Part shown: one piece after another, positions 1 to 64,000 of the stretch
Position numbering within the stretch: position 1 is the stretch's first letter
Layout: every line of letters begins with the position of its first letter
NCBI GenBank assembly: GCA_051362555.1
Contig: CM120640.1
Span: 70,224,788 to 70,288,787 of the forward strand
Reading direction: 5' to 3'
Length of the DNA stretch: 64,000 bases
Source of the DNA: Lingula anatina
Taxonomy: Eukaryota; Animalia; Brachiopoda
Translations under genes and position numbers: made by a program
The notes under the pieces: generated by a model
The model's input: only the letters and a program-made list of their open reading frames with translations
The model's database searches: none
Told to the model about the DNA's origin: nothing

Positions 1-2587
1 TCATTCATATATTTAATGACAGGAGAAGAATTGCACATATTTCTTTATCATTAAGCAAATCTGCTGGCCATTTGCTTTGGCTTAAGAATTACCTACCTTA
101 ACTAGTTACCTGTTTGGACTTCTTATCATCAAGGACTTTAAAGCTGCCCAGGAAGTAATGAAGTGCAAGGTCATGAAACTGTCTCAGTTGTACATGTACG
201 TCATATTAAGACGGCACCTTACCTGTGGGTCATAGGTCAACTCCTGCTGTTGTTTATCTAACACTCCATTATCTTTACCTAAGACGGAACCTTTTTTCTG
301 CACTAGCGACAATCTTCACAATGTTTACCCCTTAAACATTTCTCTAACCCTGCAAGACCTTGAAGCATCTACTTTGAAGTTTTTTGTCAGCACAATCAAT
401 TTTGATAATTCTAATAAAAAGTAGCAAATTAATAAAACTAGATCAGATTGTTTTATTTCCAATGTCTTTAAGCAGTGCCTGAAAAGTATGGGTGCATGAA
501 AGAGATTAGATATATGCATAGAGTCCATTGCCTTTTTCCCCTTTATTAGAATTTTTAATTTTATCAGGAAAAGTGCCAAATCAGAGCTATAACATGTCAA
601 TACATGATTGCCATGAAGGCACTGCTTACTGAAACTCCAGGTCTCCAGTCTTTCACAGAACTCGATGCATACAAATGACAAAGCAAACCCCAGATATAGA
701 ATTTGAATGTTTGTATTGGTCAATTTGTTAAATGTGAACCTTCATGATTAATTACTTTAAAACTAAGTCATTAATCTCTTTCACAAGATAGCCACATAAT
801 GCTCTTAAATGTGATGTTAACTAAAAATCTTATCTTATGGTACACTGCATGTACGGAGGGCAATTTTCTCTGGACATTTTGAAACTTTATTTTGTATACA
901 ATTGTCTTTTCGCACAAAAAGTATATAAAGTGAGACAGATTAACCACACGAGAGATTCCACCATCAAGCATATAATTGAATTTACACATTTAATTTAGTT
1001 AAAAAGTTTGACAAAAATTTTATGATTGAATTTGTTCATCACGTTTCTAATCAATACCTGGAAATGCCGTAAGGACATTTTGTGCTGATCCTGAATGGGT
1101 AGTGGAGCCATCTTCTCCAAATTTAAAAAGACGTAAGTGCAAATGATTGTCTGGACTTTATATGATTAATTATACTGATCAAAACTAGTTAATACTCATG
1201 TCTAATTGATGATTCAACATTCTGAACAATTACTTAGGTTTTTTTTTAAAGAAGTTAAAAGAAAGCTAAAGATAAATGTAGATATGTTTTATTGAAGCCA
1301 TTAGATTTATATACATATAAAATGACCAAATGGAAAATACGAGACATGCAGTTGTATGATTTTATCAAAAAATATCCTTATTCAATAAACAATGGCACAG
1401 TTTATGTTAACAGAACTGAAGTAGATCATGGTATCACCTTTTCATTTGAACACTGTTTCATTTGAAAATGAAACGAAGAAATAACCTTGGTCTAGTCCAA
1501 ATTGTGCATGTTGACAAATTTGTTCTCATTTGTAATAAACAGGTGCTTCTAGCTGCCATTTATCCCAGAGAAAAAATTCAATTTGTCCCTATAATGTAAA
1601 ATTAAAAGTTCAAATTGCATTTAATGTTATGAAAATATTACCTCCCACACTGAATATTGCTCAATAAGAACTACAACAAATAATCATGTGCTACAAGCAT
1701 GTTGGGCTTTGCTGTTGAATTGCTGCCAAATCGAAAAATATAAAATGGTAGCATCTATTTTCATAAATGTTTGTAAATAAATGTAAATTCTTAAATATAT
1801 AATTAATGAAGTTGATATCTGATTCAGAATTTGATATTCCATTTTTTTTTCAGTTTTCTTCAAAATATTCTACCATCTATGAACTGCCCCCTCTTCTAAA
1901 TATAGTTATGAAAATAGTACTACTGTTTTACAAGTGAAGCATAAACACTGCATGCATTCAAAGAAAAATTATATGTGCATTAATGTTTTCATGCAATTAA
2001 TAACAATAGCAACCATCATATATAAAAATATCTTCCACCCTTGATTATTTCACAAAATTATCTATATTTTGGAACTTTAACCTCTCATTAACCTTTCTAA
2101 TGATTGAGCAAAATGCATTTTATTGTTTGAAATTTAGGAAGGTATACTCCTTAACTCCAACATAAACATGTAGTTGTAATACTTATCAGTCAACAGCAAG
2201 CCTTAATTAATAGATACACTTGCTATATATGTGCAAAACCTTTACATATGTACATGGCTAAACAACTATAAAAAATGTACAACTCACTTATCATTCATGA
2301 TTTTTTAATTGATGGATTACGATGTGCTGAACAACACAAGTCTTTTCAGTTTTGAAAGACTGGAGAAATATTCTAAGGTCCTCATCCCAAATATCCCTGC
2401 ATTTTAATCTTAAAGCCTATTCCTTGTACAGATATGATGGCCTCAATTGAAATACATTATTCAATACAGGCAAATTACTTTCTCTTACCACCCTGAGCTT
2501 CTTAGGATGCTGGTAATGGCAGAGGCATGCTGACAGTAGAGAGGTAAGGTTCTGGGAGACCTCTGTATTTTACAAGAACTACTCTTA

Positions 2588-2838
2588 GGGGTGTTTCCGT
2601 AGGGCTATCATACTGTCTAGTGGGATCAACAAAACTCATGGGGAATTGTCACTAAATTGCATTTAGTTTAAGGAACTTACAAGTCTGGCATGCCTACTGA
2701 AGGGGGTAAATTATCTACTTATTAGCAGCTTCAGTAGGCGTGCCGGACATTTATGCTGCTTAAACTGAATGCAATTTAGCGAGAAGTCTCACAGAGTTAG
2801 ATCAATCCAGTTAGTACAACAAGGTTATGGGAACGCAG
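2588..2838. mobile_element. Older degenerate copy of the palindromic MITE
   Basis: Shares GTCTGGCATGCCTACTGAAG, CAGCTTCAGTAGGCGTGCCGGACAT and AATTTAGCGAGAA with 3619-3868. Boundaries approximate. Confidence 0.6.
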
Positions 2839-3618
2839 TATTAGAAATGACATGGTTTTGACACTGCACCTGGCCTTAGGTCACTGGTCTAAGTACCAAT
2901 AACTGCTCTAATCTTGGGACTCTTCTTTTTATATCTATCTTCAACTACTTCATCTATTTCTTTTTTTATTTACAGATCTCAGTACTAAATTCAAGAAATG
3001 CCTTCACTCCAAGAAGAGTACTGCTTGTACTCTCCAGTCAAATTACATTATAATCTAACAATACCAAAAAATAAATAAATAAATAAATAAAAATAATAAT
3101 AAATACTACTACTACTAATAAATGAACTCATTTTTTTTTACTGAGCACAGCCATCTTGGATCCCAATATGACATTTTCATATATGCAGTTTATAAAAAGT
3201 GAGGTCTGGTGCAGAATATGAAAATTCTCAATCTGGAAACTCCTGCAAAAATCACAAACAAACCACTAAAATGGCACCATCCATTTAACAATGTCCAAAT
3301 AGGATGTTTGCTTGATTCAATTAGAAATGGAATAATATTATTGGTGCCCTACTGATATCTTTGCTGCTGACAGACCCTGACAATACAGGGCTAATGTAGA
3401 CATTGTAATCAACCCTTAGGTGACAAGCCACACTGAGCTCTGGTTCAGCAGTAACTTGAATCATGCATGGGAGAACAAAGGATGATTACCTCAACTATTT
3501 TACATACTCTACTAATCTGGGATGCTGCACTGTGGGCCATGCAGCAGCCAGTAATGAATTTGTTGAAATAATTACAATGTCTTCTTCACAGACCAACCAG
3601 GTGAACAGAGTAGTCTTC

Positions 3619-3868
3619 GACTCCATTCCCATACCTAGATCGATTTAACAGCATCAATCCATCTCTGAAGGGTTTCTCAATACACTGCTTTCAGCTTAAG
3701 CTGTTTAGATGTCTGGCATGCCTACTGAAGCTGCTAAAGGATACTTAATTATCCCTTAACAGCTTTAGTAGGTGTGCCAGACATCAGAGCCACTTAAGCT
3801 GAAAGAAATTTAGCGAGAAACCCCTCAGAGATGGATTGATCCTATTAGATTGATCTAGGAATGGGGTC
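3619..3868. mobile_element. Palindromic MITE related to the 215-bp family
   Basis: Ends GACTCCATTCC...GGAATGGGGTC followed by TTA. Long internal self-complementarity and a shared GCCTACTGAAGCTG/CAGCTTTAGTAGG core. Confidence 0.7.
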
Positions 3869-4957
3869 TTAATCAGCTAGATCACTGGCTGCTGGACCTT
3901 CCAGTGCAGAGCATGGCAGCAGGGGTTATTAACAACTCCAGCAGCAAGGAAACAGTAAATTATCTACACATAGGGAGAAGTGATTCCTCACAATAATTTT
4001 AACTCCATTGAAAAACATGATGGCCACTACAAAAGTCACACACAGACAAACTTTGATAATGCCAACTGCCAAAATGTCTAATAACACCTTTCATGTCTTA
4101 TAATACCTATCAATTATTGTGCAACACGTATCACATATTTTTCTTACACTTCTAATTGCCGTTTGTGACTTGGAGCCGCGAATTAGTGATACATGTATCT
4201 ATTGCCAAGTTAATGACTTGAACTGTGATGTCATGTTCCAACTGTAGAAATACAGACTGCAAACATTGCATGATTGGCTGTGAACAATTTGTGAGGTTTT
4301 AGCCTGCTTTTATCCAGATCTCTATAACTAACCATTTGACAGAAAAAACTAGGCACTACAGGTGGAAGATACAAGAAACTGCATGTTAGAACTTTTGGAG
4401 TTTCAAAGTTGAAAAAGAGAAACATTTTCCCTTTTTCTCCATCTCGGAGATCACTAATCTGTGGCTCTGAGTCACAAACTACAGTTTATTTTATAAGGCT
4501 CAGGTTACTGCTATAGGATTAGTACAACTACTCATGATAGAAGAGGTAGCCTGTGAAGGCTATGTACTGTAACATACATTTAGTGCTCAATAAATATTAT
4601 GAAATAAAATTTTATTGCTTGCTTTGCCAGTTTATGGTGCCATGCATAGAGAATAAAACCACATAGTATATATACATCCACAAAGATCCAAATTTCTATG
4701 ATGACCCTAAACTGGAATGCTAAAACTGTCCTAAGATCAGCCCCAGGAAGTAGATGGTTTAATTGAATGTAATTGAATGGCATCATGATCATCAGGAGCC
4801 ATCATTTCCCTCCATTAACTTCTACCCCAGTCATTCTGTTAAAGGTGTGCTATCCAGGATGATCATAAAAAATTAAATTTTCCTTAAAATGAATATTACT
4901 CCTTTTCAAGGATCCTTGCTAACAAATAACCAGTCACTTCGACTGCAATGTATCAAT

Positions 4958-5138
4958 CAGGGGCGGATTGAGGATGTCGTCTGGGTCTTCCGGAAGATGA
5001 TCAGATTTTCAAGTTTACATTGACGGGTATCAAATTTTTTTCTGTCGGAAGACAGTCAAAATTGAGGATGGATCAACAAAGATAATTTGGATAATTTGGA
5101 AGACTGTCAGAAAATATCTCTGGATCCGCCCGTCCCTG
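4958..5138. mobile_element. Short non-autonomous DNA-transposon-like element (CAGGGGCGGAT...ATCCGCCC ends)
   Basis: Terminal inverted motif. The internal CAACAAAGATAATTTGGAAGACTGTCAGAAAATATC recurs at ~56805-56840. Confidence 0.5.
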
Positions 5139-5478
5139 TACATTCCAGTATAGTTGGTGGTTGTAAACATACAGTCTACTTCCTCTGTCAGTCTTAGAAC
5201 AGGTTCAGCTCATCTGTTTCTGTTTAGGCTATAATATACAGTACATCAGGGGACAGATCCAACGATTCAGGCATCCTCCATCCACACTGACAGTCTGCCA
5301 TGGTTTATATTATTCCAAGCCAGTCACATTAGTGACATGTGACTTTCAAGAAAAGAAGTGTCACCCAGAAGAATTGGAAGACCGTTTATACCCCTGAAAA
5401 TAAGGCCACAGCACAGTCAGCAAAAGAAGCGAAGGGCCTTTGTTCCATCTCCACTTATTCACCTAAAATTCTCCTGTA

Positions 5479-8400
5479 TTATAACGTGTATGGCACAGTG
5501 GTGTTGGCTTCGGACAGAATTCCTACTACAGATACTCCAGCGCCCCCTAGTGTGGTGTTAGCGGTGATGTTAGGAGTGACGGTCATCTTTCCTCTGGCCC
5601 ACTCAGGCATGGTGTCCAGGTGGTAGAAAGCCATACCCCAGGAGTTGATGGCCAGCACAATGACCCCCATACACACTATATTTAACACCATGCCTGATAA
5701 CATCTGGAAGGAACAAATACACATACAGTATGCTGTACATGTGAAAACAAACTGTCAATCAACCTAAGTATAAAAACTATTTTTTACCTGTCATCAAGAG
5801 CAACTTTTTCTATAAGATGCATTATTCTTGATAAATCAGATCAAAATGAGAACCTTAATTATTTCTTTAAATAAATGAATAAAAAAGAAAGAAAAGCAGG
5901 GGAAAGGCACTTGTAGATTAAAAATTCGACAAGATATGCACAGCTCCACATCATGCTGTATCATGCAAAGCAAAAAGCAGTTCTATTAACAAAAACAACA
6001 ATCTTTTTCACTACAAACAGTGCACTTTTCTAATAAAATGACTGAATGGAAAGCAAGAAATCCCCACTTACCAAGCAACAATGTCAAGCATGGTGTAACA
6101 GGGCACATGGTGGGCATGCAGTGGGGGCTGTTCAGCATTCACACTGTCTCTCACATCACACATTATGTCTACAGACACGTGTGGTAGGTTCATTCCAAAT
6201 TCCATCCACAAAACTTAAAGCAAGGAAGATATTGCTACCACTCTGAGAAGCAAAGCTTAAGCAAAGCATTATTAACAGACTAAATACAAGATATGCCCAT
6301 TTTATACATATATATCTCCCCCCAATATATATCACTAATACATAGGCTTGAAATAAGTACAAGCTAGCAAGTCCTATATCATAAATTATCTGACAGATGT
6401 CTCAAAATATAATTCTTTCACAAATAAAAAAGATTTTCTTCAATTCGGTCTTGTGGTGACTTGGCAAGCATATTGGCATACAGAGAAATACCTGTCCAGT
6501 AAGAAATGTGTTAGTTGTGACAGATGACAATTGTGACTTGCACATCACTGCACAATACCTGCCTTGCGAGAAATGTGTTAGTTGTGAAAGAAGACAATTG
6601 TGACTTGGACATCACTGCACAATATATAAGCACATGCTTCTGACATGCATTAGCTGCTTCTCTGTTTGGAATGAAACAGAGCATTTCATACATAACAAAT
6701 TACAACCAAATTATTGGCTGCACTTTCAACACTCAAGGCTTGAAATGACAAACTAATGTAGTATGCAGAACATTTTGTGTTTGAGGAATTTTCAAGGGGA
6801 CTTTCCTTGAAATGGTTCAAGATTCCTTCACTCCCAAAGAGAGAGAGATTAAATATTAAATTATGTGGTCACTTCTTGCACTCAATGACCTGGTGCTTCT
6901 AACATGTAATACATTCCCCTTTCAACGCCCTCCTTAAAGCAAAAGAAAGAAAAATAAGCACGGCAAACAGTAGTCATTGTAAGATAAAGATATGCAGATG
7001 CAGCCAGAGAAAAAAGGCGAAGTGTTTTGCTAAACAAGCTACGGGTTAAGATATGATATCTATGCTGAAAGCACAAAAGCACAATTAAATGTTTATAAAA
7101 CAGTAATATCACTTACCATGTCTTTCATAGTTAACCGTCCGTAGGAGTATACAATGGCGTTGGGTGGTGTTGCTACTGGCAACATGAAGGCAAAGGAGCT
7201 AGTAATGGTTGCCGGTATCATGAGGTAGAGAGGATGCACTTCTATGGCTACAGCCTGGAAGTGAGGGACACATGGTTAAGTGATGATGGGATGGGTAACT
7301 AGGGATGTGGAAATGACTTTCTTTTGCAAAATCTGCATGGTTACAGTATGTGCCAAAAACCATACATTAAAATACTCAAAGCTTCAGTTCCTGGTAAAAA
7401 GCTGCATCTTTAATAAATCATTTCTTGTGGTGGTATCTGTCCATAGTCAGAAATTTCACAGAGCAGACATATTAAAAACAGCAACTTCAGTTATTTTCTG
7501 TAATTAATACTTGTGGTTATGAATGTGGCTTACAGCATTAAAATCAAATCTTTCTATACTACAGGCTATATGAAGGGTGCTGGACTTAGACCCAGAACAT
7601 AAAGACACCAGGGTGTGAACCCTAACTTACTAGTTCTGCTAAGATTGGCAGAAAGATGGTTGCCGTGGCAACATTGCTGATGACGTTGGTGCATACTGAT
7701 ACTGCTATACACATTATAAGCATGATCCCCACCGCAGGTATCCCAGAAAACACCCGCATGGCTTCTCCTATCATCCTGGACAGACCTGATTCCTGCAACA
7801 AACAAGACAACCATTACACATGTAGCATGGATGCCCCAACTAGTGATATTTCTAAAATCACAATAGCTTCACCGCTATTCACCATATTTTATACAGCTGG
7901 GATTACACATTCATATGTCAAGGATGACAGGTTTGTGATAACTAAAACAGACACATTTGAGATGATTAAGCGTTTTGTATTACAGAGATCATATACCGGT
8001 ATAATTTCATGTAAAAGTGGTATAAAACTTGTATTAAAGTGCCACTGACACAAGACTTCATGTGCTTGTCAAACTACTTTATTAAACCATCTTATTAAGC
8101 CAAGTGCTTTGGTTACATTGTGTGCTGGGTTTGCACTAAAATGTATGTAGTGCCCATGGCAAATTAGTACAATGTACAAAACCCGTGATGTAACTCAATA
8201 AACACCAACACTTACATTGCAGGCCTGGGCCAAAGCAAACCCCCCTCCAAGCAGTACCACCACATTCCATGGCAACTTCTTCTGCACCGTGGACCAATTC
8301 AAGATGGGGGGTACGGGCCCTGGGGGGCTGTCGTCTGCAAAGTCACAGAAGATATTATAACTGTCTGATTTATGGGAAGTATCTCCATCAAAATGAAGTC

Positions 8401-11400
8401 ACTTGGAAAGATAGTTATGTTTTTCTGGTGGAATTTGGGAAAATGGCAAAATCTCGTGATTTTTGTGATGAATCTGAGCTCTTATAAAAGATTGTTTTCA
8501 CTGGCATACTAGTACATGTATTACATCAAAGGGTAATAATGTAATGGAGCAAAAGTCTGCATATCATAAGGGTGCAAGACACAATAAGATATCACAAAAT
8601 TTAAAATTTCCAAGGTTTACTCAATATGTATCTTCAGCTAATCGATAAAGTTTGGGAACTAATCTACCCCAAATCAAAATACAGTTACTTCCATACCATG
8701 CTTTGCTCTGAGACAGAAGAAGTTTGGCCTCTTGGATGGCAAAACAAATAATAACACAGACATGGCGATAGCTGAGGTAGCATCAGAGATATAACTGAAA
8801 CAAAAATATTCTCTGTAATTCTTCCAATGAAACTAAAACAATGTTTTTAAAGGAATAATTATATTGATTGTATTTTACTACATAAATTAATAAAATGTTT
8901 ACAAAAACATGAGAAAATTAAACAAAAATAGATACAATCATTTCCCAGTGTCACATTTGCCCTACTTTTATATCACCACTTAACATTTTAGTAAGTCACA
9001 TATTCATTTCTCTGAAATTTTTTTTTATAAAATCTTTCATTAACAGTTTACCTTATATCACCGTCTTTGAAAAAATCTCCCCATCCAGTGACAAACTCTG
9101 GTTCTCTGGTCAGCCATAGCACAGCCAGCGCTATAAAGTCTACCAAAACTACGATTTCTGCAAAACTGAAAATACAACCAACACAGAAACATAAATATCA
9201 ATACTAATAAGTATAAATTAATATATCAAAATCTTTAATGATGGCAATTAGCAATCATCACGTCTACTCATCATAAACCTGAGAACAACTGCAGATGTGA
9301 CCAAATGTACCAAAATGATTTTGCTCTTTTTCATGATCATAACCCCAACCAAATATTCTATGGACACAATGAGAAACTAACCATTTGGCTGCTTGTAAAG
9401 CAAAAAGAGGGATATATAACATATCCCCAATGAGAGAATCAAGCATGTTGCTCAATTTTATTCTGTTGAAATATATATTTTCTTGCAAGATAATATCCAA
9501 AGTTCAGTAAATATAAAAAATATAGATAATGAAAAAGGTCAACTACTTACGACATGGGTCCTAAATTGTCATAAGCTTTTTTTATAGTATACCCAGCAGC
9601 CGAGCTGTCCTCCTCTTTCATTTTAAAACAACAGTTAAACATTGTTCTGGAAGGTAAAATTACTACAACTAATTTAGGAATACTGATTTCTGGACACAAA
9701 CATAAATGTGAGGTTGCACAATATAGCACTTAATTTTTATATTATTAAAAAAAATGAAAATGTATAGTTACTGCTTTCAACAATTTTAATTCCTCCTTTA
9801 AGAGGCATTATTGGTAAGAAAACTATATCTATGAATCAATGGCTAAATAAATTTACATAGTGCAAAAGATTGCTGTTAAATCTCTAATCATCTGTTAGTA
9901 CACAGATTCAGTTATTTTAATACAACACATTTCACAGTCCATGAAGTAGGTGCATTCAGTTCAATGTCAAACAGACACAGTCATGCTTTTTGGACTCAGG
10001 GCCTCTGTTTATAAATTATTCTTTAGAGGAAAAATGTCAACAGGTTCTACATGGTCTCTGTCATGTACACCCCTTAACATCTGATCCCTAAACCACATTC
10101 CTTTCATTAAATTCTTTATGGAAACGCTGAAAACATGTCAAACTACTATTTTAATTTGGGCATACGTGAAAAACACTCCACCCTTTTAAAAACACGTTCA
10201 TTGGGATTGTTAAATACACGGAAGAGGACACTGAAGGTGAGACGTGCTCATCAGAAATCACCTTGAAACACTTCTTCATTAACAATGTGTAACATCATCT
10301 GTGTATTAATGCTAGTTGTTGGCTGATGCAAGGTGAGGAAAAAACAATAATGGCTAATTAATGCAGGCTAAAATATCCCATCCCATCTGAGGAATGCAGA
10401 CAAAATATATTGTAACGTCTCTCTTACCTTTCAACTGTATCAAACTAACATAAGCAGAAGCTAATAAAAGCAAACTGGTCATTAAAGACAAGAGTTACTT
10501 TGGTTTATGACAGAGCCAATGACGTCCAATCCAGCACTCTCATCTGAGCCCATTTATAGAAGACAGAGGCTACATATACATAAATGTTTATCTTTCAGCT
10601 TCATCTTCTTAAAAAAATAACATGAAGCCTCAAAAATGACTTAAAACCCACCAGGGAGTCACAGAAGACCCCAGGGTTAAAGTCATATAATTTTGAAGAA
10701 CACTTGCACATCTTTTCATCATACCTGACACTGCTTTTTACCAGTGTATGAAAAAAATATAACACGCCACAGACAGCTGTCCAAAACATCAGTTGTCCAA
10801 CTGTCCAAAACTTTTTTACCCAAGCTGTTAGTGACTCCAAAACTCACCTCCATCCTAGAAAGTATCCAGTTAGCCAGACCCATGCAACGGCTAATGCCAA
10901 CAGCATGGCAGGAAATGCAAACACAAACCATGAGCTAAAGTTGATACCAGCTTCTGAACCATATAACCTAAACAAAGATATGTAGTCACTCAATATATGC
11001 AGGAAATGTAAAGAATGGGGAATGAGAGTATGCAATTTTACACTAAGAAATATAAAGGTCATAAAGTGCATCAAAATGCATCTAAAACGAGGGAAAAAAA
11101 TTCAACCAACACTACCAACATGAACTGCTGTTTCTGAGAATAGAGATAAAAGTGGACAGCAAACCTGACTTAAGTGCAGAGTTCAGGAATAAACAGAAAA
11201 TTTAAAGACACCATGCAAATAATTAAGATATAAGCATGTCATTCCAAATAATTGAATCACACTGAAAATACAAATTCAGATACAATTTATAACAAAAAAA
11301 TGTCTGCTAAACAAATTTTGATCAATCAACAAATATTTTAAAACAGGTCAGTCACTTGTAATGACATTTAACATATCCAATTTTGGGGAAATCCTTCATG

Positions 11401-14400
11401 ATCAGACACTTGTCAAAAAAGCAAAAACAAAAATCAATATTCATGCAGTCCTGGTCCACACTTAAAGTGCACATGCAAAAAATAAATTGTGGGTGTTGCT
11501 GTAACATCCTCTACGCAGTTGCTACCTCCATCCCATGAAGAAGGAGAAAAGCCAGATCCAGGCAAGAGTTAGAGTTATCCCCACCACAGGGAGAGCAAAT
11601 GCAAGCCAAGTAATAAAGTTGATCCCGGCCTTGGGTCCATAAAGCCTGTGAGGGTAAAGCAGAAGCAGGGAATGTTTTATCCACATTCAAACAGACACAG
11701 ATTCTTACAAAATAAATAATTGAAAAAATGAAATATCTGTATTGTGCTCTGGCTATCTGAAAGTGGCAGTATATACATTTTCTCAATGAAATGGATTTCA
11801 TAGATTTCCCAAATCAATAGGAAGACATATTTCAAAAAGATCTGCATCTGTGTGAATGTTGTCTGAAACATGACAGCTAGACTATAAAACTAAAATGATG
11901 TCTGGCATATCTCATCTAAAAACAGTTCAAATCTATTTTTTACTACATGGCTATTAGAATTTTATGTCAGATAAGCACAATTACACTGTATCATGTTAAT
12001 ATTTTCTAATCTATTCCTCCTACTTCCATTGAAAAAACAAGTGCATGTACTATATTAAGTAAAAAAAGCAAGTGCAGTTTTGAATAATCATGTAGTAATA
12101 CAAACAGACTAATCAGTGGACCCATTTAGACCATGTTACTCTATCAAATCCAACACATTTGCTTCAAGCACTTCTATAGGTTCTATCACTTAAGCAGCTT
12201 CTATCATTTCTATAGCTTTTATCACTTCTATAGCTTCTATCACTTCTAAAGTCATTCAAATCTTCAGGCCACATGTGCTAATTAAAATTGGTTTATTATT
12301 CTATGCCAAACATAAATCAACAGTATTGCTGGCTCTTGTGGGGGGCAGTCTTTGGAAGGACTGGTATACAACATTAATAATGCCAAAAAAAGGTAAAATA
12401 TTCGGGGCAAACACATTTATATATTTTTCTTTAAAAAGGGGAAATTCTAGGAATGAATGCATTTAAGGATGGTTGTTTGTCTGTTCTTTGTCTGCTCCCA
12501 GCCCATTTTTCACCAGTCTGTGGCAGTACTTTCTGCATGAGGTCCCATGGAGGGGTATTCAATAAACAAAATTATATGATAAGAGGTCTTTTTGTAATGC
12601 AAATTAAATGAGTGCTGCAAAACATTTTGGGTGTAACTGCAATTTTGGGGTCAAAATTTGAAGGCCATTTTGAAGTTTTTAACCTGACTTTACTAAGACT
12701 GCTCTCCCCTATAAATCTTGGGTCAACACAAAATACTGTGACCTAAAAATGAAATAATATACATAACTTAATATGTGGGAAATGTGCTGTTTGGCAATAT
12801 CTACTATTACATTAGCTACAGTGGCATATTGACCAGAAGCAGTGAAGCAAAAAAATAAATATGGTAAATAAGTGGTCAGTAGCATTTAGAAAGCAGTGTG
12901 ACAAGTAACAATACAGATGAAATATCAAAATGGTCCTTTTTTCTTCAAATCATTCAAATTTTACATGAAACATCCATTTGTAGTATACAATAAAATTGAG
13001 GAAAAACTGAGGAAATATGAATACAATGAATTTTAAGAGAAAGCAGAGATCACTTAATCTGCTACTTTAACATTTGATCATGAAAATTTGATTTCTTTTG
13101 TCAAAGATTAGAAGTCTCAGAAAACAAGCAGTAAAGAAAGCACTGGAGCACAGCAACTGCCTGACTTTTACACAATGGTAAGAAAAAAACTCTTAATCAA
13201 TTTCCATACTTCTCTAAGGAAATGTTGATTCTGTCTACAAACAGGGATATTCAGGGGGCTTGCAATCAACCTGGGGTATTCAGGGTGTATACAAGGGGTA
13301 TGTACTTACGTATCTACCTGTCCTTTGATTACCAGATTGGGAGGCGTCCCTGTCAATGTGGCAGTTCCTCCAATGTTAGCAGCATGGGCGATACACAGCA
13401 GCATCCCTTTACACATGTTGTTGAAGTACTCATGGCTCTTCTTCATGGCTTCTGTCATGGCCAGCTCATTTGTACTGCTCATACCACTCACAAACCCATT
13501 ACTATAGTAGATAAATATATCCATACTGATAACAGTTAACTAAAAATAGATTTTTAAAAAGTTCTTTTTTTTTCATGATAAATTTCAGAAGTTTGTTCCA
13601 AACAAAAGTTAAATCAAATTATAACATCAAAAAATATATTTTCATAATTGCCCTTTGAAAGGAATATATGTATATGAGCGTTGACAACATCAATTACATA
13701 TACGTTGAGACTTGATGAAGAGAAAAAACCTACCCTGGCATCACCACTACATCCAGTGTGTTGGTGCTAGCAATGACTGTGTCTGATCCATCTGGGTCTG
13801 GTGGGGGGTTCAGGGGGACTACATGGAATAGTAAGCATGTTTCAACATAGAACAGCTATGGTTATTTCAAAATTACAAAAATGATTACAAATCCAAGGCA
13901 AGTCATGCCAAAGCACCATGAAGCACTTTATGAGGGTTTTATATTTGTGTCTCAAAAAAGCAGTTATCAAGATATCTGTGCTTAAAGTAGAGGCAGGAAA
14001 GAAAAGAAAAACATAGATCAACAACATAAGAAGGTTGGCAATATTTCAATTTTAAAGCCTGCAAACATGCTTTGTATAAATACATTCTGCAAATATTTAT
14101 CCTTCAATTGTTCCAGTAAAATAATATCAAGGTAATAATGGTAAAAAGAAACTGTGGCAAACTTTCCCATACCCATTTCTTCCATACTTCCAGCCAGCTC
14201 ACTGCCTTGGTTTTTGAATGATTGCTGCAGTTCTTGCTTTTTGCTCTCTTCCAGTTCATCTAGAACTGCCTGTACAATGGGCACCATCATGGCAGTGGTG
14301 GCTGTGTTACTGATCCACATGGAGAGAAAGGCAGTCACACTCATAAATCCAAACATTAGCCTAAAACAATTAAAACATTGTCATCAAGGTTCAATGTTAT

Positions 14401-17400
14401 ACAGGGAAATATAGTACTGTTGTCTTACATAGCAGAATTGAAAAATATACATACCATATCCTTGTTTTGGTTAATTATCTCTTAATAAACAAAAAAATGT
14501 TATTGATCCATTTTTTAAACTAATGTAACCAAACTGTGATTAAATATTAACCCCATAGTTGAACTTAATTTTCTCTTATTTGAAATATCCCCCACATGGC
14601 ACTCAGTACAGTTTAACAATACACTTTATTTTGGTGCAGTAATAACATAATTCCCACATGTTATTTCATAGTTGTGTCTCACGATGAGTCTATTGATGTT
14701 GATACTAGAAGAGCATGCCATTTGGAAAGGGCATCCTATAACACTAACCATCTTTGTTTGATAAGTTTTGCTTGCAAGGTTTGTTTAAGGGTATGTATGT
14801 AATCGTCTCATTTTCACTCAATATCTTTCCATTTTCAAGAGCCCTGACAGAGACAGATTGAAAATCAAATTTATCAATGTTTCTTTCACTAGTGTAACAG
14901 AACAATTTTTTCTTCAAGTGTATCTTCTATCATTCCAAATCCCCAAAGACAGTAAACTTGTTGTCAAATTTATAAACCAACTTCAAAATAAAAGGGAAAT
15001 TTGCAAAACCTCACTGTGGATCACAGACAAAGACCAGCAGCTTCCCGTTGTATTCAATCCACCTGCAGGGTATGGCTGCTATGGTTAAAATTTGTGAATG
15101 ATGAATTGAAAAAAATGCAAATCCGAATGCCATTGATCTGTGTAATACTTCAAAGACAAAGTTTTTGCCCTCACAGTTATTGATAAATAAATAAATAAAA
15201 TAAAAATATTTATATGAAGAGATTTAACATATACCACTGTGTGCTATTCTACTGTATAGTTCAGGGAGCCTGTAAATGTAAAAAAAAATGGGTGCTCAAT
15301 AAATTATCATCATCCCATGCCAACTTCATAAAGGCTTCAAAATGTACAGCAAATTGGAAATCCTACAAATACTGCTGGTGTTCAGTCATATGTAAAAAGA
15401 AAAATCAATGTTTGCTTAAATTTACCATTTTGGTTTGGTTCCCACCATCATCAGGACCCTGAGAGCTATCCTTTTGTGAAGGTTCCAGTTTTCTACAGCT
15501 ACAGCAACAATTAGCCCTCCAACAAATAACATATTGGTATCCTGGAACAGGGAAAACATCTCATTAAATAAACATCAACAAATTACTTCTGACATCAAGT
15601 GATATTTGGAGTTTGTTCTAAAGGGTGGATTGCTGCCTTATACTGCATATGTAGTTTGGTGTTGAACATTAAGGGCCTGTTCACAATGCATTAAACGACC
15701 TAGCTACTGCACACTAACTCCATGGAGACTCTTGCTGAATGCAATCAGATTAACACACCTCCTCCTGGTTTTGAGTAAAACATAAAAAAGCTGGTGAGTC
15801 TGTTAATCTGATTGCATTGGGGGAGAGTCCCTGTGTAGTAGTGTACAGTAGCTATATTAATAAATTCACTGTCACTGGGCCCTTAGAATATTGAAGCTGT
15901 TCTCAAAGGTATAGTGTTATAACTGGCTGTTTACTGGGTGAGCTGGTCTTCACACTTACGTAGTCATATTTAAATATATATCTATCCAAGATTAACTTGA
16001 ATGGGCAAAGTTCAAGTGTAACACGTCCAATAAGAAATAAGGAATATAAATATCTGTCTAAATTAAGAAGTAAGTGAAAGAATGAAAAACCCAGGGTTTA
16101 GTTATACGCAATAAGACAACTGGCCATTGCTTTGGTAAACAGATGTTTTTAAGATCATCATATTCCCAGGCACTTCTTGAGAGCTTCTACTGGCACTTCT
16201 ATTAGATTGAAACGTTAACCGGATAATGCATTCTCCATCCTCATTTGTAGACAGGTGTCTTGTGTTGACAACATGAAGGTCACAGGTGGAAAGAAGAGAA
16301 AAATGGAGGCATTCTTGTGAAACCCAACAAACGCATTTGAGGCATTTATGTAAAATGTGAAGCAGAGTAAATTATGTGAAATAAGAGTGCATGTAGACTT
16401 TTGTAGTAAGACTTGATCTTGACTGCAAGGGACCCTCCATGGTGCTGTCAACCATCTTGGACTTTTATCTTGCATTAGTGACTTATTTAAAAGACATTAA
16501 GGCACAGCTACCAACCATAAAGTCATCTCTCCACTTCAAGGTCAATGTTTGCTTTCAGTCAATTGAGTGTTTCCAACAGATTTTGTCAACTTTTTCAGCC
16601 TAAACTGATCTTTTTAAAACTTTTCTTATATTTGTTTATTTACTGATTTGCGGGGGAGAGGGGGCAGTAGAGAATGCAGTCAAATGAGTAAAGAAACAAA
16701 CAGAAGTCAGGCTTAGTCTAATAAAATACTTAAATTATAGTAAACTAGAGTAAAGATTACGTAAAACACCCAGTTTTAACATAACCAGGCTAATGTCATT
16801 TTTTTTCCAATAAAAATGTTACCACAAACAGTTAATCTTCAAGGTTGATGATAAGCATTATAAAGTTTGATGTCTTTACTGAACCCAGGGCCTCGATCCT
16901 TTGCGAAAAAAAAAAAATAATAAAATAAAGGAATAGAAATACTAAAAAGTAAAAGTAATACTACATGTAAAAGCAATAGAAATTTTCAAGTTCTTCATAT
17001 GAGATATTTGATTGAGATATTTTAGATTACCTTGAGGTAATTGTACGACAGGGTCTTAGATGTAGATACACTCATGAAGGGGAACAAGACCAGTGGTAGA
17101 AGCGCCGTCACAGCCAGGGGCATCACTTCAGTCATCCAGAATATAGCGATGATCAACACTCCGTAGGCGCATTTCATTTCCTATAAATAAGAGAAGAAAA
17201 AATAAACATCATATTCATCATCATAACTTGATATCACAGGTATGCTTAACTACAATGTACAATATGTCCTTGGTGAACTATATTAGGTGACATGTATTGT
17301 GAAACAGGCAATGCTGAGACAGACCCACTGAAAGAAACCTAAATCCAATGAAAGGGAACTAGCCATTCATGTGATTTTCAATGTCTAATTTTTCCAATTG

Positions 17401-20400
17401 TCTGTAAAAATAACTCTCCATCATCTTGACATGAATAAAACCTCTAGTACAGAGATGTAATGGTCTTTCAAAATCCAAACTATATTTTTAGGTTTAGAGA
17501 GTAATTGACGGTAGTAAGTGAGTAATTAAGAAAACTAGATATCAAGAAAAAAATTTAATTTTTTTTTCATTTGGTAGGCAGTGGAGGGATCTATTCAAAG
17601 CCTGAATAACATTCCCAGATGGACACATTTAGGATGGTACAATTATATTGTTTAATTTACCAATGTTTATATCACAAATTTATCTTTCATCAAAAGATTT
17701 CTTACACCTCCATCTCTTCTCCTATGACCTTAAGGTCTACGCCAATCTTCAAACAATTTATTTTCATCTACATTCTGTCTGTGAGTTTCCCAGCATACGT
17801 GTATATCTCTGCATGCAAGTGACTTCTGCTGGCTCCATTTGTATCTGTTGTACTGCAAACTATGACTTCTTTTAGAGCTGGAGTGTAGGTCCACACAAAA
17901 AAATCTTATATTACCCATTATAATTTATCACCTTTCCAAAAACGACTGCTACTTATCTGTAGTTTGTACAACGACTCAGGTACAACATGATGACGTTAAA
18001 AAGAAAAAAAGTCTGCTCTACTGTGTGAATACCAAGCAGGAAGGTACAGGTAAAATATATAGAACCCTGCGTCAAAAGGACTGAATAACCTGTTTGTTCA
18101 AAAAGGAATACTACTTTCCTGAAAGAAACAATACTGGAGAGCCAAAATACAGGACACATGTTCAGCATGCTCAAAAACAACAATCACTAAACAATACAAA
18201 TCATCATGATTTATAACTTAAATGTGAACCATTTCACCATTGGAAGACATGTCTGAAAACTGGTTGGATGACAGGGACCTAACCAACATCTATATCTATA
18301 TCCTCAACTGAATATAATTCTACACAATTCAATTTTTAAAATAAAAATATAATAAGTATCAAGATATAGACTCATAAAAATGAAAATTATCAAACATAAG
18401 CCGAACATTTTTCATACTGTTAGCTTATCGCCAACCTAGACGTAGGCCTTCATCAGACTGATGTGAGCAGATGATACTTACTGACCGCTAGGTGGTAGAG
18501 CGGTCAGGACCCTTTGATGAAGGTCTATGCTAAGCTAAGCTGAGAGTATGAACATTTTTCAGCTTGCATTTGATAATTTCCATTTATGTTCCATCTACCA
18601 ATCTAATGAACATTTTTGCTCAAGATATTGACTGTAGAGTAATTTGGTATAACTATATTTTTTACTCATCTCTCTCTACTCTGTCATCCAAACTAAAACT
18701 AGTTATACAGAACAATCCTCCATTAATATCCTTTGATTTTAAACACAAATCATTATTGATCATACATATTATATGAAAATAAGATAAAAACTTACAGAGC
18801 ACTAAATCTGAAAATTATTAGTTAAAAGATAGGGATCATATAAGTTCTCTTTCGGAAGAATATGACAAAAAAAATCTCCATATCACTGTTGACTGAAGAA
18901 ACTGTCATAACTTTAAATCTCTTCCATCTCGCTTAGTATAGGAATGAATTAACAAATTAACTGGACAAACACAATATGTCTGTGGGTTTGATGGATATTT
19001 GACCAGTTAAGGCTGTTTTTTTTATTAATGCCAAACCCAACTGTGTACCCTGTACAAACTTTACTTTAATTTTAATCAAAATTGGCCATGAAAAAATGTA
19101 ACACTGCAATTTAATGGCAAGAGTACCAAAATATGACCAAAATATTACGATTGTCAATTAAAAATTAAGGAATTTTGTAGGGTTGCAGAAAGGCCAAAAT
19201 TTAATGTTACATTCACAACCCCTGACAAAATTCATCATAAACAAATATCTAAGTAATGCCATGGGATTCCACCATTATACAGAGTTATCAGAGCATACAG
19301 CAACAGGGATAGAAAGCAATATTACCCACATCACTGAATAAAACATAAGGTCATATGTGGAAGGTTTGTCTGGAAGGAGTGTCTGGCTTCAGCCAATCAC
19401 AGTGCTCTCTGCTCACACACCCACCTGAGCCCACATAAAGATAATAGCTATCTCTCATACTGTCCAAAAAATATGTCTTTACAAAAATTGAGTATAAATA
19501 CATTTATTCTAGGTATAAAGCCAAAAAATCACAGTGGGATTTCACCACAGCTCCCGCTGATTTCAGTACTCAAGAGTACAGATACATGTAATATGTACTG
19601 GTAAAAATAGTCAGCCAATGCATATATATGTGTACTGGTTAAAATAGAGTGGTTTGGCAATTGGCACATTTCTCTGTCAGCTCAGCTAAAAACATGTCAC
19701 TCCAGAACATATTTCTGAGTTGACAAAACATGAAGTAAAAGTTGAAGGGTTTCTCTGAATGATGGACACAGTGTTAAAACTAGCTGTGAGGCCACCTAAT
19801 ACCCCAGTAACATACTATAATAACCTGCTTCACCCCACTATATATAAACAACACAAAGATATGTTCCTCCAGGTAAGTTTTCCCAGCCAACTGGAAAAGT
19901 CACACATTCTCACCTGTGCAGAAACACCTTTAATCAGCACTCCTTGATACCTGACCTGACTCCTGACATTTACTTAACAAATTAACATCAACTAGACAGT
20001 AGCTATTAACTAGGGGATAATTAATATAAGGGAATAAATCAAGGCAGAGGAGGAGAGGGTGGAACCACTGTAACAACCACCTGATGTTGCACATATCTGT
20101 TTTCAAGTGGACTAGAGGGAATTACACCCACATGGTCAAGTATCTACCACCACCTGGATGGCCCCTAGATCAGGTGGAATATTATGACTGGGTCGTGTTA
20201 TATAACACAGGAGCACACTAGTCTGTGATAACCTTTTACGAAGTCACAGATCTGTGTGTCAAGTCAGGAAATCCAGTTACAATAAGGCATTCTTGATAGA
20301 CGACACTGCAATCTTGATAAAGCTTACGGCCATGCAGCGTCCTCAAATTGTTCACATGTTCAAGTTATAAATATTTACCTGTGACATAAGCAACATGAAT

Positions 20401-23400
20401 ATATGTATGTGTGTTTTGCAGCAATAAACAGGATGTGTCAGAGACAATCAACATATATATTTTGACCATATTTACAACTTGTAACATCAGAAACAACAAA
20501 AATATATTTTGACCATATTTACAACTTGTAACATCAGAAACAACAACAATATATTTTGACCATATTTACAACTTGTAACATCAGAAACAACAAAAATATA
20601 TTTTGGTGATGTTTACAACCTGAATTATCAGCAATTGAGTGGCATATCCTGCAGCCAATATTAGCAGGCAGAAGCAGATAACTAGGAAATGCTTCAATCA
20701 ACATCTGATAAGATGGAAAATAAATATAAGAAATAGCATCATAACACTGTCCTGACATAAATGCACTCCATTCATTCTGGCACAGGTACCAACTCAGGCA
20801 CCGTATCCTTTCACCTGTAACTGTCTGTTTTATATACATAAGAATAATTTCTGCATGGCTCCAGTTGACCTAGAAAGCAGTGTCATTCTGCGGGTCTAAG
20901 TGTAATGACCTCAGATGACATTTTGGTGGTCTTGGTGAAACAAGAATATTGTGAAGGCCACAGGTGACACTACCAGAACACTGCTCATTCAATATTGTCT
21001 AAGCATCAAGTGCATATAGCATAAAATTCAATAAACTGTAACACCCTTGTTAAAGTTATGTTCTAAGACACAACATCATCAATTATTAATATTCTCTTTT
21101 CTTTAATTTTCTACTTCATATTATCAATATTTTGGCTATGAGAATAGATGGTTGTTTTTTCTTTTCAAAAATAACTTATCTTATGGAAGATAGTTCAGAT
21201 GTCACAGAGGGTAAACATTGATTATAAATATTTGTCTACAGATCAGGCGAAGATAGCTCTTTGCTTACCAAAAATTGATTTCAGAGTTACAGTAATAAAC
21301 TACTTTATATTTTTGGCTGTAAAATTTCAGTGCTTTTTCTGTATTTCATAATATATTATCAACTATAAAACTGAAAAAGAAATCACATTTGAATCCTTAC
21401 TATAATTGTTATTTATACTTGTATTTAATTCCTGCCAATACATCTGTCATGTGGACCCTTTCACCATAAATTGCTTTTTTTATTAGCTAATTTATTTTAA
21501 TATTCATTTACTTTTCACTTTTGTAAACGTAAATTGTCTAAAACCATTTTAACAATAATTCAGAATAATAACCTTACTTTACAGGAAATTCAGAGATAAA
21601 GAAGGTCAAGGTCTTGGACATTTGCAGGAACTACCCTTGGTGTTTGACCTAACCTATACTGTCCAAGCAGAGGTCAAGCGACCCAGGATGACCTATACTA
21701 GTCCATGTCTAATCTGTAGCACTGCCCTGGATGTACCCTGTTGCCAGCTGGACTGGTATGGGGAACCTGTTAACAACCTGTTCAGCCTCATTACAAAAGG
21801 TCCCTCAACTGAAAAACATTCTGGATTTCACATTACTTAGAGACTATGTCAGTGAAGCATATATATGCATATAAAGAAGGCACGTTTTTTTCAGTCCCTA
21901 AAACATTCTAATTAGCATTTTAAAAACTAATAATAATAATAACAAGCATTTAAAAAATAATAAAAAACATAAAACTTATTTGTCTCAAAATTGAATTAAA
22001 GAAATATTTTTGTGAAAAAGTTTAAATTAAAACCTGGTAAAATGATCCAAGAAATGATTACATCAATAATAAAAATTATATAATACTTGCCACCAACTTG
22101 CAGACAGGGTTGGCATTTGAAAAAAAAAAAAAAAAACATTTGTCTGGAAGAGGTCTTTTGACTCAAAATCTGATCTATACCATTTGGCAAATTGGGTTTA
22201 CTAAGGGGGTAAAAACATCCATTATATTTTCATTAAAGATTCCCCCCCCCCCCCCCCCCCCGTACTATCAGCAATTACAAAAACAACAAACACCACTAGG
22301 TCAATATCTTATAATCTAATAGCATCATGTTAATACTATATAACTACCTGAACACAAGGCTCAAGGTCGAGCACATTGTAGAGGACGCTGGGTACAGGTG
22401 AACCAGAGTGGGGCTTTGTCCAAGACCTGGTCTATCAAAATGTTTTAAAAGAGCATATATAGTGTGGATGAATGTACAAATGCAACAAATGCCTTCTTTC
22501 TCTTGCTGTAACAGGCAAGTGAAGATTTCATTTATGAAACACCTAGTAATCCAGGATGTCAGGTCAAACTGAACATGTCCACCAGTCTGTACAGGTGGTC
22601 AGCAGGCTTCTTGAAGTAAGATAGTGATAGAAAAATATTAGCTGTGTTCCTCACGCTCACTTTGGGTATAATGATCCTCTAAATTTTAGAATGTTTTTTT
22701 TTTATCAATATTGTATGCATAATGAAAAAATACGCCCTCTCTGCTATCTGATGTGACTGGCAACTTTGTAGTTGGTTTGGGAAATTGGTCTGCTGTTTAT
22801 CTTCCTCTTTAAATTATTAACAGATCTTGTGGCCAGTCTGACCTATAGAGTGTGAAAAAAACTAAACGATACCTAACATTTTCACATGACCAAAGCAGTT
22901 TCAATAACCTTTCTTTCTTTTATCTTGATTCCAACAAAGACACGCTTGAGCTAGAAGACAAATGTGAAGGCTGATGGTTTCTGCTCCCTCCTCAGCAATA
23001 AAATAAAAATAAAAGGCCATTATTAAGTTGTCGGACTAAAATCTTGTTTTGAATTTGCCGATACCCTGTACCTTGGTCTTAGTCTGTACGTGATGCGTTC
23101 CTGTAGGTGTTTAGATCTGCCTGTACCTTGGTCTTAGTCTGTACGTGATGCGTTCCTGTAGGTGTTTAGATCTGCCGCAGTCTGCTATGTCCCTGTCACA
23201 ACCCTAGCCATGACAGTTCCAGATCACTGAACACTTTGCTTCATCCAACAAAACATTTATGCTAACATGCAACAAATATTTCAATCTGATTATGCTTTAA
23301 GCGTGTGTATTACAGCAAAAAACATACATTGCATATCTTGTGTTCTTTCTCCTAATAATTGTACAATGTAGAACCTTCTTACAGGTACAAGATATGGTTT

Positions 23401-24014
23401 ATATTTGCAACATTAAGTTTTAGCCCTGTAGATCTGAAGACAAGCTTTATACGTATAAATAATAAATAAGCAGCTGTCCACATTTGCTTAAAAGAAACGC
23501 TAGGGCTGGCGTTGGAGATTTGCCAATGAAATATGCTTTGGTTGTGGTATATTTTGTGTTTTTAGTTGTTATGACAACATTGAAATCTGGTATTGAAGTA
23601 CAATATTATCAAACTGGGACATTATTTATTTCTGCTCACGGCACCAGCATTAGACGACCCTGTAAACCCCAAAGTTTTGCTCTATTCTGTGGCGCGTACG
23701 AAGCAAGATTTTAGTGGGAAGAGCGAGGGGGTATAAGTATTGATTTAAAAAATTGACTGGGAGGGAAGGCGGGGTTAAGCTCCCCCTCTTCCTGGATCTT
23801 CCTGTCTGTCCTGTGCTCAGACCTGTTTGAAAAACGCGTGGTGACTTGGCTCTCTACAGCTGTGAAATATGACTACTTAAAAATAAATGAAAACAATACT
23901 CACCTTGGACGGGTATAGCACCGGTATAAAAAGCAAAATTAACGGGGTAAATATGACGATCCCCGTTTTCTTAAATGCCCACAGCTCTTTCAGTCTACTG
24001 AAACAAGACTTCAT
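5479..24014 (-). CDS. SLC13: SLC13-family (NaDC/NaCT/Indy-like) dicarboxylate/citrate transporter, paralogue A, ~637 aa, 14 coding exons
   Basis: Phase-consistent GT-AG exons (minus): 24014-23904, 17180-17031, 15541-15426, 14360-14173, 13818-13734, 13501-13310, 10967-10848 (or 11645-11526), 9646-9551, 9165-9052, 8794-8697, 8334-8216, 7792-7631, 7254-7117, 5703-5479. Sum 1914 nt. Family motifs: [87 protein letters not shown]. Orthology to a specific SLC13A member cannot be resolved by eye. Confidence 0.93.
6502..6624. repeat. Tandem duplication, ~67-bp period
   Basis: AGAAATGTGTTAGTTGTGA...ACAATTGTGACTTG.ACATCACTGCACAATA occurs twice. Confidence 0.8.
11526..11645 (-). CDS. Duplicated alternative exon 7a of SLC13 paralogue A (candidate mutually exclusive exon)
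   Basis: 120 nt, CACAG acceptor and GTAGCA donor, phase 2-2. It encodes [39 protein letters not shown], colinear and homologous with exon 7b (10848-10967, [39 protein letters not shown]). No stops or frameshifts. Confidence 0.8.
15673..15882. mobile_element. Palindromic Harbinger-like MITE in an SLC13 paralogue A intron
   Basis: GGGCC...GGCCC termini flanked by TAA/TTA. Arms TAGCTACTGCACACTA/TAGTGTACAGTAGCTA and AATGCAATCAGATTAACA/TGTTAATCTGATTGCATT. Confidence 0.65.
20455..20604. repeat. Minisatellite, 47-bp unit x ~3
   Basis: ATATATTTTGACCATATTTACAACTTGTAACATCAGAAACAACAAAA repeated head to tail with no spacers. Confidence 0.9.
23065..23176. repeat. Perfect 55-bp tandem duplication
   Basis: CCTGTACCTTGGTCTTAGTCTGTACGTGATGCGTTCCTGTAGGTGTTTAGATCTG x2. 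Confidence 0.9.
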
Positions 24015-24136
24015 GGTCCGGACTGTTTCTCCGTAATGTCGGTTTCCACTCAACTTTCAGCTCAAATTGCCGCCTTACTGTCCTGTGTGCTCAGCTTCCC
24101 TGCATTTGACCTTTGTTGATGTTTTTATGCCGCACA

Positions 24137-24144
24137 TGACGTCA
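24137..24144. promoter_or_regulatory. Palindromic CRE (TGACGTCA) ~120 bp upstream of the SLC13 paralogue A start codon
   Basis: Exact 8-mer in a locally CpG-richer region just upstream of exon 1. Function untested. Confidence 0.35.
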
Positions 24145-26167
24145 CTGGCCTTCGATGTGTTGGAAGCCAGACTCACAAACGTGTAGAATCATGACCTAAA
24201 TTATTACGCACAAATAATGCTACGTAAAACGGATTCGGTATTTGTGTTTACGCTTTGATTTTTAAAGATACAGTATTTATAATCCGCTATAAGCTAAGTG
24301 ACAGTAAGCACATGCTACAGGCTTTAAAACAGACGTGGTCAAGTTGGGTCAAGGCGGGAAACTGACCGCACGTGCTTTATTTGGAGTCTAGCTGAACAAA
24401 TAGGCATGTTCTCGGGTCACCTGCCGCCGCTGTGGGCATCCGGCACGCTGGAAACTGGCCCCGCTACTATCACCATCTCTCTGCATTGCCCAATATAATT
24501 TGTTGATGCTGGTGTTTTAATATCAGACAATAAGGCAGGACGATTCCAGGGTTTCCGCCGTCCGCTGCCAGTAAATTGAATATTGAAAATGGGCTATAAG
24601 TCCTTTGCTGATTTGCGGTTATAGAGCGTGGTGCTTGAGAGATGTAACAAAATATAATAATATCATGAAAAATCCTCAAAATTTAATTTCTTTCGTTATT
24701 GCGATGATACACTTAAAAGATAAGATCCAAAAAAATATATCAAATGATCACTTTTTACACAAATTTTGACTCTTACATTTTTTGTAAAATAAATTGCAAT
24801 ATTTCACATTTTATAACCAATGCCTGCCAAGTACTACTTTAAAATTAATAAAAATAAAAAAAATGTAGATTAAAAAGGCTAAATTAACAATTACATGTAA
24901 TATAAATAGACTGGAAGTATACATGTGATTCTAAACATTTTGTGGATTATATTAACACCCATCAACAGCAATAAGAGAATGTACATGTACTTATCAGTCA
25001 CAGTGTTTAGTGCAATATCTATTGGTAAACAACACTATGTATATATACAATAGATTAACTCCCATTGAACCATTTCAAAAAATATTAAAAATGATGTAGT
25101 GTCTTGCTCATAATATATGTACCATTTTTTAAAATAGAAGACAACATTAAAGTTTTTTAATTCATATTATAAAAAATATATCGCAACAATTCTTTCAAAT
25201 ATTTGGCAATAATCCCCAAACTATATCAGATCCCACATAAAGCAGCCCTTGTTCTACAATCTCAATTAAGCATTTACACATAGTATGATATCTTTAACAA
25301 TATAAGTCTGTCAAAGGTGGACTGGGTTTCTGCTCATGTGCAATGAATGTACATGACAATCTGAAGCTGAGAGCAACAAAACTAAGCCACAATTTCACTG
25401 TTTACATCTCAACAAACACAGTTATGTACAGCAAGAACTGGAAGGGCCAGTACAAACAGTCATCCCTTATATTATACACATTAAAAAAATCCCTGTCAAA
25501 CTTCTTTATACTGGTAATATCATGTTGAGCATTTATGACCTTTTATATTTACAAAGAATAACAGTATAATATCATGGTCTAAATAATTCACAGAAAAATA
25601 TGAGTACAATTCTGTCCAACCTATTTTTATGGTATGTAAATTCTTACAAAATACCACAATGTGGGATCCACAGTTTTGTTAAAGGGGTGGGAGCAGTGCA
25701 CAAGGATTAAAAATTATCAGAGCAAAGTTTGGAAGATATAAAACAGTCAAGTTTATTTAATTATATGTAAGACAAAGAGCTCAAAATTGCTTGGTTTTAT
25801 CTTGTTTTTCACTCATTATAGTTTGTTTTTGTTTTTTGCCTCACCACGTAAATGTGAGATTTGTGTACACCCGCTCCCTGAATCCATGACTGAATATTAA
25901 AAAACAATGACTAGAAATACAACAATTTCACATCAAATTCCTAGTTATCTAAAACTTCACTAAGATGAAAAATTAAAACTAATAATGGGGAATGTTATAG
26001 TTGAACAATGGACCCTTCTGTGAGGGGAAGAGATTGGCACAGTGTGATGTCTGGAAGACGGGATGTCATGGAGGATGTCCTTTTTATAGGCCACTGTTGA
26101 CTTAAATGGGAGGTTTTCTCCTCACATATTGTGTCCTGTATGTGCATATTTACATACACTTTCTTTT

Positions 26168-29100
26168 TTAAATCCCTGTATAGTTTGTTAGGAAAGTTTG
26201 TGTGCTGCCAGTGGGACTAATTGTGACTGAGGAGTTCAAGATTTCACCACCAGATGTCATGTTGGCTCCACCTCCCCAAGAGGGAAAGGTTCCCAGGTTG
26301 AAGTATGCTTTTCCCCATGTGTTGATGGCAAGATTCACAAATGCAATGCATATCAAGTTCATAACAACACCTGCCTTGGCCTGAAAAATTAATAAAAATG
26401 AACATGCAAATTAAGTATAGATAGTTATATTTTGTTTCATCTGGTATTTTCCACTTAAAGAAATAGCATCAATTTTGGCCATAAATCATAGAAATAAACC
26501 ACAAGGGAACAGCATGTATAATTTAGGCTCAAATTCAAGTACACAGAATACTTAAACAAGAAAGTATAATTTATCTCACCATATCTTTGACTTGAAGATG
26601 TCCATAAGAGAAGACGATGGCATTGGGTGGAGTTGCCACTGGTAACATGAAGGCAAAGGAACAGGACACTGTCACTGGCATCATCAGGTACAGGGGGTTG
26701 ACAGACAAAGTTTTGGCCTGAAATGAACAATTTACAGCAGTAAATATTGATGTCATAATGTCAGTGAGAGAATGTATGTTTTATTGATGTTAAGTGAATA
26801 ACAAGCATATATTAGATGTAATTGAAATAATAGGAAATATTTTACATATAACTGAAAGAATAATTTGTATATCTTAAAATCTAAAATCAAAGACAAATGG
26901 CAAGGAAACTACAAAGAAAACACAACAGAAAATCTTTAAAAAAAACTGAGTTTGAAGATTTTGTTAGATTTAATACATAAATCAAAGAGTTCATATTATA
27001 TTCCATGCCATATTGCTCCTAAACTTTTTAATCAGGTGCTTTAACCTATCAGACAAAATAATAGCTATATTCTCACCAATCCTGCTAAGATGGGTAAAAA
27101 TATAGTGGCAGTGGCCACATTGCTGCTGAACTCTGTGAAGGAGGCTATGGTGAAGGTGAGGATCAGAACAAGGCACCACACAGGGACATCCTTCAACAGG
27201 GACATCTGCTCACCCAACCAATCAGAGAGACCAGATTGCTGGAAATAAAACACAGAGTAACAATACCAGTTTAGCCTGATTACTTTGTTTTTTCAACCTT
27301 TACGTCCAATGTAGGTTGTCCTAAAGATCCTTTTCTCCATTACAGACCTAAAACAATGCAGCTTCTTAATATATCATATTAATGTAACATATTAATCCAT
27401 TTTAGCAGATAAAAACTACCAGGACAAGACTTAAAGTAAAAATTAATGTTTTCACTGCTGCATACCTGGCAAGCATCTGCCATGGCGAACCCTCCACCCA
27501 GCAAGATGACAACGTTCCACGCCAGTTTACGCTGTACTGTCATCCAGTCCAACAATGGCGGCACAGGACCAACTGAAGTTAAACAGATACACTAGGGTTA
27601 TATATTTATTTCATGGAGTTCTGTTTAATATGGAAGCATTTTTTGTCAAATGATTACAATAAGAAAAAAAAAACATAAAGATTACAATAAGAAAGAAAAC
27701 ATAAATACTAGCAGCTGTTTACAGTCAAACTGAAACTGTGTTTTGCATGTTTTATATTAACATGAATTTAAGACCTAATTAAAAATTATGTACATTCTAA
27801 CATACAGCATTTTTTTAGACTGAAATCATATAGACAAATATTCAGACTTACCATCTTTAGTCTTCCAACACAGCACTTTAGGCCATTGTGAAGGGAAGAC
27901 AAATAGTGACATTACAATAACCATAGCAGTAACAGCATCAGTGACATACCTAGAAACATAACAAAAACAATGTTCAATCTTGTTAGTTAGACGTAACAAA
28001 GCATAACTGTACAGCATGCAGGCAAAAAGATGCATACTTCTGTATTTGCAGTTCTTCTATCAAAATGGTGGTTGTGCTTGTTAACATAAAAATATATAAG
28101 TAGATTCATTAAGTTTATCTTTGTCAACAAACTGATACAGTAAAACTTAATTCTTATTTTTCATACCTTTCAAATCCCCCCACCCCACTTTTCAATCAAA
28201 ATTGTGTAACCATGACAACATACCCATCTTCAAAAATGACATCCCATCCATCAATGAATTCTGGTTCCCTGGTCAGCCACAGCAGGGCCAGCAGGGTGAA
28301 ATGGCACAGCACTGCTATCTCTGCAAACCTAGACAAAATACAGTCAAGATGCATAGATCACAGGAAATTTCTTTGAATATTTATCTATTTATTTACTAGC
28401 ATTTATTATCGTCATTATCATTATAATTATTACTGCTTACTTACTTATTACTGCTACTACATTCATGAAATAATTTCACCAAAAAAGATAAACGAAGGAA
28501 GGCCTTTTTACACCCATATCTATTGTTTGCAATTTCACATGCAAAGTATCTCTTTGGAAGTACCAATGCTTGGAAAACACTTTTGTATACATTTTATAAA
28601 GAATCTTTTCTGTGTAGTAGCCCTGAGATTCAGTGCACCTTTACATAGAGATGTGGTCAATAAAAAAGTGATCGTTATAGTGACTTGGTCTTATGATGCA
28701 GAATATACTTCAAGAGTAACTCTCTTGTGGTCACAGAATTTTCCACTAATACATCTTTCAATCAATTTCCATAAGCTTCAGTGCTCTCAGAAAGTGATCA
28801 ATAAAATAACACTGCTATATGCTGTTCAGATATCCCTGTTCAGCTTGTCAACATGTCTTTACTGTAATACACTCCTTCATGTTCTGATAAACCATTGTAA
28901 AACACTTGTGATAGCAGCTGTTTTTTTTTTCAATCCATGTTTTACAACTTATCTAAACAACATACACATGTATATTTACTATTGGCTGCAGAAAAAATAC
29001 ATGATATATTACAAGAAACAAGCAGTTTCAATCAATTTCTAGGAAATCATTCCTGAGAGAGTTCTCGATCAAAGTCATTTCACAAAATAAAAATCTTAAA

Positions 29101-32100
29101 TAACATTCTACACATCAACACGTAATAGCTTCTCTACTTAAACTGTGAATCTGCCACTCAATTTGTAAGATTTCCTCAAATAAAAAAATAAATCAAATAA
29201 AACTTACGTCATTTTCCCCAGTTTTTCATATTCTTTCCTGATAACATTCTTTGCCGCATCTCCAGCATCACCGTACTCAGGTTTTCTACTGCATATACCA
29301 AACAGAGTCCTAGAGTGGAGGGGAAGAGAAAAATGGGTCAAATCTACTACAACATGATGTACAAAATGAATTAGCTGTCATTTTAACCTCATCAACTGTC
29401 ATTCTTCAAAACCATAATTTGCCAAAGGTGAAGCATTCCTGTAAACAGGTCATGCAGATCAGAGGTCTTTTTTTCTAGGTTAATATCCTGCAGCAGGACA
29501 GAAGGTCAGGCCATATCTATACTGTGTCAATGAGCAATAATGATGATACAGTGCCTTGATGTATACACGTTTCACTCAAAATTATAATTTACTATACTAA
29601 TCTGCAAACCATTACTTTTGAAAGTGTTGAAAAACCATGCAATACACATATCATATCAAAATAATGAAAGCAACATTAATTGAATAATGCTATAATAGGA
29701 CACAAATATAACTTAAACATATCTTGTTCAAAATACATGTAATTCATAAATAAATAAATGAAGAAAGAAAGATAAATAGTCAGGGTTTTTATTTTATTTT
29801 TAAAATTTTTCTTCATTATCTAGTTAAGTTGAGACATGGTAATACACATTAGTTAAGATGGCTGAAGTTCAAATCATTACCTGGAGATCATATAATACAT
29901 GAAGTTAAAACTGTCAATTAAAAGAAAATTAGCAGCACAACTCCCCAATGACTTAGAAACCAAACTAGTTGTGCACATCACAAGATATATATCTCAGTAC
30001 CTCCATCCTAAAAATAACAGCTGTAACCAGACCCAGGCGGCCAGCAGTGTGATGAGCATCAGGGGGAAAGCAAACACAAACCAGGAGCTGAAGTTGATAC
30101 CAGCACCTGCACCAAAACGACTGGAATAACAGATAAGGATCAGGATAATATGAATTTTCAGTATCCAGGAATATAGCAGAGGATCCCTGAAATATGAACA
30201 GCTGAAAGTGTGTGTAGATGAATGATGAAATCTTTCTTGGAGTAAATATCAAATATACATACACTGACCAAAGAAAAAATGTCAGTATTTTATGCCAGTT
30301 GTTAAATTTAATTGAATTAAGAATTTGATTTTATCTTTTTCCCTAATTTTCAGTTGCTTTTCTTGATGAACCGTTCTCCAGGGCCACACCCACCTGTCGA
30401 CATTGCCTTTGAACACCAAGTTGGGTCCTGTCCCAGTGAGCGTGGCTATACCGCCAATGTTGGCAGCATATGCTATACACAGGCTCAGGCCTTTACACAT
30501 ACTCTTGAACTGTGGATCCCTAGACTGGCTGACAGTGGAAACCTGGGTCATCATCAGACGTCTGAGGGAAATAAAACATTAGATTTTTTATCTTTTCAAT
30601 GTGCTGGGCACTACACATGCAATATCGTGTTTATTGTTTTAACATTTGCACAAAAAATAAATAAATAGATAAATAAATAATAAGTGAGGGAAAAAAAGAA
30701 TAAAGATAATAATAATAAAGAAATAAGATAAAGAGAATAAAGAGAATAAAAAGAATAAAAACACAAGTGTCTACAGAAAAAACCTGTATGAAAATGGCAC
30801 ACTGGTTGTCTTTCATATTAAGCTGTATTCATCTTGTTAGCAAATAAACAATAAATACAACATAATGTGCTTGAAAATGCAGGAGCACTTCACCTACACT
30901 GGCTGTCTTTCATTCTAAGTTGTATGGATTGTGCTAAACATTTACCTCCTAGAAGACACAGCCTGTGCTGAACTGTCATTCTCCAGCTCCAGTGCGTTAG
31001 ATCCATTTTCAACTGGAAAAGGCTCTGAAAATATGAAGAAAAAAATCAACATTATAACCAAAAAGTTTTCGGATGAATTATATGTTAGACATTGTCAAGT
31101 GGAATTTTCATTTTTAGAGACACCAGGACGAGGTCAACAGTGCATTTGATGGTACAATGCAATTAGGGTCTAGTATTATCAACATGAACAGGAATTGTAC
31201 TAGAAGCTTACAACCATTGATTAAAATGCTCAGAGTATTCCAAGAAAAAATTATCATCTTTTATTATGTGCACTTAATATAATACAGTGCTCCAGATATT
31301 TAAATATAACTCCACATTCAATCAATACTATGTAATTCTAAATTGCCCCCCTTGAAACCATTCTCAAACACTGTTACATAATATCCATTAATCCTGCTTA
31401 TTGATCACTGTCTACTCATCCATATTGACTAAAATTAAGCATTATCAATTAATAAGAGTGGACAGGCATCCACACATACCCAGCTCCTCTTCCTCAACCC
31501 CCACTTCTTGATTGAACTTTTGTGCAGCGTAGGCATATTTTATCTCGGAAAGAACGGCCTGAACTATGGGTATCATCATGGCAGTGGTGGCTGTATTACT
31601 GATCCACATGGACAGGAAGGCTGTTACAATCATAAATCCAAACATCAACCTGAAAGTTGTGAACAATGGAAAGGATAATTTTTTTAGTTCTTTTTAAAAT
31701 ATGTAAAGGTATTTTCTATTTCACTAAAGTAGTTAAAATTCTCTGTCAACTAAGTGACCAAAAAAAAAAAAAAAAAGGTTTTCCTTACGCAGGCCATCAA
31801 TCAATAGTCATCCTTCAGTTGAGAGCTAAATATACAAAATCAGTTCATTCTGATATAGAATGCTTGCTAAAAAGCCTTCCGACAAAAATCAAATTTCAGA
31901 ATATAGTTAATCTACTATATTGTAGTTAATTTCATATGATAACTATGCTATTTATTTCACAAATATATCAATGAATAAAAAAATAATATAACAAAGCAAC
32001 ATTTAAGCTTTGTATAACAATTACTCTAATTCTGTTTTGATGTTTGAAAGTCACCTGGTAAGCCTATGTTATCATGCCTACACCAAATCTACTTAAACTA

Positions 32101-35100
32101 TTCTATAAATCTTATATACTGAGAAACATTTCAATTGTTAAAGGTGGCATTTCATCATATGTACACATACCATTTAGGTTTGGATCCTACTAGCAACAGC
32201 ACTCTCAGAGCAATTCTCTTATGAAGGTTCCAGTGTTCTACTGCCACAGCCACCATCAGCCCTCCTACAAACAGCATGTTGGTATCCTGGAACAACACAC
32301 TTAGAATTTCAACATTTCAACTTTATTTGTCTCACTTTATATTTTCTGCAGAAACAGTAGAGCAGAGAGACTTTAGGAAACTTGGTTACTGTCCTCATTG
32401 TAATGGTTTTTCAGTCAAAATAGCTACAATAATGTCCTTTTTTTTCAATTTACAGGAAGACAAAAAAAAAAAAAAAAAATGGTACCATACAGTTGCTGCT
32501 GGGAGAATTCAGTAGATTTATACATACAGTAAAGACTTGAAAATTCAGTCGGTCTTGAAAATGTTGTTGGAAGACAATTTTTTGCTGACATAATTTTTTT
32601 TCGCTCTCAAAATTTGTCAAATTTGTAAATAGGCTACTTGATAATTTTGAAAAGTTTGTCACCTAATATTGCCTTGTTGGATACATATGAAATTTTCAGG
32701 TTTTTACCATATAAAGGGTACAAAAAGAAAAAGCAATATTTCTCAATTTTAAACATAAGTTTTAAATTGATATTGTTATTTTAGCAGGGGTTCTATAAAC
32801 TTTGTTCAGACTTATCCAAAATGCTTTCAGCAATGTTTTCAGCTAAAAAATTTATTGAATATTAAGATCTGAAATGTTGAAAACTAAACATATCTGAACA
32901 AATTGAATATGTTTAATTCTCTTCTCTGCATTCAGCATTCAATGCAATTTGACTGATTATAAGGATTATCCTTCAAATAACTCATTATAATTGATGATTA
33001 TTGGTAAAATGTTGTCCATTTTCTTCTTTGTTAAATACTGCCTACATTCCTCAGTGACAAAGACAAGTATTGTACTAAAAGTAATGAAAAGATGACCTTG
33101 TTTTGTGTAGGAAAAAATGCATCAAACTTGAAGCTTTGATGTCTAAAACAAAGAATTACTATAAATCAACAAGCTGATTCTTCTTTTTTTATTTGTAAGT
33201 TTATTTCAGAAAAATGTCACGGAATTATAGTAGACAGTTTTTTTCATTTAAAAATCTTTAAGAACTGTGAGTCTTATCCTTTTTTAAGTATAATTTACCT
33301 ACATAATAATTGCAAAGAGGTCAATAAATTTCAAACATATACAAATACCAATATTGTATCTATAGTGTATTATACATAAAAATCTGATTTAATAATGTTT
33401 ATTTTAATCATTTAAGTAGTATGGTTTAAACTATTCATTATTGAAGCAAACATTTTATCCTAATTTTTTAATTTTTTTTTCTAATTTTTTTCTGAAACCA
33501 AACAAAGAAGGCAAAAAAGAAAAGAAAGAAAGAAAATATGACCACCTATAAGAGGCCAGGTTTACGCTGCAGTAGTTAAACCTGTTTTTAGTTAGTGACA
33601 CACACTGAAGCAGAACAATAACTTACAAGATCAGGTTAAACCAGTCTAAAACTGCACGCAAAATTAGACAAGATTTTTTATAATTGTACGCAATTACACA
33701 ATATAAGACTTGAATTTTTTCTCAGTTTTAAATGATATATTTTCATGTGATACTTAAATAATAATTTTAATGGTTTTAAAAAATGATCCCACATCCTTTC
33801 CATTGCACTGACAGAATAAAAATTCATACACATGCTAAAAGTGAAAAGGAGAGGCGTTTTTTACCTTGAGATAATTTTTGCACAGATCTTTAGAGCCCAG
33901 CACTCCCAGTATTGGGAAGAGGACAACAGGCATCAAAGCTGTGGCAGCAAGGGGCAGCACCTCTGTCATCCAGTACACCGCCATAACCAAAACACCAAAG
34001 GCACATCTCCCAGCCTGAAGAAAGAGAATAAGTTTTGATAATATAATATTTATACATACACAAACTCTCTCAGTACGTATTCTGCAAAACAATTACTACT
34101 CTGACTGTGGAATCATTATGAATGGTTATGTTGTATATATCTATGCATATATTGATAAAAAATAAACTCCTACAATTAATCCACTGTTATGCCTGCATCA
34201 AGCTCTTACGACCCGTTTGAGTCCAAATTTTGCGGAGAATCTCATGTGCCATGCAAGTCCTTTATGCGAAATTTCGAGTTCCCACGTATGTAAGCACGTA
34301 CGGAGGATGTTGAACATTTCCAATAGATTCTACAAATAATCTTCGAACAGCGAGGCGGCAAGCGTAACTTGCTTCCTTCGCAAGGAGTTTGCAAGTGAGA
34401 CTTGCGTGGTCTAATATGCACGCCGCAAGCAATGAAGGAGAAAGTGCCCTTTGCATGTTGAATATGGCGCATGCCCTCACATCTATAACGAAGTAAGTCG
34501 AAAACATGGCGGGACTGTGAGTATAAACGGCGTGCTCACGATGCATGCTCGTGTCTCTACAATTTCGTTGTGTAACAATTTTCAAAAATTTTGAATTTTG
34601 CTCAATTCAGATTCTAATATGCATCCAAGAGAGAAGGGAAAGAAGCTTAAAATGCAGAAAAGAAGGTTGAAGGAAGAAGACAGAAAACGAAGCTCTTTAG
34701 CACTGCTTTTTTATTACTTCATAATTTAACAAATTCATCGTTGCCTGAAGAAAAAACATAGCTGCATTATCTTAGATTAAAACTAACTTTGCCTTAAGTA
34801 AATAAATAGATAAATAAATAAAAGGGCGCATAATATATATACGGTAACTACAGTAAAACGATATTAATTTTGCAAAAACATTTCTCAAAAATCACAAGGA
34901 AGAGCTATATATATGCCTACGTACTGTCAAGCTGCACACAAAGTCTGAGATCGACTTCGTGAAATGTTCTTTATTTTCCTCAATATATTTCGAATAAAAT
35001 GTGTCAATTTTGGGTCCCAAGAGGGTGGTGCATCTTGAAAAAAAAAAGGCATTATAGAAAGGGTTTTGAATCCCGAATTATGTTTACAAAGCCAAGGGAA

Positions 35101-36071
35101 TCTATGCCTTGGGGGAGTAGTGTTTTTGCGGAGTATCGGTACGTGGGAGTATGAGTGCGGGGGAGTATGGATGCGGGGATGTAAAGAAGCGGGGGAGTAT
35201 TGGTGCGAGGGAGTATCGGTGCGGGGGTGTAAAGAAGCGGGTGAGTAGCGGTGCGGGGATGTAAAGAAGCGGTGGAGTATCGGTGCGGGGGAGTATCGGT
35301 GCGGGGACGCATAGGCATGTAACCAGGGAATCAGACTGTGACCTTCAGTGCTCTAGTACATGTAACTAAGGGCAATCATGTCTAGACGTAACCAAAATTG
35401 AGCAACTCACATACCAAGCAGGGCACAGTTTCAAAAAGAAGCATACATCGTACAAATCATTGCAGGGAATCTGTGTGGGAGGACCTCCTTTCCACTACTA
35501 TTAAGGCAATCAAAGGCAATCAGGTCTGAAACCAACCAACATTAATTGAGCATTATACAAATACCAAATAGGGCACAGTTTCAACAAACCTAAATTTATT
35601 TGTTATTTAACACAATAAATAATAATCTTTTTCTGTTTCCATGCACTTATAACTCCTTCAAATTTTAATTTGGTTATATAGCTGTATATGCCTTTTTAAA
35701 CAAATATTATAAAATTATGATTTGTTATGAATATTCTGACTAGACAAAAATGCTGGTATGTGCAAGCAATAAATCAAAACATCTCCATACTCAAGTCTCT
35801 ATATGATCGAATAATAGTGGAAATTGAAAAGACAAACTTGTCATCTGGCATATTGAAATATTGTACACCTTTTCACCTGTGAAGATGATTTTCAGTGCAC
35901 TGGGGCAGAACAAGAGTAAATTTACTTCACAGCTGTGACAGTGAAAAACATATTTAAGGGAGAATTATTCATTCATGTCATGCTTTTATAATATGCACCT
36001 ATAATCACCACCCAGGACAGGCATTAAATATACCACATTTTATATGATTATAGGGAGGTCCTAGATCAAGT

Positions 36072-36140
<69 letters not shown>

Positions 36141-37032
36141 CTCGTAGAAATAATAACAGAATTATTAAACATAATAGTTTTCTACATGTGCTGTAGCAAA
36201 AAGACAAAATTACTCATGAGACATTCCCATCATCATCATAGTTGATGCATGACGGGCCGAAAATGTAGGTGAAAACATTTGTAAATTAGAGTACTGTCCT
36301 GTTCACCTGTTACTGGCCCATCAACAAACACCTCTATGTAACTGCACTGTACACATATATTACTAGTGGAATGTCAGCCCAACACTCCTAAACTAACAGT
36401 TGATATATATTGTTCATGAAGATATACATCATATAGAAAAAGAAAAGATTTCTTCTACAATTTCTTTAACACGTATACACCAACTTAGTTCAACACCTGT
36501 GTTCTATATAAATAGTGTAACTGTCCCTGGCTAAACACATCATATATATTAATAGAGTTTATATTGAATGAAAGGCCTAAAATTTAGTGTACTGAATTGA
36601 TTTTATTCTTACATTTACATATCAGCAATACATTTTTCATTTCATATGTTATAACAGTGACTTCTGTGATTAATGAAGCCAAATTAATTATCCCAATACA
36701 TAAAGAGTAAATCCATTAAGAAGGCCACATGGATCATATTTAATTCATTGGTGTCAATATTTCTATTTCATACACGTAAGATATCTCTCACACTGAACCA
36801 CTATTCAGATTAAAACAGCCACAAATTGTAGCATACTGTAAACCGAACTCACCCTCTGAGGTAGACATGACTGCTGTGTGCTATTAGTAACTGCAGTATT
36901 CCCCGGCCCAGCACATGTGAAGGGGAAGATCAATACAGCCACCAATGGAGGAGTGAAAACAAGAATGAAAGTATTCTTAAACTTCAGCACTGATCTGGCA
37001 CAGCTTCTTCTTGATATCTCACTAGTCTCCAT
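26168..37032 (-). CDS. SLC13: SLC13-family dicarboxylate/citrate transporter, paralogue B, ~635 aa, 14 coding exons
   Basis: Exons (minus): 37032-36853, 34014-33865, 32286-32171, 31649-31480, 31024-30946, 30561-30394, 30120-30001, 29309-29208, 28328-28224, 27949-27852, 27572-27466, 27238-27077, 26717-26580, 26380-26168. Sum 1908 nt, with the same intron phases as paralogue A. Motifs [70 protein letters not shown]. Confidence 0.94.
35111..35307 (+). repeat. G-rich minisatellite, ~15-17-bp units
   Basis: Interleaved GAGTATCGGTGCGGGG and TGTAAAGAAGCGGGG units. Confidence 0.85.
36077..36138. repeat. (TA)n microsatellite
   Basis: About 30 TA units. Confidence 0.95.
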
Positions 37033-38473
37033 CTTAAACCATTAAAGTTTTCTGTTATGATTTTCAGCCCAAAGCACACCTTAGTTCTTAGATCCTGCTG
37101 CACTCGGCTCCACTTCAACACCTACCTATATGGCCTCAACTAACACACCGTGTGCCGAAACACAATGCAAACAGTTTCAAAACACAAAAGACATTTTTTT
37201 TTCAGAAATATACATAAATATATGGCCTGGTAGTATATAATAAAAGGCTTGTTTTATTTTGTGTGTTAGTTTCTTTGTGTTGATCAAAGAAAATTTTAAA
37301 GAGTATGTACTTGTCACAGCCAGTGCAGTGCAAACCATCAAATGTGCTCTGTGTTCATTGTTGTGGTTCTGACCAAAGTAGCGTATAAAGAAAACTCTTA
37401 TTACCTCACGTTTAACAGAATGCATAGGGAATACAGTGACAAAGAAATGGCTCGTCTTGATAAAGAGTGTAAAAATATTAGACATTCACGCTGAATGAAA
37501 GTGCTTCAGTTCTGTTTACTTTAGTGTGAACAATGTAAGTATAAATAGGGATATTTGTACGGAAATTTAATACAGAACTCCACTTGGGCAGCAGCACCTC
37601 ATTTAATATTTAGAAAAGAAAAATGGCAATGCATTACATAATTTAACAAGTTTACTATTAATGGCAAAGTCACAGTATAAGAGCAGAGTCCTAAGAGCAC
37701 CTATGAATAAGCCAAAGCACGAAGGAGTTTTAACTTAGTTTCCCGTCACTGTGCTTAACAGGTTCCCCTCTTTAATGGAGACATTTTACTTACAGCTTGT
37801 TCAATAATTTTATGGAAATATTTTAAAACATTTTTTTCTTTCACTTTCAAAATGAGAGTATTGTGCCGTGGTCTGAAGTTTAAGCTTTTCATTCTAGTTA
37901 TTTACCAATTACCAAATGAACTTCAAATAGTTGTTTTTAAAGACTGCAACATTTTCTGTCTCCAACTCCACATCCTCCTGGCACAAGGTGGTATTATTTA
38001 ATTTACCAAACACACAATGACAAGGCATTTGTACCATAACAAAGCTTTAAATATTAAACCTTGCTTAAGGAGACATCTGACCTGTTTCACATCCAGCAGT
38101 ATATATTTTAGAGAATGAGTCTGTAATAGTACACTTTGAGAGAAGGACAGCTTTATAGTCTGGCTATTACATAAGAGTCACCTGAACCAAGAAGTTCTCT
38201 TTACAACTTCCTGTCTCACTAGAGCTTTCAGGCTTGACATGGCGGAATAACAAACACAACAGCAGGTCGCATCAGTGCATAATTATAAATCACATGTAAC
38301 CCCCCCCCCAACTTATATGCTTCTCAAGTTGCATAAAAAATAAACATAAAAATCAAAGAAAAATTTAGAAAAAATTATCAAATTAAGGTTTTCACTTACA
38401 CCTGCATTTTAACCCTTAGGGAGACAAGGGCGTCATTTACAGCCAGGCAGTAACTTGAGGGGAGGGGGGTTAA

Positions 38474-38810
38474 AGGGATAATAACTCTTCGTATGACATC
38501 TATATTTCACAATAAAAACATTGTGAATAACTCATAGAAATATAATATATTCTGTTTTACCACAAAAACGGCAGTCATTGCTTTTATTCTGATATCTGAG
38601 CTCGTCTTTAGACCATGTGACCTCCATTGATGGCTATACTCTGCTAAAATCTCTTAAGAGATTTTAACAAAAAACCAAACTTTTTAGAAAAAAACCAGGG
38701 ACTTACTTTGAAAGTAAAAATGGATTCATTAACCATTGGCAAGTATGGGAAAATTGTTGTTTACTCCAGGAAAATTCACTTTTTGGCTGAAACGAAGAGT
38801 TATTATCCCT
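38474..38810 (+). mobile_element. ~337-bp MITE with AGGG termini at a TTAA site (Kolobok/T2-like), copy 1
   Basis: Perfect TIR AGGGATAATAACTCTTCG...CGAAGAGTTATTATCCCT. TTAA on the left, ATAA on the right. Reverse complement of 59947-60284. Confidence 0.85.
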
Positions 38811-39528
38811 ATAACTTATTTGGCACATATTAGTGCACTGCCCCATTGCCGACACCAATAGAGGTCACTAGCGTCTGTGACATAATGGATCCTTTGCTCT
38901 CTTTTGACAGCATCCCAAGAAAGGTTATGTTTGTGAGCACATGGACCAGTGTCACCAGTGCTACAGCCCCATAATTTGAGAAAACTTTTAGACAAAGATT
39001 TGATCCACTTCAGTGGAGATGAAGACTAACAAGTCTACTTAAATTTATCAAATAAGTCTGAAACCTCAGCCACATCTTCAGTGTTATAAACCAAAGCCAA
39101 TATTTCATTCAATTGAACAATTTGACTGGGCATAAGTACACCAAAGTTGTTCAAGTTAAAACAGGCAAGAGCTCTGTTGTGAAGCCGGGCCATTGGTCTT
39201 TGTGGAGAGTCAAGAAGATTCAGACGGCATAATTAAAACATCTCCTTAACACTGGGGTTTGAAAATGAACATGGGGGGAAATGTGAAATACTAAATCAAA
39301 AAGTAACTGTATCAATTACCAACTTGAAGGCCGATGCTTCTTGACCTTTCACTGATGTGAACCATGGATGTGTTCCTTTTTTTTTTTTTGGTTAAATATT
39401 AAAAGATTTCCAATACATGCTACTTGGTACTAAAGAAACCAAGAAAAAGACTGCAAAATATCATTATTTACACATTTATTTTCTTTTTTCATGATTTTTC
39501 AAAGAGTTCAAAAGTTATGACCAATATT

Positions 39529-42500
39529 TTAAGAAGTCTCAGCAATGGATTCCTCTGTGTGCTTGCCCTTGTCAGCCACCTGCCTGGACCTGGCCTTGCG
39601 CTCCAGAATTCTCTTCCTGTCCTTGTCCAGCTTCAGTTTCACAATCACCACCTGTAACCAAAGATGGTCCCAGCCATTAGAAATGCGAATAGAAATATGA
39701 ATAGTGTTTTAATAAGTTCACTATACACAGCCTTATATTACAACTGTCCAATAAAATTTACTTCAATTTTAGCCAGAATAGTAAAACAGTTTGTGCCTAG
39801 CAAATATTTGGCAAAGTAAAAATGTTTTACAGTCCATTTCACTGGGTGGCAAATAAACAAACCGGGTAGATAAAATGTCCTGAATTCTAAACACATTTAT
39901 TATTCATGAAAATTTAATTAAACCGTATAATCAAACCGTATATCCAAATTCCACCTCTGATATTTATTTCGGTCCTCTCTAACCTCCAATTCAGGAAATG
40001 ACGTAACCGCAGAGGTCGTATTGTCCAATGGCATGGCTTCTTTTTCGTAATTGGAGGTTAGAGAGGACCGAAATAAACATCAGAGGTGGAATTTGGATAT
40101 ACAGTTTGATTGTGCGTATGCCATGCACGGAATTTACAAACGAGCGACGGGATGATGCAGCCTGCAGTATTTGCGGTAAGCGTGCCAAGTTTTAGGCCGC
40201 TCCGATGCCCGGCAGTATTTTATTTCGATTATTATGTTGAAAATGGTTGAGTTTTGTTTCACAAGCTCACTCTATTTTATTGTCTCTATGGAGGTATATG
40301 GGGACTTTACGACATTCGGTTTGAAGGCTTTAACCACTTGTTATAGTTTATTTTTGCATTGTGTTGGATTAATGTGGCAGTCTAAGGTTGTCCTAGGTAG
40401 TTTTCAAGTTTATGAACCCGGTTTTAATATCATTTAGCAATTTACGACAATCGTTTACTATCCAATCAAGGTGACAGCCGAGCGTGCACCTGACATCTTC
40501 ATAATTGTCAAACTATGTTTATAAACTTAAAAATCTGTTTTTTTGGACAGCAACAAACCTTAGATGGGTGAATGCCGACGTGAACAGTTGCACCATTGGC
40601 CTTCTCTCTCTGAATCCTCTCAATGTAGATGACAAATTTCTTACGGTAACACTGGACAACTTTGCCCACTTGCTGCCCCTTGTAATGTCCCCTTACAACC
40701 TGGAAAAAATAATGAGAAAATCAATAAACAATTAGTGGGTGCCTGTATACCAAGATGTAATAATTGTAGTCTTGACATATGTATATATCAGCAGCTTGAA
40801 AAACTTAAGCATGTTGTGACTTTCTGACTATTATATGACCTGCCAAAATTTTGAATCAAACAGCTGAGCAGTTATCAGTAATTTTTGAGGTGTCCAAATA
40901 AGAATACACGAAAGGATTTTTTTAATTCAGAAAAGGATTGGTTTGTTTATATGCATAAATTTTGCATGTGTATTACAGTCTGTGTTGCTTCTGTGTTGTG
41001 TTTTCTTGAATGAATTATGCCAAATAACAGGTTGGTCCCTATGCAAGAATCCTTCCCCTATTGCTCTAGTCTGATAGTCCACGCAATAAATAATAAGTGG
41101 AATGATAAGACATGAAGCAAGTTACCCTGCTGTCTTCATTGGGAGTTATATAACTAGACAGCTATTCTGATGTATGATGACACAAGGAATGGAAATGCAA
41201 GGTTCACTGCCTTTTATCGTGTTGTGACAGATTGCGCAGGGTAAGGAAATAACCAGACATGCTGAAAACTTTTCAGAAGGGCTGGACATTTAGACCGGCA
41301 GTAGTAAAAAAATTTGCCAGATTGTATGGATTTTTGCCGGACCAAAAATCACCCTTTTTGTTTGAGACGGATACTACGATTAGGTAGCTTACTTTGTTTG
41401 TCAATGTGATCAGTTAGAAATGGAAGGGGAAAACGATTTGGGTTTTATATTAGTGAAGTATGTCTAATGATGACTGTAAATTCAAAATGTCAGCTCTTAA
41501 AACTCTTCTCGGTCCTTTTGACTGACCACCTCCAATTTTTTACCTGTCCAGACAAATTTTGTCGGTCATGACCGATCGGACAGACAGTTTCAGCATGTCT
41601 GCTAAATTGTCTGCAGACAGCAAATACAAAGAGCTAGTGTTCAGTTTTTAACACTTGATGTGACGTGATATCAACATCCACAAATAGAATTGCAAAGTAA
41701 TCTTAACTAACACACTACTTCCAAGTTTTAAACTCATCACATTCTATCCCTTTTAACAAAGAAAAAATGGTACATAGCAGTTTCACATCATAAAAATATA
41801 TGGCATTATTTAACATTTCTGGTTTTTGCCTTTCTTTGAAATATCCGATAATGATTAAAGTACAGACATTAGCATTTTCCTTTAAGGTTAGGTATACTAC
41901 CTGCATTTGAAAATGTCCTAAAGTCATATGTTCTATGTTGACATATCTTGCACACCTTCTTATCTTTCACAAGATAAAAACCAAGGTAAAAACCATTAAA
42001 CCCCTCAAATAAAAAGTACCTGATGTAAATATTTTCTTCTAACATGTTCAGGAAGTCAAATCATTTAATTAGAAATTAATATAAAATATCAAATCCCAGT
42101 GAATTCATAGGTTGAGCAAAATTTGAGAGTTGGGTGAAAATTGCTCTTTTTTTCAAGGATAATTTTGATTTGGCAGAGCTTCTTTTAACCTAATGAATTA
42201 TTTTAAAATTGGTAATTTTTCAAAACTTTTGTGACTGGGCAATTTTTACTGTGAACTGGCCATTTGTTGCAGAAACACAGCTCATCACTCAGATGGTGAT
42301 GACAAAAGCAGACAATACACAAGGCAATCCATACAATATACTTCAATACAGACAGAATGCAATGGTCCTCAACCTTTCCAAATAAAATCACAGGGAGTGA
42401 CACATAAGTTTAATTCAACGCATGATATTTATTTATTGGGTATTTTAATATATTCAGTCTATTTTACTTAAGGCAAAATAACTTCACTAGAAACAAGCAA

Positions 42501-42732
42501 CTGACTCCATCTTGCACTTCGTTCTCAGACAGAGATATGTCATCAATGAAGTTATATTTCTTACCGTAACTTCGTCGTCTTTTCTGATGGGGATGCTTCT
42601 CACGTTGTACTTCTGCCTCAATTCTTTAGACAAGGGGGCACTCATGATCTTCCTACGGATATGAGACGGTGCATTGAAGTGCCTCTTGCGGTTCTTCCTC
42701 CGCGAGGAGGTGACCATCTTATTGAACTTCAT
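39529..42732 (-). CDS. RPL26: 60S ribosomal protein L26 (uL24), 143 aa
   Basis: Exons 42732-42565 ([56 protein letters not shown]), 40699-40559 ([47 protein letters not shown]) and 39651-39529 ([23 protein letters not shown]...ETS*). Sum 432 nt, canonical GT-AG. Confidence 0.97.
41254..41601. mobile_element. MITE-like element with 14-bp TIR in an RPL26 intron
   Basis: CAGACATGCTGAAA...TTTCAGCATGTCTG. No TSD found. Confidence 0.55.
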
Positions 42733-42993
42733 TTTGTGAGCTGAAATATTATGATAAGGAATCAAGGATATTTAAGAACCATCTACAATATAAGGTTTGC
42801 GTGAGAGGCAATGTAAAGAAGCCGGGGACTAAGGCAACATATCTCTGTAACAGGAGTTAGGTCTGCAGTGAAATTTCATCAGATATATAGCTTTATTAAT
42901 TCTGATTAAAATAAGTTCTGAAAATGTGGCAGATGTCTTTCCATTCGGCAAGATTTCAATCGATGTATGTCCTATACATATGAATTTGCCTAC

Positions 42994-43019
42994 CTCCAAG
43001 ATAGCTACACAGGAAAAGG
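42994..43019 (-). promoter_or_regulatory. RPL26: Non-coding first exon of RPL26 starting with a 5'-TOP/TCT motif
   Basis: Minus strand reads CCTTTTCCTGTGTAGCTATCTTGGAG|GTAGG. The matching acceptor TTTCAG at 42741-42746 lies 8 nt upstream of the ATG. A pyrimidine-tract start plus a tiny UTR exon is typical of ribosomal protein genes. Confidence 0.7.
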
Positions 43020-43030
43020 CAGACCACAGG

Positions 43031-43041
43031 GCATTGTGGGA
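43031..43041 (-). promoter_or_regulatory. ZNF143/Staf-type SBS motif in the RPL26-ACADSB bidirectional promoter
   Basis: GCATTGTGGGA (reverse complement TCCCACAATGC) matches the TCCCAnAATGC core and sits between the two divergent gene starts. Confidence 0.5.
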
Positions 43042-43103
43042 CTTTTTCATCTAAACGACCTTGACAGAAACATCAACAAGGTTACGGTACTACACATGGC
43101 AGA

Positions 43104-46100
43104 ATGTTTACTTCGCTTGTAAGTGTTTTTTTCCCTTGTCTGATAAGAAGTTAACCTGAGCAAAATTAAGGTGTTTTTCCTAACACAACAACTTTGTTCC
43201 TAGCATTTTGAACATATAGTTTATAACTGCTTGACATAAAGGGGAGAAAATAGGATAAAGTCAAAGGCCTCGGTCCACACAGTCACAGTGTAATGAGACA
43301 CTTATGTAATGGCATCTTTTTGTAACGCGCAAAATGCAATCCGCAATTCCATGGTTCGTGTCAGATTTACGTAAAATAGCTCCAAGAAACCCCAAGGACA
43401 CATAATGACCAGTTAAACTGTTTGTAGCGATTTGGGGTGAGTGCAGAAAAATCACCGACCAGGCCAGGAATCGAACCCGGGACCCCTCGCTTACAGGGCG
43501 AGTGCTCTTACCTACTGAGCTACCCGGCCGGTTCTACCTGTCCCTGGCACTACACTCCTCCCCCCCAAATGCCAAAAGACGCGAGCCCTATCTCGCAACA
43601 CCGCTGCCACCATTGTAGCGATTTGGGGTGAGTGCAGAAAAATCACCGACCAGACCAGGAATCGAACCCGGGACCCCTCGCTTACAGGGCGAGTGCTCTT
43701 ACCTACTGAGCTACCCGGCCGGTTCTACCTGCCCCTGGCACTACATGTTTATTTGATGGCGCTTGCTATCTACATATGATATCTACATCTCAACTTCCAA
43801 ACCATCTCGTTTGGCTTGCGGCCGACCCCCTAAATCGGCAATCCTCATCTGACTCCGCAACCTCCATAGACATCTGGGTAGTTCCGAGTGCGTCCTCCTA
43901 GCTCTCCGAAACGGTCTCCCTTAATCTCCTCTCATCAAACTCCCCAATATTACTTCTGAACGTCTTATATACTTGCGATTCAATGCTTCCAAATGTTACA
44001 TTCTTCGTGTTTGCCAGAAATCTTCATTCTTTTAACAACTGGATAACACGGTACTCAAAAATGTCCAGACTAATCCATACTTAGGAGTCATGCTTTCTTC
44101 TGACCTGAAATGCCTTATGGCCAACTCACATAAACAACTTGTGTAAAAAGGCCAGTTGCTTACTAGGATTCATTAGAAGGAATCTATGCCACAGTCCAGT
44201 GATCTAACGAAGATCAGCATACATAGGTCTTGTTCGCTCCACTCTAGAATATGGTGCCATTATATGGGACCCCTACAAAAAAACAGACATTGATAAAATG
44301 GAAAAAATTCAAAGAAAGGCTGCACGGTTCATCACTGGGGATTACAAGTCTCAATCCCCTGGTAGTGTCACCTCCATGCTGAAATCACCAGATCTTCCAC
44401 TACTGCAGCACCAGAACTTTTCTTTTCAAGGTGGTTGAGGGATTGGTACCAGCGATATCTCCTGACACTTACTTCATACCAGTCTCCAACAAACGTCGCA
44501 TAAGGGCTTTGATTTTGAAAATATTGTGAATAGTTCTACAACAGTCGCTGCTTCCACTTACACACAAAATACACACCTGTCAGAAAAAACTCTCTCTTTG
44601 TCAGAACAGTTTCCGATTGGAATGAACTCAGTGATCAACAAGTAAACGCTAAAACTGTGGAAGGCTTTAGATCAGGCCTACACTGTGACTAAGGCTCTAT
44701 TCCCATAGATTTAAGATCGATCTATCCCCGCGGGGAGTCTCACTAGATTACTTTCAGATAATCCGACTTAAATGTCCGTCCCGCCTACTACAAGCTGTAA
44801 GAGGGTAATTAACTTTCGTGTCCGCCCGGCTGACAGCTATTTAGCGTGAACCCCCAGGGAGTTAGGTCGATCTAAAGTAGGTCGATCTAATCTATGGAAA
44901 TGGGGTGTAAGTTTCCCATACGCTCTTTTCTATCCGTCTATCTCATACCAGTAGTGGTCTTCTTAGACGTACTAGTATATGGACAGATACAGATACAAAT
45001 CTCTTATCTAAGGTGGATTCAATGCTGCACTATTTCACGGTGCATACTAATTTTAATTACTCAAATTGCATACATCCACTTGCGTTATATCAAAAGCACA
45101 TTGCAGTTGTGTAGCAAAGTTGCATTGTAAAGGTTCATTTGAACTAGAAACTTAATACTGGTATTCATGTTTTCTGTGATTTACAGAGCATGCTATTGCA
45201 TGGTAATTGCTCTGGTTTGTCATTTATGCTAGGTGAAAACCGTGCAGGCATGGAAAAATTTTCATTTGTGAAATTGTTAAAATGCCAGGTTTTGGCTGAT
45301 TATCCATTATTGATATAATGATGAATTTAAACAGATTTTCTCAAAATTTATCTCTGTCACCAGCTAAATACTCATTTTCAGCAGTATGAACCCATGGAGG
45401 TTAGAGACAAGGGGAAAATTGAGAAGTTTTTTTTTTGGCAATTTGAGTTTCAATCTATCACAATTGAGCACAATAGAGATTATTTATAAAGAAAAGTAAA
45501 CCCAACCACTAGAGTTATTGTTCAGACTCAAATTGAATTTTTTAAAAGTTTTAGTCTCTTGAAATATTTGAAAGTATCCCAAGACTAAAGATATATCATG
45601 GTATTATTTTTTTCCAGCTGAGAAGGGTTCTTCAACCAAAAAAGATAATTCAGACAAGCAGGAGGAACTTATTTGCCTCACAGCAATTGTTTAGTCCAAC
45701 AAAATCTGACAACTTGCCAGAGCACAGTGATGAGGTACTCCATGCCCCATTGTACATGTTCACAGAAGAAGAAACAATGATGAAGGAAACAGGTATATGC
45801 CTTCCTCTCTCTCTCTCTCTCTCTCCCTCCCTCCCTCCCTCCTTTCTTCTCTCTCTCTTTCTCACACACATCTACTGGAATATATTGTGAGTAATTCATT
45901 TTAATTGATTATTCAGTTTTTCACCACTCATTATTAACCAAATGGTTTTCATAGTCAGATGGTTGATTTTAATTTTTCAGTTGTGGATCAAGACACCTGG
46001 AATGTGATACTTGAAATATTCTGGTCAAGAGTGAATTATTCTGTTATAAGTCAGAAACAATTTTAAATTTGTTTATATTTAAATATCACTTAAAATGCTG

Positions 46101-48422
46101 GGTGCTTGCTTTGGAAAATTTATTTGTACAAATTTTTATAAAAAGCAATGTTTTGGTAAATGTTAATTGTTGTTATCATTATTTTCTATTTGAACTAGTG
46201 GCGAAGTTGGCAAAAGACAAGATTGAACCCTTGGTGAGAGAGATGGATGAAAAGTCACAAATGGACCCCTCAGTTATCAAAGCATTGTTTGAAAATGGGG
46301 TAAGACGAAGTTATTATGCAAATTAACCAGTTTCAGGAGTATATTAAATAGATCACAATATTGAATACAGTTTGCTACCTACTGTGAAGAACATATTAAC
46401 AAAATCTGAAAGTTTTCATAAATTTGTAGCTTATAATGTACATGTAGGTACTGGGGGGTTTAGACATTGTTTTTGTTTAACAGTTGGGTACTTATAAGTA
46501 CAACCATTATTTATATCATTACAAATACTTGAACAGTGGATGGTTATGAATCACTTTGGTGGGACAATTTTTTATTTTTGTGCATGTTTTTAAATTATTA
46601 TCATTGTTATTATTGTTGATGTTGTTTCTTTTTTTTTTTGTTTTAATGATTAACATTACCTGCTATGAATAGCTCATTTCAGTCAACTGAACAAAAGTAA
46701 TGAATAACTTTTTGAATCTGCCAGTTGATGGGTATTGAGATAGATGCAGAATATGGTGGCACCCATTCCACTTTCTTCTCCTCCATACTTGTGATAGAAG
46801 AACTGGCTAGGGTGGATCCCGCAGTGAGTGTGTGCTGCGATGTACAGAATACTGTTGTCAACGCACTGTTACTTAACTATGGAAACCAAGAACAGAAACA
46901 GAAATATTTGCCCAGACTGGCTACAGACATGGTGAGTTAACAATTAGTTTTTCTTTATAATTTTAAGTAATCTCAATTTCTCAATTTGTTCACTTTATTA
47001 TTTTTTTTACCTTGAATTAAATTTTGTTGATGTGGTATTTTTTTGCAACATTTATTATCGAATGAAATTCCAAGAGAATACTTTTAAATTGAAGGAATAC
47101 TATATATGTAACCAGATGAAAGCTACATTTTCTTACAGATTGGCAGCTTTTGTTTGTCTGAAGCAGAATCTGGGTCTGATGCCTTTGCCCTGAAGACGTC
47201 GGCTGTGAAAGTGGGTGAAGATTATGTGATAAATGGAAACAAAATGTGGATTACAAATGCAGAGCATGCTGGAGTCTTCTTAGTCATGGCAAATGCAAAA
47301 CCCACGGAGGTACTGGTGCTAGTATATGTAATGTTTTAGACATTTGTTTCCTTATCATAGGTGTCTTATTTAAATGAGTCATTAAGTTCTATTTCACTTA
47401 AAAAACAGTTGAATGGGGATTAATGTTCCAGGAAATTTAAAGCGAAATGTCATTAATGTAATGGAAAGTTGGATTGAGTTTTATTTAAATGATCATTCCA
47501 CTGTTCTCCTCCTCTCTCTCTTAAAGGGTTACAAGGGCATAACCTGTTTTATAGTTGACAGAGAGACTGATGGAGTGACTATTGGGAAGAAAGAAGATAA
47601 GTTAGGAATAAGAGCATCTAGTACCTGTCCTGTGCATTTTGATCATGTCAAGGTAAAGCAATGGGAATGTTCAGAATTAATAATACAGTGTTGCCTGGCA
47701 TGGCCACTGACTACAAGAAATTCTGTTTCTTGCATGTTTTCTCTACATGTATGTAGCTGTTTGTTATCTGCAGACTTTTAATACATGATAATTATATTAT
47801 ATGTTTGATAGTCTTAAAGTGAAATAATATACACATTGCAATTTGAAGTAATTGATTTTTTTAAATTTAATTATTATACTTTGGTTAACATACATCTTAT
47901 TTTTATCTTACAACATAGTCATTATTATTATTTGAGTAACAATTGCAGGTTCCAGAGAGTAATATAGTTGGCACATTTGGTCATGGATACAAATATGCAA
48001 TTTCAATGCTGAATGAGGGAAGAATAGGAATTGGTGCACAGGTAGGAGCTTGATTACCTTGATGTCTGTTTGGGTCTTAGTAATAACCTGCCCGGTAGCT
48101 AATTCATTGCACACTTCTCAGGTATTATTTGGAAATATCACAATACTGATGAGATATAAGTTTGTATTGAGGTTATAGGAACAATATTTTCCTGTGATTT
48201 ATATTAAAGATGCTGGGTCTGGCTGAGGGTTGCATTGACCATGTCATACCATACACTATGGAGAGGAAGCAGTTTGGAAGAAGCATATGGAATTATCAGG
48301 TATGGAGACGAAGTGTCACTGGATGGTTGAATTCACCAGTTCTGAGAGAAATCTGGCAGGATAAATATGGATGAAGAGCATGCATTAAAACTAGAATTTA
48401 AGCTCAATTACATCATCATCAT

Positions 48423-48477
<55 letters not shown>

Positions 48478-49934
48478 GTGTCTGTATTTGTAGCATTTGT
48501 CACTGCCAAATGTGGAAAATATAATAGCTTGAATTAAGTATGGCAGTCATTATATGATGGAAACATTCATTCACCAAAGTTGTTTTATACGTAATTTCTT
48601 GAAGATTTACAAATGCAAGATAAAAATACTTTGAATATTAGTAACATAGAATCAAACTAGTGGTTAATTAATATTTATGGTACGTTTTCACTGGGTTATA
48701 GGCCATGCAGCACCAGATAGCAGAAGTCCAGACAAAGATTGAGGCGGCAAAACTTCTCATTTATAATGCTGCACGGCTCAAGGAAGCTGGGATGCCTTTT
48801 GTGAAGGAAGCGTCAATGGCTAAATATTTTGCCAGTGAGGTAGAGTAACAGAGCAGTAGTATTTTAAAAACGTCTTTGCATCAAGGTTTACCAGTATTAC
48901 AGTGGAAAGCATGCTCATATCAACTTGATTGGTTTAGTTGATGTAGTCTGCATATGCACAGTAGATTCTGTAACTGGCAGATTCATTGCCAACGTGTTTG
49001 TTTGTTTATACCCAGTACCTGTATTTTTCTTTTATTTGTTGTTTTTATTTGACCTCCTATGTCTTGTCATGATACAGATTTTTTTTATATATCTGGAGTT
49101 ATTTTCTCATGCATAATTGGGAACTTCTAATTGGAGTAACTGGTGCCACTCAAATATTTATCAATCACACAGGACATTCTGAAACTTCCACTCAAATAAA
49201 CACCACAGGAAGGTGCCCAACAACTTTTTTTTATTCACTACCGCACACGTGTACATGTATCTCCACCACCAACATGAAGTCCCCACTATCCTTCCAACAT
49301 CTCCCACCAGAGGGACGACACAATCCTGTGTCACCTCCACTGCAATCAAGATAGCCCCAATTGTAATACCTAACAATATTTATCTTAAACCCATTCTCTA
49401 CCGTTATTTTCTTCTCCTCTACCAGGTTGCTTCTGTGACCACCTCCAAGTGTATTGAGTGGATGGGGGGTGTGGGATTCACCAAGGACTACCCCGTGGAG
49501 AAATACTACAGAGACTGTAAAATTGGTAAGAACAAGTTGAAGAACAATATCAATGGATTGTATTGTCACATTTGTACCTGTACTGTCTTACTGTCTGTAT
49601 TACTGTATGCTTTTAATAGGACAGGAGAACATTATTATCATGTTGCAACTTAGCAAGCACATGCACTTTTTATTTGATGTAATTATTTGTCTATAAATGA
49701 AATATATATAAATAAAATATATTTTAATATACACCTGTCTCTTTAAAATGTATATTAAAAGAAGTCATAAAGAAAAAGGCTTTTTGTGTAACCTTGGTAT
49801 CACCAACTAGCTGCTTTAGAGTGACAAGTTACTCACATTTTTCCAAAATATTTCTAGGGACAATATATGAAGGTACTACCAACATCCAGTTGAATACCAT
49901 TGCCAAGTGTATTGCACAGGAGAGACAGGGATAA
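43104..49934 (+). CDS. ACADSB: Mitochondrial short/branched-chain acyl-CoA dehydrogenase, ~430 aa, 11 exons
   Basis: Exons: 43104-43118 (MFTSL), 45618-45792, 46199-46299, 46725-46931, 47139-47309, 47527-47652, 47949-48041, 48210-48299, 48702-48839, 49426-49525, 49858-49934. Sum 1293 nt. Motifs [115 protein letters not shown]. Basic N-terminal transit peptide. Exon 1 is the least certain. Confidence 0.93.
43456..43529 (-). tRNA. tRNA-Thr(TGT)-like sequence inside the 3' LTR of the TRIM (probably not a functional tRNA gene)
   Basis: GGCCGGG TAGCTCAGTAGGTAAGAGC A CTCGC-CCTGTAA-GCGAG GGGTC CCGGG-TTCGATT-CCTGG CCTGGTC G folds into a cloverleaf with A and B boxes. It has C instead of the invariant U33 and is followed by TTTTT. 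Confidence 0.6.
43647..43720 (-). tRNA. tRNA-Thr(TGT)-like sequence inside the 5' LTR of the TRIM
   Basis: Same cloverleaf as 43456-43529 with one substitution in the acceptor stem. Confidence 0.6.
43800..44690 (+). mobile_element. Decayed, truncated CR1-group (CR1/L2/Crack-like) LINE ORF2 3' end
   Basis: Frameshifted fragments [69 protein letters not shown] and [14 protein letters not shown] are typical of the post-RT C-terminus of this LINE group. The 5' boundary is approximate. Confidence 0.82.
44693..44907 (+). mobile_element. 215-bp PIF/Harbinger-like MITE, copy 1
   Basis: TAA TSD, imperfect TIR (...ATTCCCATAGATT / AATCTATGGAAAT...). Near-identical to 61469-61683. Confidence 0.85.
48427..48475. 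repeat. (CT)n microsatellite
   Basis: About 24 CT units. Shorter (CT)n tracts at ~45805 and ~54558, and (TA)n at ~50784. Confidence 0.95.
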
Positions 49935-50779
49935 CGCTTAGAAAGGGTCCCTTCTGACCCAACAGTAGCACAGTCAAGGAGGTGGAATCTCAGACTTTTT
50001 TCTCATTAATATGTATCAATTTTGAAAACATTCTTGGACCGCTTAATAAATTGGAGTGATGTGAGACAATCTCTTCATCATGATATGTGCTTATTGGTTT
50101 TCACCTATGGAGATAAGCAGGCTCAAATTACAATCAAAGACTATTTACACCACTTCATTACACACTCACACACCACACACCCCCACATACATGATGTTGA
50201 GTAGTTAGAGAATGATAGCTTACACCTTACTGGTCATTGCCACGTGTACAGAAATGTGACAATGGGTAATATTGGTGACAATATCCTCGTTGAAAGTAAT
50301 CTTGTACAGTGGTACATGTATTTTCATTTCTCGTTTCTGGGTAAGTGCTTACCAGTACTATTGTTATGATACTAAAGAACATAGGTGATAAATTTAGCAT
50401 TATGGTAATAGTGATGAACAGAGATGACAGGATACAGAAAAAAATAGAATATTTATAAAAAGGTTGCTGACATGTAAAAAAAAATTGATTGAGGTTTATG
50501 AGTATTTTGGTTGGTGCCAAAATAGAAAGGTTATGAGTCAGAACAAATAAACTGTTTATAGCATTCATAACCCTGGGAGTGGTGGTGGTGAACCGTATTT
50601 TGGAAATTAGTACGGTAACTTTAGGCTATTGTACAAGGGCTTTTCACGCTTTTTTAGCCTCACACAGAAAGAGCAAGATTTATGCCCCCCTTTTTTTTTC
50701 AATTTAGACCTCTTCCATCTAACACTTGTTTTGTATAGTATGCCAGTCCCTGATACCCTATCTATAGACCTCAACATCT

Positions 50780-50816
<37 letters not shown>

Positions 50817-52605
50817 GTAGACCCTAGTAGGTCCACAAATGTGGCTGATGTAGTACGACTTAGTAGTATGACTGGTATCAATAGGTCAATTCATAAAATT
50901 AGATTGTATTCCTTTTAATTACAGTTAAGTAAAAATGCCCTGCCTAAGCGTGAAGTAACGTGCGTTACGTTCGGTGAGAATCGCATCGCTTAGTTGAACG
51001 TGACGGGCGTTAAATAACCTGTCACGAGATGGTGCTTTTCTGACAATAAACATTTGATTTTCATCATGCTAGTCAGACAATGATGCGTGAGACTTAAGAT
51101 ATTACCCCAGTCGGCATGAACGAGTTGGTGTCGCATACACATAACTGAAACCACTGTACAGGCGCTACCGCCAACACTTGTACCTCATCTTTCATTAGTA
51201 CCTGTACTTTGTGACTCCACACCCAGGTTATGTCTTAAATCTGTTAATAACATATACTTATTACCATGATACATCTGGAGGTGTGTTGAATGAAAAGGTG
51301 TTTCATTATTTGTTTATTTATTTAGCCCATTGTGCTGAATTTCTAAGCTATTTAAGACAGCAATGATATTGAGGAGAGAACTGAAGAGTGAGAGAAAAAG
51401 GTGAGAAGGAGAAATAAAGGACCTAGAAAACGGCCCAGATAAAACGACTTCTGTTGTTATATTCCCATGCTTCAGTGGCAAGCAGTTTCACATAAAACCT
51501 GTGCGGAAAATAATAATTTCTACAACCTGCAATAATTCAGAGAGCAGTCACATCACCACTTTTGAACATTACCGTGCCATTAGCGGACATACATTGCTCC
51601 TTGTATACATTGCAAATAGACTAAAACAACGACCTAGCTACTGCGTTGAATTGAATAACGGGTATTTATGCAACTTAGATTTACTGTACCTACCATACTA
51701 TTTTACCACTTAGAAGCTATTTACACAAAAAATGATACCTTTGTAGATCACACGAGTATATGGTAACGCTACGTCTAGAATTTCAGCGTTTTACTGGCAA
51801 CATCTTATGACCGTTGAAAATAACACGCTCGAATGATGTCTTTTTCCCCCAACTAGTATTAATTCTCAGATTCGTTGAAATATTCATGGACTGGCACCCT
51901 GCCATATTTGTATCTCACCAGTGTAGAAAAAAAGCACACCTTATACTTCTATATTTACTATAGTAACTGTGTAATTATTCTGCTGCGCCCACCGTTCTAG
52001 TTATTCTTAAAAAGGATAAAAGGTATAACTGAAAATAAAGTAGGAAACGTCTAAAAAGCCATAAGTCTATTCCGGTTCTTGACCAGTAAACTGTGTCCTA
52101 ATTAAAATGTCTACTTTGGGATTTTGCTTTGAGACCCACTATAAATGTACATAAATGACGTAATATAAACGAGGTATTGTCACCACCGAGGGTTAAAATC
52201 ATTCCACAGAGAACTTAAAATGTACCCTAAGAATTTAGTTTAAAGGCCGAACAGGCATGATACTACTACTACTACTACTACTAAAATAATTTTAATCTAA
52301 GCTAATAAGTGGATATTTTATTTAAAATATTTTATTGTAAAAAGCGACCGATAAATGAGTCCGAATATTGTTTATCTTTCGTTAAACTTTTTATTTCAAT
52401 CGCAATATTTTGCAATCACGCCCACACATGTCCCCCGGACTCTATTTTGGCACTGAGAGGCTATGTTCAGGTCCTACACCTGTGAATAACCATCATGATG
52501 TAGAGCAGGTGAAGGACCTGAAAAGAGCCTCTCGGTGCCAAAATAGAGCCCGGGTGACGAAATTCTTCTGAGGATCTGAGTAGAGCCGTAAAGTTCTACG
52601 TCTGC

Positions 52606-54033
52606 TCAGTCTGGGGTGCTCTCAGCGCCCCCTAGGTCCATGTTACATCGCAAGTACCTGCACTCCTTTAGCGCAGTTAACTTTGTGTCGTCACCAGGAG
52701 GAGAGGTCTTTGTAAAATGTTTATTGTGTTTTTCTTGCAAGGACTGTCTATATAAGGGAGGGAGAAACTCGTGTTTATCTGTCGATATATTTTGGTCGTT
52801 TATAAAGGAATTGTTGGGCTTCAGATTGGACCTCTCAACCGTTTTTTCTCTCAGTCTCTGTAATCTGTCCTCTATGGCCCTCGCTCGTCCCTCTAAGGTA
52901 ATCTGCGCCAATCTCTCAGCGGTGTTGCCCTCTTCACAGCTCTGTCTGCGGCCATAGGATGCCCCTGGTTGCCTTATCCATACAACTGACCGGCTTTCTT
53001 GCACCGGGGTAAACACCATGCCCGGCATTTGCTGTGATTCTGGAGAAAAACCGCTGCCCGGAGGCGTCACTGAACGTTGATTGAATACCACCCCCTTGGT
53101 CCTGGTCGTCGTGGGGTTTGTGTAGGCCCGCCCTCTGCTAACGGGGGGACCGAAAGCGTGATCAGCATCGTTTTCTGTCCATTTCCTGTTGTTTTGCTTT
53201 TTCTTTAACACTGCACCTTCAGTTGGATTCTGTTTATTCTCGTGGTCATTGTGTATGTGGTGACTTCTTGGACGACTTTGGCTGGGTTCAGAAGCAGATT
53301 TATCGTTATCTAAAGGCGAGATATATCTTTCTGTCCCTGGTGAAAAGGTAGTTTTCCTTGATGCCTTTCCCATTTCCAGTTTGTCTGTGGTTTCTATTTT
53401 TACTTGTCTACCTCTCTCGGGTATTCTGTCATTCATTGCTGTCCGGTTCTGAGAGGTGGTATCCTTGATAGTGTGAGATCGCTCAATATTTCGACGCGAC
53501 AGCAAACGCGCCCGCGCGGCTTGCATCAATTCCGGCGAGGTGTGCGACCTGTGACGTGTGTAGTCCATGTCCGAGCCATCATGACTTCGTAAAGAACTGG
53601 AATGCTTTGCTACCATAGGCGAGAGCGGCACATTCAGAATTTGCTGGGTCTGTAACCTGTATAGCTTTGGCCTAGTGGAAATGGTTGATGGGGTTTCTGT
53701 GCTTGGTTCGAAGTTCGTTGATTTTCTTTCTCTGTCCTCTACATCAGAATCCATACTGTTTTGTCTGCCGGAGAAACTGATGCACCTCTTTCGTTCATAT
53801 TTTTCCAACTTTTTCACATATTCCTCCTGACTCCTCATCTGAATTTTCATCTCGCGATCGTGTCTCTTTTGCATGGTCTTTTCCTGCTTGTCTAGGACGA
53901 CTTGCTCACGAGTGTTCAAAACTTGAAACATTTTCCTCCCGGCGTTCCTGTTCTGCACGGGATCGGAGCAAAATCGGGGCCCTCTAGCGGCCATATGGCC
54001 CATGTTCGTGTCACTTTGAGTGTTGTCTTCCAT
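52606..54033 (-). CDS. Uncharacterised intronless 475-aa hydrophilic protein (N-terminal coiled coil, disordered middle, C-terminal LKECRYLR motif)
   Basis: 1428-bp uninterrupted ORF, GC-richer than its flanks, ATG in AAGATGG context. No family recognised with confidence. Confidence 0.8.
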   Translation of the reverse strand: MEDNTQSDTNMGHMAARGPRFCSDPVQNRNAGRKMFQVLNTREQVVLDKQEKTMQKRHDREMKIQMRSQEEYVKKLEKYERKRCISFSGRQNSMDSDVEDRERKSTNFEPSTETPSTISTRPKLYRLQTQQILNVPLSPMVAKHSSSLRSHDGSDMDYTRHRSHTSPELMQAARARLLSRRNIERSHTIKDTTSQNRTAMNDRIPERGRQVKIETTDKLEMGKASRKTTFSPGTERYISPLDNDKSASEPSQSRPRSHHIHNDHENKQNPTEGAVLKKKQNNRKWTENDADHAFGPPVSRGRAYTNPTTTRTKGVVFNQRSVTPPGSGFSPESQQMPGMVFTPVQESRSVVWIRQPGASYGRRQSCEEGNTAERLAQITLEGRARAIEDRLQRLREKTVERSNLKPNNSFINDQNISTDKHEFLPPLYRQSLQEKHNKHFTKTSPPGDDTKLTALKECRYLRCNMDLGGAESTPD

Positions 54034-54555
54034 CTTTTTTAAACAACGATGCTTTAGTAGAAACGTTTATCACTAGACACTTTTATCCACAATATTATCT
54101 TTTTCAACCTCGTTTGAATGGTAGAAGAACAAGACTGAAGCGGATGTCCCTTTGTTTGTTCGGTGACTGTACTGGAAAGTAACAGAACAGTTTTGTTTAG
54201 TACATCAGCTCGTTCGGCAAAGAAAACATTTCACTAAAAAACTGGCAAGTTTTGTTACTGTGCCGAGTGTGTGTATATACATACAAGTGACTTTATTTCT
54301 GTGGCTGCCGGTTGCCAGATACAGCATAACGGAGAAGGTTTACATAGAGCCACAAGTCAGGGAGAGTCAACAAAGTTTTTTTTTCAACGTGATAAAAATA
54401 ATCGCAGTAAGATTAATGTAACGTGATTAAATGAGCGAAAAAAAAAACTGACGATGAAACAAAACTCACGTAACTATTTTTACATAATTATAAATAAATA
54501 TGTAATTTTGGTGTTTTAATTAAAACTGGATCAAATGTATACCCACTTTAGAATT

Positions 54556-54591
<36 letters not shown>

Positions 54592-57500
54592 CACTCACTG
54601 ACAGACACGCACATACTTACCTTTCGTTTTGGGGGATACTCCTCCAGCCTACATGTAAGTTTTCTCATTTTTTACATGCACAGCTTGTTATTTAAGTCTG
54701 AAGGCTGCGTAATTTTTTTGTGTAAACATGTTAGTCGGGTTGGATAGTTACTCGATAAAAACGATAATCTTGGTAGAGTTTCCACGCAGCTAAGTGCACT
54801 ATTTATCACTGTTAAGATGATAATATAGACGTAACCTATGAAAAGGGATTAAGTTAATCGCAAACCTTCCTGGCGACCTAGGAAAGCTGGGCATTGCAAG
54901 GCTCGCTTGACAATCGGGTAATGGTACTTTAATTCTGATTGATAAGTAATTTGTAGTTTGCTAGAGGTTCATTATTTCCCGATCTATTTTCTATTCGCTT
55001 CATCACAAATGGCCAAGTCATCTAACACTAAATGGCTTTCGTGAATTAATTTGAAGAGCCTATAGATATATAGAGTACGTGTAACCCCGTGTTTAAATGA
55101 CTCTGAGAACGATTTAACCATCGCACTGTTACTTATACCATCCTGCGTTTAGCTTGTTTAGATTTTTACCAAGTCACAAGAGGCTTTTAACTTTTAAAGG
55201 AAGTAAGAGGTTTTTAAAAAATATTAATCCTCTAGCTGTATCCAGTTTTAACTCTCAATTAAAAATAATTGCAATTACCTTTTAATACACAATATCCATT
55301 TTATTTTCACATCCTTAACTTCAGGATTTCATTTATCATTACTATTTTAAATAACTTTTAAGAGCTACATTAGTATTCAAATTTCTGGTATATATTTTGT
55401 ACATGTACATATATATTAGCTGAATAAATAATATTATAATGCTAAGGTACCACCTTACTGATATGACTGCAGCTTGATCCTCTCAATTAATAGAACGGTT
55501 ATGCCTCAATTTATCAATCACATTCAAATTATTAATTACCCAATTATTTGACCATGTCATTTTAAGAGCACTTTGTTACGCTTGACATTCGCTTTTGCCT
55601 TGTTCAGTAATATGATTTATGTACGTATGTGTACGGTCATTTACGAAGTAGACTTGGTGCTTGCTTGTTTACTTACTTTGTGAAGGACGATTAATTGGAA
55701 TGTGTGTTTATGCATGGAAAAATATAGATGTATGAATAGGTGTAAATATTTCAATCAAGTATTTTAATACAATAATAATACAATAAGAATGGCAACCAAA
55801 GTAGGTTAAAACCTACATGTACATAGGTTGCGATAGTGGTTAAGTGGTAAGCATGAATTGCACTTGAGGATGATTAGCATGGTAGATGTAGGATAGATGA
55901 AAGTGGAATAAAATCAAAACAATCAAGTGAAATTTGCTATTAACAGATTAGATGGAGGCGGCACTCCAGTGTTTGTGACCGTCTACCGGCTATGTAAATT
56001 CACTTATCTACCAAAGAGGGCAAATATTGATGAAAACAAAGTGCAACTGGCAAGCATGCAATAATCTTTCTCGCTAATTGACTCAGAAATATAGGCCACC
56101 TGGTGAGAGTCAATTGCTTCCTTCATTCATGGTTGTTTTCCTTATTCCGTTCTGGAACATTTTACTGGGTATAATTTTGTTTTAATAATTTAATTGTTAT
56201 CTGTTTGTTTGTATTGCATTTATTCATTCGTTTATCTATGGTATCTGTAAATTCTTTCATCTATTTATTCACATCAATTTTGGTTATATTTGTATATTTA
56301 GTTATTTTGTGTTTAATTTTGGATGAAGTCCTTTTGCGGGGGAGGGGGGGCGGCTAGTCATCCGTCTTCTGAACTCGTTCTGAGGATTGCAGCACTATGT
56401 TAAATGATGCCAAAGATAAAACATGCGCGCATCAACGGCCTTCAAATAGAAAGGTCCTACATGTCTTGGACAAAATGACGAATTATTATGTCCAAGTACA
56501 TGTATACTATAGTGCCTTATTTTTGGGATAGGTGGATTGTTAATAATTCAAGGTGCATTAGTTGGAATATTTTGCAGCACGTTCAAATTATTTTTCAAAT
56601 AAAAATTTTATTATGTAAGAGACGTGATAAACCTGGCTATGCGCTGAGAGCCTGATAGCCTCTTTGCAACCCAACAAATTAAAATATGTGCACTATTTGT
56701 TTGGATATTATATATTTAAAGGGTTTGAGACACGTTAAATCCTATTTCTCGAATTTCGTAGATAAAGCACTCAATCTGCACACTAGAGGCAGTGGAGGAT
56801 GGGCCAACAAAGATAATTTGGAAGACTGTCAGAAAATATCCCTGCTGGACGATCGGGGATTCTGTGCACCGCCGTAATATCATCAGCCGTTATCTGTACT
56901 TCTCAGTGTTCCTTAAAGACCTTGCATTCAACATCCCAAATGTGCTCATGTTCCTTCCCTAACACCCCGTAGAATTTCCGGGGGTATTGTTCATATAGTT
57001 AGCCATTTTGATGGCATATTTTTTAGAAATGTTTCAATTGGTTTCTGTAACCAAATACTTCATACATTTAACGATAAAGAAAAGTCATATTGGTCACTTA
57101 GTTATTTGTTCCAGAGATACATCTGATGACCAGTTGATCAAACGAAGTATGTGTGCGTCTAGAATGTTTATTTTGTAAAATAAACATTCTAGACGCACAC
57201 GTACTTCGTTTGACCACGTAGCTCATCAACTCTCAAACCTAGCGAAAAGGACTCTTTTTGGAAGCTAGATATTTACAGAATGAACTTCCATTTTGTGTAC
57301 GTTGTTAAAGAAATAGTTATTTGGGCATGTTTTCTGAAGGATATACTCCGTTCAAGCCATTCTGACGGTCTGTCCGAAAATTCAGAAACATCATTTTTGA
57401 ACTAGCGATTTTGATAAAAATTGTAAGACAGATCTAATCACTATATGAGTAGAAAAAAAAAGGGTAATCCTGTTCGTTTGCGTGGCGTCCTTAAAAGCGT

Positions 57501-58837
57501 CACGGAGTTTTGTAAATGAGTCATAAATACATTACGTCGCAAAAGTCTAAGTGTCACCGAGCGTTCTTTGCTAAACGCAACGTTTTTTTTTTTTTTTACA
57601 TATTTATAACGTTTCCATCAAAAGAACAACAAAGCTTTCATTAAAGGGTGAATAACATATTTTATTGCATCTTACAGTTTGATCATTAGTCGCTACCGTA
57701 AATGAGAGAGCCTCTTTAAAAGGCAAAAAATTTCAGGCCTAAATCTAACGTATTTCCAGTATTCAACATCATCCTGTGTTATGAACTAAATTACATCATT
57801 CTATTAAGAGAATTTTTCAATAAAAGCAGCCGTCAAGTTTCAAACATCATACTTGTGTTTGTCTTTCATTGTTTATTTCGTGTGTGAATGAGGAGACTAA
57901 ATATTTTTATCCTTTCCCATGTTTGGTTTGTTACTGTGAAATATATAAGGCTACGTAACAAGTAGTGGCATGTAACAATGCTAGAGGGCGCTAAAATCGG
58001 CAAAAGTAGCAAAAATGCCGAATCCACCATTTTCATTGGTGAAGACCAGGGATTTTGTGATTTTTAAATTTTAGATATTAAAACTGATTTTTTTATACAA
58101 GTCACATAAAATTATCCTTTGGCAGAAAAACGGCCCATCTTCCATGCAGCTAGGAAGGAGGGAGAATATATGCATAAAGTGTCGAATATCATATCCAAAA
58201 TGAATATGAAATTCATCATGTATAGGCCTAATGCAGAAAATATTCGCAAACAGGGAATTTAGAATAATGGTAATAAAAAAATAATAATAATTGAAACATA
58301 ATTTATTACTTTGTATGACTATATTTCTATGTATGAAACTGAATACACGAGACTCTTAATAAGCACCATAAAAATATTTTAGTGCATCCCATGTCAACGT
58401 AACTGCATTTTAGTAACAAGTTTCTTATTTAATATTTCAAACTACTCATCAGTTACACGTATACTGATTGGGCTATGAATAATGATTAATTAATGCTTTT
58501 GCAAATGACATAGTATATTTCATTTTTATATGTATAATAAAAGATTATGATCCGGAAAGCACTTCCTGTAAGACAAATTAGATTATCTCTTATCCCTTAG
58601 CGACATACGAGGAATGCTTATTCAGAGTATTATTGTCAGGTAAAATTTAAAATTTAAGGTTTGAATGTTACAAAATTTTGAGTATTTGTCATATAAAAAT
58701 GGGCAACTGAGCTAAAATGTCCATTTTCGCACCTTTCGCCTACTTCAGCGCCCTCTGGTAGTATTATGACCCATTGTTTTCTGAGGACGACACTTTAAAA
58801 CGAACCCATGTGGATTGTATTATCATAATATGATGTC

Positions 58838-59023
58838 AACCTAAATATAGGTCACTTAGGATATTAAAGTCACTTTACAAGCCTATTTCTATGCATTGCG
58901 TACATTTAGTAAAAAAGGGTCAAAATGCACTGAACCTAAATATAGGTCGCCTAGGTTATTAAAGTCACATTGCAAGCCTATTTCTAGGTATGGCGTCCAT
59001 TTTGTAAAACAAGAGTCAAAATG
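58838..59023. repeat. Diverged ~95-bp tandem duplication
   Basis: AACCTAAATATAGGTC...ATTAAAGTCAC...CAAGCCTATTTCTA...GTCAAAATG occurs twice. Confidence 0.75.
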
Positions 59024-59195
59024 AAAAACCAGAGGTTACATGTACATGTGTATATTATTTATATTTGTTAAAAATATAACAGCCTTTTTCATGCCTACAT
59101 GTTAGGTAGATTATCGAATTGTTTTAGAACTCAATCACATTGGCATATCAGACCTCTCTTGTGCAAATAGTTCCAAAACGATTTACAAGACCGCT

Positions 59196-60503
59196 TTATT
59201 TCCTTCCTATGCCAAATCTAACTCGATGCACGCGATGGGATGGAATGTCACCTTGGCTGAGCTGTCGTAGTCGGGCTATTAAATCTTCAACTTTGTGCTT
59301 GCCACGCTTGGATAGGTATCCTGCAAAGAGAAACCAGTCAGTCAATTTCAAAATGGGGAGGGGGGGGGGGGGGGCTCTTTTTCTGAAAAAGTGTATCTTT
59401 ATATCCCCTTAGGCCTACTAGTAAAAACTGAAAAATGACATGACCAAACTTTGATTCAGAGCGGACCTTTTCGAACCCTCGACAACCCCCCCCCCCCCCC
59501 CCGTATTCCTACGGGACAGAGAAGTAACCTTCCTTTGCAAATAACTTTATACTAGGAATGTATGTATGAAGCGAAAAGTTACTCTTGTTACAATATTGTC
59601 CCCCATACGACTGTAAACTCAGGTAGACAAGATGTATTTGGAATATATCCACGCTAACTGTGTTTTAAAGTTATTTCAATAAAATAGATTAAACTCAACC
59701 ATTCAATTTTACCAATGAAACAATAACTTCAATCTGAGGATTTGTTTTCTATAACCAGCTTAGTTTACCGCACTTGGGGACACATAATTTTACCATATTC
59801 TATACACACAGAGCTCGAGCGTTTTACCATCTTCTACCCCGTTTTATGTCATTCATTTGATGCATACACAGTTCTACATCATTGCAAAGGCAGTCAGTTA
59901 TGATAGCGTATTTATGATGTATTCTGAGAACATTTACAGACCTTAAAGGGATAATAACTCTTCGTTTCGGCCAAAAAATGAATTTTCCTGGAGTAAACAA
60001 CAATTTTCCCATACTTACCAATGGTTAATGAATCCATTTTTACATTCAAAGTTAGTCCCTGTTTTTTTTCTAAAAAGTTTGGTTTTTTGTTAAAATCTCT
60101 TAAGAGATTTTAACAGAGTATAGCCATCAATGGAGGTCACGTTGTCTAAAGACAAGCTCAGATATCAGAAAAAATAGCTATAACTGCCTTTTTTGTGGTA
60201 AAACAGAATATATTATATTTCTATGAGTTATTCACAATGTTTTTATTGTGAAATATAGATCTCATACGAAGAGTTATTATCCCTTTAAACAAATGAGGCA
60301 CTTATGCTAAGATTAAATTAACAACTTTGTAAAGGCAAACCGTCAGCAATTGATAGCCGGGGTCAGTAATAAGTTATAGTTGCACCATGTTCATATTTCA
60401 TAAAGTGTCAATTTCCACCCACCTGATCTCACGTTCACAGCGTCCTGGGGTATCAGACTGTCTCCGTATTGGTACGGATTAACACCGGCGTAAGTCAATT
60501 GGT
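59196..60503 (-). CDS. 3' part (last two exons) of a putative amidated neuropeptide precursor
   Basis: Exon 60503-60423 (TTTGCAG acceptor, GTGGGT donor, phase 1-1; QLTYAGVNPYQYGDSLIPQDAVNVRSG) splices in frame to exon 59320-59196 (TTTGCAG acceptor; YLS-KR-GKHKVEDLIARLRQLSQGDIPSHRVHRVRFGI-GRK*). The signal-peptide exon was not identified. Confidence 0.68.
59947..60284 (-). mobile_element. ~338-bp MITE with TTAA TSD (Kolobok/T2-like), copy 2
   Basis: Same TIR with an intact TTAA on both sides. Lies in the intron of the candidate neuropeptide gene. Confidence 0.87.
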
Positions 60504-61468
60504 CTGCAAAGACAAAATATCAAATCTCAAATCACTGTCTCTTAATAACGATGTCTGTGTTCTGGGTTGAAAATGAAACCGAATCAGACATATCGATATG
60601 GTGTACCTGGTTTGATCCTCAATTATTGATCTTAGTTTTCATATAATCCACGCTGACTTAAAAGTATATGTAATTAACAGTTACAGGTAGCGTCAGTGCA
60701 AGAGCTACTAGTAATATTTAAAATTTTCTGGTAGAAACCAGAAAAATTACTTAATTCACATCAAAACTTGATCAGAACTTAAAATGACAATTTATGGAAA
60801 AAAAATCATAACTCCCCCTAGGAGGGAATAGGCCAATGCATTAAACTCCTTTTGTCCAATGAAAACTGACTTGTTAGGGCCCACTGTAGTAGATTAATGA
60901 TGTGAAATGTTCTTCATAAAGTGCAGTTTGTCGGCGTGCACAGGTGGTGTATGTGGGATTTCTGGATTACTTAAGAGATAATGTGAACGCTGTCATTGTT
61001 AATGTATGACCATGGCTATAATATATAGCACAGTAGTATCAGCGGAGGACATGTAGCTTGCATACACAAAGGGGTGTGACCTGGTGTGCATAAGAGGATT
61101 CGGAGAAGAAATAATCATGATCAATGAATACATTAAGCATAATTTGATAGATTTTTTTTTTGAGGAAATTGCGCGCCACACCAACTCATTAGTAAGCCTT
61201 GTATAAAATGTTACAATACTTTCTATCATAGCTCTCTAACGGTTGATAAAAATGCTTGGCGGGTTAAAAAAAATTCTTAAGTTCCTTTAAAATAAGGCAG
61301 TTTTAATATTAATATAGGATACGTAACGAATACACTACATACGTAAAAGGCAAGTGATGTCAGATGTGCCAGCTAAAGATTAACGTCATGAAGATTGTAA
61401 CAAGGAAAGGGATTGGCATTCGTTGAGAAACTCATTGTCTCTGTTGAGTCTGTTTTTAAAGTGTCTTA

Positions 61469-61683
61469 GGCTCTATTCCCATAGATTTCAGATCGATCTA
61501 TCCCCGCGGGGAGTCTCACTAGATTACTTTCAGATAATCCGACTTAAATGTCCGTCCCGCCTACTACAAGCTGTAAGGAGATAATTAACTTTCGTGTCCG
61601 CCCGGCTGACAGCTATTTAGCGTGAACCCCCAGGGAGTTAGGTCGATCTAAAGTAGGTCGATCTAATCTATGGAAATGGGGTG
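61469..61683 (+). mobile_element. 215-bp PIF/Harbinger-like MITE, copy 2
   Basis: TTA TSD. Only a few substitutions relative to 44693-44907. Confidence 0.85.
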
Positions 61684-62579
61684 TTATATTTTTATGAACT
61701 TCTGTTCGACAGTGCGTATTTTTGTCTCGCGTATGCGTCCTTTTAAAACGGTGACTGTAATGTCATTGGCAGAATGATGAGGAGTGCTGAAATGTTGTCC
61801 CAGTGGCACGAAGTGTTTTTGTTCTTTATTGTGCTACAGTGTTGCCTGATGCAATATTTTAGTTTCTGACACGTGTCTCCAACATTCATCTGATTGCATT
61901 TTTCACAGTGGACTTCTCTAGAGATCACGTTACGTGGATTATCTGGAAATCATGACAAGTAGGCGTAACAGTTGGCTTGAATCCTTTTAAACTGTCAATT
62001 TGTCTCAAGGAAAAAACAACTGCAAAGCACTGCGTCTCCAGTTACCGTAGAGATATATCGCACAGTGCTCACTCCAAAATAAGTGAGTGAATTGTTTAGA
62101 TTTAGCTTTTTCTTCTTATGTCCCCTTTCATTTGAGAGGGCACGGAAAGACAAGGCAAAGACACTTGTCTGCTTTGGACAGTTTTAGTTACCTCTAAGAG
62201 TTTTAATAGTGTAAGATCCAATATATGCAGGGCTCTTGTTTCAATGTGTATTACATGTAACAACAAGTTAGTAGCTCAGAAAGAACATCTTTTTTGTAAT
62301 TCAAATGTATAATACTCTAATTCACATGGTGTCGTAACCTTATCTCCAGTACTTGTTTATGTCTTAAACAACTTCTCATGGTCCCATTCAACATGTCTTA
62401 AGGACAGTGGGATCAAATAAGAGACTGCGAGATCTTCATTAGCACATTGTAATACGATATTTATCAGATATGCAATATGTCCGCTGTTACAGTGTAACAA
62501 AGGCTTCTCCGATTCTTGGAAGTAACACTTAATTAAAAAAAAATCTTTTCCTCAGTATTCACGAAATAGTTATTTCTTA

Positions 62580-62796
62580 GGGTGCATTCCCAGAGATTTA
62601 GATCGATCCAGAGATTTAGATTTAGATCGACCTGGGGCTTCACGCTAAATTGCACTCAGCCGATCGCGCACCATAGTTAATTACCCCCTTACAGCTTTTA
62701 GTAGGCGGGACAGACGCTTAAGCCGACTAAGCTGACAGTAATCTAGTGAGACTCCCCACAAGGATAGATCGATCTAAAATCTATGGGAATGGGGTC
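62580..62796 (-). mobile_element. Diverged inverted member of the same MITE family
   Basis: TTA TSD. Its reverse complement aligns by eye to 61469-61683 (GTAGGCGGGAC, CACGCTAAAT, CTAGTGAGACTCCCC, GATCGATCT). Confidence 0.78.
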
Positions 62797-63161
62797 TTAT
62801 ATTAAATCGGCTACTGCGCGTATTTTTATGCTGATACACCTCAATGTAGTGATTATCGTCGCAGACTTAAAAGAAACATTTGTGTAGAATATACAAATCA
62901 GTTATTTAAAATATTCACCAGATATCCTTGGAGTCCCTATTCATCGTGAATTTAGAGGTTTGAATTAGAACCAAACGCTGATAGAGCTAAGTAACTGACG
63001 AATGCCTGTCGTCGTAATGTCTAATGCAGTATATTGTCACAGTGCCGTGTACTAGAGCTTCAGAGGGGTTTTCACTCGATTTTCCAGATATTGATTAATC
63101 GTCTTCTTGTTATTGTGAGTGTTATTGTGAGTGTGTGTTTTTGCACTGGTATGTCGACTTA

Positions 63162-63385
63162 GACTCCGTTCACATGAAAAATCTATTTTCTAAAAATCTA
63201 TTTTCTATTCGCGGTATCTTGTGATCACTCCGAGCGCAGCCGAGAATTAATAACAGGCTTGGAAGTAACTGGCTCGCGCTGCCAGTAATTACGCCGCGGG
63301 GTATTCAGGGCACAGACTGTGATCACAAGATACCGCGAATAGAAAATAGATTTTTAGAAAATAGACTTGTCATGTGAACGGAGCC
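63162..63385. mobile_element. Palindromic Harbinger-like MITE
   Basis: GACTCCGTTCACATGA...TCATGTGAACGGAGCC, arms of ~65 bp, flanked by TTA/TAA. Confidence 0.8.
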
Positions 63386-63405
63386 TAATACCATTGGCAC
63401 TCTAG

Positions 63406-63639
63406 GGCTGCGTTCACATGGAGAATCTATTTTCTAAAAATCTAAATATCTATTTTCGGTATCTTGTGATCACGGTCTGTGCCCTGGATACCCCGCGGCG
63501 TAATTACTGGCAGCACCGAGAATTAATTACAGCTTTGGTTATTACGCTGTGGGGTATTCAGGACACAGACCGTGATCACAAGATACCGAAAATAGATTTT
63601 TAGATTGTTAGAAAATAGATTTTTCATATGAACGGTCCC
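63406..63639. mobile_element. Second, related palindromic Harbinger-like MITE
   Basis: GGCTGCGTTCACATG...CATATGAACGGTCC(C), flanked by TAG/TAG. Its interior is homologous to 63162-63385. Confidence 0.8.
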
Positions 63640-64000
63640 TAGGTCTTAAAATCGCCGAATATGCCGATAGGATGTAAACTTTATTATAGACAAAAATAAA
63701 ATACTTCTTGTTTCAACAATATTTCTTTTTAAATACATTTATAGCGATCAAAATTAAAAAATTTGCCAGGGAAAGCCCGTTTTTACACAGTGCCACAGTG
63801 CCAAGTGGAGCCGATATTGTATTTAAAGAGAAAAAGCGTCAAGAACGCTATCATGGTCACGACAATGTTTCGTCTGATATTCGCGTAAGTTTAAAGTAAG
63901 TATTTGTTCAGAACTTTCGAACAACATCTTACATACAATCAAAACGCTTCAAAATTGGCTTATCTTAACTTCCATGTGATGCAAACAAACCTAACTTTCA

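What the first reader, a model, noticed from the sequence alone, without database searches (positions are those of the whole stretch)
43423..43745. Complete 323-bp LTR retro-element whose LTRs are built around a tRNA gene
Seen: TSD TGTT | 132-bp LTR | 59-bp interior | 132-bp LTR | TGTT. The LTRs end TG...CA and differ at 2 of 132 sites, so the insertion is young. Read on the minus strand, the interior starts 1 nt after the 5' LTR with TGGTGGCAGCGGTG and ends with the purine tract GGGGGGGAGGAG abutting the 3' LTR. Each LTR holds a 74-nt tRNA-Thr(TGT)-like cloverleaf with A/B boxes, followed by T5. Established: the PBS is complementary to the 3' end of tRNA-Leu(AAG/TAG)+CCA. Plant Cassandra TRIMs carry 5S RNA in their LTRs, and as I recall tRNA-bearing TRIMs with 4-bp TSDs in animals have been named Helenus. 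The class is therefore known but obscure, and this family may be unannotated. Inference: it is a Pol III-driven, SINE-like parasite of a Gypsy-type LTR element, using one tRNA as promoter and another as primer. The T5 tract upstream of the PBS raises the question of how a full-length template is made (read-through, tandem arrays or circular RNA).
Basis: partly seen in the sequence, partly recalled or inferred. Interest (0 to 1): 0.85.

Follow-up and report, generated by a model that had tools for sequence, protein, structure and literature searches.

The report
Known tRNA-bearing mini-retrotransposon copy (Helenus-1_LAn)
This is an ordinary, recently inserted copy of an already published family of tiny jumping genes (Helenus-1_LAn) whose two end repeats each carry a tRNA-like sequence that likely serves as its promoter.

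Summary
The guess that the family is unannotated is wrong. Kojima 2024 (PMC10886601) lists Helenus-1_LAn from the brachiopod Lingula anatina with LTR 132, interior 59, total 323, TSD 4. Compared by eye, this copy matches that consensus at 320 of 323 bases. Public DNA contigs show many other copies and a form of the site without the element. Likely mechanism (inferred): Pol III starts at the 5' LTR tRNA promoter, sometimes reads through the first T5 and stops at the second, so the tRNA body is the R repeat; a Gypsy element supplies RT and integrase. The short T run follows the tRNA-like part in most Helenus consensuses I read, and the paper's text does not discuss it. That class-level question is the only open point. 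Novelty: already known.

The parts
43746..43749 (.). Target-site duplication TGTT at the element's 5' side
   Evidence: a single TGTT in the element-free form in runs X3 and X6
43614..43745 (-). 5' LTR, 132 bp, TGTAG...CTACA; reads identical (132 of 132, by eye) to the Helenus-1_LAn-LTR consensus
43647..43720 (-). tRNA-Thr(TGT)-like part of the 5' LTR with A and B boxes (LTR positions 26-99); likely Pol III promoter; C at position 33 of the anticodon loop, G discriminator
   Evidence: (57.8 bits)
43638..43642 (-). T5 run, likely a leaky Pol III terminator upstream of the PBS
   Evidence: role inferred
43555..43613 (-). 59-bp non-coding interior; 58 of 59 identical to Helenus-1_LAn-I (one C-to-T change at 43574 makes a T4 run in this copy)
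43599..43612 (-). Primer-binding site, 14 nt complementary to the 3' end (with CCA) of the tRNA-Leu-AAG printed in Fig. S2 of the paper; same start as Gypsy-57_CaAu-I
43555..43566 (-). Polypurine tract abutting the 3' LTR
43423..43554 (-). 3' LTR, 132 bp; 130 of 132 identical to the 5' LTR and to the consensus
43456..43529 (-). tRNA-Thr(TGT)-like part of the 3' LTR
   Evidence: 61.2 bits
43447..43451 (-). T5 run of the 3' LTR, predicted end of the full-length template RNA
   Evidence: role inferred
43419..43422 (.). Target-site duplication TGTT at the element's 3' side

Best explanation
It is a young full-length copy of Helenus-1_LAn, a published multi-copy non-coding mini LTR retrotransposon, which is likely transcribed by RNA polymerase III from the tRNA-like part of its 5' LTR and likely copied and inserted by the proteins of a Gypsy element. 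Shown: family identity, structure, TSD, other copies, an element-free form of the site. Inferred steps: (1) TFIIIC binds the A and B boxes and Pol III starts at or a little before LTR position 26; (2) many transcripts stop at the first T5 as an RNA of about 83 nt, some read through PBS, interior and PPT and stop at the T5 of the 3' LTR, giving about 274 nt whose two ends share the tRNA body, which acts as the R repeat; (3) host tRNA-Leu primes minus-strand DNA at the PBS, the PPT primes the plus strand, and two strand transfers rebuild both LTRs; (4) a Gypsy integrase acts on the TG...CA ends and leaves a 4-bp TSD.
For: Identity: 320 of 323 bases match the Helenus-1_LAn consensus by eye, and all four sizes match Table S1. 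Mobility: summed contig depth on the element bins is 609-12,273 against 46-138 on the unique left flank in 4 of 4 DNA runs (not a copy number), and contigs leave the LTR ends at 43614 and 43745/43746 into unlike flanks. Runs X3 and X6 hold a contig that crosses the site without the element. Gypsy link: the paper finds PBS similarity of animal Helenus only with Gypsy, and Fig. S2 shows Gypsy elements with this Leu PBS. Leaky stop: by eye a T4 run follows the tRNA-like part in 26 of 26 complete fungal LTR consensuses of supplement part 1 and a T4-T6 run in 15 of 17 animal LTRs shown. Read-through of Pol III terminators for several hundred bases is common in human cells and frequent in yeast below seven T (passages of bioRxiv 10.1101/2025.10.17.683076). 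Cassandra transcripts run from the small-RNA part of the 5' LTR to that of the 3' LTR.
Against: No direct sign of a Pol III transcript: in 4 RNA runs depth on the element is at most 18 per bin, on both strands, with no pile-up of starts or ends; the libraries are polyA, oligo-dT or unspecified, so this is a weak test. The same preprint reports 4 T as the optimal human terminator, so T5 in an animal need not be very leaky. Two of 17 animal consensuses lack the T run. No autonomous partner was found; no genome was held. The element-free contigs may come from another copy of the repeat that forms the left flank.
Confidence: 0.9

Rival explanations
1. Same element, but the template for copying comes from Pol II: read-through from host genes or flanks, or from tandem arrays, with the tRNA part a passive relic of an old SINE insertion.
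For: RNA reads on the family come from both strands, and some run into unlike flanks (tables 2 and 7), as expected for copies inside host transcripts. Tandem arrays are reported for the zebrafish Helenus LTR-11_DR and multi-unit transcripts for Cassandra (passages of PMC7215508).
Against: A and B boxes are conserved across Helenus, and a T run sits behind them in most consensuses read, which a passive relic would not keep. Only 25 bp of LTR lie upstream of the tRNA part, little room for a Pol II promoter.
Confidence: 0.15
2. The template is a circular or multimeric RNA, as in retrozymes.
For: The LTR ends can pair with each other in the predicted fold. Retrozymes are non-autonomous LTR elements that use circular RNA (title of a reference).
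Against: Rfam finds only tRNA here, no ribozyme, among matches to E = 1 in 42000-45500. No go-back joint on the element is listed in 4 RNA runs, at low depth. A linear read-through RNA already has the repeated ends that copying needs.
Confidence: 0.04
3. A tandem pair of working host tRNA-Thr genes, or an element that supplies working tRNA-Thr.
For: Full cloverleaf, ARAGORN call, Rfam 58-61 bits.
Against: TSD, TG...CA ends, PBS, PPT, family match and an element-free site. The anticodon loop has C33 where elongator tRNAs have U33 (the rule is recalled). The acceptor stem has 2-3 G-U pairs. Helenus-1_LAn is not among the families that Fig. S1 lists as able to encode a tRNA, in the part I read.
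Confidence: 0.03

Closest known systems
Helenus-1_LAn (Kojima 2024, PMC10886601, Data S1 and Table S1; Lingula anatina)
   Same: LTR 132, interior 59, total 323, TSD 4; 5' LTR 132 of 132, 3' LTR 130 of 132, interior 58 of 59 identical by eye.
   Different: Three single-base transitions in this copy (43463, 43541, 43574); nothing structural.
Helenus-2_LAn and Helenus-3_LAn (same paper)
   Same: Same Leu-type PBS start, G-rich PPT, TGTAGTG start, CGCTACA end, T4-T5 after the tRNA-like part.
   Different: Diverged LTR and interior sequences; different anticodon-loop letters.
Cassandra (plant TRIM with 5S rRNA) and Ajax (nemertean TRIM with 5S promoter)
   Same: Short non-coding LTR element with a Pol III-type small-RNA sequence in each LTR (TRIMp3 of the paper).
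   Different: 5S rather than tRNA; Ajax has a 5-bp TSD; only Cassandra has shown Pol III transcription.
tRNA-derived SINEs (SINE2)
   Same: tRNA-derived internal promoter in a non-autonomous retro-element.
   Different: SINEs have no LTRs, PBS or PPT and move by target-primed reverse transcription with a LINE.

Membership tests
Helenus (TRIM with tRNA-derived LTR) | Two LTRs, non-coding, shorter than about 1 kb | tested here: met
   323 bp, two 132-bp LTRs, 59-bp interior
Helenus (TRIM with tRNA-derived LTR) | tRNA-like sequence with A and B boxes inside each LTR | tested here: met
   ARAGORN and Rfam RF00005 in both LTRs; TAGCT and GGTTC fit the box motifs named in the paper
Helenus (TRIM with tRNA-derived LTR) | PBS next to the 5' LTR, complementary to a host tRNA 3' end other than its own tRNA part | tested here: met
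   14-nt match to the tRNA-Leu-AAG end printed in Fig. S2, an insect tRNA; the host's own tRNA-Leu was not seen
Helenus (TRIM with tRNA-derived LTR) | PPT next to the 3' LTR | tested here: met
   12-nt purine tract at 43566-43555
Helenus (animal type) | 4-bp TSD | tested here: met
   TGTT on both sides; single TGTT in the element-free form
Helenus (TRIM with tRNA-derived LTR) | Dispersed multi-copy family | tested here: met
   High summed contig depth and unlike flanks at the LTR ends in 4 of 4 DNA runs; no copy number, no TSDs of other copies read
Helenus-1_LAn | Sequence identity to the published consensus and sizes 132/59/323/4 | tested here: met
   320 of 323 by eye; Table S1 row 187
TRIMp3 (TRIM with a working Pol III promoter) | Pol III transcription from the LTR shown | tested here: inconclusive
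   Low both-strand depth, no start or end pile-up, unsuitable libraries; also unvalidated in the paper
Gypsy-dependent TRIM | Autonomous Gypsy partner with the same PBS and termini in the same genome | not testable with these tools
   No genome held; Gypsy elements of other animals share the PBS
Functional cytosolic tRNA-Thr gene | U33 in the anticodon loop (recalled rule) | tested here: not met
   Loop reads C32 C33 then the anticodon

The most novel reading that the evidence does not exclude
Helenus elements replicate by a tuned leaky terminator: the short T run kept behind the tRNA-like part in fungal, animal and plant families lets Pol III pass the 5' LTR some of the time and stop in the 3' LTR, so the tRNA body itself is the R repeat for strand transfer and every copy also sheds a pre-tRNA-like RNA of about 83 nt. 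This 323-bp family would be a minimal test system for the first proof of a Pol III-made LTR retrotransposon genome in an animal.
Probability: 0.5. Interest if true: 0.45.

Novelty: already known. Interest (0 to 1): 0.15.

Why it matters
As a discovery it matters little: class and family are published with a consensus. Practically, such copies are called as high-scoring tRNA genes (2 of 2 tRNA calls in this window) and inflate tRNA counts, as the paper shows for rust fungi (Table 2). The open class-level point is that Pol III transcription of Helenus has never been shown and the T run before the PBS has not been explained in the texts I searched; the leaky-terminator model makes a cheap, sharp prediction (RNAs of about 83 and 274 nt). 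This copy also sits about 400 bp upstream of an RPL26-like promoter and may be polymorphic, which would allow a natural test of any effect on a neighbouring gene.

Tried and rejected
No own genome is held, so copy number, solo LTRs, tandem arrays, other TSDs and the Gypsy partner could not be searched. No RNA holder was listed by the run index; that blank is not used as evidence. RNA runs of the same species label (4 of the 9 offered; about 6, 6, 6 and 25 in 100 of each read) could not test Pol III transcription. Reads covering 43541 (9 of 9 in X12, 12 of 12 in X16) and 43574 (8 of 8, 2 of 2, 18 of 18 in X12, X15, X16) carry the consensus letter, so they come from other copies or alleles and say nothing about this copy. 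The CRISPR-DR8 Rfam match at 44348 (20 bits, gathering 39, E 0.7) is taken as chance. Pfam scans failed twice; one search covered 3 of the 7 stretches, and the decayed RT-like stretch at 44208-44435 gave no family. The original Cassandra paper (PMC2311327) is not held. The look-up of earlier findings by sequence gave nothing. An age in years was not computed: no substitution rate is on hand. Other joints (to 43938-43947) have short sides, involve flanking repeats and were not interpreted.

Full report
Observation. The structure is as described. A script on the window gives TGTT at 43419-43422 and 43746-43749, two 132-bp repeats at 43423-43554 and 43614-43745 that begin TGTAG and end CTACA and differ at 2 of 132 sites, and a 59-bp interior. 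On the minus strand the interior starts with one A and a 14-nt PBS and ends in a 12-nt purine tract. ARAGORN finds 2 tRNA genes in the whole window, both inside these LTRs; Rfam RF00005 scores them 61.2 and 57.8 bits. Each is 74 nt (LTR positions 26-99) and is followed after 4 nt by T5. No further copy lies in the window.

Identity. A paper search put Kojima 2024, PMC10886601, first. I read its whole main text with figure legends and tables, parts 1, 9 and 10 of the 11 parts of its supplement and search passages from parts 7 and 11; the figures themselves are not held. Data S1 holds Helenus-1_LAn. Compared by eye with the output, the 5' LTR (43745 to 43614) is identical at 132 of 132 bases, the 3' LTR at 130 of 132 and the interior at 58 of 59: 320 of 323. 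Table S1 lists the family under Lingula anatina with LTR 132, interior 59, full length 323 and TSD 4. The window is therefore very likely Lingula DNA, and the family is annotated; the paper says its consensuses are also in Repbase. Fig. S2 prints the tRNA-Leu-AAG end to which the PBS is complementary over 14 nt, together with Gypsy elements that share it; the paper does not list the LAn families in that figure, so the Leu assignment for this family is my reading.

Copies and empty site. No genome was held. I laid contigs of 4 DNA runs (of 10 listed holders) on 42600-44600. Summed depth is 46-138 on the unique left flank and 609-12,273 on the element bins; the tool warns that this is no copy number. 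Contigs leave the LTR ends at 43614 (X1, X3) and 43745/43746 (all four runs) into flanks that disagree with each other (agreement 0.53-0.63), as expected for dispersed insertions; the loose-end table was cut. In X3 and X6 one contig each joins 43423 to 43781 without the element, with one TGTT and 18 letters between that match the right flank but for two small deletions and a substitution (depth 53 and 72, in the single-locus range). X1 has a contig with the filled right junction (43717-44104) and a loose end that fits the empty form. This suggests a polymorphic insertion. It is not proven, because the left flank (about 43336-43422) is itself a high-copy repeat and the empty contigs could be another copy of it. 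X1 may be the window's own source and is not independent support.

RNA. Four RNA runs were laid on 42551-44050. They confirm the neighbouring minus-strand RPL26-like gene (Pfam PF16906): depth 249-2,191 on its coding exon, an intron at 42741-42993, and a start near 43020, 403 bp from the element's 3' end. On the element depth is at most 8 in sense and 18 in antisense, with no pile-up of starts or ends. All reads over this copy's changes at 43541 and 43574 carry the consensus letter, so they come from other copies or alleles. These polyA, oligo-dT or unspecified libraries cannot test Pol III products.

Mechanism. Shown: family, structure, mobility. From established LTR biology as the paper states it: tRNA priming at the PBS, PPT priming, strand transfer through R, integrase with TSD. 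From the paper: animal Helenus share PBS types only with Gypsy and make 4-bp TSDs; Pol III use is inferred from box conservation and is not validated. My inference concerns the T5. A Pol III RNA from the 5' LTR that stops at the first T5 is about 83 nt and lacks the PBS; one that passes it and stops at the second is about 274 nt and carries the tRNA body at both ends, which is all that R must do. By eye, a T4 run follows the tRNA-like part in 26 of 26 complete fungal LTRs in supplement part 1, a T4-T6 run in 15 of 17 animal LTRs shown (the 2 misses are Helenus-2_SyJa and Helenus-2_SyUm) and T4 in the one plant LTR. Passages of bioRxiv 10.1101/2025.10.17.683076 report common read-through for hundreds of bases in human cells and frequent read-through in yeast below seven T, which fits a leaky stop; the same passages T optimal for human termination, which cuts the other way for animals. 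In the Helenus paper's main text 'terminat' occurs twice, both about Cassandra, and 'TTTT' not at all. A search for Helenus or TRIMp3 from 2024 on listed 20 of 21 papers, mostly butterflies; of the TE papers I opened only a meeting report, which merely cites the paper; PMC13570524 and PMC10946416 were seen as listings only. So I found no test of this point in those searches; unread supplement parts and subscription papers could hold one. For Cassandra, multi-unit transcripts attributed to reading through LTRs are reported (passages of PMC7215508).

Is the tRNA part a working tRNA? Probably not. The anticodon loop has C33 where elongator tRNAs have U33 (recalled rule), the acceptor stem holds 2-3 G-U pairs, and the family is not among those that the paper lists as able to encode a tRNA in the part of Fig. 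S1 that I read.

Verdict. Real, correctly described, and already known down to the family. Confidence in the identity is about 0.98, in Gypsy mobilisation about 0.85, in the Pol III leaky-terminator step about 0.5-0.6; the 0.9 given for the best explanation weighs identity most. Interest 0.15.

Noticed in passing
window 39532-43020 (-): RPL26-like gene: Pfam Ribosomal_L26 on the exon at 42490-42771, further exons near 40511-40720 and 39532-39708; short non-coding first exon 42994-43020 beginning with a pyrimidine run, intron 42741-42993. The element lies 403 bp upstream of its start, on the same strand.
   Followed up: partly
window about 45700-49930 (+): Exons of an acyl-CoA dehydrogenase gene (Pfam Acyl-CoA_dh_M at 47112-47336; ACADSB-like by recalled resemblance), head to head with the RPL26-like gene; the element lies between the two.
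   Followed up: partly
window 43336-43422: The left flank is itself a very high-copy repeat (summed contig depth 6,190-18,658 in the bin 43337-43403); the element seems to have landed in or at the edge of it. Not identified.
   Followed up: no
window 43940-44640 (+): Decayed, frameshifted tail of a LINE-like reverse transcriptase gene by recalled resemblance, moderately repeated; no Pfam hit on the one stretch scanned.
   Followed up: partly
window 7137-30114 and 14018-14380 (-): Repeated exon-like pairs (D6, D8, D9, D10) and a translation that looks like an SLC13-type transporter (recalled resemblance) suggest tandem paralogous transporter genes.
   Followed up: no
window 44685-44908, 61461-61684, 62631-62799, 2633-2814, 3628-3865: A palindromic repeat family of about 220-240 bp in several copies, MITE-like.
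   Followed up: no
window 63156-63645: Nest of inverted repeats with arms up to 97 nt, foldback- or MITE-like.
   Followed up: no
window 38470-38814 and 59943-60288: Two 95%-identical copies of a repeat of about 345 bp in opposite orientation.
   Followed up: no
window 35095-35318: 16-bp-period G-rich minisatellite.
   Followed up: no
window 52606-54066 (-): 486-aa open frame, S/T/R-rich and likely disordered; the Pfam scan that included it timed out.
   Followed up: no
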